A stretch of 64,000 nucleotides of DNA, from IMG/VR virus record IMGVR_UViG_3300025940_000007, positions 12,702 to 76,701 of that record. The stretch is one strand, 5' to 3'. Below the pieces are notes generated by a model that saw nothing but the letters and a program-made list of their open reading frames with translations, was not told where the DNA came from and ran no database searches. This stretch comes from a virus. Within the stretch, counting starts at the first letter, position 1, and every line of letters begins with the position of its first letter. Both the position numbers and the translations under genes were made by a program. Shown here piece by piece: positions 1 through 64,000 of this stretch.

Positions 1-126
1 GACGACGCCAAGGTCACCGACATCAACGGCGTGGAATTCTTCCTCGACCAACAGGATGGCGGACTCTTCCTGATCCCCTTGGGAATGACTTGGGACGACG
101 AGGCTGATGGATGGCGATGGCCCTGA
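1..126 (+). CDS. 3' end of a hypothetical early protein (partial)
   Basis: Frame 1 is open from base 1 (DDAKVTDINGVEFFLDQQDGG...) to TGA at 124-126. Confidence 0.5.
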   Translation, partial: DDAKVTDINGVEFFLDQQDGGLFLIPLGMTWDDEADGWRWP

Positions 127-282
127 CAATGGCTGCGCGCAAGCGCAAGCACCACGCACTGATGACGGCGTTGCTGAAAGAGATCGAAGCCGGTCTCGAT
201 CGCGACGTCGCCGCACAACGAGGCGCCGAGATTTTCGAAGAATGTTTCGGCGATCTACCACCACTGAAAAGGAGCAAACCGA

Positions 283-489
283 ATGACCGAAGTTAAACTC
301 AACAGGCCGCGCGTGATCGACAACGATCGCGGCGCTGTCATCGTCACGTGGCAGGGCCGACAGATCCGCGCTTGGTCGTATCAGAACGACACCGAGCGCA
401 GGACGAAAATGATGTACGCCCGGGAGTTCATCGAAGGCTGGATCGAGGGCTACGACTTCGCCGCTCGAAAAAGATTTTTGCCAGACTGA
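283..489 (+). CDS. hypothetical early protein
   Basis: 68 aa ORF with AGGAG RBS upstream. Confidence 0.6.
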   Translation: MTEVKLNRPRVIDNDRGAVIVTWQGRQIRAWSYQNDTERRTKMMYAREFIEGWIEGYDFAARKRFLPD

Positions 490-651
490 GTCCTATACAG
501 TCGGCAGAAATTGCGGGGCATATGCAAATTTGCATGTGCCTCGCCCTGTGTTTTCCGATGTCAAGTTTCTGAAATCACGAGCACGCACACTGGCGGGCTA
601 GCGTTTGCGCGTAGTCGATCGCAGCGTTCTGCGATTTGGCGCATGTGCGTT

Positions 652-660
652 TGCTACAAT
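652..660 (+). promoter_or_regulatory. putative extended -10 promoter element (TGcTACAAT)
   Basis: TGn-TACAAT about 30 nt upstream of the RBS/ATG at 690. Confidence 0.4.
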
Positions 661-689
661 GCGCGTGTTGTTCAACCAAAGGAGTGACA

Positions 690-1187
690 ATGGCTAAGAG
701 AGAAACCATCGAGACCATCGACGCGGCGCTCGCACGCTGGAAGCCTCGGCTGAAGCGGGCGGTCAATGCGATCGACAAGCTCGAAAAGAAGCGGCGCCGT
801 CTGGTGGCGAAGGCCACGGTGAGCGCGGCGCTTGATCCGGTGCTGGAGCAACTCGGCGCACTGACGATCAGGCCCAAGACCGAGCGCGTGGTCGTGTTCG
901 AGGGCGACCCTATCGACCCGGTCAAGATCGTGGACGATCCTGCGGTCAAGGCGGCGAAAGCCTCTGTAGAGGCCGCGCTGCTCGACCAGAGCCCCGATCT
1001 CGGCATCCCCTCCTTCCTGCGCCGGGCGCCTGACCCGGTGGCAGAGGAGATCAAGGCCGAACAGGCCGCGACCAAGAAGGCGAAGGCCGCTGGCAGGATC
1101 GCGAAGATGAAAGCGAAGAAAGCCGGTGACCTGAAGAAGATGCCCCTCACCGGCAAAGCCGCGCTCGCCGCCATCCGGGGCGAGTAA
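690..1187 (+). CDS. hypothetical basic/Ala-rich early protein
   Basis: AAAGGAG RBS then ATG at 690 (MAKRETIETID...). Confidence 0.7.
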   Translation: MAKRETIETIDAALARWKPRLKRAVNAIDKLEKKRRRLVAKATVSAALDPVLEQLGALTIRPKTERVVVFEGDPIDPVKIVDDPAVKAAKASVEAALLDQSPDLGIPSFLRRAPDPVAEEIKAEQAATKKAKAAGRIAKMKAKKAGDLKKMPLTGKAALAAIRGE

Positions 1188-1194
1188 ACGAGAT

Positions 1195-1273
1195 GGGTCG
1201 CCGGGCAACCGGCGGCCCGGAGGCCCGGCCACAGCACATATGAAACCCACGACTGGGTTGCCGGGCCTCCACC
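1195..1273 (+). ncRNA. solitary TIGR-like guide unit preceded by a GCAA-tetraloop hairpin
   Basis: ggaggcccggc-ca-CAGCACATA-tgaaaccca-CGACTGGGT-tg-ccgggcctcc (1219-1270). Confidence 0.85.
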
Positions 1274-1304
1274 CTTCCCCCAACCCACGAAAGGAGCAAC
1301 CATC

Positions 1305-1664
1305 GTGAAAAAGAAATGCCACGCCACCGGAAAGATCCGGCATCGCCGGGACTACGCTGAAGCCCTGCTGAAATCGTTTAACAACGCCGGAATGAGTGCG
1401 TACAAATGCCAGCACTGCTACGGCTGGCACTTAGGTAACAGCCGCACTGACTACAACTACCAAGCCCGCATCGACCAGCTTTTAAAAGGGAGCAAGACGA
1501 ATGACGCCAAGCGAGATGGCAACGGAGATACTGAAGAACATCGAAGCGACCCGGGCAGTGATGGAGGACGGCCCGACTGGGTATGTCCTTCACACAGCGG
1601 ACAAGATGCACCTCCTCTGTCAGAAACCGGGCGGCCAGATCTTCAAGAGCCATCCACAAAATGA
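1305..1664 (+). CDS. hypothetical protein with a CxxC motif (YKCQHCYGWHL)
   Basis: AAGGAG RBS and GTG start; the 3' part overlaps the next gene. Confidence 0.5.
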   Translation: MKKKCHATGKIRHRRDYAEALLKSFNNAGMSAYKCQHCYGWHLGNSRTDYNYQARIDQLLKGSKTNDAKRDGNGDTEEHRSDPGSDGGRPDWVCPSHSGQDAPPLSETGRPDLQEPSTK

Positions 1665-1851
1665 TGCGGTGCTCGTGCTGACATCGCACGCCCGTGCGGT
1701 GACGGCACAGCGTTGGTGGAATCATCACAACCCGGACGACAAGGTGAAGATCGCACTGCGACGCGAAGCGATGCAGGCCTACATCGATGAACAGCAGAAT
1801 GCGCACAACATTCTGCTCACGCTGATCCAAATGAAGGAGCAACTGGGATGA
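1501..1851 (+). CDS. hypothetical early protein, matched by two solitary guides
   Basis: GGGAG RBS; 116 aa; guide mismatches fall on third codon positions of this frame, which supports it. Confidence 0.75.
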   Translation: MTPSEMATEILKNIEATRAVMEDGPTGYVLHTADKMHLLCQKPGGQIFKSHPQNDAVLVLTSHARAVTAQRWWNHHNPDDKVKIALRREAMQAYIDEQQNAHNILLTLIQMKEQLG

Positions 1852-2087
1852 CCAAGTTCAAGGACACTACCGCAGAGATCCGCAAAGAGATGATCGAGAT
1901 GGGCTGGCCCGAGGCGTCGTGCGAGAAAGCCGATCGACGCTACACCACAGATGAGCTCCGGCAGGAATTCATCGTGCGTTCATTCCTCGCGCCGTTTGTT
2001 TTCGTCACGCGGATCTCGGACAACGTGAAGGGGACGATGGAATTCACTCATGATCCTCGGCTCTACTTCAACTTCAAGCCCGACTAA
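1848..2087 (+). CDS. hypothetical protein
   Basis: ATGA overlap with the upstream gene. Confidence 0.65.
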   Translation: MTKFKDTTAEIRKEMIEMGWPEASCEKADRRYTTDELRQEFIVRSFLAPFVFVTRISDNVKGTMEFTHDPRLYFNFKPD

Positions 2088-2096
2088 GGAGCAACC

Positions 2097-2519
2097 ATGC
2101 AACACTCGTACGTCATCATCAATCCGCACACCCGCAAGAAGTCTGCGATCGTGTGCGACACCATCTTCGAGGCGCAAGCCGCCGCCGGTCTCACGCAAGG
2201 TGTGGACCACGGCGTGCTCGTGCACGGCCTTGGCTACTGCGTGTACGAATTCGGGCTGTTCGTCCCGATCGAGGAGCAGAAATATTTCAGTGTCGGCAAC
2301 ATCCTGTTTGCCGGTCCTGCCGTGTTCTATCGATACGACGATTACGGAGAAACATTGAGCTTGCGCGCGTCGGAATTCCCCGACGTGCGTTTCTACCTCG
2401 GTGCGAATGACATCGAGGCGGCGATCGATCATGGGGATGTCGAGCGTCCGTTCATGGCTGTGAATGGTGTCGAGTTGTGGCACTGGCCGCAGCCAGCCCC
2501 GAAAGGCATGAGTAGGTGA
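2097..2519 (+). CDS. hypothetical protein
   Basis: AAGGAGCAACC RBS, 140 aa. Confidence 0.7.
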   Translation: MQHSYVIINPHTRKKSAIVCDTIFEAQAAAGLTQGVDHGVLVHGLGYCVYEFGLFVPIEEQKYFSVGNILFAGPAVFYRYDDYGETLSLRASEFPDVRFYLGANDIEAAIDHGDVERPFMAVNGVELWHWPQPAPKGMSR

Positions 2520-2640
2520 GAGGGTGTGGACTGAGGACGTGACTGCACTGGCGATGATGACGGCATTCTGTGCCGTCGTTCTCGTTACCACTTGGCTCGT
2601 AATGAGCCACTAACCGCAACTGAAAAAGGAGCAACAAGCT

Positions 2641-3015
2641 ATGGACGATGGATTTCTCGGGACGATCCTTGCTGTGGTTATCGGCAAGGCAGTATGGGAT
2701 GGATCGAAATCGAAACTGCCACCAGCGAAGCAACGCGAGGTCAATCAAGACTTCGGGCGCTTCCTCGGCTGGGCTGTGATCGGCTTCATGGCTCTTGCCA
2801 TGCTCGCTGGAGCGATCGACAAGGCGTTCTCTCAGACGTCGCAGCACACCTTCCGCGACTCATCTGGTCGCGTGATGGGATATTCCACCACGAACAACGC
2901 TGGCACAGTGTACCGCAATGAGCTCGGCCAGACCACTGGCCGATCGACCACGAACAGCGTCGGCACCACGTTCTATAACTCGCGCGGCCAACAGACGGGC
3001 CGCATCAGCAAATAA
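2641..3015 (+). CDS. hypothetical membrane/secreted protein with C-terminal G-x-S-T-T-N repeats
   Basis: AAGGAG RBS; two hydrophobic stretches; repeated GYSTTN/GRSTTN. Confidence 0.6.
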   Translation: MDDGFLGTILAVVIGKAVWDGSKSKLPPAKQREVNQDFGRFLGWAVIGFMALAMLAGAIDKAFSQTSQHTFRDSSGRVMGYSTTNNAGTVYRNELGQTTGRSTTNSVGTTFYNSRGQQTGRISK

Positions 3016-3019
3016 GAAC

Positions 3020-3092
3020 CCTCCGTGAGGAGGCTAAGGAGGCCCGGCCAGTACATCGACGCAACCCATGTTGCTCATGCCGGGCCTCCACC
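3020..3092 (+). ncRNA. solitary TIGR-like guide unit preceded by a GTGA-tetraloop hairpin
   Basis: ggaggcccggc-ca-GTACATCGA-cgcaaccca-TGTTGCTCA-tg-ccgggcctcc (3038-3089). Confidence 0.85.
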
Positions 3093-3122
3093 TTTTTTCA
3101 TTCAACTAAGGAGCAACCAAAC

Positions 3123-3407
3123 ATGGTTACCAGTGAATTCCGCGACCTTCACAAGCTCGCGAAACAACGCACCCGTGACGCCGCCGCGAGCGTCCTGCAA
3201 CTGCTCGATGATGATGAGGAGCGCACAGCGCTGTTGCTGGCGTGCGCGATCGATTTCGTAGACGGCGCCGCTGTCTGCATTAAGGAGGACAACGAAGCGA
3301 TGACCAAGGATCAGGCGCTGGCTGCAGCGATCGGCATGCTGATCTCTTCCTATGGTGTGGAGAAGGTGGTCGCCGCCTTCAGGGGCTTACGGGAGGCACG
3401 TCGATGA
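3123..3407 (+). CDS. hypothetical protein
   Basis: AAGGAG RBS directly after the guide unit. Confidence 0.65.
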   Translation: MVTSEFRDLHKLAKQRTRDAAASVLQLLDDDEERTALLLACAIDFVDGAAVCIKEDNEAMTKDQALAAAIGMLISSYGVEKVVAAFRGLREARR

Positions 3408-3763
3408 TGTTTCGATTGATGGCCTTCATCGTCGCCATGTCGGACACCGGGAGCGTGTCGATGGTGACGGCCCACACTGACTGGCCCGACGAGCAGGCGT
3501 GCCGGGCGATCCTCCAGAGCCACTACAGCCCGCCGCCGGAAACTGTTTTCAACGGGCACAATGTCGCGGTAAAGATCTCCGCCTCTTGCGTGCCTGTGAA
3601 CGACGCGCAAGTTCCCGTCCTACAGGCGCCCGTCGCAAACGGGCGTCCGCCCCCGATCAACGTCCCGCCGCCGCTCGCCCAGATGATCCCGCGCTTCTTC
3701 AACGAGCTCGGCCAACCGATGCTGGCGCCGCCATGTGGCGGGCGATTACCTTGCGACTACTGA
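3404..3763 (+). CDS. hypothetical protein
   Basis: ATGA-coupled ORF, 119 aa. Confidence 0.55.
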   Translation: MMFRLMAFIVAMSDTGSVSMVTAHTDWPDEQACRAILQSHYSPPPETVFNGHNVAVKISASCVPVNDAQVPVLQAPVANGRPPPINVPPPLAQMIPRFFNELGQPMLAPPCGGRLPCDY

Positions 3764-3766
3764 GGA

Positions 3767-4021
3767 ATGACCATGCGATACGAACGAGCCAACAAGCACG
3801 ATAATCCCAACTGCGAAGGTGTTCACTGCGGTGACGCCAACGGCGAGGTGCGCCGCTATCCTCTAGGCGGTGGCGGCTACCTCGTGCTGTGCATCGCCTG
3901 CGCAGCGTACGAGAACCATCAGCGATACATCCGAGGACGAGAGACCGGCCAGCCGCAGAATTTCCCACAAGCCAACTGGTTCTCTTGCACGGTGTACGGC
4001 GCAGAGGAGGCACCGAAATGA
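3767..4021 (+). CDS. hypothetical Cys-rich (Zn-finger-like) protein
   Basis: CEGVHC...CIAC motifs. Confidence 0.6.
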   Translation: MTMRYERANKHDNPNCEGVHCGDANGEVRRYPLGGGGYLVLCIACAAYENHQRYIRGRETGQPQNFPQANWFSCTVYGAEEAPK

Positions 4022-4254
4022 CCGGCGACGAATACCGTGCGGCGCTCGATCACGTGGGCATGTCCCAAGTCGGCGCCGCCCGCTTCTTCAAAGTCGCACC
4101 CTCCACATCACGCCGCTGGATCGCGGATCAACTCATCGTCCCGCCAGCGGTGGCGAGGTTGCTGTGCGTCATGATGAAGAAGCACCTCTCACCCGGAGAA
4201 GTTCTTGAGATCGAAGCGGCCTTGACGAAGGTTGCGGAGACAGAGGACGCTTGA
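4018..4254 (+). CDS. small helix-turn-helix protein
   Basis: MTGDEYRAALDHVGMSQVGAARFFKVAPSTSRRW is an XRE/Cro-like HTH pattern; GGAGG RBS. Confidence 0.65.
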   Translation: MTGDEYRAALDHVGMSQVGAARFFKVAPSTSRRWIADQLIVPPAVARLLCVMMKKHLSPGEVLEIEAALTKVAETEDA

Positions 4255-4307
4255 TATATCGTCGGGTGAATTCTTTCCGGGCTGGGTTTTTGAGTTGCTC
4301 CTTTTAC

Positions 4308-4535
4308 CTAGCTCTGGTGGACCGTTGGGGCGGCGGCAACGTCGCCCCTTCGCGTCTCCCGCAACTCCTCCAGCGTCATCAGCACCGCCGCCATCGCTGT
4401 CAGGCGCCGCTCGGCTTCGGTGCTCGTCATCTTCCCTTGATCAATCATCCTCACGTACACGCGCTTTCGCTGTTCGATCTCGCGATGCACCTCCGCGATC
4501 TGGGCGCCCAGTGAAACGCGATCGATCACGCTCAT
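4308..4535 (-). CDS. hypothetical phage protein
   Basis: 75 aa; last gene of the - strand replication block. Confidence 0.6.
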   Translation of the reverse strand: MSVIDRVSLGAQIAEVHREIEQRKRVYVRMIDQGKMTSTEAERRLTAMAAVLMTLEELRETRRGDVAAAPTVHQS

Positions 4536-4741
4536 TCAAAGATCTCCCATTCGATCCGCGTCACGGGCGCCCCGGAGCGCGTCTCGTGCGTCAAGCGAAA
4601 CACCTGTAGCTTGCACTGATGCATCGCTTCGAGTTGCTGCCGCTCGAACTCGACATCTTCCGGTGTCGCGGTCTTCAAGAACAGCGATTCGTATTGCAGT
4701 AACTTGACCTCTACCATGTCAGCCTCGAACATTGTCATCAT
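4532..4741 (-). CDS. hypothetical protein
   Basis: Coupled ORF downstream of the helicase. Confidence 0.5.
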   Translation of the reverse strand: MMTMFEADMVEVKLLQYESLFLKTATPEDVEFERQQLEAMHQCKLQVFRLTHETRSGAPVTRIEWEIFE

Positions 4742-6278
4742 CCCATGCCCTTTTAGCTTTTGATTTTGCCCAAGCGATGGCGCGTGATTTGATCCATGAT
4801 GCGGTGCTCGGTTTCGGCGACAGCATGGGCACGTGCTTCATATCGTGCGCTGGCCACACGCCGATGCGCTCGCGGTATTTGTTCGCGGCCCAACCATCTT
4901 TGTAGTTATGCTGGAAGGCGTACCCTTTGAGCTCGGCGAAGAACATCGCCCGCTCGTTGTGCGTCAACAGCGAGCCGTCGCTCATGGGAGTCTTCGGGCG
5001 TGGCTTGAGCTCACGGAGCTCGCCCGCCCTCGGTTCTATTTTGCTGACCACGATGGAAGTAAACCCGCACGCCGGGCACTTCGCCATCTTCGGTGGCCGG
5101 AGATACGAACACTGCGGACACTCCTTCGGGAGCCGGATCATCATGGTGCGATTGTCATGACGCGGCGCCTTGCCGTCGTGCAGGCCGGTGTACGATTCAT
5201 CGATGTCGGTCACAAAGCCCAACCGGCTGTGGTTGTCGCTGTGGTCAAGGATCAAACAATGATCCTTCGGTGCCGAACCCTCTGGCGCCGTGCGCAGACC
5301 GCGCCCGATGATTTGTGTGAACAGCATGTCGCTGCGTGTCGGTCGACAAAGCACGATGCATCGCACGTCCCAGTCAACACCGGTCGTCAACGTTTCGACA
5401 TTCACAACCACTTCGTATTCACCGCTGTGGAATTTCCGCTTGATCTCGCCACGGCCCTCGATCACGGCGCCAGTCTTGCGGCTCCGCTTCGTCGCGTCGT
5501 CGTGGTTGAAGTCGAGGTAGCCGCAGCGCACGCCCGCCGCAATGAACTGCTCCTGCAGCTTCTTCGCGTGCGCACGATCGACGGCGTAGCACAGCGTCGG
5601 GCGCCGCTCGCCCAGTCTCACCCACGTGTCCACCGCGTCCCCGATCAGCGGCTGCATCTTCTCCGACAATTCCTGTTCGTGGTAATCGCCATTGACGATG
5701 CGCACGCCCGTGAGATCCGGATGGCTCGGCGCGTACACTTTGAAGTCCGACAGGAAGCCAGCGTCGATCATCTGCCGGATCGTCGCCGCTTTGTGGAAGT
5801 GGTCGAACCATGCGCCCAGTCCCACGGTCCACGGTGTCGCCGATAGTCCGATGAACGGCACGTTGCCCCATTCAGGCATCTTGTCTTTCGATAGCCAGCG
5901 TTCGTAGAACCGAAACCACCGATGCGCCTCATCGAGGATCACGACGTCGGCCTGTGGCAACGTTCGCTTCATCAAGGTGGCGATGCTGCAAACTTGGATC
6001 GGCTGCGTCCAATCCGTTTGATGATGCGTCGCTTGAATGACGCCCACGTCCCAGATCTTCTGCTTCGCGAACATGTCCACAGTCTGGTCGATCAATGAGA
6101 TCGCTGGCACCGTGAAGAGGATCTTCTTCTGCTTCGCCCGCGCATTGTTGACCAGTGCGGCGGCTAACATCGTCTTGCCGTAGCCTGTGGGCGCCTGCAT
6201 CATGATCCGACGCTTCCCTGCGCCCACCGCTTCACGCAGCGCCTGCAGTGCATCTTCCTGATCATCTCGAAGGGTCAT
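4719..6278 (-). CDS. superfamily 2 DEAH helicase with C-terminal Zn finger (RadD/UvsW-like)
   Basis: Walker A APTGYGKT, DEAH, GLSATP, QIIGRGLR, CPQC...CPAC. Confidence 0.92.
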   Translation of the reverse strand: MTLRDDQEDALQALREAVGAGKRRIMMQAPTGYGKTMLAAALVNNARAKQKKILFTVPAISLIDQTVDMFAKQKIWDVGVIQATHHQTDWTQPIQVCSIATLMKRTLPQADVVILDEAHRWFRFYERWLSKDKMPEWGNVPFIGLSATPWTVGLGAWFDHFHKAATIRQMIDAGFLSDFKVYAPSHPDLTGVRIVNGDYHEQELSEKMQPLIGDAVDTWVRLGERRPTLCYAVDRAHAKKLQEQFIAAGVRCGYLDFNHDDATKRSRKTGAVIEGRGEIKRKFHSGEYEVVVNVETLTTGVDWDVRCIVLCRPTRSDMLFTQIIGRGLRTAPEGSAPKDHCLILDHSDNHSRLGFVTDIDESYTGLHDGKAPRHDNRTMMIRLPKECPQCSYLRPPKMAKCPACGFTSIVVSKIEPRAGELRELKPRPKTPMSDGSLLTHNERAMFFAELKGYAFQHNYKDGWAANKYRERIGVWPAHDMKHVPMLSPKPSTASWIKSRAIAWAKSKAKRAWDDDNVRG

Positions 6279-6562
6279 CGTCCACCCTCCTTGATCGTAC
6301 CGTGCAAACTGGGATCGAGCTCATGCTCCTCGTGCGTCTTGAGCCACTCGCGCAGCGGCGCGTTCGCTTTCATGCCCTTGTCGAAGTCCTCGCGCGTGAT
6401 CGCTTCCTCAAACAGCAACTCACGCCCGAGCGTTTCGTCGGAGCGCAGATAATCGCGCATCGCGTCGATCAGTTTGACCAGCGCCTCGGGATAATGAAGC
6501 GGCATGTTGTCGAGGTGGCGATCGAGGTGCCTTCCGAATTCTTCGAACGGGTCACGCGGCAT
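6275..6562 (-). CDS. hypothetical protein
   Basis: AAAGGAG RBS before MPRDPFEE. Confidence 0.6.
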   Translation of the reverse strand: MPRDPFEEFGRHLDRHLDNMPLHYPEALVKLIDAMRDYLRSDETLGRELLFEEAITREDFDKGMKANAPLREWLKTHEEHELDPSLHGTIKEGGR

Positions 6563-7445
6563 TGGCTTTGCTCCTTTGTTTTTGGATACATTCACACACA
6601 ACATCGATACCGTGCAGACGCAGCGTCGCGTTCGCGTCGAGGCCATCGACAAACCTCACCGCGATCAGATCCGGTCTCACCGCGCGCGCCGCCTCCAGTG
6701 CGCGCTGACCAGCCGGATCGGCGTCCACCGCCACAACGATCTCTGTGAAGCCCTTGGCACGGCGCAGGCACTGCGCAATGCGGCCAGCCGCTCCTGCCGC
6801 CCACGCGGTCCCGCCTGCCGCCAGCGCCATCGTTGCCGCGTCCTCGATACCCTCGGCAATGAACAGATGACCCTCGCCGCCAGCCACGATGATCGGCCAG
6901 CCCGCTGACGGACCCAGCATGATCTTGACCGGCTCGACATCGGCCTTGCTTCCGTCCGCAGTGATGCGTGTCAGGTGGATGCCGCGCGTGCTGCCATCAC
7001 GGCTGGAGAACCGGGCAACCATCGCATGGTGGTGGCGCCCCTCACCCTTCAAGAACCGGATGTTGGGCGTGTCGATCAGGCACCCACGGCGGCGCAGATA
7101 CAATTCGGCAGACGTGCCCCGCAGAGGCACAGCGCGGCCCCACAGATGCGCGGCCAGTTCTGCCTTGTCTGGCTCGGGTGCCTTCACAAACTTGACCGGC
7201 GGCCTGCTGCTGCCGTTCTTGCTGGGGAAGGCCGAGCCCTTGGCCGTGCACCGCGCACAGATGTAGGTATAGCCATCGCTGCCATCGTCATGCGGCAGGA
7301 TCGCCAATGTCCGGCGCCGACGATTGTATGGTTTGCGGCACTCCGGGCCGCAGAGCGGACAGGCCAGATGATATTTGTTGCCGACGCGACGTGCCGCACC
7401 AACCATCCGAACAAGCTCATCGAAGTTGAAGGCGGTGTCCATCAT
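6552..7445 (-). CDS. phage primase-like protein (Zn-binding domain + Toprim)
   Basis: CPLC...CARC, YLRRRG, AEGIEDA and DADPAG Toprim motifs. Confidence 0.85.
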   Translation of the reverse strand: MMDTAFNFDELVRMVGAARRVGNKYHLACPLCGPECRKPYNRRRRTLAILPHDDGSDGYTYICARCTAKGSAFPSKNGSSRPPVKFVKAPEPDKAELAAHLWGRAVPLRGTSAELYLRRRGCLIDTPNIRFLKGEGRHHHAMVARFSSRDGSTRGIHLTRITADGSKADVEPVKIMLGPSAGWPIIVAGGEGHLFIAEGIEDAATMALAAGGTAWAAGAAGRIAQCLRRAKGFTEIVVAVDADPAGQRALEAARAVRPDLIAVRFVDGLDANATLRLHGIDVVCECIQKQRSKANAA

Positions 7446-7885
7446 CGCTCCGTGATCTGGATTCCGGCATCACGAAGCGTCTCCTTCGAGAGCTCATCCG
7501 CCTCATCGTTATCGCCACGCCTGATCCATTCACCGTTGACCGACGTGAACCTCGCCAGCTTCTCCTTCGCGTCATGAGCGAACGGGACATAGGCGCCACT
7601 CTTGATCCGCCAGTTGCCGAAGCACTGCTCGATCACGAGCTTCGAATCACCGCGCATCAGGACCGGGCTCGCCTCCAGACTGCGCTCGATGAACCAATCG
7701 AGGGCGATGTTGAGAGCCATGTACTCCGCCACGTTGTTCGTGTTCGTGCTCGCGGCTGCGACCATGCCAGCCTTCCGAAAGACCCTCTGCTTGTCGGCGT
7801 CGTAGATCACCACGCCGTAGCCCATCGCTCCGCCCGGGTTCTGCGGCTCACAACATCCGTCAAAGTAGACCACGTATTCGCTCAT
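7442..7885 (-). CDS. ribonuclease HI family protein
   Basis: YFDGC..NPG, TNNVAEY, GDSKLVI, WIRR..N.EADELS motifs. Confidence 0.9.
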   Translation of the reverse strand: MSEYVVYFDGCCEPQNPGGAMGYGVVIYDADKQRVFRKAGMVAAASTNTNNVAEYMALNIALDWFIERSLEASPVLMRGDSKLVIEQCFGNWRIKSGAYVPFAHDAKEKLARFTSVNGEWIRRGDNDEADELSKETLRDAGIQITER

Positions 7886-8241
7886 TTTTAAGTTGCTCCT
7901 TCAATCTGGCACATCGTTTGCTACGCGCGGCTTCAGTAAGATTCTATCGTTGTAAGTTCTTGTTTTCTTTCTTTCTTCCTTTTCTCTCTCCTCCCCGTTG
8001 AGAGAAGTAAGTAAGAAAGAAAGAAGAGGCGGGCGCGCGAGAACGCGACCGGACATAGCTCCGCCTGCGCCGGGAAACGGGACAATTCCCCGGCGGGACA
8101 GGCGTCTCCAAACGACGGGAGCGACCCATCGCGCGTGAACCCGAAACCTTGAAGTGTGTGGGGAGTTGATGTTTAGTGCGGAACTGTTGTATGTTCGCGC
8201 ACAAGACATCCGCGCCTTGCCACACAAGGTTAGTCGGATTT

Positions 8242-8276
8242 AAAGGGCGGTGCCGCTTGCTACGGTGCCGCCCTTT
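8242..8276. terminator. GC-rich hairpin, possible bidirectional intrinsic terminator
   Basis: aaagggcggtgccg-cttgcta-cggtgccgcccttt. Confidence 0.5.
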
Positions 8277-8468
8277 CTCGTTTCGCTCTCGCGAATCGTG
8301 AGCCCGAACCTTGGGCTCCGGAATGTCATCTGGTCAACATAAAACTCGATCACGAAAAATATCGGGGACATTGCCCACGAGGACGATGGACCAACATCAA
8401 GTGTGATTCGTTGAAAACCATACAGGATGTTGAATCTGTTCTCCTCCGCGTTCGCATCCGTTCGCTTC

Positions 8469-9008
8469 TCACCGTGAGCGCGTCCGGAAGAGCGGCGTTG
8501 TGCGGTGCGCCATCTGAGGATTGAGCCAACAGCACGTGTAATCCCACAGCGCCGCCGCGTCTGATTCGTCGGTCGTCTCGCAGCCCCAGCCGAAGTCGAT
8601 GCACCGCTCCAACGTCATCGGCTTGGCGATCTTCGCCTTGAAATTCTGGCCGAGGAAGTGACATCGCACTTGGCTAGTCGTGGCTTCACGCAATTCAGCT
8701 TTACCGTACGCCCATTCCTCGACGTGCTCCGCGAGGCCGACCAGCATCCGCGTGGTGTCGATGTTCGTCTTGCCGCCCATGATCGACGGCACCGCCGGGC
8801 TTTCGTAGGCGATCAGATCCGGTATCTCCTCGCGCTGTCCCCACGTCTCGTCTAGCCACGTGCGGAAGGCGCGGTAGGTGTGCGCACGCGAAGATCCGGG
8901 CTTGGTGAACCGGATATGCCCGCATTGCGGATTCGATCCCGGGCACCCGTACGCCCAGCCGGTGGTTGTCGCCAAGTCCAACGCAAGAACGCGCCCGGTG
9001 AACGTCAT
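8469..9008 (-). CDS. RuvC-like Holliday junction resolvase
   Basis: VLALDLATTTGWA, IAYESP, DESDAAALW acidic motif pattern. Confidence 0.8.
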   Translation of the reverse strand: MTFTGRVLALDLATTTGWAYGCPGSNPQCGHIRFTKPGSSRAHTYRAFRTWLDETWGQREEIPDLIAYESPAVPSIMGGKTNIDTTRMLVGLAEHVEEWAYGKAELREATTSQVRCHFLGQNFKAKIAKPMTLERCIDFGWGCETTDESDAAALWDYTCCWLNPQMAHRTTPLFRTRSR

Positions 9009-9928
9009 TCGATCTTCCTCTCCAGTGCCAGCGCACGCAGATCGAACGGCGATTTCAGAATCGGATCGCTCGCCTCCACCCAATACGCTGGCCTGCCCTT
9101 GCGCCGCTCCTTCAGACGATCGTCGCTCGCCGCTTCATGTCCCCAGCACCAACCAATGATCCGGTAGTGCGGATGTTTCGCCGCGCAGACCAGAAGATAG
9201 GCGATGTCCGGTTTCCAGTATCGCAGATCGATCATCAGCGTGTGATAATCCTTGCTCCGCGTCTTCACGTCAATGAAGTCTGAGAAGTCGAGCTTGGCCT
9301 CGAACGGCCCATCGACCACCAGATGATTGATCGACCACGGGATGTCGGTGCCGAAGAAGATGCGCGTTGCGGCCTCGCCACGGTGGCCGTCGATCGTTGA
9401 CCGAACCCGCTCCTCATACGGGCGCCCCTCATCATCGGCGCCCCTGTCGATCGAGATCTCAAGGCGCCGCATCGCGATCGGATCAACGAAGTCGCAGTGG
9501 GACTGATCGAGCTTCACCCAGAGATCGCCGTCAACTATCTTCCACTTCTTCCGCGCTTCACCGTCACGGTCTTCTTGACGCGCGTCTTCGTCTTGTGAGG
9601 CTGGTCTTTGACGTTGAACGCTTTGTTCATCGCCTTGACGTTCTTCTCGATAATCACCTTGTTCCTCTCGACGCGGGCCTCGCGCATCTCGCGCAGTTGC
9701 TGCTCGCGCGGTCCGACCTTCGGTTTCTTTTCTTCGTGCTTCATTGTCCTGATCCTTTTTCGCTTCAAGAATGTAAAAATCATCACACCACTTGTCGATC
9801 GATTCCTGCGTGTAGCCGCGCGCGTTCATCTCTTTCCAAAACTGTTCGCGCGTCAGCTTGCCCTCGCCATACTGCCCGAGGAAGTAGCCGAGGATCTCGA
9901 AACTGGTTGACGGTTTGGTCTTGCTCAT
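9005..9928 (-). CDS. hypothetical protein (possibly two genes joined through a low-complexity linker)
   Basis: Long ORF; the C-terminal half has GEAA...DVKT, a PD-(D/E)xK-like pattern. Confidence 0.5.
   Translation of the reverse strand: MSKTKPSTSFEILGYFLGQYGEGKLTREQFWKEMNARGYTQESIDKWCDDFYILEAKKDQDNEARRKETEGRTARAATARDARGPRREEQGDYREERQGDEQSVQRQRPASQDEDARQEDRDGEARKKWKIVDGDLWVKLDQSHCDFVDPIAMRRLEISIDRGADDEGRPYEERVRSTIDGHRGEAATRIFFGTDIPWSINHLVVDGPFEAKLDFSDFIDVKTRSKDYHTLMIDLRYWKPDIAYLLVCAAKHPHYRIIGWCWGHEAASDDRLKERRKGRPAYWVEASDPILKSPFDLRALALERKIE
9535..9744 (-). CDS. small basic protein overlapping the ORF above in another frame
   Basis: AAGGA RBS, MKHEEKKPKVGPREQQLRE... Confidence 0.45.
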   Translation of the reverse strand: MKHEEKKPKVGPREQQLREMREARVERNKVIIEKNVKAMNKAFNVKDQPHKTKTRVKKTVTVKRGRSGR

Positions 9929-10091
9929 TGCTTCGGCCTCGGCTTGCAGGCGCGACAGAACCACATGCCGAGCTCACCCTTGCGAAGATAGACACCGACG
10001 CCGAACGGCGCATCGCCCTTGCCGCAGAGCGCGCAGTTATCGTGGATCAAGTGGCCGTCTTTGTCGTAGTGGGCGTTCGTCTTCTTCTCGC

Positions 10092-10460
10092 TCATGTCTT
10101 CTTCTCTCTCCTCTTCGCGCGGATGTGGATCAGGTTCGCTGGCTTGCCGAGCGAGTTGATGCCGACCATGATCGCGCGATCGATCAACTTCTTCCGCGCC
10201 ATCGGTTTCAGTCTAGGTGAAATGCTCCATCGATTGATGCCGGTCGCCGCTTCGAGATCGAGCGTAGTCATCCAGCCACCGTTCTCAAACGCGGCCTTGT
10301 AGACGATGGCCTCTCGCTTCGTTGCGCCATAGCTCGCGCGCCGCGCCGCTTCCTTCGAAGTCTCCGGGTCAGAGCTCCGGGCAAAGGCATCGCCCCGCTT
10401 CGGTGGCAGCGGATTGCCGAACAGATCTTTGTCGTCCTCCATCACTTGCTCCCTTTCCAC
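10092..10460 (-). CDS. winged-helix DNA-binding protein
   Basis: ARSSDPETS motif followed by MTTLDLEAATGINRWSISPRL. Confidence 0.7.
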   Translation of the reverse strand: MEREQVMEDDKDLFGNPLPPKRGDAFARSSDPETSKEAARRASYGATKREAIVYKAAFENGGWMTTLDLEAATGINRWSISPRLKPMARKKLIDRAIMVGINSLGKPANLIHIRAKRREKKT

Positions 10461-10762
10461 TTCCTCGCCGCGCGCCTCACGATTCGATAGAGGCCGGGCT
10501 CGTTGTATCCGCCGCGTTTCTCTCCCTTGATTTGAACGTCGGTCCCGGCCAGCAGATCGTTGATCTGATGAATGTGAACATGAACCGTCTTCACGTTGGT
10601 GCCATCCGGAAAACAGTGCGCTCGAATGCCAGCGAGGGTAACGCCCGGGTGCGCATGCACGAAATCAAAGATGCACGCCTTCATCGCCGGGAGATAAACG
10701 CCCTCACGTTTCTTCGGCGGCAGCGGTTGCCCGCAGCACCGACACATCGCTTGTCCGCTCAC
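10442..10762 (-). CDS. Zn-ribbon plus OmpR-like winged-helix protein
   Basis: CRCCGQP...KTVHVHIHQIN...GLYRI. Confidence 0.6.
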   Translation of the reverse strand: MSGQAMCRCCGQPLPPKKREGVYLPAMKACIFDFVHAHPGVTLAGIRAHCFPDGTNVKTVHVHIHQINDLLAGTDVQIKGEKRGGYNEPGLYRIVRRAARKWKGSK

Positions 10763-11253
10763 CCGTGCTGTTTCCTCGGTAGCGGAATCGGATTGGTGAA
10801 CATTCGGAAGTGCGTCGGACAATACGACGAGAGGCACCCGTTGTAGTCCGGGCCGCGTGGCTTGCCGCACACTCGCTGCAGCGCCCACGGTCCGCCTCGC
10901 GTTGGCATTATCGCCTTGCATCCGAAGCTATCGTTCTCCAGATACTCGATGCCAACGTGCTGCGCGATGACGTTGACCTCCTCTACAGTGACTGGCTTTC
11001 TCGGTGATACTTTCACGGCTGGCTTGCTCCTTGTTCGTGGTGATCTCTTCTTCACTGGTGCGGCGGTCTTCACTGGCGGCGCCACACCTCGCCGTTTGAA
11101 CGCTTCGTCGGGAAGGCGATATCGTCGGCCTGCGATCGAGTTGCGGCTAACAACATAGCCCGCATCTTTCATTCCCTGTGCGACGTAAGCGAGTGAGCCG
11201 CCTTCGTCCCATAACTTGATGAGCAGATCATCTGCTGCGTCGTTCCAAAGCAT
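10759..11253 (-). CDS. gcrA: GcrA-like cell-cycle transcriptional regulator
   Basis: W....L.KLW.EG.S......VSRNSIAG...RL N-terminus and C-terminal C...CG...SYCPTH. Confidence 0.8.
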   Translation of the reverse strand: MLWNDAADDLLIKLWDEGGSLAYVAQGMKDAGYVVSRNSIAGRRYRLPDEAFKRRGVAPPVKTAAPVKKRSPRTRSKPAVKVSPRKPVTVEEVNVIAQHVGIEYLENDSFGCKAIMPTRGGPWALQRVCGKPRGPDYNGCLSSYCPTHFRMFTNPIPLPRKQHG

Positions 11254-11479
11254 TGCTTGCCCTCTTTATTTTGAAAACGTCGGGGCGAATTTCCTCCGGG
11301 CTCAACTTCAACAGCGACACCAGCGGCATGACGTGCTTCGCCGGGACGCGCTTCCATTGCTGCACGGCCTGATACGTCAGACCGACTTCGCTCGCGATCG
11401 CCCTCGCGAGACCTTCGGCCACGGCGCGTCGCATCACCGCATCACGGCGAGCTTCGAGCAGTCCAACTTTCTTCTTCAT
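11228..11479 (-). CDS. Cro/YdaS-like transcriptional regulator
   Basis: LARAIASEVGLTYQAVQQWKRVPAKH...EEIRPDVF. Confidence 0.85.
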   Translation of the reverse strand: MKKKVGLLEARRDAVMRRAVAEGLARAIASEVGLTYQAVQQWKRVPAKHVMPLVSLLKLSPEEIRPDVFKIKRASNALERRSR

Positions 11480-11493
11480 TCGTTCACCCGCCC

Positions 11494-11509
11494 GTTGATA
11501 TAAATCAAC
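11494..11509. promoter_or_regulatory. inverted repeat, putative operator, in the divergent cro/tas promoter region
   Basis: GTTGAT-ataa-ATCAAC. Confidence 0.5.
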
Positions 11510-11548
11510 CCGACCTTAACCCACGGAGAATCATCGCGCAAGAAAATG

Positions 11549-11578
11549 TTGCATCGTACAAAAACAGCGTGTTACAAT
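11549..11578 (+). promoter_or_regulatory. sigma70-like promoter for the guide/tas operon
   Basis: TTGCAT-18 nt-TACAAT with TG extension; predicted start falls at the GNRA hairpin at 11585. Confidence 0.6.
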
Positions 11579-11584
11579 TCGCAC

Positions 11585-11653
11585 GCCGAGTAATCGGCAC
11601 GAGCCCCGGCCAATGTTCGGTTGAAACCCTATAAATCAATGCCGGGGCTCACC
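11585..11653 (+). ncRNA. solitary TIGR-like guide unit preceded by a GTAA-tetraloop hairpin
   Basis: gagccccggc-ca-ATGTTCGGT-tgaaaccct-ATAAATCAA-tg-ccggggctc (11601-11650). Confidence 0.85.
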
Positions 11654-11671
11654 TCTAATTTAGGAGCAACC

Positions 11672-12316
11672 ATGAGCATCAGATCAATCGCCATCGCGGC
11701 TCTACGCGAGCACGGTGGCAAGCCCGAGAAGGCTACCGCTGCGTTTGTGCAGGCGGCGCGCAAGGCGGGCAAGCTCAATGAGCTCGCTCTGGTTTATCTG
11801 CGGATGATCGCCTCGCAGGGCATCGTTGATGCGGTCGCTACGGGCGCCAGTAGCGGCACCGAAAAACCGGTCAGCCCGCGCGTCGCCGCCGTGCTGTCGG
11901 CGCCCAGATCGAACGTCACACCGATCGACACAGCCCGCCGATCGCCCTCCCGCAAGCTCGCCGCACGTGGCGCAATGGCCGAGAGCGTCGAGGCGGTTTA
12001 CGAAATGCAGTTCGACGGTCGCGCGCTCGGTCGCGTGCAGTTCGGGCAGTTGATCACGATGAAGCGGGAGTTCATCGAGGATGCGGCGTCGATGCTCGAA
12101 CACGGCAAACTGTTTGTGCGCAATGCGGTGCTCGCTGGCTTGATCCACGATCACTGCGTCGCTGCGGACGATCTCGCCGAGGTGCGTACGCTGGTCGCGC
12201 CGAAGAAGCTCGCCGCTATGGTCGCACAAGCGGATCGAGAAGCACCAAAGAGAATCGCCGAGGCCACGAGGCGCGCGGCGGAAGCAATGGCAACACCAAA
12301 GGAGCTAGCACGATGA
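11672..12316 (+). CDS. hypothetical protein translationally coupled to the tas gene
   Basis: AGGAG RBS, ATG at 11672, ATGA overlap with 12313. Confidence 0.75.
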   Translation: MSIRSIAIAALREHGGKPEKATAAFVQAARKAGKLNELALVYLRMIASQGIVDAVATGASSGTEKPVSPRVAAVLSAPRSNVTPIDTARRSPSRKLAARGAMAESVEAVYEMQFDGRALGRVQFGQLITMKREFIEDAASMLEHGKLFVRNAVLAGLIHDHCVAADDLAEVRTLVAPKKLAAMVAQADREAPKRIAEATRRAAEAMATPKELAR

Positions 12317-13284
12317 AGAAGCCCACCAAGACGCCCGCGAAGAAGACCGCCGTCAAGAAGACTGCGAAGAAATCCGCTCCCAAAAAGAGCGGGAGCCCGG
12401 CCAGTCTCGCCATGAAATCCTCTGATGGATTGCCGGGCTCACAAATCCTCGACAAGATCATCGAGAGCCACCGTGCGCGGCGGTTCGCGATGGGCATCCA
12501 GCAAGTGCTGGATCGCAAAGTCGAGAGCTATGTCCGGATCAACTTCACCGAATGGAATGCGAACGACGCCGAGGACAGCCGTGCGAAGTCCAACGCCGAG
12601 GCGCTGGCGCTGCTCAAGGCGGCACGCGAGGGTGAAGGTGACGATGAGCTCATCCGCGCGGTGACGATGTCGGACAACGCCCGGGCGCATGCCGACGCCG
12701 AGCGCCTGCGCCACGAGAAGGTGATGACGTCGCTGGCCAAGGATCTGCCGATCGCACCGTGGATCGACTCGGTGCCGGGCCTCGGCTTGCTCGGTGTCGC
12801 CACGATCCTCGCTGAGACTGGCGATCTGTCGAAGTATGCGAACGTCGCCAAGGTTTGGAAGCGCCTTGGCTATGCTCCGTACAACGGACTCGCTGGCTCG
12901 ACGTGGAAGCGACCGAAATGGCGCAACGGTGAGCCCGCGCTCAGTGCCGAAGAGTGGACGCTCAATCCGTTCAACGGGAAGCGCTACGGGATGTTGTTCT
13001 CGATCTCCGACTCGCTGCTCCGCAAACAGTGGATCGGCAAAGCGAAGACCGAGGACGGCAAAGGCAAGGCCGATGGCAAATACGGCGCCGTATACGAGAA
13101 GCGCCGCGAGCACACTGCGGTGACGCACCCGGAGTGGACACCGAAGCACAGCCAGATGGACGGCCTTCGCATCATGATGAAGGAAGTCATTAAGGATCTG
13201 TGGGTCGAATGGAATCGACACGCAGCGGACGGGCGCCACACTTCTCGTGATCCCCTTGGGACGGATGCGCCCGTCCAACTCTAA
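12313..13284 (+). CDS. TIGR-associated Nop-domain RNA-binding protein (TasA-like; no RuvC or HNH visible)
   Basis: IS110/Nop-like core WIDSVPGLGLLGVATILAETGDLSKYANVAKVWKRLGYAP and C-terminal H...LR...K..IKDLWVEW; no DEDD or HNH motif; directly followed by a dual-spacer array. Confidence 0.85.
   Translation: MKKPTKTPAKKTAVKKTAKKSAPKKSGSPASLAMKSSDGLPGSQILDKIIESHRARRFAMGIQQVLDRKVESYVRINFTEWNANDAEDSRAKSNAEALALLKAAREGEGDDELIRAVTMSDNARAHADAERLRHEKVMTSLAKDLPIAPWIDSVPGLGLLGVATILAETGDLSKYANVAKVWKRLGYAPYNGLAGSTWKRPKWRNGEPALSAEEWTLNPFNGKRYGMLFSISDSLLRKQWIGKAKTEDGKGKADGKYGAVYEKRREHTAVTHPEWTPKHSQMDGLRIMMKEVIKDLWVEWNRHAADGRHTSRDPLGTDAPVQL
12393..12440 (+). ncRNA. TIGR-like guide unit inside the 5' part of the tas CDS
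   Basis: gagcccggc-ca-GTCTCGCCA-tgaaatcct-CTGATGGAT-tg-ccgggctc. Confidence 0.75.
13227..13276 (+). ncRNA. TIGR-like guide unit inside the 3' end of the tas CDS
   Basis: ggacgggcgc-ca-CACTTCTCG-tgatcccct-TGGGACGGA-tg-cgcccgtcc. Confidence 0.8.
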
Positions 13285-13285
13285 T

Positions 13286-13774
13286 CGGTCGCCATCGTCC
13301 CGTTGAAAACCAACGCCTTGGTGCGACCGCGAGCCCCGGCCTGCTGCGCTGTGAAGCCCACGAGGGTGCCGCCGGGGCTCACCTATTCGAGATCGTCTGC
13401 AGCGATGCAGGCGAGAGCCAGAGACCACCTAACGCGCGGAGCCCATTATTGCTCTGTCTCTGGCTCACCAATTCAAGACACGGTCGCCTCAGTGCTTGTG
13501 AAGCCCAGAGATGGCATGCGACCGTAGAGCCACGGCCCGTTGTACTTGCGAAGACCAAAGGTCACTTGGCCGTGGCTCACCCATTCAAGATCACCGCCAG
13601 CGATGGCGGTGCGAGCCCCGGCCACACTGCTTGTGAAGCCCGTTCTCGGATTGCCGGGGCTCACCTAATTCGAACTACGGTCGCCACGATGCAGATGGAA
13701 ACCAACCAGCCGATGCGACCGCGAGCCCCGGCCACTCCTCGGATGGAAAACCCATGCGCTATTTGCCGGGGCTC
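13286..13774 (+). ncRNA. stem-loop TIGR-like array 1 (8 guide units and 2 empty GCGA hairpins)
   Basis: Alternating cggtcgc/gcgaccg and gagccccggc/gccggggctc stems, each enclosing CC(A)-N9-TGAAGCCCA-like-N9-TG. Confidence 0.9.
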
Positions 13775-14051
13775 ACCTCTTCTTCCGCTTACCGAAGATG
13801 TCGGGCCGAATCTCTTCGGGCGTCATTTCGATCAGCGGTGCAATATCGAGCACGTGGTGCGCGGGTACTTTATTCCACGCGGCTACGTTCTGGTGAGACA
13901 CATTGAGATGTCGAGCAATGACACTCGCAAAGCCGGGTTTGCTGAAGATCATCTTCATGACGTGATCGCGCTGCGAGTCACGTCGTTCGCTTGATCGTCT
14001 CATGATCTCGCCGCGCATAAAGCGCGCGGCCTCCACTGCTGTGCTGCTCAT
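13773..14051 (-). CDS. second Cro/YdaS-like regulator
   Basis: IARHLNVSHQNVAAWNKVPAHH...EEIRPDIFG; paralogous to 11228-11479. Confidence 0.8.
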   Translation of the reverse strand: MSSTAVEAARFMRGEIMRRSSERRDSQRDHVMKMIFSKPGFASVIARHLNVSHQNVAAWNKVPAHHVLDIAPLIEMTPEEIRPDIFGKRKKR

Positions 14052-14108
14052 TGTCAGGCTTCCTTTGTTAGAGTGCTAACGAACTTACTGAGAGGAGAAC
14101 ATAGCCAC

Positions 14109-14136
14109 TTGAATTAAATTATCAACCGCCTACATT
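14109..14136 (+). promoter_or_regulatory. putative sigma70 promoter
   Basis: TTGAAT-16 nt-TACATT in the AT-rich divergent intergenic region. Confidence 0.4.
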
Positions 14137-14193
14137 GCAATCCAACTACCGCTTGAACTGCCCCAACCCATCCCCCACAGGAGACCACCCGAG

Positions 14194-15003
14194 ATGAAAT
14201 TCCCCAACATGGTTGCCGCCGCCGACGCCCGCGCAAAGCATCTGAAGGACGCAGAGGGCCGCGATCTCTGGCTTCTGGGCGCCGCGACACTCAAGGATTG
14301 CGGCGACGAGATCTTGACCGAGGAGAAGACAATCTCCTCCAGCAAACGTGCGATCAAAGCGCTGGAGAGCGCCGCGAAAGAACTGGCGAAGCACGGGCAC
14401 GAGTACAGCCACATCACCCTGCGCCAGATGGCGGAGACGGTGCTGGCCTTCCCGGCATCCCGGCGCCACGAGGGCGTGACGTTCTTCACGCACACCGAGG
14501 CGCGCAATCCCGACTTGCTCGACTGGATGGTGAAGCAAGTGGGCAAGGAAAAGCTCAGCGGACGCGTCGCCCGTGAGCTCGTCACCCGCTGGTACAATCT
14601 GCAAGCCAACCAGCGCCGCGAGAAGATCGAAGCGGCGAAGGACAAGAAGCGGGCCGCGACTACGCTTGAGGACAAGCGGGCCGCGACGAAAGAGATCAAA
14701 GAATTGGGCAGCACCATGCCGACGCCGAAAGCGTTTCTGGCGCCGCCCGATGAAGACAACCAGCACGCGCTGGCTGTCATGGCGGACGTGCTCAGCATCG
14801 ACGCTGATGCAATGTCCGTGACGCGCACGCTGAGGACCAACCTCTCCGCGTTGCGCAAGATGGGCGAGATCGATCCTGATTTCGTGGGCTCTCTGATCGA
14901 GCATCACGAACAGATTGTCGAGGTCGCCAAGCAGATCGTTAGCGTCCTCAAGGATGCGAAGCGCAACAGGTTCACCACGATCGAAGGAGGAAAGTCAGCA
15001 TGA
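14194..15003 (+). CDS. hypothetical DNA-binding protein (LmbU-like HTH segment)
   Basis: YSHITLRQMAETVLAFPASRRHEGVTFFTH resembles the phage/LmbU motif Y.TL..YA.VA..F..SRR...LS..HH; AGGAG RBS. Confidence 0.5.
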   Translation: MKFPNMVAAADARAKHLKDAEGRDLWLLGAATLKDCGDEILTEEKTISSSKRAIKALESAAKELAKHGHEYSHITLRQMAETVLAFPASRRHEGVTFFTHTEARNPDLLDWMVKQVGKEKLSGRVARELVTRWYNLQANQRREKIEAAKDKKRAATTLEDKRAATKEIKELGSTMPTPKAFLAPPDEDNQHALAVMADVLSIDADAMSVTRTLRTNLSALRKMGEIDPDFVGSLIEHHEQIVEVAKQIVSVLKDAKRNRFTTIEGGKSA

Positions 15004-15602
15004 CTTTAAGAGTAGTAGGAGGCACCACCGCTGCCAATAACGGCAGCGGCGGTGGAGGCGGTCGCGGTGGGCGCGGTCGCGGTCGCGGTCCCACACCGCC
15101 GCCGCCCCGCGCCTTCAAGCCGCACGAGCTTGCGGATCACTTGTGGAACGCGCTGTTTCCGAGTGGAGTGACGTCGATCTATCGCATCGCAACGTTGATG
15201 TCGAGATCGGCGGGCATCGAAGTCTCGGTCGCCACGGTGCGTATGGTGATCGATCACGTCAGGAAAAACCACGCCTCGTATGGCTGGTCGGTCCCGCCGG
15301 TTGAAAAAGGCCGCACGGGCGCGAACAGGAAATACATCGCGGCGCCGGAAGACGTGAACGATCCGGATAACGCGGTCACCGCAGCCGAAGCGGATGGCCA
15401 TCAGGAAGCGGTGCAGCGTGGTATGGTCTCCACGATGCGCACGATCACCACCAACGGCGAGCGTGCCGGTGCATCAGTTGATCTGTTCGCCAACTCGCTC
15501 AATGTTTCGCGCGGCGATAAGCGGTTGCTGCGTGGTGCCGGTGCGGCGCTGACTGGCGCGGCAGCGATCATTAAGGACGTGCTCACCCGCATGGGCGTGT
15601 AG
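15000..15602 (+). CDS. hypothetical protein with Gly/Arg-rich N-terminus
   Basis: ATGA-coupled; GGAGG RBS. Confidence 0.65.
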   Translation: MTLRVVGGTTAANNGSGGGGGRGGRGRGRGPTPPPPRAFKPHELADHLWNALFPSGVTSIYRIATLMSRSAGIEVSVATVRMVIDHVRKNHASYGWSVPPVEKGRTGANRKYIAAPEDVNDPDNAVTAAEADGHQEAVQRGMVSTMRTITTNGERAGASVDLFANSLNVSRGDKRLLRGAGAALTGAAAIIKDVLTRMGV

Positions 15603-15706
15603 TCCTCAACAGTTGACGCCCGGGACTCTTGCCCCCAAGCCCAGCCCGGGCTTCATGAGCCCGCGCCGTCCACCTCCACCGAGGTGAGGCGGCGCGGGTG
15701 ACTACC

Positions 15707-15759
15707 GAGCCCCGGCTGTGGATCAGTTGAAGCCCTACCTACCTTTGCCGGGGCTCACC
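15707..15759 (+). ncRNA. solitary TIGR-like guide unit in the 5' UTR of recE
   Basis: gagccccggc-tg-TGGATCAGT-tgaagccct-ACCTACCTT-tg-ccggggctc. Confidence 0.8.
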
Positions 15760-15784
15760 CTTTTTCAAACTCAAGGAGCAACAG

Positions 15785-16714
15785 ATGCAAGTGCGCAAGT
15801 GGGACGGACTCCCGATATCGAAGCCCGGTTGGGTCAGCGGAATTCCGATCGAACGCTATCACAGTGCCGGGATCTGCAACGGCCCGTCTGTGAGCTCTTC
15901 AAATCTGCGTCGGTGCTGGACGCACAGCCCCGCGCACATGTTCGCGCAGTGGGCAGAGAATCCGAACGCAGAGCCGAAAGAGGCGACGCGTCAGATGGTG
16001 CTCGGGCAGGCAGCGCATCACTTGCTGCTCGGTGAGGATGGCTTCTCAACAAAGTTCGTCGCGCAGCCGCCGGAATATCCGGACAAGAAAACTGGCGAGA
16101 AGAAAAAGTGGCACAACGGCGCCGAGTTTTGCAAGGCGTGGAACGCCAAGCAGATTGGCAAGACCATCGTGACCGTTGAGGAGTTGCAATCCATCATCGC
16201 GATGTCGCGCTCGCTCGCGCTGGAGCCGCTCGTCAAGGAAGGCCTGCTGACCGGCCACGTTGAGACGTCCGGATTCATTCGTGACGGCGAGACAGGTTTG
16301 TGGATCAAGGTCCGGCCCGACGTGATCCCGACCGATGGCGGCGACTTCGCGGATCTCAAAACCGCGAACGAGGTGACGACCGTTGCGCTGATGTCGGCGA
16401 TCCGGACCTACGCGCTCCACATGCAGGGTGCATTAATCTGGGAAGTCGCGGAGACGCTCGGCCAGCCGTTCGAGAGCTTCGTGTTGATGTTCATCGAGAC
16501 GCAGAATCCATACTGTGCACGCGTGGCGCCGATGGATGACAAGGATCTGAGTTTCGGGCGCCAGCAGAACCGCTTGATGCTGCGGACGATCAAGGGATGT
16601 ATGGAGGCGAACCACTTCCCGGGTCCGGGCGAGGGCGATCTGCGACCGCTGCCGCTGTCGAACGACGAGCGCTCGCGGATCGAGGAGCGTCTGAAATTGG
16701 AGAATGCATTATGA
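15785..16714 (+). CDS. RecE/exonuclease VIII-like PD-(D/E)xK nuclease (DUF3799 type)
   Basis: YH...SSSNL...SPAH, G.AAH.LLL, KVRPD...ADLKT, Y..H.Q motifs. Confidence 0.88.
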   Translation: MQVRKWDGLPISKPGWVSGIPIERYHSAGICNGPSVSSSNLRRCWTHSPAHMFAQWAENPNAEPKEATRQMVLGQAAHHLLLGEDGFSTKFVAQPPEYPDKKTGEKKKWHNGAEFCKAWNAKQIGKTIVTVEELQSIIAMSRSLALEPLVKEGLLTGHVETSGFIRDGETGLWIKVRPDVIPTDGGDFADLKTANEVTTVALMSAIRTYALHMQGALIWEVAETLGQPFESFVLMFIETQNPYCARVAPMDDKDLSFGRQQNRLMLRTIKGCMEANHFPGPGEGDLRPLPLSNDERSRIEERLKLENAL

Positions 16715-16920
16715 GAAAGCCGGGCGGACAGAAGGCGCGCGGTTTCTATCTGGCGATGTGCGACAAGCCGAACTGCGGCCCGCACATCATTGCCTTCGAC
16801 AGGAACGAGGTGCCGATCTGCGACGTCGCCATCCCGCTGGACGGCGTCCGCTCGCTGATACAGGCGCTGCAGCGCATGTCGTACATCAAGGCTGTGGAGC
16901 AGGATGATGAAGGAGACTGA
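16711..16920 (+). CDS. hypothetical protein
   Basis: ATGA-coupled; GGAG RBS. Confidence 0.55.
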   Translation: MRKPGGQKARGFYLAMCDKPNCGPHIIAFDRNEVPICDVAIPLDGVRSLIQALQRMSYIKAVEQDDEGD

Positions 16921-18352
16921 GCGGCGCCGGATCGAGCGCGAGATCCTCCAGAAGAAAACAGGGATGCGGCACTGCGCTTCCTGCGATCAATTCCGGGCGC
17001 CGGATGATTTCCCGGCGCCCGGGGCGATTAGGTGCAGCCGCTGCTTGGTCAGCCAGTCACAGTCGCGCACCGATCCGGCGCTCGACTTTCGCGGGCTCGA
17101 CATCAAGCGCAAGGGCGACTCGTTCGTCATCGAGAAGGCCGACGACCCGAACGCATTGCCAATGGAGGCTGACGAATTGACCGATCGACTCATGGAAGGG
17201 GCGCCGCTGTTCGGCAAGGCAAGCGACGTGCTTGGCGATCGTGGCCAGTCGCACAAGTTCGGCCCGGGCTATGATGACATTCGCACCCAGCGCGCGGCGC
17301 GTCGCGACGACAGCGTGGCGCGGATGCTGTTGAACACTGTGCGCAAGGAAGAACCGCCGCCGCTGTTGCTGGACGATCGCCCGCTGATCGATCGACTGCA
17401 CGAGGGCACCTTCACCAATGCGCCCGGGCTGTCCACGATCAAGGATCTCTACGGACTGCGCATGCTGTTGCGGAAAGCACACTGCTTCACCCTGAGTGAA
17501 GAGACGTCGCGGCTGGTGGCGGATTTCTCGATGGCGATCTCGGGCGATCTGGAGTCGTCGCGCAAGATGGCGATCCCGCCGTTCCCGGTCACGTGGATCG
17601 ATCTCGACAACCGCGCGCGGTTGAACCGGATGCGCGAGCTCGGCATCTCGCTGACGCCACAGGCCGCCGGGGAGACCGAGGCCGGGGCGCCGGTCGATCG
17701 CGTGGGCTGGCTGATTCATCCCGGCGTCGAGCATGGTGGGTTTCATGCGAGCTATTGCTGCGTGGTCGAGCAGGGCGCGCTCGTGGCGCCGCTCTCATAC
17801 TGGTGGCATTGTGGGACATCGGCGCCGATGCGCGAAGTGGCGGGCAACGATGTGCTGATGCAGGGGCTTACGTTCGGAATGAAGAACGTCAACGTGCATC
17901 CGCACGATGCCTTCCCGTGCCCGACCGTGTTGCATGATGACCTAAAGGTCCGCGACAAGGAGCATGTGCTCGAACTGATGTCAGAGATCTCCGGAGAGCT
18001 CCGCCACGTGTGGGGCCTGCTGATCGCTCTGGGCGCCGGGCAACTCGGGATGGAAGCGAAGACCAGCGTGCAGCCGAAGCACACAGATATCCGGAAGATG
18101 CCGAACGGCAAGCCGCTGTTGCCGCTGGAGCACAAGGTGCTTCACTTGCACCTCGCGAAGAAGATGACGCCAGCGCGTGTCGTGGTGCGGATGATGACGC
18201 ATCACAAGCACAGATGGCACGAGGTGCGGGCGCATTTCCGCACCTACAAAAATCCGGATGGCACGGTGCGGATGCGCATCCCGATAAAAAGTCACGAGCG
18301 CGGTGATGAACGCTTGGGACGAATCGAAAAAACTTATAGTGTTGAGAAGTGA
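16904..18352 (+). CDS. hypothetical phage protein (N-terminal Zn finger, C-terminal H.VRAH.R motif)
   Basis: 482 aa; CASC..CSRC; RWHEVRAHFR...HERGDERLG. Confidence 0.7.
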   Translation: MMKETERRRIEREILQKKTGMRHCASCDQFRAPDDFPAPGAIRCSRCLVSQSQSRTDPALDFRGLDIKRKGDSFVIEKADDPNALPMEADELTDRLMEGAPLFGKASDVLGDRGQSHKFGPGYDDIRTQRAARRDDSVARMLLNTVRKEEPPPLLLDDRPLIDRLHEGTFTNAPGLSTIKDLYGLRMLLRKAHCFTLSEETSRLVADFSMAISGDLESSRKMAIPPFPVTWIDLDNRARLNRMRELGISLTPQAAGETEAGAPVDRVGWLIHPGVEHGGFHASYCCVVEQGALVAPLSYWWHCGTSAPMREVAGNDVLMQGLTFGMKNVNVHPHDAFPCPTVLHDDLKVRDKEHVLELMSEISGELRHVWGLLIALGAGQLGMEAKTSVQPKHTDIRKMPNGKPLLPLEHKVLHLHLAKKMTPARVVVRMMTHHKHRWHEVRAHFRTYKNPDGTVRMRIPIKSHERGDERLGRIEKTYSVEK

Positions 18353-18378
18353 CAAGCGGTATGTGATACACTTCAAGA

Positions 18379-18449
18379 TCCGCCGCGAGGCGGAGGAGGC
18401 CCGGCCAGAGCGATGGTGAAACCCACAGTGACATTGCCGGGCCTCCACC
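18379..18449 (+). ncRNA. solitary TIGR-like guide unit (GCGA hairpin + guide) in the 5' UTR of recT
   Basis: ggaggcccggc-ca-GAGCGATGG-tgaaaccca-CAGTGACAT-tg-ccgggcctcc (18395-18446). Confidence 0.85.
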
Positions 18450-18470
18450 TAATTCAAACAGGAGCAGTTT

Positions 18471-19490
18471 ATGGACATCAACGAAATCGAACGTCGCGTC
18501 GATCGCGCGATCGCGGCACCGATCCCGGTCAATGCGGATCTCGGCGGGCTCACGTTGGAAAACATGGGCCAAGTCATGGAGTTCGCGAAGCTCATGAGCG
18601 TCTCCGGCGCCGCTGTGCCCAAGTATCTGCGCGGCAATCCGGGCGCCTGTCTCGCCATCTGTTCGCGCGCGCTGCGGTGGAAGATGGACCCGTTCGCCGT
18701 GGCGGAAAAATCCTATCAAGTGATCAACAAGGGCGAGGAGCGCGTGGCGTTCGAGGCCCAGTTGGTTCATGCCGTGGTCACCGCGCGCGCACCGTTGAAG
18801 GGGCGCCTGCGTCATGAGATTATTGGAGAGGGCGACGATCGGCGATGCGTCGTATGGGGCACGTTCAAGAACGAAGATGCCCCGCACAAGTACACCAGCG
18901 AAACGCTCGGCAAACTGCGCGACGCCCGGGGCCGCAATGACTACGGCGCGGTGAAAGGCTCTCCGCTTTGGGATAATCAGCCCGAGGTGCAGTTGGCTTA
19001 TTCCGCCGTGCGCCAATGGTGCCGACTTTACGCGTCGGAAACGCTGCTCGGAGTCTACACTCCGGACGAGCTCGAAGACGGCAGCACGCCGAAAGACGTG
19101 ACACCGACCAAGACCGAGTTGCTGACGCAGCGCCTGAAAGATCAGAAGGCGCAGCATGCTGACACACGCAGGGGATTCGATGCTGACTACGTCGCCAAGC
19201 AGGCGGCGCTCAGTTCGATAATCGAAGGCGACGTCAATTCCGATGAAGCCGAGACAAAGGGAGAGAGAGATGACGGCGGTAGCAATGAGCCTGACGCTGC
19301 GCGAGGGGCGGACGGTGCTGGTGATCGACGGGATGGAGATCGAGACCAAGGCGGAAGCGAAGGCGGTCTCAACGATGATCAGTCAGTGGGCGGAGGGTCT
19401 GCCGGAGAGCAAGCCCCGGACGCCGAGGAAGGCGAAGAAGGCAGCGCGCCAAACCGCCAAGCGAAGCCGAGCCCCAAGGGCAAACGGTGA
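18471..19490 (+). CDS. RecT/Bet-like ssDNA annealing protein
   Basis: VPKYLRGNPGACLAI..A.RW.MDPFAVA, SPLW...P..QLAY.A.R.WCRLY..E.LLGVYT.DEL. Confidence 0.88.
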   Translation: MDINEIERRVDRAIAAPIPVNADLGGLTLENMGQVMEFAKLMSVSGAAVPKYLRGNPGACLAICSRALRWKMDPFAVAEKSYQVINKGEERVAFEAQLVHAVVTARAPLKGRLRHEIIGEGDDRRCVVWGTFKNEDAPHKYTSETLGKLRDARGRNDYGAVKGSPLWDNQPEVQLAYSAVRQWCRLYASETLLGVYTPDELEDGSTPKDVTPTKTELLTQRLKDQKAQHADTRRGFDADYVAKQAALSSIIEGDVNSDEAETKGERDDGGSNEPDAARGADGAGDRRDGDRDQGGSEGGLNDDQSVGGGSAGEQAPDAEEGEEGSAPNRQAKPSPKGKR

Positions 19491-19533
19491 AGTGATCGAT
19501 GACGCTGAGACAGCGCAGGAGTCGCTTATCTGA
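19270..19533 (+). CDS. small protein overlapping the recT 3' tail in another frame
   Basis: Purine-rich RBS (AAAGGGAGAG) then MTAVAMSLTLREGRTVLVIDG... Confidence 0.5.
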   Translation: MTAVAMSLTLREGRTVLVIDGMEIETKAEAKAVSTMISQWAEGLPESKPRTPRKAKKAARQTAKRSRAPRANGEVIDDAETAQESLI

Positions 19534-19822
19534 TCCCGGCTATCTGGCTTGGCTGCGCAAGCAGCGATGCGCGTGTTGCCAACAGCCGCCGCCATGCGAT
19601 GCGGCTCATCTTCGAGCCTCATCGTTCGCGTACGGCAAGACGAATGGCATGGGGCAGAAGCCTGACGACAACTGGGCTCTGCCGTTAAAACACATGCATC
19701 ACATGGCGCAACACTACAGCGGCAATGAACTCGCATGGTGGGAGACGCACGGCGTCGCTGATCCGTTTGCGCTGGCGCAGAATTACTACGCCAGATATCT
19801 GAAACTCAAAGGAGCACCGTAA
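19499..19822 (+). CDS. DUF968-like HNH/Zn-finger protein
   Basis: YLAWLRKQRCACC...DAAH...GMGQKPDD..ALPL..HH..QH. Confidence 0.75.
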   Translation: MTLRQRRSRLSDPGYLAWLRKQRCACCQQPPPCDAAHLRASSFAYGKTNGMGQKPDDNWALPLKHMHHMAQHYSGNELAWWETHGVADPFALAQNYYARYLKLKGAP

Positions 19823-20030
19823 TCGGTCGCCTTGGCCATGATGAAACCCAGATGATCTTCGCGACCGACGAGCCCGGCCAAGCAGTAACTGGTATCCATT
19901 GAACTGGCGCCGGGCTCACCTATTCAAGATCGGTTGCCAGCGATTGAGTGAGAACCACAGATCGGTAAGCGACCGTAGAGCCTCGGCCAGCAATAGTCTG
20001 AAACCCATCGCACGAGTGCCGGGGCTCACC
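19823..20030 (+). ncRNA. stem-loop TIGR-like array 2 (4 guide units)
   Basis: Spacer pairs TGGCCATGA/GATGATCTT, AGCAGTAAC/TTGAACTGG, GCGATTGAG/CAGATCGGT, GCAATAGTC/TCGCACGAG in alternating stems. Confidence 0.88.
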
Positions 20031-20054
20031 AATTTTAACCCAGAAGGAAACCAA

Positions 20055-20477
20055 ATGACCACCACCTCCGTCATCCCACACGACCGCCTGCACGTAGCAA
20101 ACGACCTCGAACAGGCAATCCACAGCGGAGCACAAGCCATTCGTGAAGGCGCGCGCATGCCGAGGACCACGCCGCTGATTCCGACGCAGATGCGCGGGCT
20201 TGACGAGCTCGGCAAGATGTCTGCCGAGGCTGTCCTCACGCAATACGAAGCCGCAGCGAAAGCGGTGGAGGACATGGGGAAGGAGGTCACCGCGATGGTG
20301 CGCAAGCTCGGCCAGTCGCTGCAGGAATGCGACAACGACATGAAGGTTGTCGCCGAGACTGCGGCGGCGATCCGAGAGAAGGGCAAGCACTCTCAGGCCC
20401 TGATCGAACAGGTAAGTGCGCTATCCTCCGAGATCCGCAAGACCTGTGATGAATTCAAGAAAAAGGTCGGGCTATGA
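20055..20477 (+). CDS. hypothetical coiled-coil protein
   Basis: AAGGA RBS then ATG at 20055. Confidence 0.7.
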   Translation: MTTTSVIPHDRLHVANDLEQAIHSGAQAIREGARMPRTTPLIPTQMRGLDELGKMSAEAVLTQYEAAAKAVEDMGKEVTAMVRKLGQSLQECDNDMKVVAETAAAIREKGKHSQALIEQVSALSSEIRKTCDEFKKKVGL

Positions 20478-23279
20478 CGCGAGACGAAAAGATCACGGTG
20501 CTTTATCATCTGTGCCGGGCTCTGCATGAGAACGGCCAGACGATGACCTACGGACAGGCGGCGAAGATGGTGGGATGCATTCCGATCGCCCTCGGTCCCA
20601 CGTTGCTTGGCGCGGTGAACCATCGCGCCAACGACATCATCACGGACGTGATCGTCAACGCCACGACCCGGCACCCGGGCGACGGCATCGCGATCGGCCC
20701 GCCGTGATCCTCAATTACAAACGCAACACGCGCGGGACGCTGCAGGCTGCACAGGCTGGCAGCGTCCGCGTCGGCTATGTCGAGCAAAGCGTCCAGCCCA
20801 ACCGCTGGATCTGGAGTTTGAACACCATCCAACCCAAGGGCGGACGCGCAAGCGGCATCGAGGAGACCGAGCACCTCGCCAAGGAGGCGCTGGAGCGTCA
20901 GTGGGTCAAGTGGATTGAGGCCGCCGGTCTTTCGATAAAGGAGCACGTGGAATGAGACAGTTTCTCAAAATCGGACTCGGCGGATCGGCGGCGCTGGCGC
21001 TGGTGATCACGTTCGCGCTCGGGCGTACACCGTCACCCGCGCAGGACCAGAAGGCCTTCGAGGCGTGGGCCGCGAGACTTGCGGATGATCCGGAGCCATT
21101 GAAGAAGGCCGATCAGATCCGGGTGGTGAGCACCGAGCGCATCGTGGTCGAGCCGATCGTCAAGGAAGTCGCAGTGCAAACGAAGGTGCCGCCGATCATC
21201 CAGACCGATGACGACAAGGGCGAAAAACCGAAGAAGCGAATACATCATCGCACCCGCGTAGCTGACGCTGGCGGCAATGTCTGCACGCGCCACGGCAAAC
21301 GCAAAGTGACCACGCATGGTGGTCGATCATGGAGATGCAGATGACCGAGACTTATTTGGGCGACGGGCTCTACGCCTCGTTCGACGGCTTTCAATTCTGC
21401 CTGCGGGCGCCGCGCGGTAACGGGGACCACAAGGTCTTCCTCGACGCTGCAACGATGCACGCGTTCGATCAATTCAGGAAGAGCATATCTGCCGCCAACA
21501 ATGTCGCGCGTGACCAGATCGACCGCGAGCTCGGCAAGCTGCAGGCTGGCGAGCCCTCGATCACGGACGGCAGGCGATGAGGCTCAGCGATGAGATGTCG
21601 AAACATTGGTTCGGGTTGCCGGTGAAGCTGCGCGTGCGATGGTGGGTCGAAACAGATTACGGCAAGAAAGAACCGAGCGAAGAATTGAAGCGCGAGATCG
21701 AAGCAGCGATCGTGGAAAAGGGGAAGGTTGATGGACGAACACCTTGATGGATTATCAGCGCTGGTGCACGAGAGGCTGAAGCGCCTGAAGATGGACGAGA
21801 CCGCGTCGATCACGTGCACGAAGGAATTCCCGGGGGACGAGGTGCGGCTCTACGTGACAGCCTACGCGATGCACAAGAAGAAGTGGTTTCTCACCGAGTA
21901 TGACAAGGCGACAAACACGGTGAAGTGCAAGCGCGCGCCGGAGCCCGATTGGGAAGCCCAGAACGTAGTCGATGAAGAGGAAGAGTTGTGATGGTGGACA
22001 CCACCCAGATGAGTCTCGAAGACTATCAGGCGTACATGGATAAGCTCGCGCTGCGCATCAGCGAGACCATGAAGGGCGCCCGGCTGGAGGATGCGCTGAG
22101 CGCCTGTGCCGCCAACATTGGATTCGGCATGGTGCAGTTGCCGGAGGCGCAGCACGACAAGATGCGCGCGCACCTCAACAAGATCATCGACGCGATCCTT
22201 GAGAAGGCGCCGAGGCCGCAATGAGAGACAACGACATGAGCGTGGTCCCCACGCGGTTCTGGCAGTCGATGTCGCTGGAGGAATTCGACGCGCTCGCCAA
22301 GAATGACGGCTGGCTCAATGCAATTCAGTGCGCCCGGCTGTGGCGCATGACCGAACGCAACACGCGACCGCCGCTCAAGCTACAGATATTTCTCAAGCGC
22401 GACGAAGTCGAGAAGTTAGCCAAATGATGGGGCCGGGAAAACATGACGATCTTTGCACGCTGGTGCGTGAGCAACTCGGACTCGGCGACACGGGCGGCGT
22501 GATGCTGATCGTGTTCGGCACCAAGGAGCAGAGCGGCTTCGCGTGTCAGTGCGACTACATGACGACGATGGCGCTGCCGGAGATTCTGGAAGACGTCGCG
22601 AGGCAGATCCGTGAGGATCGCGAGAAGGGCATCGTATGAAAAAGTTCGTGCCGCTGACGCTGCAGGCGAACCGGATCAAGTCTGGTCAGTATGGCAGTGA
22701 CGAGTCGTATGGTCTGGCTGGAGCTTTCCGCCTGATCGCGCCGGGAGGCACGCTGTTGCTGGCCCTATCGAGTGGGCCAGAGAACGCGGCGAATGACACG
22801 GGCTGGGAGCACGTATCGGTTTCGGCGGAGCAACGTCCGCCGACGTGGGAGGAGATGTGCTGGATCAAAGATATCTTCTGGGATAAACACGAAATGGCGG
22901 TGCAGTATCATCCGCCGGAATCAGAGTATGTGAATTTTCATCCGCACGTTCTGCACATCTGGCGCCCCACGCAGATGACGATTCCGATGCCGCCCATGTT
23001 GCTCGTGGGACCAAAGCGATGACGACGATTCACCACAGGACCACGTGTCCGTTCTGCGGCACGCACCATGACCGGATCACCTCGACCATAGAGGAGGTGG
23101 CACCGGAGGACGGCGACGCCTCGATGTGCTTCGCCTGTGGCGAGTTCAACATCGTGGATAGCAGCACCGACGAAGGGATGCGCAAGCCGACCAAGCGCGA
23201 GCGGCGGATGCTCGATGACGACGAACGGATTGCCGAGCTACGGGAGGCGTGGCGCATGGCAAGAACGGTGCGGCAATGA
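20474..23279 (+). CDS. run of about 11 short, mostly translationally coupled hypothetical genes (e.g. 20474-20707, 20952-21344, 21341-21580, 21731-21991, 21988-22224, 22221-22427, 22424-22639, 22636-23022, 23019-23279)
   Basis: Consecutive ATGA overlaps; 22636-23022 carries the common phage motif WEHVSVS...PTWEEMC. Confidence 0.65.
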
Positions 23280-23289
23280 CAATCCAGAT

Positions 23290-24030
23290 CGATCGCCATC
23301 GTACTGTTGCAACCCAACGAGCGAATGCGATCGCGAGCCCGGCCCGGTTATATTTGAAGCCCCCTATGCGGACGCCGGGCTCACCCTTTCGAATCGATCG
23401 CCGGTCAGTGAGTGCAAACCACAGAAGACTTGCGATCGCGAGCCCGGCCAATTCATCGATGAAGCCCAAAGCCGATATGCCGGGCTCACCCTTTCAAATC
23501 GGTCGCCTGATCAATCGTGATCTCCAAGGAAATCTTGCGACCGCGAGCCCGGCCTCTCGCCCTTTGAGGCCCACGTTGTTGATGCCGGGCTCACCCTTTC
23601 CAATCGCCAGCCATTTTGAAGGTGCAAACCCGAGCATGGATGCTGGCGAGAGCCGGGGCCACAACTGTCGTGCGATCCCGATCGCGGGTGCCCCGGCTCA
23701 CTCAATTCGAATCGGTCGCCAGACGTTGTGTGAGATCCCATCTGCACTTGCGACCGACGAGCCCGGCCCGTTCGCCCTTGATGCCCTTGAACCGTATGCC
23801 GGGCTCACTCTTTCGAAGATCGGTCGGCCCTCCGGTCGATGAAGCCCCCGGACCGATTGCTGACCGTAGAGCCCCGGCCCACGAGCGACTGAAGCCCACT
23901 GTCTGCGTGCCGGGGCTCACCTAACACGAGATCGGTCGCCGCCACCGCTGTGAGACCCACACGGCATCTGCGACCGCGAGCCCCGGCCACCGAGCACCTG
24001 AAGCCCAAACGAGCAGTGCCGGGGCTCACC
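23290..24030 (+). ncRNA. stem-loop TIGR-like array 3 (14 guide units in 7 tandem pairs, period about 107 nt)
   Basis: Strict alternation of cg(g/a)tcgc- and gagccc(c)ggc-type stems, each with two 9-nt variable spacers around a 9-nt loop repeat. Confidence 0.92.
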
Positions 24031-24065
24031 TTTCTTTCGACGCGTCAACGAGTTGGAGAACACTC

Positions 24066-24356
24066 GTGCTTTTAATCTGCGAGCGTTGCCACCGCTACTG
24101 GCGCCCACAGCGAGGCAAGAAGCGTCAGAACATCTGTCCGAAATGCGCTTGGCTCGGGCGATCGGCTGGCGCCAAGAAGCGGGAAGCCCGAAAGCGGATA
24201 GTGGCTCAGACGCTCAGCGCGCCCGCTGGAGAGGCCGGGGCGCCTGCCCGCCCCTTCGACGCGGACGAACTGCTCCGCCTCATGGCTGACGCAGACAGCG
24301 CGGCTGCGCGTGCCCTCGAACTGGCACGAAGGATCGGCGCCAAGCTCGGCTCGTGA
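24066..24356 (+). CDS. hypothetical Zn-finger protein
   Basis: GGAG RBS, CERC...CPKC. Confidence 0.55.
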   Translation: MLLICERCHRYWRPQRGKKRQNICPKCAWLGRSAGAKKREARKRIVAQTLSAPAGEAGAPARPFDADELLRLMADADSAAARALELARRIGAKLGS

Positions 24357-24779
24357 CGGGCGCCCGTAGCAGCGGCGCCTCGCACGTGGAGAATTTAGCC
24401 CGGGCGTTATTTCAGCCCGGCCCGCTGATCGGCTCTCCCGGCCAGCACACAGGCCGCCATCGTGAACATCCCGAGCGAGCCGCCTGCCATCATGCCGACT
24501 GTAAATCCGACCCAGAACATCTCAGCACCCTCGACAAATGGACGGAGGCTTCGGCGGATACGGTGGGAGGTCATCGACCTGAGACGCTTGAGGTGGATCA
24601 ACGAAAGGAGGCGTGCGGCAGCACTCCGAAAATTGAGAGGATGCCGACGATCACCAGCACGGCAATGATGATCATGAGGCCCTTGCCCAAGAAGCCCTCC
24701 TCGACGTTGACGTTCATCCAGAACCGGATGACGAACGCGATCAGAATCAGAACGGCTGCAGCGACTAGAAAATACATGG

Positions 24780-25004
24780 TCAGTCCTCCGCTCGTTCGAT
24801 GAGACTGGCGATCTCGTAATCCAGCGAAGCGCGCCCGTCCCATCTGATGTAGACGTTGATCTTCCCAACACGCACAGCGGTGCCCCGCCTCGCGTACCAA
24901 TCGACGCGTTGCGCACGAACCATGTAAGTCTTGCTGTTGATGCGGGCGCCTTGCTCGGTCAGCTTGACCCGGTCGCCCCGCTGGAGGCGGTTCGTTCTGG
25001 CCAT
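24780..25004 (-). CDS. hypothetical protein; small hydrophobic ORFs follow at about 24598-24777 and 24407-24537
   Basis: ORF track; the downstream ORF MYFLVAAAVLIL... has two TM-like helices (holin candidate, unproven). Confidence 0.45.
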   Translation of the reverse strand: MARTNRLQRGDRVKLTEQGARINSKTYMVRAQRVDWYARRGTAVRVGKINVYIRWDGRASLDYEIASLIERAED

Positions 25005-25176
25005 GCTCGCTTACAATTATTGCAGTAGACAAAGCGCCAGCCCGGCACCGTCGAGCCCTTCTCAAGCTCGACGTGGTAGGCCTTGTGAAAAATCCTGCAC
25101 CAGACGCGATCAATGAGTTGCGTCATCTTCTCAGCCCCGATCTTCTTGACCCACGTGCCCAGTACCGCGCCGATCG

Positions 25177-26742
25177 TCACGCGACCATCTCCGCCGAGTC
25201 CTCGCTGATCAAGCGCTGTACCTCAAGAAGCATCTGGTTCGCCTCGTGCTTGATTTCAACTTCCTTTCGCCCGATCGGTCCCCAGTGCTGCCGCGCGTAG
25301 CGCAGCCCAACGCCAGTGACGAACGCGTGGAAAGCGGGAGAGTACTTGCTCAAGAATTGAAACTTCGCACCATCGCCTGATCCATAATTGCCGAGATCGT
25401 CTTTGTTCAACTTCACTCCATCCTGAAACGTGGTTAGGAAGCCATTCGGATTCGCCCAGTATTCCTGCAACAGCGGCGGGATCGCTGAGGAGAATGATCG
25501 GATATTCCAACTGGTCTGAAAGAGACTCGCTTCTGCAGTATCTGCCGTGACATTGCTCGCGCTCAGATCCCTCCCCTCACAATATCGACCAGATGATTCA
25601 CGCGCCCCGAGCCCGAGCAACAACACGAACAGATGCCGCAGCGTGTCGATGCCGTCCTCAGTGTTGGGCATGCCTGCGGCCATGAACTGTTCGCGAAGCC
25701 ACGACAGCGCATCTTGATCGGGGAGGTTCCTATCCGCTTGCGCTGCCGTGGTCGCGATGGGATGGCCAGCTAGCAGGCGCGTCGCCGCCAACCCAAAGCA
25801 TTGTGCAATTCCTGACGTGTAACCCAGCGGCAGCTTGCCGCGATCCTTCCACGAATACTTCGCGATCGCGCTCTTCTCCGCGATGTCGATGATGCGCCGC
25901 GCGACATCCTGCGATAGTCGATCGTTGCCGGAGGCCTTGGCGTGCTCCAGATAATCGAGCGCGGCCCACGTCTTTGGACCGACAATGCCGTCAGACGTCA
26001 CACCGTCCCCATAAGCCGATTGATAACCGCGCACCGCTGCGTCGGTGATCGGGCCGAAGTCTCCATCAGCCGGAAACACGCCAAGAAGATTCTGCACGTA
26101 GATCACGTGATCGCCCTTGTCGCCCATGCCGATCGTCGGGCGCCCGGGCTCTTCCTCGGGGATCGGCGCGATCGGCTGCATGATCACCGGCTCGTCCGGA
26201 TCGACCGGCGGCTCGGCGTCGATGCTCTTGCCAGCCAGCGCGGACGCGATCGCCGCACACACCGCGCTGAATTCCTCCTCGTAGGTCGCGGCATCGCACG
26301 AGCTATCCACGAACACCACCTCGACCAGCACGCTCGGCTTTGCGGTGTTCTTGAGGAAGAATAATTTTTCGTTGTACTTGGGACCGCGATTCGGCAGCGC
26401 TGTCGCTTTCGCAATGCCGTCCGCGATCTTCTTCGCGAGATCCTTCTGCGTGATGTACAAGCACTCCGTGCCCATCGGTGCGCTGGTGGTCGAGTAGGCG
26501 TTGAAGTGGATGCTCACATCGTGCGTTCGCGAGCACCCGTTGTGCCAATTTACGATGCGATTTAAATTCTCGTCCTGTGAGTGACTCCAGTCGTCGTGGT
26601 ACGTTTTCGTTTCGACGCCTGCGCCGCGCAGCAACATCGCGACCTCTTCGACCACGCGGCGGGCCTCATTCACTTCGTCCAAGTAGCCGCTGGCGCCCCG
26701 GACGTATTTGGAATGGCCCGAGCTCATTGCGATTGAAACCAT
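25177..26742 (-). CDS. endolysin: Amidase_3 + peptidoglycan-binding domain + lysozyme-like C-terminal domain
   Basis: SSGH...E, SIHFNA, LVEVVFVD; ADGDFGPITDAAVRGYQ...DGIVGPKTW; RESSG...LFQTSWN. Confidence 0.88.
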   Translation of the reverse strand: MVSIAMSSGHSKYVRGASGYLDEVNEARRVVEEVAMLLRGAGVETKTYHDDWSHSQDENLNRIVNWHNGCSRTHDVSIHFNAYSTTSAPMGTECLYITQKDLAKKIADGIAKATALPNRGPKYNEKLFFLKNTAKPSVLVEVVFVDSSCDAATYEEEFSAVCAAIASALAGKSIDAEPPVDPDEPVIMQPIAPIPEEEPGRPTIGMGDKGDHVIYVQNLLGVFPADGDFGPITDAAVRGYQSAYGDGVTSDGIVGPKTWAALDYLEHAKASGNDRLSQDVARRIIDIAEKSAIAKYSWKDRGKLPLGYTSGIAQCFGLAATRLLAGHPIATTAAQADRNLPDQDALSWLREQFMAAGMPNTEDGIDTLRHLFVLLLGLGARESSGRYCEGRDLSASNVTADTAEASLFQTSWNIRSFSSAIPPLLQEYWANPNGFLTTFQDGVKLNKDDLGNYGSGDGAKFQFLSKYSPAFHAFVTGVGLRYARQHWGPIGRKEVEIKHEANQMLLEVQRLISEDSAEMVA

Positions 26743-26751
26743 GACGCGCTC

Positions 26752-28323
26752 CTATCTTGAGATCGGCGGCGATGGCGGTCCTGCCCGCCTGATCGCTTCG
26801 AGCTCTTCTGCGGTGTAGGTCTGCTCGCCGGAGATCGGCGGCCTCACTACGCCACCGGGATCGTTTGGTGTGGGCTCCCACGACTCGCCGGGATCTTCGA
26901 CCGGCGGCGCCGCCTCCGCCGGAGGCTCCCACGATTCGCCCGGGTCAATCACGATCGGCGTGAACGGTGGCGTCAGTGCGTCCGGATCATCGCCGGGTTG
27001 CCACGACTCGCCCGGGTCGCTCTCATCGGGGAAGACCGGCGTCAGCGAATCCGGATCGTTGGTCGGGTCCGCGTCGCGCTTCGCTTTCTCTTCCGCCGTA
27101 TCACCGTCCTGCACCCAGTCGATCCCGGCGCCAGTGCCCTTCGGGTTTCGCACGTTGACGCGCGTCGTGAAGCCGACACCGCGTGTATAATTGTGCTCGA
27201 CCTCGGTCATCGTATAGGTGCCGTCGATGCCGGGCCGCGCCCCGTCGATGAAGAGAAAGCCGTTGGCCTTGGCGTCCGGCTCGCCGTTGAGCAGCACCCA
27301 GCCCTCGCCGCGCCGTCCCTTGGTGTCGGCGCCAGTGCCAGCATTGTTCTGTTCGCCGGTCGCCTTGTCGGTCACCGAGTTGAGGGTATTGGCGACCGCT
27401 TGCGTACCGCCGAACGGCGTGCCGCCGGAGATCGCGCCCTTGATCGTCGTCCACTCGCCCTTGTGGGCGTCGAACATCCTCGACGCCGCCGAGCCATACT
27501 GCGGGCGCCCGACCATCGGCTTGATCCGCCAGCCGATCAGGTTCACGCCCCAGATCGCTTCCACCGTCGGCATCTTCTCGCCAGCGGCGTTGACGCCCTC
27601 GATCTTGCCGATCAGCACCGCCGTGCTCTTCGAGATCTTGAAGATGCCGCCGACCTCCTGCGCCATGCGCTTGCCGAAATTCATCGGGCTGTCGTTGATA
27701 TGCCAATAGTCGCGCGTGATCTTCTCCATCTCCGGCGACATCGCCACCGACAATCCGGCGGCGCCGAACACTTTCGTCATCATGTCCTTGAGCGGGATCT
27801 TGCCCTTGCCAGCCTCCGCGCTGTCGTCCTCTTTGCCTTCTCCCATAGAATCTTGCTGCGTCTCTTTGACCTTGCCTTTGCTGTTGGCGCCCTCGCCATC
27901 AATCCACAGCCGCCGCCCGCCGCCTCGGCGACCGAACCCGGACTCGACCTTGACCACCCAGCCATCGAACACGATCACCATCCCCGGGCCGCCGAACTTC
28001 GCCTCCTGCTTTTTCTGTTCGTCGGTCATCTCCAGAAAATTCTTCGGGATGTTCTTGAAGCCCGCCGAGCCGCGCCCGGAATCGAACAGGCGCGGACCTT
28101 CGCCCGCCCAGCCCAGTGCGACCATAAGCTCGGCGCCATCCGGCGGGATCTGGAGCTCGGCGTTGCGATCGTCCAACTCGATGTGGCATTCGTCCATGCC
28201 GCCTTCGAGGTTGTCGATCGTCTGCACCGATATCAAATACGGGTGCAGCCGTGTCGAGATGTCATCACCGTTGACCAGTATCTGGCACACCGCGTGCCGT
28301 CGCGGACCCTGATGTTCAACCAT
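26752..28323 (-). CDS. P2 gpD-like late control/baseplate hub protein with Pro/acidic C-terminal tail
   Basis: DIST.L...LIS...D..E...D...IELDD, LGW; GARPGIDGTY....VEH; position after gpX. Confidence 0.8.
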   Translation of the reverse strand: MVEHQGPRRHAVCQILVNGDDISTRLHPYLISVQTIDNLEGGMDECHIELDDRNAELQIPPDGAELMVALGWAGEGPRLFDSGRGSAGFKNIPKNFLEMTDEQKKQEAKFGGPGMVIVFDGWVVKVESGFGRRGGGRRLWIDGEGANSKGKVKETQQDSMGEGKEDDSAEAGKGKIPLKDMMTKVFGAAGLSVAMSPEMEKITRDYWHINDSPMNFGKRMAQEVGGIFKISKSTAVLIGKIEGVNAAGEKMPTVEAIWGVNLIGWRIKPMVGRPQYGSAASRMFDAHKGEWTTIKGAISGGTPFGGTQAVANTLNSVTDKATGEQNNAGTGADTKGRRGEGWVLLNGEPDAKANGFLFIDGARPGIDGTYTMTEVEHNYTRGVGFTTRVNVRNPKGTGAGIDWVQDGDTAEEKAKRDADPTNDPDSLTPVFPDESDPGESWQPGDDPDALTPPFTPIVIDPGESWEPPAEAAPPVEDPGESWEPTPNDPGGVVRPPISGEQTYTAEELEAIRRAGPPSPPISR

Positions 28324-28612
28324 TTTCTCCGGCGCCCTGTGTCATGTTGCCCTCGGGTGTCTTGCCCCAAAGGACAACGGTGTTCTTTCGTTGCGGGACT
28401 CCACTCAGGATTTCGTAGTCGATCGGGATGCGCACTTGGGTGCCGACCGGTAGAAACGGCGAGTAACGATGAAGTTTCGCGAGGTGCGGATTGTCATCGA
28501 GCAGACGCTCGATCATCAGCGGCGCGCGGTTGCGATAGCGCCGCCACAGGATGGTGTCGGCGGTGATGTAGTCCGAGCCGACCGTGACGAGATCGTAAGA
28601 GACAACGTTCAT
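28316..28612 (-). CDS. P2 gpX-like tail protein
   Basis: D.ILWRRY......E.LLD.NP.LA.....LP.GT.V.IP. Confidence 0.85.
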   Translation of the reverse strand: MNVVSYDLVTVGSDYITADTILWRRYRNRAPLMIERLLDDNPHLAKLHRYSPFLPVGTQVRIPIDYEILSGVPQRKNTVVLWGKTPEGNMTQGAGENG

Positions 28613-29160
28613 GCGACATCCGCCTTGTACATCTGCACGGTGTTCGATGCTGCGTCGTTCGGGATCGGCACGCGCGTGAACTGCGCCTCGAACTCGATCT
28701 GCTGACCGATGCCGTCCTGCGCGAGAAACGTGTGGCCGCGATGCAGCGTTTCGATAACGTACCAGCCGTAGTGCCAGCCATCGCCGCGCATCAGAATGTG
28801 TGTCTGGCCGAGGCGCCGCATGTTGTCGAGCACATCGAGATGATAGAGGCCGCCGGAAGATGTCTCCTTGCCGACATGTTCCTGCAGCAAGCCGGTGTCG
28901 TTATCGAGCGTCGCCTTCGGGCCGTCGGTCTGCTGGCCGATGCCACGCGCCCGCGACTTGCGCGCGAAGAAGTGCGGGAAGATCTTGCCCTTCAGCGTGA
29001 TCTGCTCGTCGCTCTCACCGACCCATTCGCGGTACATCGCGGCGCCAGCGATTTCCTTCTTGGCCCAGTCGGCGCCCGTGTGGTGGGCGTAGTTATCCAC
29101 ATTCATCGGGAAAACTTGGAATTGAATCGGTCCCCACTGAAACATGACCCAGTTTGCCAT
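28609..29160 (-). CDS. P2 gpU-like tail protein
   Basis: MFQWG...F, WA..EIAG, ITLKG..FP, LMRGDG..YGWYVI. Confidence 0.85.
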   Translation of the reverse strand: MANWVMFQWGPIQFQVFPMNVDNYAHHTGADWAKKEIAGAAMYREWVGESDEQITLKGKIFPHFFARKSRARGIGQQTDGPKATLDNDTGLLQEHVGKETSSGGLYHLDVLDNMRRLGQTHILMRGDGWHYGWYVIETLHRGHTFLAQDGIGQQIEFEAQFTRVPIPNDAASNTVQMYKADVA

Positions 29161-29364
29161 TTAGCTCTCCAAAAAATCGTCCCACTCATGCGCCGGTCCG
29201 ACGATGGCTTTCCACGGTCGCTTGGTTGTCATCTGGTCGTGATCGCCGCCGCCGCTCTGCGCCTTGATGCGCTCGCACTCGTGCCGCTCACCGCGAAAGA
29301 ATTCGGTGACCAAGATCGCGTTGTCCGGAAACTCGATGGTGTAGGTGACGACCCATTCCGTCAT
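29161..29364 (-). CDS. hypothetical protein
   Basis: Coupled to the end of the tape measure gene. Confidence 0.5.
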   Translation of the reverse strand: MTEWVVTYTIEFPDNAILVTEFFRGERHECERIKAQSGGGDHDQMTTKRPWKAIVGPAHEWDDFLES

Positions 29365-32300
29365 GCAGCCCCGATGTCGGAGTAACTTGTCGCCCGTGCC
29401 TCGCGCACTTCGCGATCGGCTGATCGTCGCATCGATGAGCGCGCGAATTGTACCTCGTTGTCGTTGACCTTGAGATTGACGCGCTGCGTCACGTCGCGAT
29501 CTACAGGCGCCGCTGTTTCCGCTGGCTTTGGCTGCGCTTGACCCTCGATAGGCTTCGATTGTAGCGCTCCTTCGCCCTTCGGCTCATCGGCTGTGGCGGT
29601 TGCCGCCGCTGGTGCCGCCTGCGGTCGATTGGCATGATAGCGCTTCATGCCCTCCGGCGTCAGTTGCGTATGCACGTGCTTGGCGGTGGCCCATGCAGAC
29701 GGCCTGCGCACCTCATCGAGGATCTTGTAGTCCTGACCCTCGACCAGACCGCGCGACGCCATCTGCGCGCGGATCTTGGCCATCGCCGCATCGGCTTGTC
29801 TCTCAGTCTTGGCGCGGACGTCGAACGCCAGCGCGCGCGAATGCGAGGAGTGCGGATTGGCTATCGAAAGTTTGTGGTGCGGGCTGCGATAGCCAGACGT
29901 TACCGTCAGGCCAGCCCCTGACATATCGCCTGTCAGCGCATCGAGATTGCCCTTCGGCGTGCCGTCGCTGTTGAGCAACTGCCCCGTGGTCTCGGCTGGA
30001 CGCGGCACACGGGCGCCTGTCGCGACAGTTGATTCGCCTCCCGGCTGCACAGTGACTGGACCGGAGACCTGTGCTTTACCTCGCTGTGCGTTAACCCACC
30101 TTTCAGTGCCCGGTTGAATACCAAACATATTGCCGCCGACTTTGGTCATCTTGTTCGGGTCATAGTTCGGGTCGCCGACCGTTCCTTGATCGGTGAGGTA
30201 ATTGATTCTGTTAGACCCTCCCGAGAACACTTCCTTGTAGGCCTTGTCCCACAACTTTTGTTTCTCTGGAGTCCATGCGCTGTTGTACGCATCACGTTCA
30301 TGCTTCATCAATGGCCCTGAACCGGGATCACCGTGTAAACGCTTGAGCGGACCATAGAACTGACGCTTGCCTCTAGCATTCACAACCTGTTCTAGGGTCA
30401 AATTTCTGGACGCTGCGTAGTTCGACATTTGCTCCAAGTTGGCAGCTATGTTGCCGCCGCCTTCAGCCTGAAGCGTGCGGAAGATCTTCTGTTGGTTCTT
30501 GGGATCTTTCATCCATTCGGCATTGGATTGTTGAATGCGCGTCTTCATCACGTCTTCGTTGACGCGCTTACCTTGGTAGTCTCCTGCTGCCGTTCCGCCC
30601 GCCGTTGCCGCTGGCGCTGCTGTCTCATCGGAATCGGAAGACGACGTGCGCCCGCTGCTCGTGCGACCGCTGGTGCGTGGGATCAGACCTTGGTTGCCGT
30701 AGGACGTGCCACCGCCATAACCCTGCGGTCCACCCGGAGAGAATTGCGAGTAGCCGCCGCCAGACGCAGCACCGCCGCCGCCACCGAACGATGCGTTGTG
30801 GATGTTGCTGCGGAAGTCCGCAGGCAGATACAGCGAGTCAGAACTGCCACCATACGAGCTTCGCTGAGCGGGACCGGGAAGTTGTCCGGTGCCACGCGGG
30901 CCGAACTGAAGCGGATCACCGGGCTTCCAACCGGGAGGCACACCACCGGGTGGCGGGACATCCTCGCTCTTCTTTATCGCCTCATCGAGCGCCTTCTTCT
31001 GATCCTCCACAGCCTGCTGACCGGTCAGTCCACCCTCTGTGGCTTGGCCAAGCTGGTTGTTCATCAGCGGCGCGAGCGGATGGAAACCGTGCGGGCCAAC
31101 AAACGACAAAGCCGCCTTCTTGTATTCTCCCTTGTTGAGAAGATCGATCAGTTCTCCGATCCACTTCACGACACTGCCGAGCCGCTGCAATTCCTTGGTG
31201 ACCATCGCAATGATGTTCGGCACGCCCATTGTCACCATCAGGCGACCGAATTCGTCAGCGAGCAAACCGATCGATGCCGACAACGAGTCAACACCGCCGC
31301 CGGTCGCCTGCATCACCTTGGTGCCGTCGATCACCGCCTGCTGTCCATTGCCGAGATCTCGGATCAACTGGATTTTCTTGGCGATCTGGCCGTTGTTTTC
31401 TTCCTCCAGTTTCTTCAGGAGCAGGCGCTGCTTCACATCGATGTTGCGATAGAAGGCTTCCTTCTCGTGCAGCGGCATCGCCTTGATCAGGTTGACGATG
31501 TAGGCCTGTTGATCGCCGCCCTGCTTCTTGATGTTGTCGAGTTGCTCGGCCCAAATTTTATTCGGGATGCCCATCGCCTGCCCGAGATTGCTGGCTTGGC
31601 CGAACGTCTGCATCAACAGCCGGGCGCCGCGCGAGGTGTCGCCCATGATGTCGGTGGCGATACCGAGTTGAACACCCAGCCGCGCGATGCCGTCGGTGCC
31701 CTTGTAGCCAGCGTCCTGCGCCATCTGGCCGAGCTCGCCGCTGGTGCCGACCAGATCCTTCATGTCGATGTTGGTCTCGCGAACGATGCCCGCGAGCATT
31801 TCCATTGTCTCGTTGAACTGGGTCGCCGGGATATTCATGTTGCGCATGAAATCCGTGGTGACCTTCGCCAGATCTCCGGAGGTGGTGTTTCGCAGCCCCT
31901 TGGCGACGACCGCCAGCCGGGGGAATCTCCTGATCGCCTCATCCAGCGTGATGTTCAATCCGGTGCGGAGCTTGTCGGCGGATTCGAGCGCTTCATCGAA
32001 ATGGGTCCCGGTGACTTGCGCCGCCTTTCGCAGCGCCGCCTCGGACTCTCCAAGCGCCTCCTTGGTCGCCTTGGTCGCGTTCCCCAACTGAATCATCTTC
32101 CGCTCGCTCTCGGCAAAACCGAGGTACGAGCGGCGCGCGGCCTCGGCGGCGCCGATTAGCGACAGATGGCTCTTCAATACGCCTTGGATGGCGTTGTTGA
32201 CCTTCTGCGCCGCCGTGACTTGCTTGTTGGCGCCTTCTTCTGCGCCCTTGCCAGCATTCCTTGCAGCCGCCGCTGCATCATCGAGTGCCTTCCTGTGCTT

Positions 32301-32501
32301 GAGGACGTTCTCCAGTTGCTCTTGGTACGTCATATGGTTCGAGCGACGCGTGGCCTCCATCGCGCGCTTGGTGCTCTCGTTGATCTGCAGAATCTTCTCA
32401 AGCGACTTGATGTAGTCGTCGGCGTTCTTCTTCGCCGACTTGTACATCGCACCGGTTTTGTCTTCACCGGTAAGTGTAATTTTGCTTTCTTGATCGGCCA
32501 T
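29361..32501 (-). CDS. tail tape measure protein with C-terminal cell-wall hydrolase-like segments
   Basis: 1046 aa, helical Ala-rich N-terminus, position after the chaperone; VTSGYR...SSH..ALAFD...HVH (M15-like). Confidence 0.85.
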   Translation of the reverse strand: MADQESKITLTGEDKTGAMYKSAKKNADDYIKSLEKILQINESTKRAMEATRRSNHMTYQEQLENVLKHRKALDDAAAAARNAGKGAEEGANKQVTAAQKVNNAIQGVLKSHLSLIGAAEAARRSYLGFAESERKMIQLGNATKATKEALGESEAALRKAAQVTGTHFDEALESADKLRTGLNITLDEAIRRFPRLAVVAKGLRNTTSGDLAKVTTDFMRNMNIPATQFNETMEMLAGIVRETNIDMKDLVGTSGELGQMAQDAGYKGTDGIARLGVQLGIATDIMGDTSRGARLLMQTFGQASNLGQAMGIPNKIWAEQLDNIKKQGGDQQAYIVNLIKAMPLHEKEAFYRNIDVKQRLLLKKLEEENNGQIAKKIQLIRDLGNGQQAVIDGTKVMQATGGGVDSLSASIGLLADEFGRLMVTMGVPNIIAMVTKELQRLGSVVKWIGELIDLLNKGEYKKAALSFVGPHGFHPLAPLMNNQLGQATEGGLTGQQAVEDQKKALDEAIKKSEDVPPPGGVPPGWKPGDPLQFGPRGTGQLPGPAQRSSYGGSSDSLYLPADFRSNIHNASFGGGGGAASGGGYSQFSPGGPQGYGGGTSYGNQGLIPRTSGRTSSGRTSSSDSDETAAPAATAGGTAAGDYQGKRVNEDVMKTRIQQSNAEWMKDPKNQQKIFRTLQAEGGGNIAANLEQMSNYAASRNLTLEQVVNARGKRQFYGPLKRLHGDPGSGPLMKHERDAYNSAWTPEKQKLWDKAYKEVFSGGSNRINYLTDQGTVGDPNYDPNKMTKVGGNMFGIQPGTERWVNAQRGKAQVSGPVTVQPGGESTVATGARVPRPAETTGQLLNSDGTPKGNLDALTGDMSGAGLTVTSGYRSPHHKLSIANPHSSHSRALAFDVRAKTERQADAAMAKIRAQMASRGLVEGQDYKILDEVRRPSAWATAKHVHTQLTPEGMKRYHANRPQAAPAAATATADEPKGEGALQSKPIEGQAQPKPAETAAPVDRDVTQRVNLKVNDNEVQFARSSMRRSADREVREARATSYSDIGAA

Positions 32502-32511
32502 CAGATCGACC

Positions 32512-32943
32512 TCACGGCTCTTCGCTCATGTCGAAACCGGCCTCGGGCAATGGATCGCCCGGCCCATGCATTGCCGTGAAGTCGGGATCAGGGGCGCCGC
32601 TGCCGTTGGTGGTGCGCGGTGCCTCCTCCGTTGCGATCTCTTCAATCTTCAACGGAATGCGGCCATTGAGGACGTCGTCGCGAATCTCGGGAGTCAGCAT
32701 CTGCATGAAAGTATCCAGCACCCGATCCGCGTCCGGGTAGCGCAGATCGCGGATGATGGCTTCCTCGATGCCGGACAACTCCACCAGTAGTTCGATGGAC
32801 GTCTTCCACGCGCCCTCATTCCATCGCAGCACGTGACCGAGGCGAAGCGGCCCAATCGATATCGCCTCGATCTTCTGTTTGTTGAACTCGAACGGGATGA
32901 ACAGTTGAACAGTTCGCCCGCCGGTCTTGTCGAGAGTGATCAT
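32512..32943 (-). CDS. tail assembly chaperone
   Basis: Between tube and tape measure; L..PFEF, LSG......L.YPD.DR. Confidence 0.7.
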   Translation of the reverse strand: MITLDKTGGRTVQLFIPFEFNKQKIEAISIGPLRLGHVLRWNEGAWKTSIELLVELSGIEEAIIRDLRYPDADRVLDTFMQMLTPEIRDDVLNGRIPLKIEEIATEEAPRTTNGSGAPDPDFTAMHGPGDPLPEAGFDMSEEP

Positions 32944-33112
32944 GCGTGTCCCTAATGGTGAAACCAGATGGTGATGACGTTCTCACCCTTATCGACGCGC
33001 TGATCAATGAACTCGACGTCTTCGTGGCCGCCAGCACCGTCGGTGTCGGCGACCACCACACGCTTGTTCGGATCGTGCTTCTGGAGCTCTTTGACGAGTT
33101 CTGCGACCGTCA

Positions 33113-33760
33113 TTAGCTAACGATCCCGCCAGCCTGCGCAGGCGTGCTAGGACCGGTCTGCGGCTTGTCAACCGAAGCCGTCGGAATGCGAAGCAGATTG
33201 ATCATCTCCGCATTGAGATCGTTGCCACCGATGCGCCGCTTCGAAGTGAAGAAGTCCCAGTGATAGATCTCGAATGGCGTCTGGCCATTCTCGGTCAGTT
33301 GCATGGTCAGCTTGTAGGAGACGATCGACTTGATCGAATACTCGTGCGACATCAGGTTGCCTTTGGAGAAGGCAGTCGGGTTGACGCGACCGAGCCTGCC
33401 CTCGATCACCGCCATCGCCTGCAACGCCTTGCTGGTCCGACGATCGCGGATCAAACCGTAGGCGGTGAAGCGCTGGTAGTAGGGATCGTTCTGCCCGATG
33501 TACGCCATCAGCACAGGGTCCCAGCCCGCCAGATTGAACGTCGCTTCGAGCTTGTTCATGTGCGTCGGCACTTCGATGGCGATCGGGGCGCCGCCGGGTG
33601 CGTGATCGACATAGTTCTCTTCCATCGCAGGGAGCTTCAACTCCTGCAGAACGAGATGCGTCGAGATGCCGGGAGCACCGGCAGAGCCCGGGGCTGTGGG
33701 TCGCGTGTCGCCGCAAATCAAGTTGGCGCTTTCCATCACGTAGATCGTTGCGTTAGCCAT
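33113..33760 (-). CDS. major tail tube protein (P2 FII-like)
   Basis: ELKLP.....DHAPGG, KLEATF.LAG, IEGRLG, EIY.WDFF. Confidence 0.85.
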   Translation of the reverse strand: MANATIYVMESANLICGDTRPTAPGSAGAPGISTHLVLQELKLPAMEENYVDHAPGGAPIAIEVPTHMNKLEATFNLAGWDPVLMAYIGQNDPYYQRFTAYGLIRDRRTSKALQAMAVIEGRLGRVNPTAFSKGNLMSHEYSIKSIVSYKLTMQLTENGQTPFEIYHWDFFTSKRRIGGNDLNAEMINLLRIPTASVDKPQTGPSTPAQAGGIVS

Positions 33761-33817
33761 AGACGATTCCTTTCCAAAGGAGTGAGTGGCGGGCAGATGG
33801 TGCTGCCCGCCCGACGG

Positions 33818-35578
33818 TTACGACGCGAGATTGAGTTGCGTGGCGAGATCGGAAACCATCGCATCGATCGCCTCACGGTAACGCGAAGACTCGATGGTGA
33901 TGTGCTTGAGGACCGGCGGCTCTTCGGCGCGGAAGCCCACGGTCAGATGCCCGAGCCGGATTTGCTCTGGCGAATTTCCCTCGGTCCTGAAGTTCACATC
34001 GTAGCCGAGGATGTGCTGATCGGCTTCCAGATCGCGAAGGAAGAATTCCATCGTGTTGAGGATCGCCTGCACGGTGTGGCCGATGATGTTGAAGCGACCG
34101 AGGAAGAAGCGCAGCGCGCGCAGCATTCCCAGATGGATGTAGTCGCGACCTCTCATCACGTTGTACATCTGCCACAACGGGTCTTCGCCCGCATTGTCGG
34201 TCGAGATCAGCACGAAGCCGCCCGACGCGATCGCGAAATCGTCGCCCACCTCACCACGAATCAGCACGCCGATGTTCGCACCCAGCAACTCCTGCGCTTC
34301 GTTCGCGCTGTCGGTGAGATTGAAGCCGATCTCACGGTTCGGGCTGATGATGCCCTGCACCGCTTGGTTCGCCGCCGAGTGGAACGGGGCGCCGGTCTCG
34401 TGGTCGCGCCGCACCATGATTCCCGCCATGCGTGGCGCCAGCGGCCTGATCACGATATAGCTCGTGATCGGGTCCATCACGCGACAGCCGCCGCTGATCG
34501 GAATCAGGCGATGGCTCTGCATCGTCTCGCGCCAGTCTATATCGTTTTGAAACGACGCGCCCGAGCTCTCCACGATCATCATGCCGAGCAACTGGTTGCA
34601 GATCGACGTTGCTCCGGCGACAACCGGGTTGGCGCCAGCAACGATCGTCGCAGTGTACGCTGCGGTCGTGCCGGTTTCCTGCCACACGATGTCGAACGTC
34701 GCACCCGTGCCGCTGCCGCTGGTCTGGATCGCTACCAGTGGTTCATCCGGTGGCACCTCAGTGCCGACGATAAAGCCCGGCGTGGAGACGTTCGCCGTCA
34801 ACACCTCACCGCCGGGACCGACCGTCACCACGGTGACGATCACCTGATGCTCAAGAACGACTTGCTCACCGACGCCGTAGCCGATGCCGCCAGATTCCAC
34901 CGTCGCCGATTGAGCCTGATTGCCCGGGGGAGGCACATCGATGGTCGGCGGCGTGTCGTACCACGCACCCGGCAGTTCGAGCTCGACCGCGCCAAGTTGA
35001 CCGTTGCTCAGACCATAAGCGTGGCCAGTCGCCTGTACCGCGTCAGGACCACCGCCGGAGAACGTCACCGGATACATGTGATCGGTGACATAGCCCGAAC
35101 CGGGCGCCGTGCGCTCGATATAGCCGACACCGTTGGCCATCTGCGAGGTGTAGCCCGGCGCCGTGAGGATGCGCGGCGTGAAGCCGAGCTTCTGCGACGC
35201 CTTGAGGAACGCCCACATGCCGGTGCCCGCGAGACTGTCGCCAGCGATCTTCGAGATCGTTTGCTGCAGCTTGATCGCCGGATCTGGATCGGTGCCTTCG
35301 GGCGTGCGCACGATGACGATGCGCGCAGCGAACTGCGTCTCTCCCAACTGATCGTTGATGCCGCGAACCGCATCCGCGAGATAGCCGAGATCGCCGAGCT
35401 TCTGCGTCTTCCGGCTGTCGTTCGAGTTGATGAACACCGGAGTGTCGTACGGAAACACCGACGCATCGGCGAGCGGCGCCGGGCCAACGATGCCGATGGT
35501 CGAAAGGTCAGCGGCCAGTACCGGACGCGCGCCTTCGTCTACTTTTCGAATTGAAATACCAAAGACCGGATCAGCCAT
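33818..35578 (-). CDS. contractile tail sheath protein (P2 FI-like)
   Basis: STIGIVG.AP.AD...FP, PRILTAPG, PFHSAANQ, N.PEQIRLG.L; GGAG RBS before MADPVFG. Confidence 0.92.
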   Translation of the reverse strand: MADPVFGISIRKVDEGARPVLAADLSTIGIVGPAPLADASVFPYDTPVFINSNDSRKTQKLGDLGYLADAVRGINDQLGETQFAARIVIVRTPEGTDPDPAIKLQQTISKIAGDSLAGTGMWAFLKASQKLGFTPRILTAPGYTSQMANGVGYIERTAPGSGYVTDHMYPVTFSGGGPDAVQATGHAYGLSNGQLGAVELELPGAWYDTPPTIDVPPPGNQAQSATVESGGIGYGVGEQVVLEHQVIVTVVTVGPGGEVLTANVSTPGFIVGTEVPPDEPLVAIQTSGSGTGATFDIVWQETGTTAAYTATIVAGANPVVAGATSICNQLLGMMIVESSGASFQNDIDWRETMQSHRLIPISGGCRVMDPITSYIVIRPLAPRMAGIMVRRDHETGAPFHSAANQAVQGIISPNREIGFNLTDSANEAQELLGANIGVLIRGEVGDDFAIASGGFVLISTDNAGEDPLWQMYNVMRGRDYIHLGMLRALRFFLGRFNIIGHTVQAILNTMEFFLRDLEADQHILGYDVNFRTEGNSPEQIRLGHLTVGFRAEEPPVLKHITIESSRYREAIDAMVSDLATQLNLAS

Positions 35579-35604
35579 TCTGATTTCTCCTGTTAAAGAT
35601 GTGG

Positions 35605-35898
35605 TTAGATCACGTGAGCGGGCGTCATGATTTCGAGAGCCTTGATCGTCAGCGCGTGCAGCCTCACCGACAGCACCAATATCGGCTCGGCGGTCGCTGA
35701 CCTCGCCGAGAAAATCCGAATCTCGCGGACATAGTCGCCCACGGTCTGGTCCTGCACGATCGGTGTCACCATCACCGAGCCAACCGGATTGCACTCCATC
35801 GCTGTCGATAGCATTTGCAACGGTGATGGCGATGGGATCGCGTGCGCGGGCGGCACGGGTGTCGTCTGTCGTCCTTCGAAGAAGGCAATGTCAGCCAT
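35605..35898 (-). CDS. hypothetical virion protein
   Basis: AGGAG RBS; in the late operon. Confidence 0.6.
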   Translation of the reverse strand: MADIAFFEGRQTTPVPPAHAIPSPSPLQMLSTAMECNPVGSVMVTPIVQDQTVGDYVREIRIFSARSATAEPILVLSVRLHALTIKALEIMTPAHVI

Positions 35899-35911
35899 GT
35901 TCGCTCCTGTG

Positions 35912-37126
35912 TTACTGCAAGGCTTTGATGACGTACGTCGAGATATTGGCCATGCGCCGAATCGAGACGATGAAGATGTGGCCGTTGGTGGTAGTCATTA
36001 GGTCCCCAGTGTTGGTGCCGACCGTGAAGCCACTCCATGCGATCGCACCAGCGCCAGCGCTATTGACAATCATCAGATCGACCGCGCAATCCACCGTCGG
36101 CGCCGTGACGGTGAAGGTGCCGACATTGCCGATGCTCTGGTAGTTGCCGTTGAACGGATTGATGGTGATGTTTCCTGCCGGAGACACGAACACGTTGAAG
36201 TTAAATCCACCGGAGATGGTCTGGCCGCCATTGAGAGAGAGCCTGCTTGCACCCATGCTGGCGACCGTGTCGTCAACATACTTCTTGGTCGATGCCATCA
36301 GCGGCTGTGATGGCGCGGCATACAGATACAGCGGCCCTGTCATCGACGCGCCCGAGGACGACATCGAGTCGCGCAGATACTCGTTCATGCGCGCGCGGGT
36401 CCAGTATGTGGTCGGAAATGAAGTGTCGTTCGAACCAGTGTCGGGATGTACGCCCTTCTGCACGCCCTCGAACACCGAGGTGCCATCCTTGCGGATGTAG
36501 TTGTACAAATCGAGACCGGCGCCTTCCAGATCGTTCGCGGCCTGCAAGATCTCTTGATGCATAATGACGATTTCGTTGTAGTCGGCGACTACGACATCGT
36601 GCATCGGCCCGACAGCATCATGGTAGAGCTTGGTGCTATCGGCCATGCCGGGCGTCGATGATACCACCCAATCATCGAACGGCCCCGGGTTGCCGTGCAG
36701 CGCGGTGATCGTCACCTCCAAGATGCCGAGTTTTTGGTCATAGGACATCGTGCGCGCGATCGCGTAGTCATCCGGAGAGTGCTCAATGATGAGATACGGT
36801 GAGGGCGTGAAGGTGTCGCGCTGCACGCCCTCCTCAACGGTGAAGGTCATGTAGCCCATCCCCAGCGTCATCAGGCCGGTGATCGGCGCCAACAAGAAAC
36901 CAAGTTGCGTCACCTCCAGAATGTCTTTGGTCGCCGGGATCAAGATCTCGTTCATGCGCAACAGCGCAGCGGCGCGAATATCCTCGTTGACGCCAGCGAG
37001 GAGATCCTGCGTCGATTCGAGATTCTGAAAGCGACCTTCGAGCGAGGGCAACAACCGCTTCATATAAGGAAGCAGTTGCGTGCCGGGTTTTAGTTCGAAC
37101 TCTTCATCCAGCCGCTTCAGCGCCAT
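35912..37126 (-). CDS. tail/baseplate-associated protein
   Basis: MTGPLYL..AP..PL.ASTK.YVD fibre motif; C-terminal domain shared with 54140-54688. Confidence 0.65.
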   Translation of the reverse strand: MALKRLDEEFELKPGTQLLPYMKRLLPSLEGRFQNLESTQDLLAGVNEDIRAAALLRMNEILIPATKDILEVTQLGFLLAPITGLMTLGMGYMTFTVEEGVQRDTFTPSPYLIIEHSPDDYAIARTMSYDQKLGILEVTITALHGNPGPFDDWVVSSTPGMADSTKLYHDAVGPMHDVVVADYNEIVIMHQEILQAANDLEGAGLDLYNYIRKDGTSVFEGVQKGVHPDTGSNDTSFPTTYWTRARMNEYLRDSMSSSGASMTGPLYLYAAPSQPLMASTKKYVDDTVASMGASRLSLNGGQTISGGFNFNVFVSPAGNITINPFNGNYQSIGNVGTFTVTAPTVDCAVDLMIVNSAGAGAIAWSGFTVGTNTGDLMTTTNGHIFIVSIRRMANISTYVIKALQ

Positions 37127-37131
37127 GTGGT

Positions 37132-37632
37132 TTACGCCTTCTTCTTGGCCTTGCCTGTCGCTTCCGCTTGGCTCGGTGCCACGTCCGGATTCTGCGGCGT
37201 GTCGCCGATCTCCACCGCGTCAACGATGCAGGGCTGCACCTCCGGATCGAGGCACGTCTCTCCGGTCATCTGGTACGACTTCGCCGGAGACAGAACGCGG
37301 CCCGCGAACATGCACGCCTTGCCGAGGGTGACCTGATAGACCTTCCCGGCAACGAAGGTTGGGATGGCGCGATCGCTCTTCTTCCACTCCGGCGGCGAGT
37401 CTTCCGACGGTGACGCCGGACCGCCGATCTGGATCACGCGATCATCGATCCATTCTCCCTTTCGCACCTCGCGCCGCGAGCCCTTGCCGTTGGCTGGCGC
37501 GTTCGGCATTGGCCCCGACGTTCCCGACGTCGAGCCCATCGAGCCGGGATCGAGTGCCGCGCGCGCCTTCGCTAGCGCAGCCTCGTCCATCGGCATGTTA
37601 ACGTTGCGTTGCGGAAATTCTTCTGTGGCCAT
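37132..37632 (-). CDS. hypothetical protein
   Basis: GGAG RBS; late operon. Confidence 0.6.
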   Translation of the reverse strand: MATEEFPQRNVNMPMDEAALAKARAALDPGSMGSTSGTSGPMPNAPANGKGSRREVRKGEWIDDRVIQIGGPASPSEDSPPEWKKSDRAIPTFVAGKVYQVTLGKACMFAGRVLSPAKSYQMTGETCLDPEVQPCIVDAVEIGDTPQNPDVAPSQAEATGKAKKKA

Positions 37633-37666
37633 TGTACAAGCTCCATGATTGTTTTAGATAGGGAAA

Positions 37667-37734
37667 GTGAGGGCGGGCCTTGGCCAAGAAGGTCATGAAA
37701 CCCATTCGACTGTTGTCTCTGGGCTCGCCCTCAC
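37667..37734 (+). ncRNA. solitary TIGR-like guide unit, antisense to the late operon
   Basis: gtgagggcgggcc...cca-AGAAGGTCA-tgaaaccca-TTCGACTGT-tg...gggctcgccctcac. Confidence 0.85.
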
Positions 37735-37737
37735 ACC

Positions 37738-40092
37738 TCAAGCAACAGCGACGTCGATGCGTTCGCCGACGAGATAACAGGCGTTCACGTTGTCCGTGGT
37801 GCCCTCCATGCGGATTTTGTACGCGGTGATCGCAGTGCCGCCGAGCGCTGCCAAATTCCACGTGCAGTGGCGCAGCAACACAGTCGGATCATCCGGATCG
37901 ACTTCGTCCTCGATCAGTGATGGCGTCCGCACACTGGTGTAGCCCGCACCAGTCAATAGGCGCGGAATGAAGGTGTGGTACGGCGCACCACGCCACGACT
38001 CTAGCCGGAAATCTCCGTAGACCGTCGTGACGGGTCCGGGCGTGGTCCGCGCGGTACTGATGTGGCGGAAGTCCGAGCGAGGCCGCGACGTCAGCGATCG
38101 CGAATTCGCCGCCACACCGAAGCCGGGCATTTCGTCGGTCGTGCCCACCAGTGTGATCCGGAATGGCAACAGCGGCGGCAGCGCAACGAGCGGGTTGGTG
38201 TCGTAGTAGCCGAGCGGCACCCACGCGCCGTTGACTTGCACCTCGAAATTGATCGTGGTGCCGGGCGGGCGCGTCGAGTCGAAGTTCAAATCGATCGCCG
38301 AGATACCGCCGTTCAATTCCAGCGACAGCAGTTGCGCGGTGCACTGCGTGGTGCGGAATTTCGCGAAGTAGAGCCGGAAAGAAAGATCCTTGGTGAGATC
38401 GCCGAGCGCCCACGCTCCATCGGTGGAAGTGAACATCGAGCCTTGCGCGAACTTGTTGTTGTGCACCAACGCGACGAAATGATTGCCGGGCGTCTGTAGG
38501 ACGAAGGCGTAACGCTGACCCTTCGCCAGATAGGTCGGCAGGAAGTCGAACTTGGTCGCGTTCGGTGACGGTCGCAGCAAGTCCGCAGGCTTGGTCGAGC
38601 GCGCAATCGTTCGCTCGAAATTCGGCGCACCGGCTTCGTTACATTCGCAGATCAGGCAGTGCACGTCGCCCGTTGCCGCGATGCGGGTGAAGAAGATATC
38701 GACGCCAGTCAGCCAGCCGCCCTGTGAATTGAGATAGGTCTGCGAGATCACCGAGCCCGACAAACCATCGACCGTGATGACTTGCCGCCAGTAATACGAG
38801 TCCACGATTTCATCGACCCAGAACTGCACGAGCCGGAGCACCGTGTGGTTCGGGTTGTCCATCACGTCGAGGATCTGGAACGTCTCGGTGCCGCGCGTCA
38901 GGATGTTGCGGATCGGATCGTAGATCAGATCGGTGTTCGGCGTGTAGCCGCCGACAGCCGCAGGAGGCATACCGACGTTCGTTCCGTAGTCGTGACCGGC
39001 TGGCGCGAACCACCAGACGCCGTTCGAGCAGACCACCATCGGCGTGCCCCAACGAATGCGCGTTCTGGTCTTGGCGCAGAGCTCCCACGAGATCGTTTGA
39101 TACTGATACTGGGAGATCGACAGTTCGGAATCCTTGCCGAGCACCTCGATGCGCACCACTTGGTCGTACACAGGCAGAACGAAGTTGGCCTGATTGATCA
39201 CCGCCGGGTCCATCGGGTTCAACAGCCCAAACTGCGCCTCGCGTTCGGCGGCGTTCGGGAAGCGAATACCCTCCTCGCACTTAGCGAGGTAATCCACGTT
39301 CTGCAGATCGGACTCGTCCGTGGTTAGGAAGTGATCGGCGCCCCACATCGAATAGGTGTCAGGCAGGCCAACCTTTTCCTTCACGCGCGCGACGTCGGTT
39401 GCGATCTTCAGCACGAACTTCATGCCAGCGGTGCCGTTCAAGCGCACAGCCAGCGCGGCCATGTCGGTCGCCAGTGTGTCGAGCCGTGACGCAGTCTGCG
39501 CACGCCATGCATCCATCTCGTTCAAGCGGTCATCGAGATCAGCAAGGTTCGGCGCCCGGTTCTCGTTCACCATCTGGATCGAGATGATGCCGGTGCTGTC
39601 GAGCAAGATCCAAGCAACCGCCAGCGTGTTCGATGCCACGCTCGGATGCTGCGGGTCCGGACCTTCGGCGCCGATCACGGTGCTGATGTTGGCCCAGCGA
39701 CGGCTTTCGGTGGAGACCACACGCGCGACGGTGGCACGCGTCACCGGATCAGTCAGGAAGGTTCTCGGCTCGGTGTCGGTCTCGATCTCTTGGCCCCAGA
39801 CCACCACGCCGACATATCGACGCGTCACCACCGGGAGCACGCCGAGCAAGTCGAGAGAGGCGCCGCCCTCGCTGTCGTTATAGAACACCAAGCCGTTATG
39901 GTAGAGCCGCCCGTTGCCCACGGTGACCACCGCTGGCGCCGTCTGCACCGTGGTGAAGCCCGTGTACGCCATGCTCGGGATCAAGGTATCCACAACGACA
40001 TGGTCGAAAGATGCACGCGGGAAGAGGCCGAAGTTATTGAAGTCTTCGACAGTCACCTTCTGCCAGTCTTGGATGTTTACCTTGCGTTCCAT
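37738..40092 (-). CDS. large baseplate/tail-associated virion protein
   Basis: 784 aa downstream of the gpI-like gene; SVISQT...GWLTGVDIFF beta-rich C-terminus. Confidence 0.7.
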   Translation of the reverse strand: MERKVNIQDWQKVTVEDFNNFGLFPRASFDHVVVDTLIPSMAYTGFTTVQTAPAVVTVGNGRLYHNGLVFYNDSEGGASLDLLGVLPVVTRRYVGVVVWGQEIETDTEPRTFLTDPVTRATVARVVSTESRRWANISTVIGAEGPDPQHPSVASNTLAVAWILLDSTGIISIQMVNENRAPNLADLDDRLNEMDAWRAQTASRLDTLATDMAALAVRLNGTAGMKFVLKIATDVARVKEKVGLPDTYSMWGADHFLTTDESDLQNVDYLAKCEEGIRFPNAAEREAQFGLLNPMDPAVINQANFVLPVYDQVVRIEVLGKDSELSISQYQYQTISWELCAKTRTRIRWGTPMVVCSNGVWWFAPAGHDYGTNVGMPPAAVGGYTPNTDLIYDPIRNILTRGTETFQILDVMDNPNHTVLRLVQFWVDEIVDSYYWRQVITVDGLSGSVISQTYLNSQGGWLTGVDIFFTRIAATGDVHCLICECNEAGAPNFERTIARSTKPADLLRPSPNATKFDFLPTYLAKGQRYAFVLQTPGNHFVALVHNNKFAQGSMFTSTDGAWALGDLTKDLSFRLYFAKFRTTQCTAQLLSLELNGGISAIDLNFDSTRPPGTTINFEVQVNGAWVPLGYYDTNPLVALPPLLPFRITLVGTTDEMPGFGVAANSRSLTSRPRSDFRHISTARTTPGPVTTVYGDFRLESWRGAPYHTFIPRLLTGAGYTSVRTPSLIEDEVDPDDPTVLLRHCTWNLAALGGTAITAYKIRMEGTTDNVNACYLVGERIDVAVA

Positions 40093-40105
40093 TTTGCTGC
40101 CTCTC

Positions 40106-41569
40106 CTAGAGTAGGTTGAAGACCTGTTGGTCGATAGTTGTCTCGTTGTACGCGCGTTCGCGAAGCTCGATCAGGCGCGTCGGGTCGAATGCCGTTCGCA
40201 CGCGGTCGCGCAGCGCTTGTGAAGTGACGACAGCACGGCATGCGCGATCGAAGTCGCTCATGTCGATGGTGCTGGCGAAGTAGTTATCGTCTACGGTGAT
40301 GCCTTCATCGGCGAACCACGACCACCAATCGTCATCGGCATTGAGCTTGATCATGAGATCGGCGGTGTAGGCAGGCCACGACACGTAATCGACGCCGACG
40401 AAAGAGACGCCGCCCGTGATCGTGCCGACAATCGCCGGGTCATAGAGGAAGACGCGATCCGCCAGCATGCGCGCCGCGTCGTAGCCAGCATCGGCGTAGT
40501 AGACGATAGGCACCGGCTGCGTCGGTATCGGCGGCGGCTGCGTCGGCAAACCTGACGGCGGATACGCGATCGGATGCTCCGGATGCGGATCGGGAATTAT
40601 AATCGGATGCTCCGGATGCGGCAGATCGCTCGGGTTGACAATGTTGCGGCTGTCGCTCCAGTCACCGACGAAATAGAAACTGTTGCCCCAGCCGATGTCG
40701 CTCTCGCGCTCGTAGCGCACGTCGATCGGCTCCATGCCGGGCAGCACCGTGTCGAGATGCAGTTGGCTCTGTTCGTGGCTGTAGCTGCCATCGATGCGCA
40801 CCGTGATCAGTTTTGGCTTCACTGTCTCGGCGCAAACGAACTGCTCGTCGTTGACGAAATCCTCGGTGCCCATGTAGGCGGGACCAGCGAGCCCGGGGAT
40901 CGCGATCCGCTCGAAGTCCACCGAGGTGACGCCGTTGATCTCTTTCGTGAAGGTGTAGATCTGCAGCGGAATGTCTTGACCGCGCACTCGCAGATACGCC
41001 TTGCGCCCGTGCAGTGCCTCGCCGTCATCGAGCCCGACGAAATCATTCACGCCGCCATCGCGCACGTACATGACATCGACGCCGTCCCAGCCGATGCCTT
41101 CGTAGAAGGTGATCCGCACCTCGGGCAGAAGATGTATCCACGCGTCGTAGGCTTCCTTCGACATCGACGGTGAGGCAAAGAAACACTGCGGTGGTCGCAG
41201 CGCTTGCTGGATGGTGTAGCCGGGAGGTCCAACGAAATCGCGCCCGGAATAGTTGAGCGCCATCTCGATGCCGTCTTGGGTGCCGCGCAGCGACTTGTAT
41301 TCGAACTGACGCGCGACCCATTCGCGCTGCGTGCTCTCGCTCCAGCCGTCCTCCCACAGCATGACGCCCATTGCGTATCCAAGATACGGGAGGTTGTTCA
41401 CGCTGATCGCGTACGGGTCCCATTGATCGTGAATGATCTCGGCGTAGGTGCCGATCAGCCGTTCGCCATCGACGTCGGCCATCGCCTTTTCGAGGCCTGA
41501 CGCCGCACGATAGAGCAACTTCGCACCGGGATATTGGATGATCCCTTCGGTGACGATGTCGCTGCTCAT
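40106..41569 (-). CDS. P2 gpI-like baseplate/tail formation protein
   Basis: LEKAMA, WDP......LPYL..AMGV..W...WSE..QR.......K..RGT. Confidence 0.85.
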   Translation of the reverse strand: MSSDIVTEGIIQYPGAKLLYRAASGLEKAMADVDGERLIGTYAEIIHDQWDPYAISVNNLPYLGYAMGVMLWEDGWSESTQREWVARQFEYKSLRGTQDGIEMALNYSGRDFVGPPGYTIQQALRPPQCFFASPSMSKEAYDAWIHLLPEVRITFYEGIGWDGVDVMYVRDGGVNDFVGLDDGEALHGRKAYLRVRGQDIPLQIYTFTKEINGVTSVDFERIAIPGLAGPAYMGTEDFVNDEQFVCAETVKPKLITVRIDGSYSHEQSQLHLDTVLPGMEPIDVRYERESDIGWGNSFYFVGDWSDSRNIVNPSDLPHPEHPIIIPDPHPEHPIAYPPSGLPTQPPPIPTQPVPIVYYADAGYDAARMLADRVFLYDPAIVGTITGGVSFVGVDYVSWPAYTADLMIKLNADDDWWSWFADEGITVDDNYFASTIDMSDFDRACRAVVTSQALRDRVRTAFDPTRLIELRERAYNETTIDQQVFNLL

Positions 41570-42525
41570 AGGGCACGTCCAGCATTGCGCACGGTGACTT
41601 GCGTGACCTTGATGACCCAATCCATCGCCACAAACACGTCGTCTTCAGGCAAGAGGATATCGACGTGATGCACGCCGGTCAGACGACACGCGGCATGGAT
41701 CGCGGTGTGGGTGTGATCGTGGCCTAACCAGTACTGATCGTTGACCAGCGTCGCGAGGTTGTTGACGATCTGCTTCATCGTCGTGTCGGCGTTGGCGCCG
41801 GGATAGAACCAGATGTCGAGCTTGTACTCGATCTCGCGGATCTTCGGTGGATTGACCGAGATCACGTCGGTGAGCCCCTGCCGTGACAGCGATTGAATGT
41901 ACGCGCGGATCGTCACCAACTCCTGATCGGTCGGCTTCGGATCGGCGGGCGGCTCTTTCAGACACGTGATCAGAATTGTCGGGTAGTAGTCATGTTGAAC
42001 ACTGCGGATCGCGGTGACATCGCGCAGGCTCGGCATCGCGGTTAGCGCCCAGAATTCGTACGCCTCCGCCGTGCCGTGCGGGCTCAGCGTGTTCGGCGAG
42101 AGCCAGATCCGGCGCCGGTAGCGATCGTCGCTTTCGTTCGGCAGGCGAGGCACGCCGCCGGGATAGCGCGATGCAATGGCGTCGAGATCGGTGCCGATCG
42201 CATAGGCCAGCGTGACCGAGCGCGCCGCCTGATTGACGCGGTCGCGCAACATCAACTCGAAATACGAGCAGGCCTCTTGGTTGATCTTGATCGGATCGAA
42301 CTCAAGGTTCTCGACGTCATACTGCGCCGCCGTTGGCGGATCGTAATATGCCCACAGTTGCTTCAGCCGCCCCATCCGCTCGGAGAGGATCGCCTCGACG
42401 TCGATCTTCTCCAGCACGATCATCGGCTGCAGATTCGCAGGCAGGATGACCGAGATGCGATCGGTCAGCCGGTCAGCCAGCGCCTGCCCTGCCTGCGAGA
42501 TGTTGCCGAAACTGGTGTCGCTCAT
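41566..42525 (-). CDS. baseplate assembly protein J
   Basis: E.DPI...QEA..Y.EL.LR.RVN.AA....LAYA.GTDLD, ESDDRYRRR, G...AYEFWA. Confidence 0.92.
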   Translation of the reverse strand: MSDTSFGNISQAGQALADRLTDRISVILPANLQPMIVLEKIDVEAILSERMGRLKQLWAYYDPPTAAQYDVENLEFDPIKINQEACSYFELMLRDRVNQAARSVTLAYAIGTDLDAIASRYPGGVPRLPNESDDRYRRRIWLSPNTLSPHGTAEAYEFWALTAMPSLRDVTAIRSVQHDYYPTILITCLKEPPADPKPTDQELVTIRAYIQSLSRQGLTDVISVNPPKIREIEYKLDIWFYPGANADTTMKQIVNNLATLVNDQYWLGHDHTHTAIHAACRLTGVHHVDILLPEDDVFVAMDWVIKVTQVTVRNAGRAL

Positions 42526-43094
42526 AGTGCGCTCCCGGGCGGGATGTTAGGTGTGGTGCCGATGCCGCCGGGAGGTGCGCCAGCGATGTAACCCGCTTGG
42601 CGTTCCCAGATGTTATAGCCGCGCGAGACCAGACCAACTGCGCGCCTGACTTGCGGGTCGTTGTTGCCGAGGTGGCCGCGTGGTCGGTAGACGCCTTCCA
42701 TCGCCGTGGTGAGCTTGCCAGTGCGGAGCTCCTCCGGCGACGTCAGCATTGAGCCATCACCACGCACGCCCGTGCGCACGCGCTGAATGCGGTAGTTCGG
42801 TTCGTGCAGATCGAGCGCGGTGGCGATCGCCCAATAAAATCTGCAGATCGTCGTCTCGGTCGCGTTCTCGCCGATCAGATGCGGCACGTAGCAACCGACC
42901 CAGCGCCGCAGCACGCGCTCGTGATACTTCGTGGAGAAGATCAGGAGCATCGATTGGATGACGTGATCCCACCCGGTGAGAACCTTCCCGGTATATCGAT
43001 CCATACCGATGCGCACGGGATTGAGGACGATGCGGCCAAATCTGAGATCCGGCCACATGTCGAGCGTTGGATCGTAGACGTAATCCCCCGCCAT
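42522..43094 (-). CDS. baseplate wedge protein (gpW/gp25-like)
   Basis: GMDR.TGK.L.GWDHV.QS...I.ST....RV.RR, EP..RI. Confidence 0.88.
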   Translation of the reverse strand: MAGDYVYDPTLDMWPDLRFGRIVLNPVRIGMDRYTGKVLTGWDHVIQSMLLIFSTKYHERVLRRWVGCYVPHLIGENATETTICRFYWAIATALDLHEPNYRIQRVRTGVRGDGSMLTSPEELRTGKLTTAMEGVYRPRGHLGNNDPQVRRAVGLVSRGYNIWERQAGYIAGAPPGGIGTTPNIPPGSAL

Positions 43095-43097
43095 CGA

Positions 43098-43559
43098 TCA
43101 GGCCTTCGAAGTCGTCGCTGCCGCGCTCTTCGTCTCGGCCTTCTGTTCGGCTTTCGGCTTGCCGTTCTTGCCCTTCGATGCGGCCTTGCGGCGAAGGCTG
43201 CGCGTGAGTTTTGCGGGCTGGCCAGCCATCCCCGGATGACCGGACTGGATCTTGCGATCGTATCGCGGGATGCGCCCGGGTCGGGCGTCGTTGTCTTCGC
43301 TGCGCCCGCGCGTGATCTGCCCGAGCAACTTCTTGTGCGCTGCGCTGATTTCCCCGACCGGCTTCTCGCCGACGATGCCCTGATCGATCCAATATTGAAC
43401 TTGCTGCGTCACCGCGAGCACGTGGTTGGTATCGTCCTTCGGATTGCCCTTGTCGTCCCTGTCCTGCAGCACGCGCAGGCCGCCGAAGGTGTCGGAGACA
43501 TTGGGATCGTAGAGATAAAACTTCTGCAGAATGCGGGGAGTTCTAACCATTGCTGCCAT
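43098..43559 (-). CDS. hypothetical protein
   Basis: GGAG RBS; late operon. Confidence 0.6.
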   Translation of the reverse strand: MAAMVRTPRILQKFYLYDPNVSDTFGGLRVLQDRDDKGNPKDDTNHVLAVTQQVQYWIDQGIVGEKPVGEISAAHKKLLGQITRGRSEDNDARPGRIPRYDRKIQSGHPGMAGQPAKLTRSLRRKAASKGKNGKPKAEQKAETKSAAATTSKA

Positions 43560-43580
43560 GTTGGCCTCTCCTGTTGAGAT

Positions 43581-44285
43581 TTACGCGTCGTCGTTCTTGA
43601 TAGGGTCTTTGCCGAGAATCGGCGGCTGCGAGAAAATGATCTTACCCTTGGCGACCACCACCCAGTCACTCCCCATTCGGATCTTCGCGCCATCTTTGTG
43701 CGAGGCGACGCGCGAATCTTTTCCGACGCGGAAGGTGTGGCCGCCATCTTTGTTCATCCGAGCTTTCATCACAGCTTTATCGCCGCCGACGTGCCCTTTT
43801 TTCTGTTGCTTCTGTCCGCCGCCGCCACCACCGCTGCCGCTTTGCCCGCCGGATTGCTGGCCTTCCTGCTTCTTGTCGTCATCGGGCTGCAGCCAGTGAT
43901 CGTGACCGTCCTTGGTGGTCTTGCCGCGCAGATCGTCTAGCTGATAGCTCTCCTCGTCCTGCCCCGAGCCGTCGGCATGCTCGGGCGTCTTGAAATCCTT
44001 GTTGGGTGCGTAGGGCATGAGCATCCCCTGAGAGATGTCACCGCCGGGCGAGAAGATGGAAAGGTTCTGTCCCTTCTTGTAAAACCGCTGCTCTCTGGCG
44101 CCGCCCCTCATGTTGTTCGTGTTGAGCCACGGAGAGAGGATGTCTTTTCCGTCCTTGTCCTTGCCGAGGCTCATGCGGAGCTTGGTGCCCTTGACCTCAT
44201 GCACGGTGCCCTTCTGCGTCTGTTGCGACATCTGTCGCCGCAGATCCGCGATCTGTCCAAGCAAGCGCTGGTAGTCGTCGGCCAT
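43581..44285 (-). CDS. baseplate assembly protein V (spike)-like
   Basis: GTV.EV....R..G.....SPW.......G.........GQ....SPGGD..QG. Confidence 0.8.
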   Translation of the reverse strand: MADDYQRLLGQIADLRRQMSQQTQKGTVHEVKGTKLRMSLGKDKDGKDILSPWLNTNNMRGGAREQRFYKKGQNLSIFSPGGDISQGMLMPYAPNKDFKTPEHADGSGQDEESYQLDDLRGKTTKDGHDHWLQPDDDKKQEGQQSGGQSGSGGGGGGQKQQKKGHVGGDKAVMKARMNKDGGHTFRVGKDSRVASHKDGAKIRMGSDWVVVAKGKIIFSQPPILGKDPIKNDDA

Positions 44286-44292
44286 GCGCGCC

Positions 44293-44913
44293 TCACTTCA
44301 ATTCGATTTGGATCTTCGTCGTCATCTTCTTCAGGATCTCCTGCGCCATCTGGCGCAGCGTGACGTCGCGGTTCTGTCGCTGGCCTGATCGTTGCGACGG
44401 GCTGGTGCCGCTCGTGGTGGACATCGTCACCGGCAGGCGCTTGCCCTTCGGTGCGTACGGCATGATCACGCATCGGCAGTGCGGATGCTTCGGGATGTGC
44501 TCGCGCGCGGCCTCGATCGGCATCGGGCCTGCAGCGGCGAGCTCTTCACAGTCTTGGCAAACAAGGTCGTCATCCTGATTGACGATGATCACCAGCGTCT
44601 TGGGGCGTTGGGTGCCGAAGTCGCGGCTCTCGCGGCGCCCCTCCAGCGTGGTCGGGTCGTCTTCCAGAAGCCGGTTGTTGACGACGATATCGTATTTCAA
44701 ATCGTTCTTGGTCGCGCGCTTCACCCGCATCAGGCCGCGCACTTGCTCGACAGCGAGCCCGGTTTCCTTGGAGATGTCCCGGGCGAGAATGGAAACCAGA
44801 CCGTCACCGACTTCATTGAGACCGACCGAGATGATTGGCTTCGTCGCCTTCTCCGCCCTGTCCAGCTTCCGCGAATATTCTTCAACGGCGCTGGTGTCGA
44901 TCTTGATCTTCAT
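44293..44913 (-). CDS. neck/minor tail protein with a MuF-like Cys motif
   Basis: C-terminal DD.VC.DC...A..GP......IP.HP.CRC, also present in 62105-63217. Confidence 0.6.
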   Translation of the reverse strand: MKIKIDTSAVEEYSRKLDRAEKATKPIISVGLNEVGDGLVSILARDISKETGLAVEQVRGLMRVKRATKNDLKYDIVVNNRLLEDDPTTLEGRRESRDFGTQRPKTLVIIVNQDDDLVCQDCEELAAAGPMPIEAAREHIPKHPHCRCVIMPYAPKGKRLPVTMSTTSGTSPSQRSGQRQNRDVTLRQMAQEILKKMTTKIQIELK

Positions 44914-45839
44914 TCGACCTCGCCATCGGCGACGGCTTTGTCCTTCTTCTCGATCGGCACCGTGGTGGCCACGTTGGTCTCGATGGTCTGCTCATCGACC
45001 AGACCGACGTCCTCGTTCTTTTCCATATCGATGTCATCAAACCCGATCTTGCGAACAATCGGCGCCCCGCCTTGCTTGTCGGTGAGATCGTCACCGTACT
45101 GCGTTGCGAAGGGCACCATGCTGGAGGCAAGCGGAGCGAGCCCAATGGCGCGCAGCCCGAGCCGACGCACACCTAATGCAGCTTGCACCCGCTCCCATTC
45201 CGGCGCCCCCTCGCGCGAGGCAAGCGCCGTACAGATCTCTGCAACATGCTCCATGTCGGCTTCCGGGTGCCTGTTGGAGGTTTCGACAAACTGCATGATC
45301 GGGTGATCCTCTGGGATCGGCTCGCCCGGCGGCAGATCGCTGATCACGTCACACACGATTGAAACTTGTCGCGCTGCCCACCTACGGTCGCGGTCGCTAC
45401 TGGCGCCCCTCTGGCCGGTCAGCCGCTCGATCCGCAGCACGAAACCCTTGAGCAGTTCGGCCCACTCGTTCTGCGGATCGCCCCACAGCGCCGCCAGCGC
45501 CTGCGTTTCGACCATGTCAAGCGCGAGCTCCATACCCTCATCCGTCAGCGGGATCTTGATCTGCGCATCGCCTGTGACGCCCTCGACCTTGGAGGCGACA
45601 CCGATCTCCAGCACCAGCGCGAGCTCGCGGCGCATGCCGTAGATGTCTGTCCCGTTCTGCTCGCTGCGGTTATCCGCGTCGGTGTACACGACGATGTACG
45701 GCTTGGCCGCTTCGTTGAGCATCAGCGCCTGCGACAGCGGCGTGTTGTCCGAATCAAATACGCGCTTATCAGCCCAAGTCTGACCGCGCAAGGCCGCCAC
45801 TGCTGTGAGCCGGGTCAACATTCTGATGACAGACATCAA
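44910..45839 (-). CDS. tail completion/terminator-like protein
   Basis: R..AV.AL...T.A..RVFDS, PYIVVYTD; position. Confidence 0.6.
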   Translation of the reverse strand: MMSVIRMLTRLTAVAALRGQTWADKRVFDSDNTPLSQALMLNEAAKPYIVVYTDADNRSEQNGTDIYGMRRELALVLEIGVASKVEGVTGDAQIKIPLTDEGMELALDMVETQALAALWGDPQNEWAELLKGFVLRIERLTGQRGASSDRDRRWAARQVSIVCDVISDLPPGEPIPEDHPIMQFVETSNRHPEADMEHVAEICTALASREGAPEWERVQAALGVRRLGLRAIGLAPLASSMVPFATQYGDDLTDKQGGAPIVRKIGFDDIDMEKNEDVGLVDEQTIETNVATTVPIEKKDKAVADGEVE

Positions 45840-45860
45840 GCATCCTTGTATGGTCGAAGG

Positions 45861-45934
45861 GTGAGGGCGGGATCAGTGGTTTGGCCTCATCCATCCTGAA
45901 GCCCATGTAGTCTGTGCCGTGATCTCGCCCTCAC
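45861..45934 (+). ncRNA. solitary TIGR-like guide unit, antisense to the late operon
   Basis: gtgagggcgggatca...cct-CATCCATCC-tgaagccca-TGTAGTCTG-tg...tgatctcgccctcac. Confidence 0.85.
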
Positions 45935-45937
45935 ACT

Positions 45938-46351
45938 TCAATCTTCCAGCACGCGAACCATGTGCACATCCCACCGCCCGCTATAATCGGGATGAATGAA
46001 TGTGACCTCGTGCGTCTGGTTGCGATCAGGGAAGAACACGCGATCGCCCTTCTTCAAATCGCACTGCAGAATCGGCTCGTGCCGGATCGACAGCATCGTG
46101 TCCACCGTCGCTTGCCGCGTGATCATTGGCCCGCCCACGCCCTCGGTGGCGCCGCGCGTGGTATCGAAGATCCCCGTTGCGATCACCTCGACGCGGTCCG
46201 GATCAGGCACGCTCGCACGGTAGCCGCTCTTTTCCGTCCGCATCGGTTTCAGCACAACAGGTTCGCCGAACACGCTATCGACGCGGAAATCTACCGGCTT
46301 GCTGTCGTTGACGGTCGCCATGTTAGCCGTGCTCGATGGTTGCAGAGACAA
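45938..46351 (-). CDS. head-tail joining/closure protein
   Basis: VD.VFGE.V...P, KKGDRV, V..IHPD..GR; position. Confidence 0.65.
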   Translation of the reverse strand: MSLQPSSTANMATVNDSKPVDFRVDSVFGEPVVLKPMRTEKSGYRASVPDPDRVEVIATGIFDTTRGATEGVGGPMITRQATVDTMLSIRHEPILQCDLKKGDRVFFPDRNQTHEVTFIHPDYSGRWDVHMVRVLED

Positions 46352-46706
46352 TAGTCACTTGCTTGCCGACCAACAGCGCGTTGTCGTCCAGCACAATTTC
46401 GAAATCGTGGATCTGGTCCGGCGTGACATCGACGCCCACCGTCATCTCATCGATGATGACATTGCCCGCGCCGTCCGAGATGGTGGCGAGCGTGGCCATG
46501 CCCTCGATCGCGACGAAGCCGGTGACCGGCGCCGTCATCACCAGATCGTCGCCAACGAGGTAGAAGCTCGGCATCGGCAGCAACAGCGTGCACAGGATCA
46601 CGCGCTCGGCGTTGCGCAACTCGATCACGCCGGGCGAGCCGCCGCCATCGATGGCGTTGAGCGTCACCGTCATGCGCGCGCGTTTTACCGGGAGGGAATA
46701 TTCCAT
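46323..46706 (-). CDS. hypothetical virion protein
   Basis: 127 aa beta-rich ORF in the late operon. Confidence 0.6.
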   Translation of the reverse strand: MEYSLPVKRARMTVTLNAIDGGGSPGVIELRNAERVILCTLLLPMPSFYLVGDDLVMTAPVTGFVAIEGMATLATISDGAGNVIIDEMTVGVDVTPDQIHDFEIVLDDNALLVGKQVTIVSATIEHG

Positions 46707-47174
46707 TTATATCACCGCCACATGTGGGACGTTGCGCCTGCGAAACGAAAGATAGAGTTGCCCGTAGGGCGAGGAATTCCAGAAGTCCTCGGACGAGGAG
46801 GTGATGTGCTCGGTCTTGCTGGACTCGCCACCCGCCGCACCACTGACGCGATCATAGGTCACCGAACGATCGCGAAAGCGAACGCTCTTCACCCAGATCA
46901 ATCCAGCTTCGCTATCGATCACGGGCGGCGTGCCACCGCCGCTGCCGCCGCCGCCCGTGATCAATCCGCCGCTCGCCTTGTCATGCAGCCAGAGATAATG
47001 CGCGGCTGCATACATCACGGCGAGCTTTGCGTCAGGCCAAAACCACCAAACGTCCACCCACGTCATCGCCGTATCGATGGCCATTTGAACTTGGTCATCG
47101 CTGGCCGATGCGAATTCCGGAAACGCGGCCCGGAATTCGGCGATGGTGGGTGGCATGATCGTGGTGATCGCCAT
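46707..47174 (-). CDS. DUF4054-like head-tail adaptor
   Basis: FRAAFPEF, YAAAHYL, SVTYD, W.SSPYGQLY. Confidence 0.8.
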   Translation of the reverse strand: MAITTIMPPTIAEFRAAFPEFASASDDQVQMAIDTAMTWVDVWWFWPDAKLAVMYAAAHYLWLHDKASGGLITGGGGSGGGTPPVIDSEAGLIWVKSVRFRDRSVTYDRVSGAAGGESSKTEHITSSSEDFWNSSPYGQLYLSFRRRNVPHVAVI

Positions 47175-47175
47175 G

Positions 47176-47580
47176 TCAGCGCCCTCGGTGTGCGGTCCGT
47201 TCGTCGTCGTCGGCCTTCTTCGCCGTCGGCGCGGCGCCGCGCGTCTTCTCTTCACGCTCGCGCCGCTCCTTCTCCGTCATCGGCGTCACCGTGGGCGCCG
47301 CAACCGCTTCACCTGATGGCGTCGGAGGCTCGGTCGATTGCGCGGGCATCTCGACATCGTCCTCGCCCTTCTTCTTCTTCTCGGCCTTGACGCCGCCGTG
47401 ACTGCCCGAAACCTCGAACGGCTTCGGATCGTCGTGGTTCTCCAAGGTCTGCTGCAGATGTTTGAAGTCTGCCTCAGACATGTTGAACTCTTTTTCCTCG
47501 CCGGGACGGACAACCACGTGGCCGCCGTCCTCGGTGTTAAAGCCGCGCGGCTGGCCGCCGGTATTCTTGATCTTCGCCAT
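47176..47580 (-). CDS. hypothetical protein
   Basis: AAGGAG RBS. Confidence 0.6.
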   Translation of the reverse strand: MAKIKNTGGQPRGFNTEDGGHVVVRPGEEKEFNMSEADFKHLQQTLENHDDPKPFEVSGSHGGVKAEKKKKGEDDVEMPAQSTEPPTPSGEAVAAPTVTPMTEKERREREEKTRGAAPTAKKADDDERTAHRGR

Positions 47581-48039
47581 TTACGTTCTCCTTGATGTGC
47601 CATGAATGATTTTATCGAGACAGTTTTCGCGATGGGTCTTCCATTCCAGATGCTTCGGGCTGATGCAGCCGAGATGACCTTTCCCGCAACTATGAGCCGC
47701 CTCATGCTTTCGCGTTGGTGGCTTGCCGTGCACTCGTAGACAGATAACACGGTTTACACGGGCTGGTACTTTTCTGCCGTCTCGTTTGACCGTTGCGATC
47801 CTCGCGTAACCTTTGTTGTCGCGCGAAAAAGGCCAGATCAAACAAGCGTTGCTTCGCCAACGAAGCGCCTTTTCCAGAAAGAAAGTTGGTTCGCCGTCCG
47901 ACGCGGTGACGTTCTCACGCAGCGGATCGCCAAACCGTTGCCACCTCTGGCGATGCACACTGCAATAGCCGTGCGCATCATGCTTCTTGCCGCACCCATC
48001 AACCGAACACGTGCGACCGTAGACGTAATCCCGAGCCAT
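47581..48039 (-). CDS. free-standing HNH homing endonuclease
   Basis: CSVDGC....A.GYCS.H..R..R.GDP; CLIW; AAHSC....CISPKHLEW.T..EN..D...HGT. Confidence 0.9.
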   Translation of the reverse strand: MARDYVYGRTCSVDGCGKKHDAHGYCSVHRQRWQRFGDPLRENVTASDGEPTFFLEKALRWRSNACLIWPFSRDNKGYARIATVKRDGRKVPARVNRVICLRVHGKPPTRKHEAAHSCGKGHLGCISPKHLEWKTHRENCLDKIIHGTSRRT

Positions 48040-48088
48040 GATTCGACCTCCATTGGAGGCCCATCATGACGGACATTCCGTCTAAATA

Positions 48089-49045
48089 CTACACGCCATC
48101 CAAGTATCTCATGGCTGCGGGGAGCCTAATCTCGACGCCGCCGAGACGGAAGATGCCGGGAATGTCGAACACCAGCGGCCCGCGTTGCCAGACAGGCAGG
48201 AAGCGGTGGCTCATCGGGATATGCATCTTCAACACCTCGGGATCACGGCGATAGGCCACCATGCGGCTGATGCCGCCGAGGCCAGCGGTCTCCAGCCCGC
48301 GCACGCCCGCGAGCGTGATCGGTCGTCCGGTCTGCACCGTGAGAACGTTGTACTGTTTGATCCAGTCGAGCAGCGTCATTGACGAATACTCAATGATGCG
48401 TCCGGCGAGACCGACCAGCACGGCTGGCGGCAACAGGATCGTGTCGGCGTAGTAGAGCCAATTCGTACCGGTCGCGATGCCTGTCATGGCCGAGTTGATA
48501 TCGCGGATGACTTGCTGGTTGGTCTTGCTGGCGAACGTGGTGGCGCCCGCAGCACCATCCGCAGGAGCGGTCGTCGCTGTCACCAGCGATGAGTTGATCA
48601 GCCCCTGCATGTTCTTGGGCACCGAGCCGCGCAGGGCAAGGTTGTCCACGAACTCTTCGTAGGCACGACGGCAAGCCGCTGCTTTGTCTGCAGTAAGGTT
48701 GAGGCCGGGCGTGTTCATCGCGTTGGCGACTTCTTCGAGGGTGTATCGATAACCGATCGCGGCCATCTCCATCCCACGTTCGAACTTCTCGCGGCTCAGT
48801 TCGGCCAGCGGCACATCAAGCGCCGTGTGGTGAAACCAGTCCGCGCGACCGACCATATCGGCGCTGTAGTAGGTGATCGACTTCACCCACTCGTTGCCGG
48901 TTGCGGTATCGACCGGGACGAGGTCAGGGTACTGCACTTCCGGATATTGAATCCGGATCACCTGACTCTCGATCGCCGTGGTCTGATTGACCACGAAGTT
49001 ATACGCGAGTTGCTGCGCGTCTCTCTGAAACATGTGGTAGTTCAT
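48089..49045 (-). CDS. major capsid protein (DUF2184 family)
   Basis: YPE.QY..LVPV, GYRYT.EE, RMVAYRRDP.VL..HIPM, GGVEIR.P.A.RY.DG. Confidence 0.9.
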   Translation of the reverse strand: MNYHMFQRDAQQLAYNFVVNQTTAIESQVIRIQYPEVQYPDLVPVDTATGNEWVKSITYYSADMVGRADWFHHTALDVPLAELSREKFERGMEMAAIGYRYTLEEVANAMNTPGLNLTADKAAACRRAYEEFVDNLALRGSVPKNMQGLINSSLVTATTAPADGAAGATTFASKTNQQVIRDINSAMTGIATGTNWLYYADTILLPPAVLVGLAGRIIEYSSMTLLDWIKQYNVLTVQTGRPITLAGVRGLETAGLGGISRMVAYRRDPEVLKMHIPMSHRFLPVWQRGPLVFDIPGIFRLGGVEIRLPAAMRYLDGV

Positions 49046-49102
49046 AGCTCCGTCCTCCTGACGGTGTGATTGAGATTTGCTGGAAAAAATCGAGACGCGT
49101 GC

Positions 49103-49678
49103 TTAGCGCTGGATGCCCAACTGCACGACGTTCAATTCGTTAGCGGGGCGAGCGTATTTCCACCGCGCGCCGGGCACCGGGCCGACCGCACCCGTGTTGG
49201 TCAGCACGCCATCCACCGCACCGAAATGCACGGGATCGCCTGCCAGTGTCGGCACGGTGGCCGTGGCGAAAATCTCGCCCTTGGTCAGCACGCCGACGTT
49301 GAAATACTGCGCGTATCCACCGTCGGGCACGCTGGAGCCGACCGGATAAACGCTGGTCGGGTCGAGGATCGTGATGCCGACAAAGCCCGCCACCGTTCCG
49401 CCGAGCAGGCAGTTGATGTCGGCAGCGGTGGATTGCGACACCGCACGCGCCGGAGCGATCGGCGCCGCGCCTTCGACCGAACGCGTCACCGCGTTGTAGT
49501 CCACCATCCGGTTGATCATTCCCGGGAAACCCTGACGCATCTGCTCGGGGAAGGTGGACTGCACTACGGCATAGGGCGAGACCTGTGCCAACTGTTGCGC
49601 GTTGCGCGCGACGAGCTCGCCTTTGTTCTTCGCGGGCTCCTCGTGCTTAACGTCGTCTCTCTGAGAAACTTCAGCCAT
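49103..49678 (-). CDS. capsid decoration/cement protein
   Basis: Between scaffold and MCP; G.PGM, FVGIT, VGVLT.G.I, GARW. Confidence 0.7.
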   Translation of the reverse strand: MAEVSQRDDVKHEEPAKNKGELVARNAQQLAQVSPYAVVQSTFPEQMRQGFPGMINRMVDYNAVTRSVEGAAPIAPARAVSQSTAADINCLLGGTVAGFVGITILDPTSVYPVGSSVPDGGYAQYFNVGVLTKGEIFATATVPTLAGDPVHFGAVDGVLTNTGAVGPVPGARWKYARPANELNVVQLGIQR

Positions 49679-49723
49679 TATCGTAACTCCTGTTGAAGAT
49701 GGATTGAGACGCTGGTGGTGCTC

Positions 49724-50917
49724 TTACTGAGCGACGCGACCGCCTGCGGTCTTCCAGCGGTTGGACAGATCGTTGTTGTAGTCGGTGTAGGCCTTCGCGC
49801 GCGGATCGCCGCTGAGCTCGTTGTTGGCGACGAGGCTGACGACGTGCTGCAGACCGTTGCCACCGGCGCCCGTATCGGAGACCGACAGCGTGTTGAACGA
49901 GGCGGTGATCATGTCCTCGGTCCAGTCCTTGGCGACTTCGCCGAGCTTGGCGAGAACGACTTGCTTGCGCATCTCTGCGTCGGTCTTGCCCTCGGTCACC
50001 AGCGTATCGCCGATGATCTTCTGCGCCCGCTGCACGGTGGCGACGCGTGCCGTCACCATCGCGTCGAGCTTCTGTGGCGTCATCTTCGCGTCGGCCAGTT
50101 GGCTCTTGAGCGTGGTGAGTTCGGCATCCTTGGTCTGCACCAGAGCCGTCGCGTTGGCGACTTCGGTTGCAGCCTTGGCTGAGTCGTTCTGCGCGGTGGT
50201 CTGCGCAGCGGCGAGTGCGGTCTGTGCCGTGGCGAGATCCGTTGCGAACTTGGCGAGCGCGCGTTCGACAATTTGCGCGTCGCGGTCTTCGAGGGTAACC
50301 GGCAGGCTATCTACGGTGATGGTGCGGGTGGACATGGTGTCTCTCCTATCGTTGTCTCCCATACGAAGCTGAGGTCCACCACGTGCTGTATGGGTGATAG
50401 CGACGTGGTTGGCACGAATTCCAGTTTGCTTGGCTTGGTACTTTTCGCCGGTTGGCGTGACGCCATCGGCCCACTCGATCACAGCGGAGTAGCCGACCGA
50501 GAGCTCGGCCCTGCCGCTCTTCACTTCATCGACGGCCTTGGCGTCCATCAGGATCAGCGGCACGCGGATGAATTCACCGTCGCGCATCACGTCCTCGCCG
50601 ATGTGTCCGACCGCGAGATCGCGCCAGTTGCTGGCGGTAACCGGCACGTCAGGGTGCTCGATCGTCACCGGCTTGCCCGCCAGCGAGCGCACCGCGTCTT
50701 TCGCGAACACCTCGCCCTCGGGACGATAGACCCGCACTCTCTCCAGATCGGTGCGGCCCATCTCGGCGCCGAGATATTCCTGAATCCCGGTGCGAGCGAT
50801 GCGCGGCATGCAGATCATGTAGCCGTCGCTGGTGACGCGCAGCTTGGTCTGCTTGTCTTCGAGCACGCCTGCATCCAGCACAGTGCGCTCCACGAATTGC
50901 GTGGTCTTCGTCTTCAT
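49724..50917 (-). CDS. DUF2213 head maturation/scaffold protein
   Basis: IARTGIQ.Y, VYRP..EVF, PVT..HP, ELSVGY, NHVAI...ARGG. Confidence 0.9.
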   Translation of the reverse strand: MKTKTTQFVERTVLDAGVLEDKQTKLRVTSDGYMICMPRIARTGIQEYLGAEMGRTDLERVRVYRPEGEVFAKDAVRSLAGKPVTIEHPDVPVTASNWRDLAVGHIGEDVMRDGEFIRVPLILMDAKAVDEVKSGRAELSVGYSAVIEWADGVTPTGEKYQAKQTGIRANHVAITHTARGGPQLRMGDNDRRDTMSTRTITVDSLPVTLEDRDAQIVERALAKFATDLATAQTALAAAQTTAQNDSAKAATEVANATALVQTKDAELTTLKSQLADAKMTPQKLDAMVTARVATVQRAQKIIGDTLVTEGKTDAEMRKQVVLAKLGEVAKDWTEDMITASFNTLSVSDTGAGGNGLQHVVSLVANNELSGDPRAKAYTDYNNDLSNRWKTAGGRVAQ

Positions 50918-50932
50918 GATGTCACCTGTGGG

Positions 50933-52189
50933 TTATTTCGGCGGCGTTGTGATCGGTGGCGGTGTCAGATGCGGCAACGGCGTGCGGCATTCCACCGTGG
51001 CGTTGATCAACTTTTCAATCAGTTCAAATTGTGCCTTGTCGCGCGCCGCAGTGTTGGCGGCTAGTTCGCCGATGACGTAGCCGCCGAAAATCAAAAACCC
51101 GGCGTTCAAAAACAGAAGAGCCAATGCCAGCGGTGCCGATCTCGCCGTGTCGTAGGTGTTGGTCGCCGCGCGCCTGAGTTCATCGACCATGTCGGCACCT
51201 ACTTGTTCAACACACGATCAATGATGCGCTTGATCTGGTCTTGATTGGCGTTGATCTTCTGTTCGAGCACCGCCAATCGCTCATCGATGCGCGTCATGCG
51301 TGCCACGGTGTACTCTGCTCCCCGAGTCTCCATGATGCTGACTCTGGTCTCTAGCTTCGTGAAGTAGGCGAGCATCGAAGCGCCGCCAGCGCCAATGGCG
51401 ATCAGTTGCGCCACCAGAAAATAGATCAGCGTTGAATTTTCTTTGAACCAGTTTGACGGTGGCGGCGGTTGCCGATGCGGCGGACCATATGGCGGCATCT
51501 GCGTTTGATCATCAAATCGCACGCGCGGTCCAGCATCGGACATCGGACCTACTCCGGAGGAGGAGGCGGCGTCACCTCCGGCGGAGGAGGCGTCGGCGCT
51601 GATCCCGGCAACAGCATCGCCTCTTGAGGAGGATTGTCGATATCTTCCTGCCGCCACTTCTCAAGGAGCGCATTCAGCGCAGTCAACAGCGTCTCGAACT
51701 TGATCTTCTTGCCATCGACGTCAACCTCCGCATCCTTGATGGGGCGGTTGATAATGGCACCGGGCACCACGCCATAGTCGCCAACCGCCACCTCGTGATA
51801 AACGATCACCAAATCGCCAGCGAACTCAAGGCGACTAAGGCGACGGTTTACTTCAATCGTCTCTTTCATTTCGCAATCCTCTCCTGATAGTGGCCGTTGG
51901 CACTGCCGCGCGCCGGGTCAGGCACTGGCGTGCGGCTTGGCGACGGTGGCGGAATATCCGGCGACGGTCCCGGGTGTCCCGGCTCCGGATTTTCTGGCCG
52001 CGCTGGATTCGGCAACGGCTTCTGCGGCTCGGGCTGCGGCGGAGGATTTGGATTCGGTTGCTCCTGCGGATGCTGTCCCTGCACCTCGATCATGCTGCGC
52101 AGCATGATGATCTGGATGTGCTGGTCGCCAATCAGTTGGCGAACCTCGCGCTCGATCTTCTGGGTTAGCTGGTCTGTCTTGTCCGTCAT
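50933..52189 (-). CDS. four small genes (50933-51190, 51199-51543, 51549-51869, 51866-52189), the first two with a transmembrane helix
   Basis: ORF track; hydrophobic stretches LALALLFLNAGFLIFGG and LIYFLVAQLIAIGAGG. Confidence 0.55.
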
Positions 52190-52190
52190 G

Positions 52191-54143
52191 TCAGATTCCC
52201 ATCATTGGCATGTTGAAGCCCGATGCGGGCAGTAGGTAGGTGAAGCAATTCGCCAGAGTCGCCGTACCGTAGCCGTTGGTCGCCGTGATGCTGACCACTC
52301 CCTTTGCATGCGGCGGCGTCTTGAAGGTGAGCGTGTTGGCATCGACTACGACGAGATTGGTTGCCGCAATGCCGCCGACCATCACGCTAGTAGTACCGGC
52401 AAGGTTAGCGCCGGTCATCGTGATATCCGTGCCGCCAAAGATCAGACCGATTGCCGGGACGGGTGAGGTGATCGCACTGAGCGATGGCGGCGTGACGAAG
52501 GTGTAGACTACGCCGCTGCCGCTGCCGTAGGCATTGGACACTATGACGGTGGCGGCACCAGCCGCGCCCGCAGGCGCGTAGCACTGCACGCCATTCGCAT
52601 TGATGTTCGAGATGCTAGTACCAGCCACGCCATTGAACGTGATCGATGTGACGCCGCTCATGTTCGCGCCGTAGATCGCGACATAGTTGCCGCCTGTTGT
52701 CGGTCCCGATGCCGGTGCGGCACTGCTGACCGATGGCGGCGTGACATAGGTGTAGAGACTTCCGCCGACGCCCGTCATGTACGGGCCGTAGACGTTGACG
52801 TTGTAGGTGCCCGCGCCGCCTGCGGATGTGTAGCCAACCACCGCGCCTTGATGCGGCACACTCATGCTCGTGATCGGTGCGCCGCCGATATTAGCGCTGG
52901 ATATGCCGACGAAACCGCTGCCGCCAATCGTGACATACTGACCGCCGGTGGTTGGTCCACTGCTTGGCGTTACCGACGAGACAACGATGGTAGCTGTTGG
53001 CTCATACGCATAAACGAGAAGACCGCCGCCACCAGCACCACCGATGGCCCTTGAGCCAGCATTTCCTCCCGGCCCGGCTACTCCACCGCCACCACCTCCG
53101 TAATGTCCACCGGGACCGCCGTACATTCGCCCGTTAACTGTACTGCTCAATGGGCGAGCGCCACCGCCACCGCCACCCGGCCCCCAAGGTCCATACCAGT
53201 TTCCATTTGCACCAGCGGCACCACCGGCACCACCACCACCTATCTGGTTGCCATTGCCATTGCCGCCAGCCGTTTGAGCATACTGCGCCCCGCCACCGTC
53301 TCCACCTTGCGATCCGTTGCCGTTAGGACCACACCCGCCGCCGCCACCACCGCCACCGCTGTAAGGATAGTTCGCAGAAGTGCCGCCACGTCCTCCGGTG
53401 TAACCTATCGCACCCGCAACACCGCCACCGCCAGCACCACCTGTTGTCTGACCGTTTGCATAGTTGCCGCCGCCACCGCCCGTGCAATACAGAACGCCTG
53501 ACGATATGAACCAAGTGCCAGCCGCTCCAGCGCCAACACCAGACGTGCCATTGTAGGCGTCAACGTCAGCACCCGCAGCGCCAGCGCTGATGACATAAGT
53601 GTATGCTTGGCCGGGAGACATTGCGTAACTATAGATGCGCGCCCATCCACCACCGCCGCCACCCGCCGCGCTAGCGCCAGAGCAGCCAGCGCCACCGCCG
53701 CCGCCGGGACCAATCACATCGCAAAATTCACCAGCACGGCTTCTGAATCCATAGCAGTCACCGGGCACGGTCCAGTTCGCGGTGCTTGGCCCGATGGCGC
53801 CAAGTGAAACCAGATTGTAGAAGATGCCTTCTTCGTAGAGCCACGTTGGATCGATCCCGCCCTCCGACCACGGCATCTTCTGCGGTAGTCTCTGGATGTA
53901 GCGATCCTGCCGGATGTTGGCGGTGACAACGCTGTACATAAATTCGTCAGCATCTTCACGGTCCTCAAACCATCCCTTCCATACCATCTCGCCATTGCTG
54001 CGAAACGCTTGAACGATGAAGTAGACGCCAAGGACGTTGCCGGTTTCGCGGCCTTCCCACCATATCGGTGGCCGCCACTGCTTGTAGTGCAGCGGCGTCA
54101 GATATTTGGCGCGCGCGATGTTTCGGTCAGGCAGTATGATCAT
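52191..54143 (-). CDS. glycine-rich virion protein with three IPT/TIG (Ig-like) domains
   Basis: Poly-Gly tracts, then 3 x (SV.P.SGPT.GG..V.I.G). Confidence 0.8.
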   Translation of the reverse strand: MIILPDRNIARAKYLTPLHYKQWRPPIWWEGRETGNVLGVYFIVQAFRSNGEMVWKGWFEDREDADEFMYSVVTANIRQDRYIQRLPQKMPWSEGGIDPTWLYEEGIFYNLVSLGAIGPSTANWTVPGDCYGFRSRAGEFCDVIGPGGGGGAGCSGASAAGGGGGGWARIYSYAMSPGQAYTYVISAGAAGADVDAYNGTSGVGAGAAGTWFISSGVLYCTGGGGGNYANGQTTGGAGGGGVAGAIGYTGGRGGTSANYPYSGGGGGGGGCGPNGNGSQGGDGGGAQYAQTAGGNGNGNQIGGGGAGGAAGANGNWYGPWGPGGGGGGARPLSSTVNGRMYGGPGGHYGGGGGGVAGPGGNAGSRAIGGAGGGGLLVYAYEPTATIVVSSVTPSSGPTTGGQYVTIGGSGFVGISSANIGGAPITSMSVPHQGAVVGYTSAGGAGTYNVNVYGPYMTGVGGSLYTYVTPPSVSSAAPASGPTTGGNYVAIYGANMSGVTSITFNGVAGTSISNINANGVQCYAPAGAAGAATVIVSNAYGSGSGVVYTFVTPPSLSAITSPVPAIGLIFGGTDITMTGANLAGTTSVMVGGIAATNLVVVDANTLTFKTPPHAKGVVSITATNGYGTATLANCFTYLLPASGFNMPMMGI

Positions 54144-54688
54144 TGCAGCGCCTTAACTACATAAGTTGATATTGCATTGATACGGCGGAACGAGATGATG
54201 AAGCGATCTCCGTTCGCCGTCGTCAGTAAGTCTCCTGTGTTGGTGCCGATCGTGAAGCCGGAAAATGTAATCGCACCAGCGGTCCCGCTGTTGGTCACCA
54301 TGAGATCAATCGCGCAATCACTGGTCGCCGAGTTGATGGTGAAGGCTCCGTTGTTGGCGATGTACTGATAATTCCCGAGCAGCGCATTGATGGTGATGTT
54401 GCCTGCCGCCAGCGGCGCCGGAGCAAATAAGAAGCCGCCCGTGAGTGTCTGTCCGCCCGCCACCGCGAGCCGTGTGCTGTCGGTCGGGTGAACGTGGTCC
54501 TCGCGCGAATAGGCGTCCGAGATGCCGCCATCAGCGGCGCCATTCATCAGCGGAAGGGAATTGCTCGGCGATGAGTTGAGCCTGACCGTCCATTTTTCGC
54601 CGTCCCATGTATAGGTCGAGATTCCATCGACCGGTGGCGATGGATAGGTCTGGCCGATGCTCGGCGCGTCTGGAAAATTCAAACTCAT
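54140..54688 (-). CDS. tail fibre-associated protein
   Basis: MSLNFPDAP.IGQ...WDGEKW N-terminus, YSREDHVHPTD motif. Confidence 0.75.
   Translation of the reverse strand: MSLNFPDAPSIGQTYPSPPVDGISTYTWDGEKWTVRLNSSPSNSLPLMNGAADGGISDAYSREDHVHPTDSTRLAVAGGQTLTGGFLFAPAPLAAGNITINALLGNYQYIANNGAFTINSATSDCAIDLMVTNSGTAGAITFSGFTIGTNTGDLLTTANGDRFIISFRRINAISTYVVKALQ

Positions 54689-64000: not shown

Follow-up and report, generated by a model that had tools for sequence, protein, structure and literature searches.

Two divergent early operons in a rhizosphere phage

The stretch of DNA analysed here (the window; 64,000 nt) covers positions 12702–76701 of a single virus record of 76,701 bp. The source phage was recovered from the rhizosphere and has a genome of 76.7 kb with 60% GC. 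The same DNA occurs in numerous metagenomes from rhizosphere and soil; the public runs containing it number 23, all of them DNA metagenomes and none recorded as RNA. A blastn search with positions 10700–13400 gave no matches among GenBank phages.

Two divergent early operons flank the region of interest, which contains a guide unit, U6, and its candidate target site. The leftward operon begins with a gene for a cro-like helix-turn-helix repressor (11228–11479, minus strand, 83 aa), followed by a GcrA-like gene, a Toprim primase gene and a helicase gene. The cro-like protein matches YdaS_toxin (2.6e-06) and P22_Cro (5e-04) in Pfam, both under the curated cut-offs, and phrog_35, annotated as 'transcriptional repressor', in PHROG (4.3e-08). 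The adjoining gene for a GcrA-like cell-cycle regulator (10759–11253; Pfam 30.4 bits, above the cut-off) points to an alphaproteobacterial host.

The rightward operon opens with orf214 (11672–12316, plus strand, 214 aa), which belongs to no known family and found no match in Pfam, PHROG or the PDB. Synteny by tblastn places orf214 ahead of tas in eight related loci (L002, L004, L010, L015, L017, L018, L020 and L027), and on this evidence it is a conserved partner gene of tas. Identity with the ParB-like TasParB was considered for orf214 and is not detectable by sequence. The second gene of the operon is tasA (12313–13284, plus strand, 323 aa).

A Tas protein with no recognizable nuclease domain

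We examined TasA by homology and by structure prediction. Its sole Pfam match is a weak one (22.1 bits) to PF02371, the IS110 C-terminal domain, and its sequence weakly matches 9mty_A. We found 172 homologues at E-values up to 1e-5, the closest up to 1e-141; the nearest Tas homologues are P0002 (76%) and P0003 (72%), both from ENA. The model, folded with 27 homologues, has a pLDDT of 83.4 and consists of a disordered, lysine-rich segment (residues 1–42) followed by an all-helical coiled coil and Nop domain (residues 43–305). Its ten best PDB fold matches are cryo-EM chains of TasH–tigRNA and TIGR-TasR, at a probability of 1.0 and with TM scores of 0.46–0.66 normalized by target. Neither Pfam nor the model contains an HNH or RuvC domain, and a 323-aa Tas lacking a nuclease domain falls into the TasA subtype. 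We conclude that, as modelled, the protein is a nuclease-less Tas with a Nop domain and a coiled-coil dimerization domain. An initial annotation of this DNA had proposed a non-cutting Tas, which agrees with a model made up of coiled coil and Nop only, whose best folds are TasH and TasR. Its assignment to a TIGR-Tas system also stands, given the Tas fold, the unit architecture, and the strand and clustering of the units described below. The start of tasA (12322–12380) is a lysine/alanine-rich, low-complexity stretch that draws many unrelated metagenome contigs; read depth there spikes to 44–70 in the metagenome runs, and coverage over it is uninformative.

Guide units across the genome and its relatives

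Within the window we counted 34 occurrences of the motif GAGCCCCGGC and its complement (9.3 expected), in pairs separated by 40 nt. Each stem pair encloses CCA, nine variable nucleotides, TGAARCCCN, nine further variable nucleotides and TG. A strict pattern identified 31 tigRNA units in this genome, 31 of 31 on the tas strand, and 118 of 122 units in five relatives are likewise on the tas strand. The total reached 399 units across 27 sequences, with about 370 around tas homologues in 26 IMG/VR loci. Differences between the stems are compensatory: GAGCCCCGGC, GAGGCCCGGC and GAGCCACGGC, for instance, each have a 3′ arm that matches. Rfam returned no tigRNA family for these units, only two sub-threshold miRNA matches.

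One stem-loop TIGR array lies directly 3′ of tasA (13331–13775, plus strand) and another was located by the unit scan at 23334–24027 on the tas strand. A further unit lies within the tasA coding sequence (12392–12441, plus strand), in the part encoding the disordered N-terminal region, and a second intragenic unit is found near the C-terminus (13236–13267); both keep the reading frame. Units within tas have been described for stem-loop systems (Xu et al. 2026, bioRxiv 10.64898/2026.09.09.750476).

Solitary units also stand 20–45 nt 5′ of early-gene start codons, up to ~20 kb from tas (window positions 1220, 3039, 15707, 18396, 19869 and 19978; genome positions 8888, 10491 and 12433). Downstream of each is a pyrimidine-rich linker and then a Shine–Dalgarno sequence, and excision from mRNA leaders seems to be the source of these guides. 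Two other units on the plus strand, whose outer stems are different (37674–37727 and 45885–45918), occupy short gaps within the late (structural) operon of the minus strand and run antisense to the genes around them. A second stem class, GGTCGC...GCGACC, occurs at 13487, 19830, 23611, 23719 and 23828 and alternates with the GAGCCCGG class at offsets of ~48 nt, as it does in most related loci (such as L008, L010 and L024). At L011 2554–2585, spacer B (GCACCTATC) equals the conserved stem-end and linker that follow neighbouring units and is present in three copies within 160 nt; this looks like a hybrid or degenerate unit.

The leader unit U6 and its predicted promoter

U6 is a leader stem-loop tigRNA unit at 11601–11650 on the plus strand, with the architecture common to ~30 other units in this genome. 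It comprises a 10-bp stem, the box C motif CCA, spacer A (11613–11621; ATGTTCGGT), a loop (11622–11630; TGAAACCCT), spacer B (11631–11639; ATAAATCAA) and the box D motif TG. Just 5′ of it, RNA folding identified a small leader hairpin, GCCGA-GTAA-TCGGC (11586–11599, plus strand). The fold of 11585–11680 gave this hairpin followed by the U6 stem-loop as predicted, with a minimum free energy of −35.1 kcal/mol and a z-score of −3.84.

A relaxed scan predicted a rightward promoter at 11549–11578 (plus strand), TTGCAT-18-TG-n-TACAAT, with a weak −35 and an extended −10. A standard promoter and terminator scan of 11100–12000 returned nothing. The tas promoter proposed at these positions in the initial annotation is thus recovered by the relaxed scan and is not reported by the standard tool. 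Its description of U6 as the first guide of the tas operon fits, as no other unit stands between U6 and the best promoter candidate. Transcription of U6 would start at the predicted promoter, and the guide would be cut out of the 5′ leader of the orf214–tasA operon. From its sequence and setting, U6 can firmly be called a genuine tigRNA unit in the leader of a stem-loop TIGR-TasA operon of a phage, beside a probable protein operator.

A palindrome and a partial U6 match ahead of the cro-like gene

The probable operator is a perfect palindrome, GTTGAT-ATAA-ATCAAC, read directly at 11494–11509. It lies 15–30 nt upstream of the cro-like start codon (position 11479, minus strand, in the ORF list, as had been annotated), and is the sole zero-mismatch match to its pattern in the window; the interval separating the divergent early operons has no other perfect palindrome. 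Such a structure is not rare in itself, since we estimate ~0.5 palindromes with 6-bp arms and spacers of 0–10 nt somewhere in 190 nt. An exact search of IMG/VR was uninformative, giving more than 100 unrelated matches. The simplest reading of the 16-bp palindrome would be as an operator to which the Cro-like protein encoded next to it binds; an IHF site and a CtrA box were also considered, and by eye neither fits.

Overlapping the palindrome is the candidate tigRNA target (11500–11517), ~110 nt upstream of U6. Its plus strand reads as spacer B followed by a sequence resembling the reverse complement of spacer A, with 9/9 positions matching spacer B and 6/9 matching spacer A. The identity of spacer B with 11500–11508, the 6/9 match of the reverse complement of spacer A to the next nine nucleotides (11509–11517; 15/18 overall) and the overlap with the palindrome are all as initially annotated, except that the identity really extends over 10 nt: TATAAATCAA is present at 11499–11508 and 11630–11639, the only two copies in the window at one or no mismatch. 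Spacer A is mismatched at positions A2, A4 and A9, none of which could be accommodated as a G:U pair. Next to the spacer B match, the wrong-side flank agrees at 5/9 positions, compared with 6/9 on the right side, which indicates that the 6/9 owes much to GC-rich composition.

We compared this arrangement with the target of TaTasR tigRNA1, whose spacer A is UGCAAGCCC and spacer B UUGCCUUAG (Table S3, Faure et al. 2025, PMC12045711) and whose target strand reads TGCAAGCCC then CTAAGGCAA (Faure et al. 2025, PMC12045711). The two TaTasR target strands are A.rc(B) and B.rc(A), and the plus strand of 11500–11517 reads B.rc(A), so the layout claimed for U6 (B, then rc(A), with no gap) is right and equals the published one. 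The TaTasR seed consists of the two target nucleotides 3′ of the cut, whose partners are spacer positions 4 and 3; a mismatch at these positions impairs action on both strands. A4 belongs to this seed, so the U6 mismatch at A4 is one in the seed. Engagement by PlTasA and SpTasH begins with spacer A, at the outer junction, and two of the U6 mismatches, A2 and A4, are at this junction-proximal end of the spacer.

The candidate site falls in the leader of the leftward cro-like gene, 21–38 nt ahead of its start codon, and the distance from the site to the rightward −35, which is downstream of it, is 32 bp. A bound complex would therefore more plausibly block the leftward operon than the tas promoter, and 'autoregulation', as first proposed, is not the best description even if the site is bound.

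The match is at most marginally beyond chance

We searched the 399 units against the 27 sequences on both strands for matches with at most three mismatches. The right layout gave 192 matches in one count and 211 in another; the corresponding numbers for three wrong-layout controls were 164, 163 and 189, and 178, 176 and 208. Since the right layout is no commoner than the wrong layouts, a 15/18 match as such is background. Proximity and exactness were then considered together. A first-order Markov simulation of unit flanks predicted 0.43 units with an exact 9-mer within 300 nt in this genome, and one was observed; family-wide, exact recurrence within 300 nt accounted for 18 rows, representing by our own count ~9 independent spacers of 798 (~1%). 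For an exact half accompanied by at least 6/9 on the correct side, the simulation gave an expectation of 0.004 per genome; a match with at most three mismatches within 500 nt is expected ~0.07 times per genome, an estimate scaled from the four-mismatch rate of control layouts. Among 20 near-self matches in six genomes, that of U6 alone lies within 1 kb of its unit, and one match of 20 within 150 nt of its unit corresponds to p ~0.08. Chance probabilities for the U6 match thus range from ~0.004 to 0.08 by statistic. We conclude that the U6 match is at most marginally beyond chance.

This genome has nine right-layout matches with at most three mismatches, where permutation of the spacer pairs leads to an expectation of 3.3 (Poisson p ~0.01), and five, three and three near-self matches in the wrong layouts. 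Five near-complete relatives of 65–83 kb together have 11 near-self matches against 14.6 expected, so the near-self excess is not general. Among 149 units in six phage genomes, none has a self-target with no or one mismatch. The nine near-self matches show no significant codon-phase or seed-position bias, with 8 of 27 mismatches in the seed compared with 6 expected. Unit 3048, set against 1779–1796, is the sole near-self match with all mismatches in one codon phase. Matches across loci are not enriched in the right layout either (190, against 164, 161 and 197). A general rule by which guides would target recoded alleles of genes of their own phage is, on these counts, not supported.

No counterpart in relatives and no perfect target in a related context

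The relatives compared for the leader layout have Tas identities up to 61%. Two of them, L002 and L004, share the order of cro-like gene, intergenic region and leader unit; the leader unit precedes orf214–tas in L004 and a PDDEXK gene in L002. Compared with their own intergenic DNA, the L002 and L004 leader units have 7–8 mismatches at best, no better than wrong-layout controls, and the relation between guide and site is neither conserved nor co-varying in these two relatives. Outside the arrays, no other unit of the 399 has a nearby target. Logan contigs from four rhizosphere and soil runs are identical over 11100–12500, with no variants, and hence carry no covariation information.

The exact 18-mer that would be the perfect target of U6 has five matches in IMG/VR, all in phages of 25–37% GC, and 25 in GTDB genomes, which is near the chance number. 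Two alphaproteobacterial matches among the 25 were inspected in detail. The 'Phenylobacterium' match lies on a contig of 43% GC inside a 548-aa ORF, and the Roseovarius match encodes MFGLIY inside an ORF; both were rejected. A degenerate pattern covering self, perfect and intermediate sites gave one AT-rich, unrelated match in JGI metagenomes. The initial annotation had named a perfect match in relatives as a check on its proposal; none was found in a related context in IMG/VR, GTDB or JGI metagenomes, and the computational half of what it said would count against the proposal is what we observed.

In another locus, a guide just after tas (L007 4605–4636) matches a conserved downstream gene at 16/18 in L019 and L021 (6081) and L020 (6069), all the same site, and also, again at 16/18, a different-looking L008 site (7926); its own copy (L007 5245) matches at 15/18. 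This guide may possibly be aimed at a conserved phage gene, or the match may be a GC-rich coincidence.

Interpretation of the U6 match

The premises of the initial proposal, namely a TIGR-Tas system, a nuclease-less effector, the target layout and repression by TasA, all hold, whereas the inference drawn from them, autoregulation or silencing of a competitor's switch, is unsupported, given that there is no perfect related target, that L002 and L004 have no match, that the statistics are borderline and that the seed is mismatched at A4. The resemblance of U6 to 11500–11517 is quite probably a product of chance. On balance we favour an account in which U6 is an ordinary leader tigRNA, its match to 11500–11517 is without function and the palindrome is a protein operator. 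Coincidence is preferred because matches of this quality occur at background frequency, the 6/9 is compositional, the seed is mismatched, relatives offer no counterpart and there is no perfect related target. Composition can also explain why the match lies so near: an AT-rich spacer in a genome of 60% GC finds near-matches only where promoter DNA is AT-rich, and for U6 the closest such stretch is the region upstream of itself. The true target of U6, like those of the other ~30 guides, would then lie outside the sequences available here. We infer the absence of function for this match. The describers of TIGR-Tas systems report that natural guide targets are unknown and that short spacers lead to many false matches.

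The observation itself is real and the layout is right, which keeps a regulatory reading alive. Taken jointly, the possibilities that the leader tigRNA directs TasA to the early switch of its own phage or of a closely related rival are doubtful. In the case of its own phage, TasA–U6 would bind 11500–11517 weakly through the full B duplex and a partial A duplex, obstruct transcription of the leftward cro-like/replication operon as a roadblock in its leader, possibly bending the divergent promoter region, and thereby link the early switch to rightward-operon output in a feedback loop; we consider this unlikely. The geometry is favourable, with a correct layout without a gap and 10 exact nucleotides 110 nt from U6, on the sole perfect palindrome between the divergent early operons, yet the site is outside the tas promoter, so that this would not be strict autoregulation. 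There is also a precedent for the pairing: the first TIGR target seen, a site in E. coli wcaD, had spacer B fully paired and spacer A at 6/9 (Faure et al. 2025, PMC12045711), and TaTasR engaged it. Both nuclease-less TasA and dead TasR repress transcription when targeted, in reporter assays (Xu et al. 2026, bioRxiv 10.64898/2026.09.09.750476). However, a nuclease-less effector needs no mismatches, yet three are present, one of them in the seed at A4, and the imperfect spacer A is the one that initiates engagement. The expectation of only 0.004 per genome for the full pattern, here within 131 nt, has to be set against the lack of conservation in L002 and L004 and the lack of a good self-target for any unit in six genomes.

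Alternatively, the perfect target of U6, ATAAATCAA then ACCGAACAT, could be the homologous switch of a related competing phage, with three escape differences in the resident copy that spare its own early operon while the rival's is silenced, a scenario to which we give a low probability. Competition between mobile elements has been proposed as a role by the authors of the TIGR papers, and none of the nine near-self matches has two or fewer mismatches, as expected if self-targets are avoided. The right-layout excess in this genome (9 against 3.3) would fit as well, but the five near-complete relatives do not reproduce it and cross-locus matches show no enrichment. The L007 guide, at 16/18 on a conserved gene in three or four relatives and 15/18 on its own copy, has the expected pattern; the exact-target scans for U6, on the other hand, yielded AT-rich or coding chance matches (5 in IMG/VR, 25 in GTDB) and the degenerate JGI scan a single unrelated one.

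Very improbable is a purely historical identity, in which spacer B was copied from neighbouring DNA or U6 arose in a duplicated operator: the identity runs 1 nt past the spacer into the box C′ position, U6 without the 5-nt AACCC of its loop reads GTTGATATAAATCAA, equal to 15 of 16 palindrome bases, and the mode of spacer acquisition in TIGR systems is unknown, but the extra matches (T, GT+TGA) add only ~3 informative bases because TGA is in every unit, no other unit has a local copy and no mechanism is known.

If TasA did act at the early switch, U6 would be the first TIGR-Tas guide for which a natural target is assigned, and its action would be an instance of RNA-guided control of a phage early switch and a demonstration of the role of nuclease-less TasA in nature. 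A guide with an adjacent target in its own switch region would offer a directly testable case on natural TIGR targets. The analysis also shows how easily a chance match arises, and claimed TIGR targets call for controls with wrong layouts, permuted spacer pairs and whole genomes of relatives.

Comparison with known systems

Like Cro/CI-type operators of divergent phage early regions, the presumed operator is a perfect palindrome (6-4-6) with a Cro-like gene on one side and a divergent promoter on the other, but it is present in one copy and not as a tripartite operator. Among RNA-guided systems, long-form tracrRNA represses the cas9 promoter and the Francisella scaRNA is a self-directed guide with a partial match. 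Such CRISPR guides need partial pairing to avoid cutting, so that they bind without cleavage, and their relations are conserved across strains. U6 is like them in being encoded beside the effector gene and in matching a promoter-proximal site incompletely; it is unlike them in that TasA has no nuclease, which leaves the mismatches without that rationale, and in that the relation is not seen in relatives.

TaTasR tigRNA1 has an identical loop repeat (UGAAACCCA), CCA and UG boxes and the same target layout, and at wcaD the combination of a fully paired spacer B with a 6/9 spacer A is that of U6. Unlike the U6 system, TaTasR is a RuvC nuclease with dual-repeat arrays, and its wcaD site is an off-target of overexpression rather than a regulatory site, where only one strand was cut efficiently.

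The closest known systems are those with the stem-loop TIGR architecture (Faure et al. 2025, PMC12045711; Xu et al. 2026, bioRxiv 10.64898/2026.09.09.750476). With PlTasA, BlTasA and MbTasA, the present system shares a nuclease-less Nop/coiled-coil protein and a phage host, units built from a palindromic stem, CCA, a 9-nt A, a 9-nt loop, a 9-nt B and TG, and the presence of units upstream, downstream and inside tas. It departs from them in that many of its units are solitary and lie in early-gene leaders at distances from tas of up to ~20 kb. Reports on such systems name no natural target, whereas U6 has a candidate, albeit imperfect, 110 nt away.

Follow-up and report, generated by a model that had tools for sequence, protein, structure and literature searches.

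What does an uncultured tailed phage from soil gain from a Nop-domain protein without a nuclease and from dozens of short hairpins, each carrying two spacers of fixed length? This question is raised by the window (the whole 64,000-nt stretch analysed, part of a 76,701-bp virus record), which a sequence-only reading had taken to encode a stem-loop TIGR-TasA system. Stem-loop TIGR-TasA systems of phages have already been published, and tigRNAs inside the tas coding sequence have already been described in that class (Faure 2025, PMC12045711; Xu 2026, bioRxiv 10.64898/2026.09.09.750476; Guan 2026, bioRxiv 10.64898/2026.08.11.744272). The natural targets and the role of TIGR-Tas remained unknown in these papers, because the spacers are short and most of the loci are metagenomic fragments (Faure 2025; Xu 2026; Guan 2026).

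The AF2 model of the tasA product (pLDDT 85) comprises a disordered Lys-rich tail (residues 1–40), a coiled coil (41–143), and a Nop C-terminal domain (148–308). In the profile and structure searches that the earlier reading had proposed as a check, TasH and TasR came ahead of IS110-type recombinases; the model matched TasH (9vzx; Z 15.9, rmsd 2.6 Å over 200 residues, VIA) and TasR (9mty; Z 15.5, VIA), and in the Foldseek and VIA order these were followed by IS621 and ISCro4 (Z ∼12) and then by Prp31 and Nop5 (Z ∼7), while the TasA family profile found TasR 9mty with an E-value of 2.9e-5. The sole Pfam match of TasA is Transposase_20, the IS110 C-terminal region, and the forecast that automated annotation would call the protein an IS110 transposase proved right, as JGI so names its homologues and PHROG gives transposase. 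A complete IS110 recombinase, the outcome that would have contradicted the assignment, was not seen. In agreement with the reading from the letters, no DEDD/RuvC or HNH domain was found in TasA by the Pfam search, its first helix begins at residue 41, HNH and DEDD domains are absent from longer TasA homologues too, and PF01548 (DEDD_Tnp_IS110) is absent from TasA and from the whole 76.7-kb record, with positive controls in six genomes. Fibrillarin (PF01269) was not found in the virus record, an absence that is not absolute because the record is ∼90% complete. At the C-terminus, the chain extends only 15 residues beyond the last helix, Tyr is absent from the final 46 residues, and the tail shows no conservation. 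The closest homologues share 70–76% identity and lie on 82–88-kb contigs. These results support the assignment of the product as a Tas-family Nop-domain protein without a nuclease (TasA).

The guide units have the form stem-CCN-9 nt-(T/C)G N4 CCN-9 nt-TG-stem, in which the C, G, and CC of the boxes are the invariant columns. By a strict pattern-plus-stem scan, the + strand of the window contains 32 units (∼3 expected from Markov shuffles), and the irregular unit 19937 and two long-stem units (L1 and L2, cores 37684–37715 and 45885–45916) bring the number to 35, all on the + strand. The figure of 35 given earlier is therefore correct for the window, with 31 of the units inside the span 11585–24030 for which it had been reported. 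Five further units upstream of the window in the same record raise the total to 40, of which 26 are in three arrays (8 + 4 + 14 units) at the positions previously described; the other 14 are solo units spread over 58 kb, including two that are antisense in the late operon. Both anomalies pointed out in the sequence-only reading are present, namely the 11-nt loop of unit 13732 and the irregular 3′ edge of unit 19937, which ends in AA instead of TG. The spacers were likewise correctly described as all different: no two of the 38 regular spacer pairs are the same, and their similarity does not exceed that of column-shuffled controls, a comparison by which recent spacer duplication was rejected. 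The stems show compensatory changes at 9/9 pairs, with 88% of cells paired (55% in shuffles) and a covariation score of 0.75 (0.20 in shuffles), and fall into two classes in strict alternation. The last bases of spacers A and B also covary, and 69% of them are pairable. A CUU motif at the stem base has been described as the processing site (Xu 2026); here, 14/38 units have a CTT no further than 15 nt 3′ of the stem, and the conserved flank is instead CTC-ACC (Table 1).

Table 1. Positions of the guide units, the tasA operon, and the phage's own copies of candidate target sites (window coordinates).
Feature	Position	Strand	Description
Solo unit (unit 1229)	1219..1270	+	Intergenic gap among early genes; 52.1 bits
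Solo unit	3038..3089	+	Intergenic gap
Putative promoter TTGCAT-17-TACAAT	11549..11577	+	Upstream of operon; by-eye reading only, not reported by consensus scan
Leader guide unit	11601..11650	+	5′ untranslated region of orfX-tasA operon; 49.5 bits
orfX	11673..12316	+	Unknown gene; stop overlaps tasA start
tasA	12313..13284	+	323-aa nuclease-less Tas protein; Shine-Dalgarno AAAGGAG precedes ATG (read in sequence)
Guide unit within tasA coding sequence	12393..12440	+	Falls in disordered N-terminal tail
Guide unit within tasA 3′ end (guide 13236)	13227..13276	+	17-bp target is WDGEKW-coding site of phage tail-fibre genes
Array 1	13286..13774	+	8 units, two alternating stem classes; also two spacer-less GCGA-tetraloop hairpins
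Solo unit	15707..15756	+	Ahead of PDDEXK nuclease gene
Solo unit	18395..18446	+	Ahead of RecT gene; example given in the sequence-only reading
Array 2	19823..20030	+	4 units, one with irregular 3′ edge
Array 3	23290..24030	+	14 units; followed by terminator-like hairpin at 24048-24067
Solo unit L1	37667..37734	+	Long private stem; antisense in late operon; abuts stop of gene 37738-40092
Own L1 target copy	40045..40061	-	Peptide QKVTVE; 2 synonymous mismatches; kin orthologues in two contigs 17/17
Solo unit L2	45861..45934	+	Long private stem; abuts stop of gene 45938-46351
Own L2 target copy	45982..45998	-	Peptide FIHPDYS; 4 mismatches, each at a silent third codon position
Own WDGEKW site	54591..54607	-	Tail-fibre-like gene 54140-54742; 2 synonymous mismatches to guide 13236
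Own WDGEKW site	56984..57000	-	Collagen-repeat tail-fibre gene 56587-57057; 2 synonymous mismatches to guide 13236

Units were found at 24 of 25 related IMG/VR tasA loci, where 264 covariance-model matches lie nearly all on the tasA strand. Relatives within the clade hold 27–37 units each, and the description of the present set as unusually expanded does not apply within the clade. The gene orfX was considered as a TasA partner and rejected, as it is not conserved beside tasA in relatives. Together, the structural matches to Tas proteins, the published unit anatomy, and the presence of units at the related loci bear out the TIGR-Tas identity proposed earlier, and the system is almost certainly a stem-loop TIGR-TasA of a tailed phage.

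The two spacers had been predicted to read opposite DNA strands as A followed by the reverse complement of B. This order stood, with exact natural matches occurring only as A + rc(B) and other strand orders remaining at control level, but the two full 9-nt reads (18 bp) did not, and the best site model consists of A(9) plus the reverse complement of B(1–8), or 17 bp. Searches of the phage's own genome, of 25 kin loci, and of four kin genomes gave only control-level numbers of contiguous 18-bp sites and of sites with gaps of 0–3, in both orders, and a one-base overlap was the only spacing with a signal among those tried. With mispaired guides as the control and counts made on unbiased 17-mers, 404 guides searched against 744 kb of kin DNA gave three exact matches (0.3 for mispaired guides) and 16 matches with at most one mismatch (3.7 for mispaired guides). 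After removal of near-identical loci, two exact matches remained (vs. 0), and the enrichment at no more than one mismatch was moderate (14 vs. 6). Fully synonymous two-mismatch matches in ORFs numbered 19, against 4.75 in controls. In solved stem-loop complexes, 9 + 9 = 18 bp are read (Xu 2026; Guan 2026); the 17-bp geometry was derived from the same DNA and is not an independent prediction. The in silico matches agree with two spacers that would read adjacent segments of opposite DNA strands.

The widest set of candidate targets belongs to guide 13236, which has at least 120 exact viral contig matches in IMG/VR, against 1–6 for five other guides; 117 of these matches, in 90 distinct contexts, fall within frames that stay open for at least 100 aa and read WDGEKW, a motif of tail-fibre genes. 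A point against the targeting reading is that, from codon usage alone, an own WDGEKW site would be expected to agree with this guide in only ∼15% of cases. For L1, two of three exact matches are at the corresponding codons of its neighbouring structural gene, in orthologues (79% identity) on two related contigs; only one orthologue contig (L048) covers the gap past the stop of the gene, and no L1 cassette is present there. The mismatch density of the own L1 site (2/17) equals the background divergence from relatives (∼11/77), and selected "recoding" is therefore not demonstrated. One guide of the relative L020 exactly matches tasA of three other loci (L017, L019, and L021), a rival allele that differs from its own by two residues. 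The 17-bp kin alleles AGAAGGTCACAGTCGAA and CACTTCTCGCCGTCCCA are candidate target sites. Mismatches to own copies are exclusively synonymous for the unit at genome position 8897 (upstream of the window), guide 13236 at both sites, L1, and L2; this rule fails for unit 1229, with mismatches at first codon positions in a gene with a Shine-Dalgarno site, and for 13340, and it holds in part for the unit at genome position 7986. A homologous exact target was not found in the IMG/VR scans for L2 or the genome 8897 unit, and the 26 array guides had no recognisable target, with 13340 and 23987 giving six IMG/VR matches each, indistinguishable from chance. When TasA homologues were searched at the peptide level, two cases were clear above a noisy result (46 vs. 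37).

By homology to PlTasA, MbTasA, and CsTasR, the early and middle transcripts that carry units would be cut into stem-loop tigRNAs, each of which would be bound by a TasA dimer through CCA (box C-like) and UG (box D-like), after which spacers A and B would each pair with a different strand of the DNA. Because TasA has no nuclease, the complex would stay on its site and block transcription or replication. The best explanation overall, which can be held with considerable confidence, is a stem-loop TIGR-TasA with guides to kin genes and mismatched own copies. Exact matches in genes of other phages indicate that the guides may be in use, and the combination of kin-matching guides with silent own differences suggests that such systems could serve phage-against-phage competition. 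Judged from sequence comparison, the role is somewhat more probably than otherwise interference with co-infecting or resident related phages, the phage itself being spared. Solo guides adjoin a mismatched own allele of the gene that they would target in relatives. A more tentative proposal is that TIGR-TasA acts as an inter-phage weapon, in which a solo guide and its adjacent mismatched ("immune") allele form a linked weapon-plus-immunity cassette that would silence the matching allele of co-infecting relatives and could be spread by recombination, with rival tasA among the targets and a 17-bp (9 + 8) code whose last spacer bases are paired across the dyad.

The guides might instead regulate the phage's own genes, with TasA on imperfect own sites (2–4 mismatches) timing or damping neighbour and tail-fibre expression and the exact kin matches being by-products of homology. 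Viral life cycle regulation has been named as a possible role (Xu 2026), and for five solo guides the best match anywhere in the genome lies in own, often adjacent, genes; the exact matches, however, are at relatives' sites and none at own sites, own-genome matches at 18 bp are at control level, and TIGR effectors are reported to be mismatch-sensitive, which makes such self-regulation unlikely. The closeness of the guide to the matching gene for L1, L2, and the upstream units at genome positions 7986 and 8897 would also fit near-matches that are fossils of spacer origin, 17 bp copied from nearby ancestral sequence and then drifted without present targeting. Yet guide 13236, 41–44 kb from its own sites, equals the tail-fibre motif version of at least 120 other viral contigs, and a fossil origin likewise fails to account for the guide whose match is a rival tasA allele two residues off the own allele; this origin is very unlikely.

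The location of solo units in intergenic gaps, with T-rich tracts after them, together with the transposase label from Pfam and PHROG, could be taken to indicate REP-like or terminator-like intergenic structures beside an unrelated, decayed IS110 transposase. This is highly improbable and already contradicted by the fixed 9-9-9 spacing, the conservation of CCA and UG in otherwise variable loops, the stem covariation, the accompaniment of tasA by units in 24 loci, and the protein's closest resemblance to solved Tas proteins. Box C/D-like RNA-guided modification of transcripts, which the Nop-domain fold and box C/D-like motifs might recall, is hardly credible, as no fibrillarin was found in the genome and the matches require spacers on opposite strands of one duplex site, which therefore points to a DNA target.

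Among known systems, the locus resembles PlTasA (Peromyscus leucopus gut contig), BlTasA, and MbTasA in its nuclease-less coiled-coil and Nop architecture with a disordered N-terminal tail, in its variable palindromic stems around two 9-nt segments separated by a 9-nt loop, with box C before the first segment and box D after the second, in having units upstream of, downstream of, and inside tas (in disordered segments), and in its phage carrier. It differs from them in its 14 solo units over 58 kb, its strictly alternating stem classes, its covarying last spacer bases, matches that fit 17 bp rather than 18 bp, and the identification of candidate natural targets. Dual-repeat TIGR with TasR or TasH (PDB 9MTY, 9W04) provides the best structural matches (Z 15–16) and would, like the present system, recognise opposite DNA strands as a dimer through tandem spacers. 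Dual-repeat guides are 36 nt long and have conserved edge and loop repeats, and the dual-repeat proteins carry a RuvC or HNH nuclease at the N-terminus and a Tyr/His processing loop at the C-terminus; the present system has no nuclease, variable stems, and no Tyr in the last 46 residues. The IS110 bridge-RNA recombinases (IS621, 8WT6; ISCro4, 9T56) have a comparable RNA-binding Nop-like domain (Z ∼12) and the Transposase_20 label, but here there are no DEDD/RuvC domain and no transposon ends, and many guides take the place of one bridge RNA. In proposed function, the closest parallel is VIPR, phage-encoded RNA-guided repressors directed against competing phages and even rival VIPR systems (bioRxiv 10.64898/2026.04.26.720920), although its protein and guide code (GGY/NN repeats) are unrelated and VIPR skips wobble positions, which the guides here would read. 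Box C/D snoRNPs (Nop5-fibrillarin-L7Ae) similarly have a Nop fold and follow box C/D logic with a pair of guide segments in each RNA, but have RNA targets and require fibrillarin and K-turns, neither of which was found here.

This near-complete phage offers a set of candidate targets in which exact kin alleles are paired with own silent-mismatch alleles, namely rival tasA, the orthologue of a structural gene, and a tail-fibre motif found in at least 120 viral contigs; it also offers the specific 17-bp geometry and the covarying base pair between the two spacers. No close cultured phage was found for this phage, and its sole genome match, which is also the only hint of a host, was a 4.7-kb contig of a Xanthobacteraceae MAG. 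Confirmation would place TIGR-TasA beside VIPR and phage-borne CRISPR as an RNA-guided tool of phage-phage conflict, and the targets of thousands of published tigRNAs could then be predicted afresh in the corrected register.

The tasA product (323 aa, preceded by a good Shine-Dalgarno site) is a TasA protein, because its AlphaFold model (built from 42 homologues; pLDDT 85) is closest to TasH (Z 15.9) and TasR (Z 15.5), its family profile matches TasR 9MTY (E 2.9e-5), and neither DEDD_Tnp_IS110 nor fibrillarin occurs in the genome, whose record is ~90% complete. The IS110 recombinases IS621 and ISCro4 rank lower (Z ~12), followed by Prp31 and Nop5 (Z ~7). In the model, residues 1-40 form a disordered, Lys-rich tail that is followed by three long helices and a C-terminal domain, likewise helical, and the IS110 C-terminal region is the sole Pfam match, in agreement with the IS110/Nop core without DEDD/RuvC proposed in the sequence-only reading. 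That reading also anticipated annotation as an IS110 transposase, a name carried by several of the at least 172 homologues, nearly all of which are metagenomic. The reading frame from tasA stays open across the array for 476 codons, so that gene callers lengthen tasA homologues (P0005-P0013) to 450-560 aa, in which no additional domain was found.

[quoted passage not shown] The TIGR-TasA papers call natural targets and spacer origin unknown, and no paper giving natural TIGR targets was found in a literature search; the interest of this case lies in candidate natural targets and a testable rule to find more. For VIPR, a phage system unrelated to this one, targeting of competitor phages has been demonstrated (bioRxiv 10.64898/2026.04.26.720920).

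A pattern-plus-stem scan of the + strand recovered 32 units with the layout stem-CCN-9-(T/C)G N4 CCN-9-TG-stem against ~3 expected. With unit 19937, which is irregular, and two units with long stems in the late operon (L1 and L2), the window total is 35, and five more lie upstream (40 in the whole genome). Three arrays of 8, 4 and 14 units hold 26 of them, with two alternating stem classes and linkers that measure 1 nt or 12-14 nt; these counts, and the claim that all spacers differ, were upheld on recounting, each spacer pair being distinct. Covariation is present in 9/9 stem pairs. Two units lie inside tasA, both in segments disordered in the structure model, and one in the operon leader. 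The majority of the 14 solo units lie 20-40 nt 3' of a stop codon and 25-35 nt 5' of the next start. Downstream of solo units, a pyrimidine- or T-rich tract precedes this phage's standard ribosome-binding context (AGGAGCAAC), and guide excision there may also cut or terminate polycistronic mRNA. Two spacer-less GCGA-tetraloop short hairpins occupy expected type-1 unit positions in array 1 and could be either units that have collapsed or signals for processing. A small divergent gene directly after array 1 is kept beside the arrays in two relatives (L003 and L005).

Features of the TIGR-TasA locus and its surroundings (window positions unless a locus is named)
Feature	Position	Strand
tasA	12313-13284	+
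Frame open from tasA across array	12313-13790	
13236 guide, inside 3' end of tasA	13227-13276	
Array 1	13286-13774	
GCGA-tetraloop hairpins	13392-13412; 13582-13601	
Divergent gene	13773-14051	-
Promoter-like site near divergent gene	14125-14098	
Pyrimidine- or T-rich tract and ribosome-binding context after solo units (examples)	1271-1300; 3090-3120; 15757-15785	
Recombination module	15785-19822	
Array 2	19823-20030	
Array 3	23290-24030	
Cores of the long-stem late-operon units L1 and L2	37684-37715; 45885-45916	
L1 guide	37667-37734	
L2 guide	45861-45934	
Collagen-like repeats	56700-56750; 60160-60830	-
L020 guide (relative)	L020:9905-9936	
Its match site in rival tasA	L017:10097-10113	

Among 25 related IMG/VR loci, a covariance model of the units gave 264 matches in 24, almost all on the tasA strand; one locus, L004, has a tasA homologue (52% identity), yet neither the pattern nor the covariance model detects a unit in it. 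In the whole genomes of four relatives the unit count ranges from 7 to 37, with some units 10-50 kb from tasA, so the unit number of this phage is ordinary for the clade and the system is not unusually expanded as had been proposed, though its 14 solo units are the most seen. The gene neighbourhood of tasA is not conserved among relatives.

Target searches with 18-bp sites or gaps of 0-3 were null. A 17-bp site in which both spacers share the central base pair was tested as well, together with own-gene matches carrying silent differences. Unbiased 17-mers (A9 + rc(B1-8)) matched 744 kb of kin DNA 3 times exactly and 16 times at <=1 mismatch, where mispaired guides gave 0.3 and 3.7. With near-identical loci removed, 2 exact and 14 <=1-mismatch hits were left, compared with 0 and 6 in the control, and the remaining spacer orders and strands stayed at control level. 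Two-mismatch ORF matches were fully synonymous in 19 cases versus 4.75 in controls. Across 404 unique clade guides, the last bases of A and B are Watson-Crick complementary in 46% versus 24% expected, G.U is also enriched (pairable combinations total 69%), and the rest of the 81 position pairs show no deviation; these covarying bases look like an RNA-RNA pair. Where the last bases disagree, exact targets follow A9. The proposal that two 9-nt spacers read opposite strands is supported in silico for A + rc(B); the natural matches fit 17 bp and not the 9+9 read in solved Tas complexes.

The 13236 guide has at least 120 exact IMG/VR matches, and five other guides have 1-6 each. Among the 120 listed, 117 lie in open frames of >=100 aa reading WDGEKW, close to the N-terminal end of fibre-like proteins, and represent 90 different contexts. 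The phage itself has two WDGEKW genes, each differing from the guide by two silent changes. Two of the three exact L1 matches are homologous codons (QKVTVE) in 79%-identical orthologues of the gene abutting L1, and the phage's own copy again has two silent differences. Of the two contigs with these orthologues, only L048 spans the stop of this gene, and no cassette was found in its following gap; L047 ends within the gene. For L2, the neighbouring own gene differs at four positions, all silent third-codon. A guide just upstream of tasA in the relative L020 exactly matches tasA of three other phages, and L020's own tasA has two different residues there, which would represent TIGR against TIGR; two further guides match conserved tasA motifs. 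The target-bearing loci contained no units (703 kb covered), and no recognisable target was found for the 26 array guides. Self-sparing is observed at the sequence level and may not reflect selection, since mismatch density at the own L1 site equals background divergence and codon usage alone makes non-matching of the own WDGEKW sites likely.

The carrier (source record 76,701 bp, ~90% complete; window, its bases 12702-76701) is a tailed phage, with a major head protein, tail sheath, tail proteins, collagen-repeat fibres (Gly-X-Y repeats) and endolysin on the - strand right arm and early genes, including RecT, a PDDEXK nuclease and DUF968, on the + strand left arm. Across 185,579 species genomes a tasA homologue occurs just once, on a 4.7-kb Xanthobacteraceae MAG contig (L028, DATGCX010000444.1), a weak hint to the host that agrees with 60% G+C and capsid similarity to Rhizobium phages. 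The recombination module (PDDEXK nuclease, 482-aa unknown protein, RecT and DUF968) is flanked by solo units and array 2, and would be relevant if guide cassettes spread by recombination.

Follow-up and report, generated by a model that had tools for sequence, protein, structure and literature searches.

Guides of a soil-phage TIGR-TasA system probably read 17-bp targets in which both spacers address the central base pair

Related guide systems and the phage Tas protein

The closest described relatives of the system reported here are the stem-loop TIGR-TasA systems (PlTasA from a Peromyscus gut contig, MbTasA and BlTasA, and those of the TIGRFinder survey), which combine a nuclease-less Nop/coiled-coil Tas protein with guide units located on either side of tas as well as within the tas coding sequence, in subarrays scattered over the locus (PMC12045711; 10.64898/2026.09.09.750476). 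The solved stem-loop Tas complexes, CsTasR and PlTasA, show 9 + 9 bp on designed 18-bp targets: CsTasR is described as reading 'an 18-bp target overall' (10.64898/2026.09.09.750476), and each heteroduplex of PlTasA comprises nine base pairs (10.64898/2026.08.11.744272). These reports agree with the adjacent 9 + 9 targets that the original prediction, made from the sequence of the present locus, had named for characterised TIGR systems. In dual-repeat TIGR, the spacers were judged 'unlikely to overlap', and gaps of 1-2 bp were tolerated in vitro (PMC12045711). The field regards TIGR targets as 18 bp long, overlap as unlikely and natural targets as not yet determinable; our literature search for natural TIGR targets or spacer overlap returned nothing relevant.

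The window, that is, the whole stretch of 64,000 nt that was analysed, carries a soil-phage stem-loop TIGR system whose Tas protein, of the TasA type, lacks a nuclease and is encoded as follows.

12313-13284, + strand: tas gene, 323 aa; residues 1-42 disordered, then a coiled coil, then a C-terminal Nop/IS110-RBD-like domain

The sole Pfam match of the protein, to Transposase_20 (PF02371), was above the cut-off (E 2e-4), and a profile of the Tas family matched TIGR-TasR (PDB 9mty, E 6e-6) and TasH (E 3e-3). The AlphaFold model (pLDDT 82) is all-helical over residues 43-317, following the 42 disordered N-terminal residues, and a Foldseek search with this model placed the TasH-tigRNA and TasR cryo-EM chains on top (probability 1.00), with IS621 next. 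Neither the Pfam search nor the model revealed a RuvC or HNH domain, as is typical of TasA. The coiled coil and the Nop/IS110-RBD-like domain, together with arrays that adjoin tas or sit within its coding sequence, place the locus among the stem-loop TIGR systems. An IS110 bridge recombinase, which has an N-terminal RuvC-like DEDD and a C-terminal catalytic Ser domain and works with a single bridge RNA bearing a target and a donor loop, was rejected as an identity, as the protein showed no RuvC domain and the guides of the phage are numerous and single-looped. In the phage GenBank collection, neither the locus nor its Tas protein had a DNA or protein match, and the window DNA is present in many rhizosphere metagenomes, with no RNA dataset among the sequencing runs listed for it.

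Comparison with known systems points to both shared and distinct features. Published structures and assays of stem-loop TIGR-TasA used adjacent 9 + 9 targets, and natural targets have been called undeterminable, whereas the phage guides have mostly 17-bp matches and covarying terminal (ninth) spacer bases, which we refer to as a9 and b9; in addition, solitary hairpin units are dispersed over 45 kb of the phage genome. The dual-repeat TasR and TasH systems (TaTasR, ParTasR, SpTasH) have in common with the phage the reading of both strands by tandem spacers with central 3' ends, the absence of a PAM and a related fold, but their units are 36 nt long with edge and loop repeats, their proteins carry nuclease domains, and A and B do not covary. 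The target-binding loop of IS110/IS621 bridge RNA likewise contains two segments that read opposite strands and overlap centrally (a 2-bp core in IS110, PMC11208160), and the RNA-binding domain is homologous (Transposase_20, with IS621 among the fold matches). In contrast, the phage system has no RuvC or Tnp catalytic domain and no donor loop, it carries many guides in a genome rather than a single one, and its putative overlap is 1 bp of free sequence, unlike the conserved CT core of IS110. Archaeal and eukaryotic box C/D s(no)RNPs share the order C - guide - D' - loop - C' - guide - D and a Nop protein dimerised through a coiled coil (PMC12045711). However, they pair with RNA for 2'-O-methylation, need L7Ae and fibrillarin, and their guides address unrelated sites, whereas the two spacers of a phage guide would address the two strands of one DNA site.

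Guide units and covariation of their terminal bases

Each guide unit consists of a stem, box C (CCN), a 9-nt spacer A, box D (YG), a loop of 4 nt (6 nt in one unit), a second CCN, a 9-nt spacer B, a second YG and the closing stem. Units were re-derived independently by a mechanical scan that yielded 32 of them, to which we added three (37684, 45885, 19937) whose stems are imperfect or whose box D' is degenerate. The resulting 35 units of the window, all on the + strand, are listed below and named by the start of their cores; terminal bases are given as a9/b9.

1216-1275, + strand: solitary unit, core 1229-1260, A/T
3035-3092, + strand: solitary unit, core 3048-3079, A/A ('guide 3051' of the original prediction)
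11597-11654, + strand: solitary leader unit, core 11610-11641, T/A, with a promoter-like TTGCAT-17-TACAAT upstream
12393-12440, + strand: tigRNA unit in the 5' coding end of tas, core 12401-12432, A/T
13227-13276, + strand: tigRNA unit in the 3' coding end of tas, core 13236-13267, G/A
13286-13780, + strand: Array 1, 8 units, cores 13292, 13340, 13425, 13487, 13537, 13622, 13684 and 13732
15703-15760, + strand: solitary unit, core 15716-15747, T/T, with an aberrant box C (CTG)
18392-18449, + strand: solitary unit, core 18405-18436, G/T
19823-20030, + strand: Array 2, 4 units, cores 19830, 19878, 19937 (degenerate box D') and 19987
23289-24030, + strand: Array 3, 14 units, cores 23296 to 23987
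37667-37734, + strand: solitary unit in the minus-strand structural operon, core 37684-37715, A/T
45861-45934, + strand: solitary unit in the minus-strand structural operon, core 45885-45916, C/G

Array 1 begins 2 nt past the tas stop and also includes two spacer-less hairpins with GCGA tetraloops (13394-13413 and 13592-13611), and Array 3 is built of ~105-nt modules in which two stem types alternate (TRF period 105). Among contigs aligned over the arrays, unit variation is almost nil except for unit 15716, which has a variant allele in rhizosphere contigs with CCA, other spacers and T/A as terminal bases.

For comparison, we assembled 98 non-redundant related phage loci, limited to 10 kb on either side, which contain 759 distinct units with the same stem-loop and box organisation. 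Among the first 367 of these, CCA occupies both C-box positions in 88% and TG both D-box positions in ~97%; ten opposite-strand matches served as the gauge of false positives in the unit scan.

The original prediction had counted Watson-Crick complementary last bases in 19 of the 35 window units and G/T in 8 more, against about 9 complementary pairs expected by chance. Re-derivation returned identical counts, with 8 other combinations, and permutation of b9 among the units gave an expectation of 8.0 (p ~1e-5). In the 9x9 matrix of all A and B positions for the 32 scanned units of the window, a9:b9 was the top cell. The covariation analysis that had been proposed for homologous arrays gave a sharper picture: among the 759 related units, 361 are complementary at a9:b9 against 186 expected (z 14.8), and this is the sole covarying cell, all other A/B pairs having |z| of at most ~3. 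The complementary fraction is above chance in 39 of the 40 loci with at least eight units. The constraint is nevertheless loose, since 48% of the related units are complementary and 31% are unable to pair.

Matches in the own genome and in related phages

We use gap -1 for the arrangement in which spacer A and the reverse-complemented spacer B that follows it overlap by one base (17 bp), and gap 0 for the same arrangement without overlap (18 bp). The candidate targets described below are sequence matches, many of them with one to four mismatches. In the phage's own 76.7-kb contig, no match with one mismatch or fewer was found for 36 guides at offsets from -3 to +3, and the following near-targets were identified.

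1574-1590, - strand: 17-bp near-target of guide 1229 in ORF 1501-1851, 15/17, both mismatches synonymous (peptide PTGYVL)
1779-1796, + strand: 18-bp near-target of guide 3048 in ORF 1501-1851, 15/18, all three mismatches synonymous (AYIDEQQ)
40045-40061, - strand: 17-bp near-target of guide 37684, close to the start of gene 37738-40092, 15/17, both mismatches synonymous
45982-45998, - strand: 17-bp near-target of guide 45885, 13/17, four mismatches, all at third codon positions (IHPDY)
54591-54607, + strand: 17-bp near-target of guide 13236 in the minus-strand gene 54140-54742 (WDGEKW), with a9 at the centre and b9 mismatched
56984-57000, + strand: another 17-bp near-target of guide 13236, within the tail-fibre-like gene 56587-57057

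Coding frames were assigned by local GC3, because choosing the longest ORF misassigned frames in this GC-rich genome; at 56984-57000, only the longest ORF gives WDGEKW, and local GC3 gives a short + strand ORF (HFSPSH). Four of the five clear coding matches had been claimed to keep their frame only at 17 bp, and the fifth, of the a/a guide 3048, to fit 18 bp; both assignments hold. In the gap -1 matches at 1574, 40045, 45982 and 54591, the mismatches outside the shared central base are synonymous third positions. Unit 12401 has a 14-nt contiguous match at 104-120 (- strand), also at gap -1. In a test with 36 guides, four of the five gap -1 matches with two mismatches were fully synonymous, compared with a background of 1-4% at control offsets. 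When the guides of all loci were searched against their own loci, 25 gap -1 matches with two or three mismatches had these in a single codon phase against ~11 expected, a set that includes the matches cited in the original prediction; at gap 0, the numbers were 3 and ~2. The pooled cross-locus codon-phase test is noisy because of redundant loci.

The search of all guides against all loci, in both geometries as had been advised, returned near-perfect matches mainly at gap -1 (2 perfect and 42 with one mismatch), with a minority at gap 0 (0 and 7) and only background at the remaining offsets from -4 to +5 (0-5 matches each). The mixed 17/18-bp rule is supported by the 98 related loci, and matches are dominated by gap -1 and not confined to gap 0. 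At one mismatch or fewer, 15 complementary guides match at gap -1, compared with 2 for reversed-target decoys, and none at gap 0; at gaps +1 and +2, guide counts equal those of the decoys, in contrast to the 1-2 bp gaps tolerated by dual-repeat systems in vitro. Of the four arrangements compared, enrichment is confined to A joined to reverse-complemented B (3 perfect and 19 one-mismatch guides), while B reverse complement followed by A, A + B and B + A remain at background (5-10 guides). As judged from these matches, spacer A corresponds to one strand and spacer B to the other with their 3' ends central, as in other tandem-spacer systems and in agreement with the 3' overhangs reported for TasR (PMC12045711). 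Departing from characterised TIGR, the matches are not restricted to adjacent non-overlapping 9 + 9 sites, and A and B covary. Many gap -1 matches cluster at conserved sites of tas in other phages and share a single orientation; examples, perfect at 17/17 each, are guide L009:9890 matching locus L064 and guide L053:961 matching L061.

Last-base complementarity is enriched as claimed, but it does not strictly fix the geometry. G/U guides at gap -1 face a central C or T, with one wobble each (L051:1614), and non-complementary guides also occur at 17 bp with one terminal mismatch (13236 and L019:9905, both G/A). The 18-bp minority includes guides 3048 and L059:1860 and also the complementary guide L059:582. 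At the two-mismatch level, complementary guides exceed decoys at gap 0 as well (29 vs 11), so complementarity is a poor predictor of the geometry of a single guide. According to decoy-corrected two-mismatch tallies, gap -1 accounts for about three quarters of the natural matches in excess.

Interpretation and alternatives

From these matches and the covariation, we consider it probable that most guides of the phage TasA clade read a 17-bp site in which both spacers address the central base pair, with a minority reading 18 bp. As in other TIGR systems, spacers A and B would pair with opposite DNA strands, and their 3' ends, next to box D, would meet at the target centre. Spacer A would read positions 1-9 of the 17-bp target on one strand and spacer B positions 9-17 on the other, so that the central base pair would be read from both strands, one nucleotide by a9 and the other by b9; these two bases would therefore be mutually complementary, a G/U combination leaving one wobble. 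The ninth position is presumably under weak selection, with about a fifth to a third of the 17-bp guides mismatched there, usually on the b9 side, and roughly a quarter of the guides would use the canonical adjacent 18-bp geometry. We infer that both terminal bases pair with DNA simultaneously in the complex, and that target binding represses rather than cuts, as Tas has no nuclease domain and published TasA proteins are repressors.

An unlikely alternative is a 9 + 8 footprint, in which spacer A alone reads the central base pair of a 17-bp target and b9 is unengaged, the complementarity being a by-product of unit origin (e.g., both strands of a 17-bp segment copied with a 1-nt overlap) that decays later. 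An unpaired b9 yields identical 17-bp matches, the loose constraint described above fits such decay, and in 9 of 11 non-complementary gap -1 own-locus matches the central base corresponds to a9 and not to the complement of b9. Tas proteins are also known to differ in heteroduplex length, which is 8 bp for SpTasH and 9 bp for both PlTasA and TaTasR (10.64898/2026.08.11.744272). On the other hand, G/U is enriched among the related units (166 vs 121 expected) while A/C, one transition away like G/U, is not (60 vs 68), and pyrimidine-pyrimidine combinations are depleted ~4-fold (42 vs 148; individual combinations 2- to 6-fold), a pattern that suggests selection for the ability to pair and not neutral decay. 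Moreover, TIGR spacer acquisition has no known mechanism (PMC12045711; 10.64898/2026.09.09.750476), which weighs against an origin by copying.

It is very unlikely that the 17-bp rule reflects common descent, that is, guides assembled from fragments of own or related genes, and not present recognition. Own-genome matches are indeed always mismatched, and many are no more than a few hundred bp away from their unit. However, foreign tas alleles fit better than the own allele in all ten cases examined (0-1 vs 2-7 mismatches) and self mismatches are synonymous, both as expected from selection for targeting with self-avoidance; nor is there an obvious passive route from a contiguous 17-mer to a pair of A and inverted B within a box C/D hairpin.

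U-U is a comparatively tolerated mismatch in RNA-RNA pairing, according to nearest-neighbour data. An intramolecular pair of a9 with b9 inside the tigRNA, with a canonical 18-bp target, would explain why complementary and G/U combinations are both enriched, yet we find it hardly credible, since it predicts gap-0 targets for the complementary guides, which at one mismatch or fewer match at gap -1 (15 guides) and not at gap 0, U/U is the most depleted combination (9 vs 51), the pair could form in only 69% of units, and in the hairpin a9 adjoins the loop-side box D and b9 the stem-side box D', one at either end of the internal loop and not facing each other.

Returning to the shared central base pair, we lean slightly towards a broader reading of the matches, in which the TasA clade reads this base pair from both strands at once and the arrays serve as weapons of phage-phage competition against rival tas genes, own copies escaping by synonymous changes. 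Since published TIGR work describes adjacent 9 + 9 targets and argues against overlap, the 17-bp overlapping target would represent a new variant of a known TIGR system. A clade-wide 17-bp rule would alter how targets are searched for, as a search restricted to 18 bp misses the gap -1 excess, and it would yield candidate natural targets at once. It would also provide a rule, open to testing, for the design of compact PAM-less TasA repressors, and would tie the system mechanistically to IS110 bridge RNA with its overlapping reading of the core. If true, the TasA clade would stand between IS110 bridge RNAs, with their 2-bp shared core, and canonical TIGR with no overlap, and the first natural TIGR targets would become findable as alleles of related phages, notably at conserved sites in rival tas genes.

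Covariation between the ends of the two spacers

The guide units (tigRNA hairpins carrying spacers A and B) share the layout stem, CCN, 9 nt, YG, 4-nt loop, CCN, 9 nt, YG, stem, and lie around tas, within tas and dispersed across 45 kb, in every case on the plus strand. A mechanical scan of the window found 32 of them; three additional units (37684, 45885 and 19937, named by core start), whose stems are imperfect or whose box D' is degenerate, bring the total to 35, and four more lie upstream of the window on the same contig. In unit 15716-15747 box C is aberrant (CTG) and the spacers end in T/T; an alternative allele in contigs of two rhizosphere runs has a canonical CCA, the loop AAAC and T/A ends. 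Since the spacers of these two alleles are wholly different and their flanks are conserved, spacers turn over inside a fixed unit. Short hairpins with GCGA (GNRA-type) tetraloops at 13394-13413 and 13592-13611 sit where the ~105-nt array module would be expected to have a guide unit and look like spacer-less 'null' units.

With the spacer register kept as originally proposed (9 nt from box C to box D), the last bases of spacers A and B (a9 and b9) are Watson-Crick complementary in 19 of the 35 window units and G/T in 8 more, exactly the counts of the original prediction. Permuting b9 among the units gives an expectation of 8.0 complementary pairs (p ~1e-5), and a9:b9 is the top cell of the 9x9 matrix of A versus B positions. 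We aligned 29 Tas homologues and used the alignment to retrieve related loci (26 from IMG/VR, 79 from soil or rhizosphere metagenomes and one Xanthobacteraceae MAG contig), which after deduplication gave 98 loci (867 kb) with up to 10 kb on each side of tas. Distinct units in these loci number 759 on the strand of tas; another 10, on the opposite strand, serve as a gauge of the false-positive rate. Among the 759 units, a9:b9 is complementary in 361 versus 186 expected (z 14.8) and G/U in 166 versus 121 expected; every other A/B position cell has an absolute z of at most ~3. The complementary fraction exceeds chance in 39 of the 40 loci having at least 8 units. Pyrimidine-pyrimidine combinations are the most depleted class (9 T/T versus 51 expected), and A/C combinations match expectation. 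The complementarity of a9 and b9 is thus confirmed in homologous arrays, where the covariation is confined to this one cell. In contrast to the strong covariation in this TasA clade, Faure et al. described dual-repeat arrays without such A/B covariation and judged overlap unlikely.

Arrangement and offset of natural matches

TasR leaves 3' overhangs and cuts each strand within the half paired to its own spacer (PMC12045711), so the target must read 5'-A then rc(B)-3', and the box-D-proximal ends, a9 and b9, therefore meet centrally. This order agrees with the location of the first spacer nucleotide of PlTasA at the unwinding junction (10.64898/2026.08.11.744272), and natural matches are enriched for A+rc(B) alone among the four possible arrangements.

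All guides were searched against all loci at offsets from -4 to +5, where gap -1 is a 17-bp target with a one-base overlap and gap 0 an 18-bp target with adjacent halves. Gap -1 gave 2 perfect and 42 one-mismatch matches, gap 0 gave 0 and 7, and the remaining offsets 0-5 matches each; such raw counts are inflated by redundancy among related loci, and distinct guides are given where possible. When guides with at most one mismatch were counted against reversed-target decoys, gap -1 had 15 true versus 2 decoy complementary guides, 8 versus 4 G/U guides and 6 versus 2 other guides, and gap 0 had 5 versus 2 non-complementary guides; gaps +1 and +2 had no excess at this threshold. With at most two mismatches, the excess over decoys was ~104 at gap -1 and ~38 at gap 0, in tallies summed over mismatch classes where one guide may count repeatedly. 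The controls with decoys, other arrangements and other offsets exclude chance.

No guide of the window phage has a match with one mismatch or fewer in its own genome. The near-targets are as follows.

Near-targets in the phage's own genome, with a9/b9 of the guide
1574-1590, minus strand: guide 1229, 15/17, gap -1, A/T
40045-40061: guide 37684, 15/17, gap -1, A/T
45982-45998: guide 45885, 13/17 with four third-position changes, gap -1, C/G
54591-54607 and 56984-57000: guide 13236, two effective mismatches each, gap -1, G/A
1779-1796, plus strand: guide 3048, 15/18, gap 0, A/A

Of the five own-genome matches at gap -1 that have two effective mismatches, four show only synonymous differences in the coding frame, as does one three-mismatch match at gap 0, against a background of 1-4% at control offsets. 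The original prediction had argued from preserved reading frames (mismatches spaced in threes over the A/B junction, in one codon phase only at the stated offset), and this argument holds for 1229, 37684, 45885 and 13236 at gap -1 and for 3048 at gap 0. Guides 37684 and 45885 are solitary units in the structural operon. The solitary units 1229 and 3048 flank a small ORF (1501-1851) that both match. Unit 13236 lies inside the 3' end of tas and matches minus-strand genes 54140-54742 and 56587-57057, the latter tail-fibre-like by PHROGs; its near-target encodes WDGEKW in the former and, with one frame choice, probably also in the latter.

For guides compared with their own loci, single-phase matches at gap -1 made up 10 of 16 with two mismatches (29% expected) and 15 of 81 with three (7% expected). 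Gap 0 gave 3 of 23, and all other offsets were at expectation. Many single-phase self-locus matches are no more than a few hundred bp away from their unit.

A probable mixed 17- and 18-bp geometry

Of 27 clean self-locus matches at gap -1, 16 involve complementary, 5 G/U and 6 unpairable guides. In 9 of the 11 non-complementary matches it is a9 and not b9 that fits the base at the target centre, a hint that the shared base pair may be 'owned' by spacer A; an asymmetry between the two spacers was reported in the PlTasA/SpTasH preprint (10.64898/2026.08.11.744272). G/U guides face a central C or T, one wobble either way (e.g. the unit at 1614 of locus L051), and some complementary guides fit 18 bp (e.g. 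L059:582); the tie between complementarity and geometry is not strict. The unit frequencies (48% complementary, 22% G/U, 31% other) are reproduced by a two-class mixture model, with about three quarters of guides 17-bp (split 59/19/22%) and about one quarter 18-bp with random a9/b9. Individually, the 18-bp class is well supported by L059:1860 (a/a), whose gap 0 match to the KQWIG site in ~10 tas genes has at most two mismatches, versus ~0.02 expected. Searched in both geometries, natural matches support a 17-bp target with a shared central base and bear out the predicted mixed rule, with gap -1 as the majority and gap 0 (3048, L059:1860) as the minority.

Once the target is unwound, the partners in the central base pair would lie on separate strands, each strand pairing with a different spacer, and nothing would forbid reading both. 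Given the box C/D pairing topology, the two heteroduplexes may lie side by side, antiparallel and bridged by displaced single strands, which would also account for the tolerance of TasR to 1-2 bp gaps (PMC12045711); a 1-bp overlap would merely make each displaced strand one shorter. The related IS110 bridge RNAs are known to read both strands with an overlap, their 2-bp core being part of both guide pairings (PMC11208160). A 9+8 footprint with b9 idle is compatible with the natural matches and the a9 bias, but leaves unexplained both the G/U enrichment without A/C enrichment and the strong avoidance of pyrimidine pairs. An intramolecular a9:b9 pair within the tigRNA would connect opposite ends of an internal loop, and it predicts 18-bp targets for complementary guides, none of which was found at one mismatch or fewer.

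The Tas protein and matches in other phages

The window covers bases 12702-76701 of the 76.7-kb phage-like contig, which has genes for RecT, a PDDEXK-like protein, tail fibres and the like, together with tas:

12313-13284, plus strand: tas ORF, 323-aa product

An IS110-type C-terminal domain is the sole Pfam match of this protein. Its family profile matched solved TIGR-TasR (9mty) and TasH chains, and the best structural matches of its AlphaFold model (pLDDT 82) were the TasH-tigRNA and TasR cryo-EM structures, followed by IS621. Since the Pfam search and the model revealed no nuclease domain, the protein is TasA-type. A strong sigma-70-like promoter (TTGCAT-17 nt-TACAAT, within 11548-11660) precedes by ~30 nt the solitary unit 11610, which is part of the 5' leader of the gene located before tas. 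Gly-X-Y collagen-like 9-nt tandem repeats (TRF) occur at 59463-61628 and 56700-56750 in tail-fibre genes, labelled tail fibre and collagen-like minor tail in PHROGs. More than 20 rhizosphere/soil metagenome runs, produced by many studies, contain the phage DNA. Among binned genomes the sole relative, a 4.6-kb Xanthobacteraceae MAG contig (L027, 18 units), points weakly to this family as a possible host.

Many matches fall on conserved coding sites of other phages' tas genes, near the motifs RFAMKIQ, KQWIGK and FLKDLW, and spacer A is antisense in every tas-directed case. For example, a unit of L009 (9882-9930), 60 nt upstream of tas, matches the tas gene of L064 (578-596) at 17/17 versus 15/17 for its own (10016-10032), where both differences, read directly, are synonymous third positions. 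In all 10 tas-directed guides examined, foreign alleles have 0-1 mismatch versus 2-7 for the own allele. Tas-directed guides also occur in loci L016, L019, L053, L059 and L074. Descent without function leaves the better match to foreign than to own alleles unexplained, and the guides look as if they were aimed at rival TIGR systems, sparing their own allele. With no nuclease domain in this Tas, and with transcriptional repression as the published activity of TasA proteins (10.64898/2026.09.09.750476), the likely outcome would be binding without cleavage. To judge from its sequence, this is a system of a known kind (stem-loop TIGR-TasA) whose targeting geometry differs from that reported so far.

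Follow-up and report, generated by a model that had tools for sequence, protein, structure and literature searches.

The closest described relatives of the locus considered here are the stem-loop TIGR-TasA systems, whose relevant features are covered jointly by three papers (Faure et al. 2025, PMC12045711; Xu et al. 2026, bioRxiv 10.64898/2026.09.09.750476; Guan et al. 2026, bioRxiv 10.64898/2026.08.11.744272): a Nop-domain Tas protein that lacks a nuclease; guide units in which two short spacers lie between conserved motifs, with a palindromic stem; units placed on either side of tas as well as within it; and a pair of spacers, one for each DNA strand of a single contiguous site. The phage examined here resembles them in all four. 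TasA proteins are described as RNA-guided repressors of transcription (bioRxiv 10.64898/2026.09.09.750476). What the spacers naturally target, and how new TIGR units originate, are both stated to be unknown (PMC12045711; bioRxiv 10.64898/2026.09.09.750476).

The DNA analysed (hereafter "the window": 64,000 nucleotides, positions 12,702 to 76,701 of IMG/VR virus record IMGVR_UViG_3300025940_000007) departs from these systems in several respects. Two of its guide units, A and B, are solitary, 24-33 kb distant from tas and antisense in the late operon, with promoter-like sites of their own and an extended outer stem. The target inferred for them is 17 bp long, with a shared central base pair, in place of the published rule of 18 bp. 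Finally, there are specific candidates for the natural targets, namely silent-codon variants of the gene beside each unit. Since the guides spell such variants of the gene next door, they are probably aimed at related phages, the phage's own copy being spared.

Two solitary guide units among the late genes

Unit A (37667..37734) and unit B (45861..45934), recognized by core motif, stem and fold, are guide-RNA genes of about 70 bases each. Both are on the plus strand, inside and antisense to the structural-gene (late) operon: they are flanked by minus-strand genes and lie 3 nt from the stops of 37738-40092 and 45938-46351, respectively. A sequence-only reading had placed them there, 24 and 33 kb from tas (12313-13284); inspection of the sequence confirms coordinates, strand and neighbors, and the measured separations are 24.4 kb for unit A and 32.6 kb for unit B.

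The outer stem GTGAGGGCGGG / CTCGCCCTCAC is common to the two units, whose stems comprise 13-14 pairs, one G-U among them. In unit A, the outer stem (GTGAGGGCGGGCC/GGCTCGCCCTCAC) is followed by a box-like GGCC-A, spacer A (AGAAGGTCA, 37687-37695), the loop (TGAAACCC, 37696-37703) and spacer B (TTCGACTGT, 37705-37713), with TG after spacer B; the corresponding segments of unit B are spacer A (CATCCATCC, 45888-45896), loop (TGAAGCCC, 45897-45904) and spacer B (TGTAGTCTG, 45906-45914). The strict core GGCC-N10-TGAARCCCA-N9-TG is present in both; both also fit GGCC-A-N9-TGAARCCC-A-N9-TG, for which the chance expectation is 0 matches. The entire window holds 8 core matches, all on the plus strand, and 100 shuffles hold none. 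Folding is more stable than that of shuffled sequences (z of -3.5 for A and -4.9 for B), and stem covariation across 30 other units leaves 89% of cells paired, compared with 58% in shuffles. A covariance model of those 30 units, which contains little information and leaves the extended stems unaligned, places both units on the plus strand and ranks unit B first (17.2 bits, E = 0.035) and unit A fourth (14.4 bits, E = 0.17) within the late region. The same phage has tandem arrays at 13284-13780, 19822-20030 and 23288-24031; units A and B are single, stand apart from the arrays beside and within tas, and have the opposite orientation to local genes. There is no ORF inside either cassette; Rfam and tRNA scans found nothing, a metagenome scan for the outer stem returned only two contigs, both already known, and megablast of deposited phages gave no match. 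The evidence supports identifying A and B as true guide units that stand alone and belong to the TIGR-Tas system of this phage.

Might they instead be hairpins that act in cis on the late (minus-strand) mRNA, as stabilizers, processing sites or attenuators, and merely look like guide units? The reverse strand folds stably too (-34 and -39 kcal/mol), and the hairpins are positioned exactly at gene ends. However, the strand-specific core is on the plus strand, as in all other units, U-runs do not consistently follow the hairpins, and neither the correspondence of spacers to genes (see below) nor the promoter-like sites of the plus strand would be explained; the proposal is very improbable.

These promoter-like sites are located where the sequence-only reading had them. 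TTGTAC-17-TAGATA (37632..37660, plus strand) precedes unit A and overlaps the start codon region of the minus-strand gene 37132-37632; ATGACA-17-TATGGT (45826..45854, plus strand) precedes unit B, with its -35 element within the first codons of the minus-strand gene 44910-45836. Both end 6 nt ahead of the stem. Each is weak when taken singly, that of unit A being significant only as one of a set of six (units A and B, together with four similar antisense units from other phages); in this set, which is drawn from four phage records, promoter-like sites recur at a fixed distance (P about 5e-5) and their mean score is 7.9, against 6.15 in composition-matched shuffles. It would appear that a guide unit can stand by itself, far from tas, as an independent gene with a promoter-like site.

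The intergenic gaps that accommodate the units are 105 nt (37633..37737, unit A) and 101 nt (45837..45937, unit B). At the unit A junction, 47 related loci have a gap of about 12-30 nt that contains only a ribosome-binding site; at the unit B junction, the genes of 11 related loci overlap (ATGA) or are about 12 nt apart; neither set has a hairpin. This supports the view that A and B are cassette-like insertions, absent from all sampled relatives. Presence and absence vary at homologous junctions, each site being occupied in one genome only, and the four near-complete Tas-less relatives contain no real guide units.

TasA and the geometry of targeting

The presumed trans-acting effector for both units is TasA (12313..13284, plus strand), a coiled-coil and Nop protein of 323 aa recognized by profile and fold matches. 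Its family profile matches the solved TasR structure 9mty (E = 2e-6) and TasH (E = 2e-3); the ten best PDB fold matches of its AlphaFold model (pLDDT 81; residues 1-42 disordered, the remainder helical) are all to TasH or TasR, followed by the IS621 recombinase. The model contains no nuclease domain and no room for one, and no partner nuclease was found; the 214-aa product encoded upstream of tas has no Pfam match and a poor Atlas model. Exonuclease VIII-like and RecT-like proteins are encoded in the genome. There is no integrase among the ORFs scanned, and a lysogenic setting is consequently unsupported. A separate observation concerns the leader unit (11601-11650): it has a near-site at 11499-11516 (9/9 for spacer B, 6/9 for spacer A), within a divergent promoter region beside a Cro-like gene.

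The targeting geometry adopted here combines spacer A (9 nt) with the reverse complement of spacer B (9 nt), one base being shared, for a total of 17 bp. It is the only arrangement that is enriched, and it is enriched both for nearby in-frame matches and for high-identity sites in relatives. In-frame matches within 3 kb are found for 18 units across six Tas phages, whereas the seven control arrangements yield 1-5; judged by nucleotide identity, 14 units attain at least 14/17 in this overlap geometry, as against 3 per control. In 18 of 33 units, the final base of one spacer is complementary to that of the other. Joining the spacers without overlap (with gaps of 0-2 or 0-20) generates chance-level scores in all four arrangements, in a search that covered the window, four unit-carrying phage records (the whole genome of this phage and three contigs) and the Tas-less relatives. 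Single-spacer matches of 9/10 within 250 nt, which occur for 3 of 5 late units and 6 of 64 others, provide weak support. (Unit B also has a contiguous 13/14 match in the order rc(A)+B; it partly overlaps the true site and is not a separate signal.) These results suggest that the A and B spacers of TIGR units address opposite strands of one contiguous 17-bp site.

Silent differences at the phage's own sites and alleles of its relatives

What do the two guides spell? The stop of a 784-aa late gene (37738..40092, minus strand; PHROG 17470, function unknown), which adjoins a Tail_P2_I baseplate-type gene, abuts unit A, and the same gene contains the near-target of that unit, AGAAGGTGACTGTCGAA (40045..40061, minus strand), at codons 11-16 (QKVTVE); the site predicted from the guide, AGAAGGTCACAGTCGAA, agrees with it at 15/17 positions. 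Unit B is similarly abutted by the stop of a 137-aa late gene (45938..46351, minus strand; a weak Pfam Phage_attach match, below cut-off) that contains its near-target, CATTCATCCCGATTATA (45982..45998, minus strand; F-IHPDY-S, from residue 118), which agrees with the guide-predicted CATCCATCCAGACTACA at 13/17. All six mismatches, two for unit A and four for unit B, are at synonymous third-codon positions. Those of unit A are at A8 and B7, near the 3' ends of the spacers; those of unit B include A4 (in the published seed) and B5 (the cleavage position). A set of 470 decoy 17-mers contains no sequence that matches gene A at 15/17 or better; a single decoy codes for a 5-aa peptide found in protein A, and no decoy does so for protein B. 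The original proposal that each guide matches the adjacent gene thus survives for both units, but only in the one-base-overlap geometry of spacer A and the reverse complement of spacer B; the match of unit A is in the abutting gene, as proposed, but at a distance of 2.3 kb from the unit. The phage's own, guide-linked copy differs from the guide, and does so at silent positions only.

Better self-matches are not found: among 117 units, none has a site above 15/17 within 3 kb of itself, and this phage has no self site above 15/17 genome-wide. In a viral collection, the overlap-geometry site of unit B extended by its flanking codon has no exact match, and the 18-mers made without overlap match exactly only unrelated low-GC contigs (unit A) or nothing (unit B). 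A 22-nt unit A site in one Bacillota metagenome-assembled-genome contig of a genome collection belongs to an unrelated protein with QKVTVE and is taken as chance.

The sites of relatives are a different matter. Six guides of this phage reach at least 16/17 in nine other phage genomes, as against 0-1 for controls, and one of the six has a perfect site in a Tas-less relative. For unit A, 51 cassette-less loci comprise 2 with a perfect target (such relatives had been anticipated), 10 at 16/17 and 39 with two or more mismatches; the own allele, at 15/17, compares with a median of 15 in the relatives. For unit B, the own allele stands at 13/17, the relatives average about 13.8 and the best of them reaches 16/17, no perfect target being found in the sampled relatives. 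As judged by these counts, the guides are no more distant from the own alleles than from those of typical relatives. The predicted co-variation of cassette with mismatched allele is accordingly not seen, because most cassette-less relatives themselves carry two or more mismatches and because a perfect unit B target is missing from the sample.

The explanation favored here, with a probability that we would place about halfway between true and false, is that units A and B serve the allele-specific targeting of related phages, each guide being linked to an immune allele. Each unit would be an independent tigRNA gene within the stem-loop TIGR-TasA system of this phage. Each occupies a late-gene junction that is normally tight, to which it adds roughly 85-100 bp. 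A σ70-like promoter belonging to the unit would start transcription at the base of the extended stem, against the late operon; TasA, encoded 24-33 kb away, would load the processed stem-loop RNA in trans; and each of the two 9-nt spacers would pair with a different DNA strand of a single 17-bp site, the central base pair being shared. For both units that site is a stretch of the adjacent gene in other synonymous codons, so that the guide fits the circulating alleles of relatives, some of them perfectly; the own copy, with two (unit A) or four (unit B) wobble mismatches, would escape. In mixed infection or superinfection, TasA would bind and block the rival alleles, constituting a roadblock to transcription, replication or packaging. 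Guide and immune allele, tightly linked, would make up a poison-antidote pair that recombination rarely splits.

This explanation has its difficulties. Perfect unit A targets are rare (2 of the 51 loci). Phages in a mixed infection share their structural proteins, so that blocking only a rival's late transcription is not obviously harmful to it; that, together with the nuclease-less TasA, means one must assume either that replication or packaging is affected in cis or that the system acts from a prophage. The unit A own site has its two mismatches near spacer 3' ends, and TasR tolerates mismatches near spacer edges in assays (PMC12045711), which makes self-binding possible.

Self-binding might even be the point. 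Wobble mismatches notwithstanding, the guides could have the phage's late genes themselves as targets, TasA serving as a programmable repressor or roadblock that times late expression: TasA proteins do repress transcription (bioRxiv 10.64898/2026.09.09.750476), the unit A own site differs only at A8 and B7, and the leader unit at 11601-11650 has its near-site (11499-11516) in a divergent promoter region with a Cro-like gene. Self-regulation is unlikely, however: linked co-evolution should keep a perfect match, but the best match in the own genome is 15/17 and relatives reach 16-17/17; the four mismatches of unit B affect both the seed (A4) and the cleavage position (B5); and the sites are intracoding (codons 11-16 in one gene, near a 3' end in the other) rather than at promoters.

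The proximity of guide and matching gene, which is seen in 18 units of six phages, can also be read as a footprint of guide genesis, spacers having been copied from nearby DNA that subsequently underwent silent drift or allele replacement, with no current target. The origin of TIGR spacers is, after all, unknown (PMC12045711; bioRxiv 10.64898/2026.09.09.750476). We consider this quite improbable: unconstrained drift predicts changes at first and second codon positions too, but 6 of 6 differences are silent; promoter-like sites and the exact core geometry are retained; and the guide resembles the own allele no more closely than it does the alleles of distant relatives.

The sequence-only reading had itself proposed homing or allele drive. 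In such a scheme the guide would bring about damage or stalling where a co-infecting relative has the sensitive allele; recombinational repair, aided by the phage's RecE/RecT-like proteins, would then copy resistant allele and adjacent cassette into the rival genome. Much of what this proposal builds on is in place, namely guide units that look like insertions, variably present at otherwise tight junctions, each linked to a mismatched (silent-variant) allele; perfect targets in two cassette-less relatives; cassettes in other phages that have this outer stem and occupy other junctions; the exonuclease VIII-like and RecT-like proteins; and a layout like that of free-standing homing endonucleases, with their localized marker exclusion (Belle et al. 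2002, to the extent cited in PMC13096335). Its mechanistic core fares less well. TasA consists of coiled coil and Nop domain with no room for a nuclease, and the search found no nuclease partner, which leaves break-driven homing without a shown enzyme; the unit A target is 2.3 kb from its cassette; the expected co-variation fails, own alleles not being unusually diverged and most cassette-less alleles being mismatched as well; and with each site occupied in one genome only, spread is undocumented. Homing in this form is unlikely.

Comparison with viral weapons and selfish elements

There is a bolder, unlikely version of allele-specific targeting in which each unit is a selfish module of RNA alone, without a nuclease: its guide gene, about 100 bp long, would use a distant TasA to disable or stall the rivals' alleles of the neighboring gene, in the manner of a drive. 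Welded to a silently recoded immune allele, the guide would therefore gain frequency in mixed infections. If that is true, one can think of the units as a poison-antidote or homing-like drive, and their dispersed insertion sites would preserve a trace of how individual TIGR units relocate and acquire spacers. In any event, silent-codon variants of nearby phage genes are concrete, statistically supported candidates for the natural targets of a TIGR system, and the question of its natural role becomes an experimental one, of allele discrimination, inter-phage interference and biased inheritance.

Virus-borne mini-CRISPR arrays belong to another RNA-guided family, dependent on host Cas nucleases, and we know of no description among them of a guide linked to an adjacent immune allele. 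Their spacers reportedly match genes of closely related viruses, and Medvedeva and colleagues (in Nat Commun, 2019) are said to have interpreted the arrays as weapons in virus-virus conflicts.

The free-standing Seg/Mob homing endonucleases of the T-even phages ("intronless homing"; Belle et al. 2002, in PMC13096335), as they are portrayed in that citing account, share with the cassettes the character of an intergenic, selfish-looking insert that is variably present, has its recognition site in the neighboring gene and is accompanied by a carrier allele that differs at that site. Measured against the same account, the phage cassettes differ in having neither ORF nor endonuclease, specificity residing instead in a 70-nt RNA that would use a distant, nuclease-less protein; for them, cleavage, co-conversion and biased inheritance would be hypothetical. 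The WHO elements of Torulaspora yeasts (Osborne, Monnin and Wolfe 2026, bioRxiv 10.64898/2026.08.13.744650) likewise sit beside a gene, in their case an essential host gene, and are linked to a version of it that escapes them, alleles differing in sensitivity; in the phage, the element comprises only a guide RNA gene, and resistance would consist of a few silent substitutions.

Two solitary guide units in the late operon

The source viral record is 76.7 kb long and ~90% complete; the window comprises its bases 12702-76701, with + strand early genes to ~25 kb and - strand late genes at 25-64 kb. Two solitary hairpin units, A (37667-37734, +) and B (45861-45934, +), lie where the sequence-only reading had placed them, antisense in gaps of the - strand late operon, each ending 3 nt from the stop codon of the operon-upstream gene (gene A, 37738-40092, and gene B, 45938-46351, respectively). 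The two have the same outer stem (GTGAGGGCGGG / CTCGCCCTCAC), and in both the inner core is GGCC-A-N9-TGAARCCC-A-N9-TG; in its strict form this pattern has eight matches in the window, all on the + strand, and none in 100 shuffles. Both units fold better than shuffled sequence (z = -3.5 and -4.9). When an information-poor covariance model of 30 other units is run over the late region, unit B is its top match (17.2 bits, E = 0.035) and unit A its fourth-best (14.4 bits), each on the + strand.

The junction after the gene A homologue is a gap of ~12-30 nt, holding a ribosome-binding site only, in 47 related loci (many in the sample of related loci are redundant metagenome contigs), and the homologues of the 137-aa (gene B) and 309-aa genes overlap at ATGA or are ~12 nt apart in 11. 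The corresponding gaps in the window are 105 nt (unit A) and 101 nt (unit B): judged by sequence, and with one cassette-bearing genome per site, units A and B are insertions at normally tight junctions. In the late-gene sense each cassette starts (37726-37740 and 45926-45940) with TGA-(G/A)GT-GTGAGGGCG, and thus brings with it, at one end, the stop codon of the upstream gene. (The cassette stem itself holds a second TGA, in another frame; in close relatives with the same C-terminus, gene A stops at TAA.) At the other end is a ribosome-binding site ahead of the downstream gene; in the case of unit A the insert may or may not have brought this site.

Five relatives lack the Tas gene (completeness is 92-100% for four of them), and the four of these five that were covered whole (G001-G004) have no real guide units either. 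Three other viral contigs have this outer stem around a TIGR interior, and one of them (G006) also carries ~35 units and a Tas gene (59-61% identity); by their flanking genes (gene calling in other phages was coarse and GC3-based) these cassettes occupy junctions different from those of the window. Solitary units distant from tas also occur in the complete 78-kb phage G012 (IMGVR_UViG_3300021406_000012; Tas ~48% identity), at 24838-24901, 31426-31540 and 11261-11322. At least one of them is antisense between two co-oriented genes and abuts a stop codon; TTGCCA-17-TATTTG precedes it, and a near-site 180 nt away matches at 14/17.

Promoter-like hexamers said to precede units A and B are present, and singly they are weak: one such site was seen vs 2.5 expected in 10 kb. 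At six antisense units (A and B, plus a single unit from each of G006, G007, G008 and G012) a -35/-10 pair ends 4-6 nt ahead of the stem. Their mean promoter score is 7.9; random positions in the genome average 5.2, and the same 45 nt when shuffled 6.15 (P ~5e-5).

Guides, adjacent genes and the alleles of relatives

Target searches with the spacers joined without overlap gave chance-level scores only. The target geometry tested was spacer A followed by reverse-complemented spacer B, the two overlapping by one base (a 17-mer). Unit A then predicts AGAAGGTCACAGTCGAA, gene A having AGAAGGTGACTGTCGAA at 40045-40061 (codons 11-16, QKVTVE); unit B predicts CATCCATCCAGACTACA, gene B having CATTCATCCCGATTATA at 45982-45998 (IHPDY). 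Each unit does match its adjacent gene, as had been claimed, and all six mismatches are synonymous, at third codon positions. None of 470 decoy 17-mers attains 15/17 in gene A; one encodes a protein A pentapeptide and none a protein B pentapeptide.

In six Tas phages, the pentapeptide that a unit predicts is encoded in frame by a gene no more than 3 kb away for 18 units, vs 1-5 units in each of seven control arrangements; by nucleotides only, within the same 3 kb, 14 units reach at least 14/17, vs 3 per control, and no near-unit site exceeds 15/17. On these counts, the matching of guides to nearby genes is general across the six Tas phages. In 18 of 33 units the two spacers end in complementary bases (one quarter expected). 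According to published work, the guide's first nucleotide to pair stacks at the unwinding junction (bioRxiv 10.64898/2026.08.11.744272), and 3' overhangs result from cleavage (PMC12045711); we infer that both statements agree with this spacer order.

What do relatives have at these sites? A test had been proposed of whether cassette presence co-varies with mismatched target alleles, and absence with perfect ones. It gives no clean outcome: among 51 cassette-less loci the unit A site is perfect in two (L062 and L078), has one mismatch in 10, and has two mismatches, like the window phage's own allele, in 21. For unit B the best site in relatives is 16/17 (L037), five are at 15/17 and the own allele is at 13/17; the exact site has no match in the viral collection. 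In nine other phage genomes, six of the window phage's guides find sites at 16/17 or better in this geometry, vs 0, 1 and 0 for controls; the unit at 13226-13277 predicts CACTTCTCGCCGTCCCA, matched 17/17 at ~14068 in the Tas-less relative G001 (IMGVR_UViG_3300042821_000052).

(Two side notes: the own near-sites of unit 13226-13277 lie in two paralogous late genes, at window ~54591 (15/17) and ~56984, each with the peptide WDGEK and 13/15 codon-aligned nt. The 22-nt unit A site with flanks has one exact match in the bacterial genome collection, at 2520-2541 of L200 (JAAYAB010000190.1), a Bacillota metagenome-assembled genome, in an unrelated 588-aa protein containing DGQKVTVEE; it was treated as coincidence, ~0.07 chance matches being expected.)

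Readings of the matches

All guide positions that pair with constrained codon positions are kept, and differences from the phage's own genes are silent only. A functionless, drifting guide would not differ at silent positions only, which argues that pairing with the adjacent gene's family is under selection. No own site exceeds 15/17, and relatives reach 16-17/17; targeting of relatives' alleles with self-sparing is therefore the reading that needs the fewest assumptions. A guide beside an immune allele would make a linked pair. TasA proteins are demonstrated repressors (bioRxiv 10.64898/2026.09.09.750476), and repression by TasA is a plausible effector action here; how TasA, once bound, would hurt a rival sharing the cell is our inference. 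Homing proper, as originally suggested, is unlikely: it lacks a nuclease, and nothing in the data indicates copying.

Targeting of relatives has two live rivals: 1) the guides regulate the phage's own genes; 2) the near-matches are footprints of guide genesis. Separately, ~100 nt upstream of the leader unit at 11601-11650, which immediately precedes the tas operon, lies a near-site for that unit (11499-11516; spacer B 9/9, spacer A 6/9). The near-site falls in a divergent promoter region, and a Cro/YdaS-like HTH gene (11228-11479, -) starts 20 nt from it; it may be an operator for RNA-guided autoregulation.

The unit family and its Tas protein

More than 30 units with the same core lie on the + strand, and their stem covariation is strong (89% of cells paired vs 58% in shuffles). 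Arrays at 13284-13780, 19822-20030 and 23288-24031 have a 105-nt period and two alternating hairpin types (stems TCGGTCGC and GAGCCCCGGC, with a separate spacer pair in each). Early-gene leaders also hold single units, solitary and on the sense strand at 15707-15756 (exonuclease VIII-like gene, 15785-16714) and 18395-18446 (RecT-like gene, 18471-19490); with these two genes the phage therefore has its own recombination pair. No integrase was found among the ORFs scanned. A GcrA-like cell-cycle regulator gene (10759-11253) hints at an alphaproteobacterial host. Late genes 54685-56583 and 59463-61628 contain long collagen-like triplet repeats, which produce false matches to the unit pattern (e.g., at 56690-56708 and 60472).

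Two further units are inside the tas ORF (12313-13284), at 12391-12442, in the lysine-rich N-terminal region of Tas, and at 13226-13277, at the 3' end. The 323-aa product has a family profile that matches solved TasR (9mty, E = 2e-6) and TasH; in its model (pLDDT 81) residues 1-42 are disordered and the remainder is helical, and the ten best fold matches are TasH/TasR structures, with IS621 recombinase next. Because the model has no RuvC or HNH domain, the protein is a TasA.

The units of the window fit the published description of stem-loop TIGR arrays (PMC12045711; bioRxiv 10.64898/2026.09.09.750476): a pair of spacers of 8-12 nt each, box motifs, a palindromic stem, and locations both within tas and around it. 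The two units within the tas frame match the intragenic tigRNAs described in 2026, and the two-hairpin repeat of the 105-nt arrays is reminiscent of IS110 bridge RNAs with their two loops.
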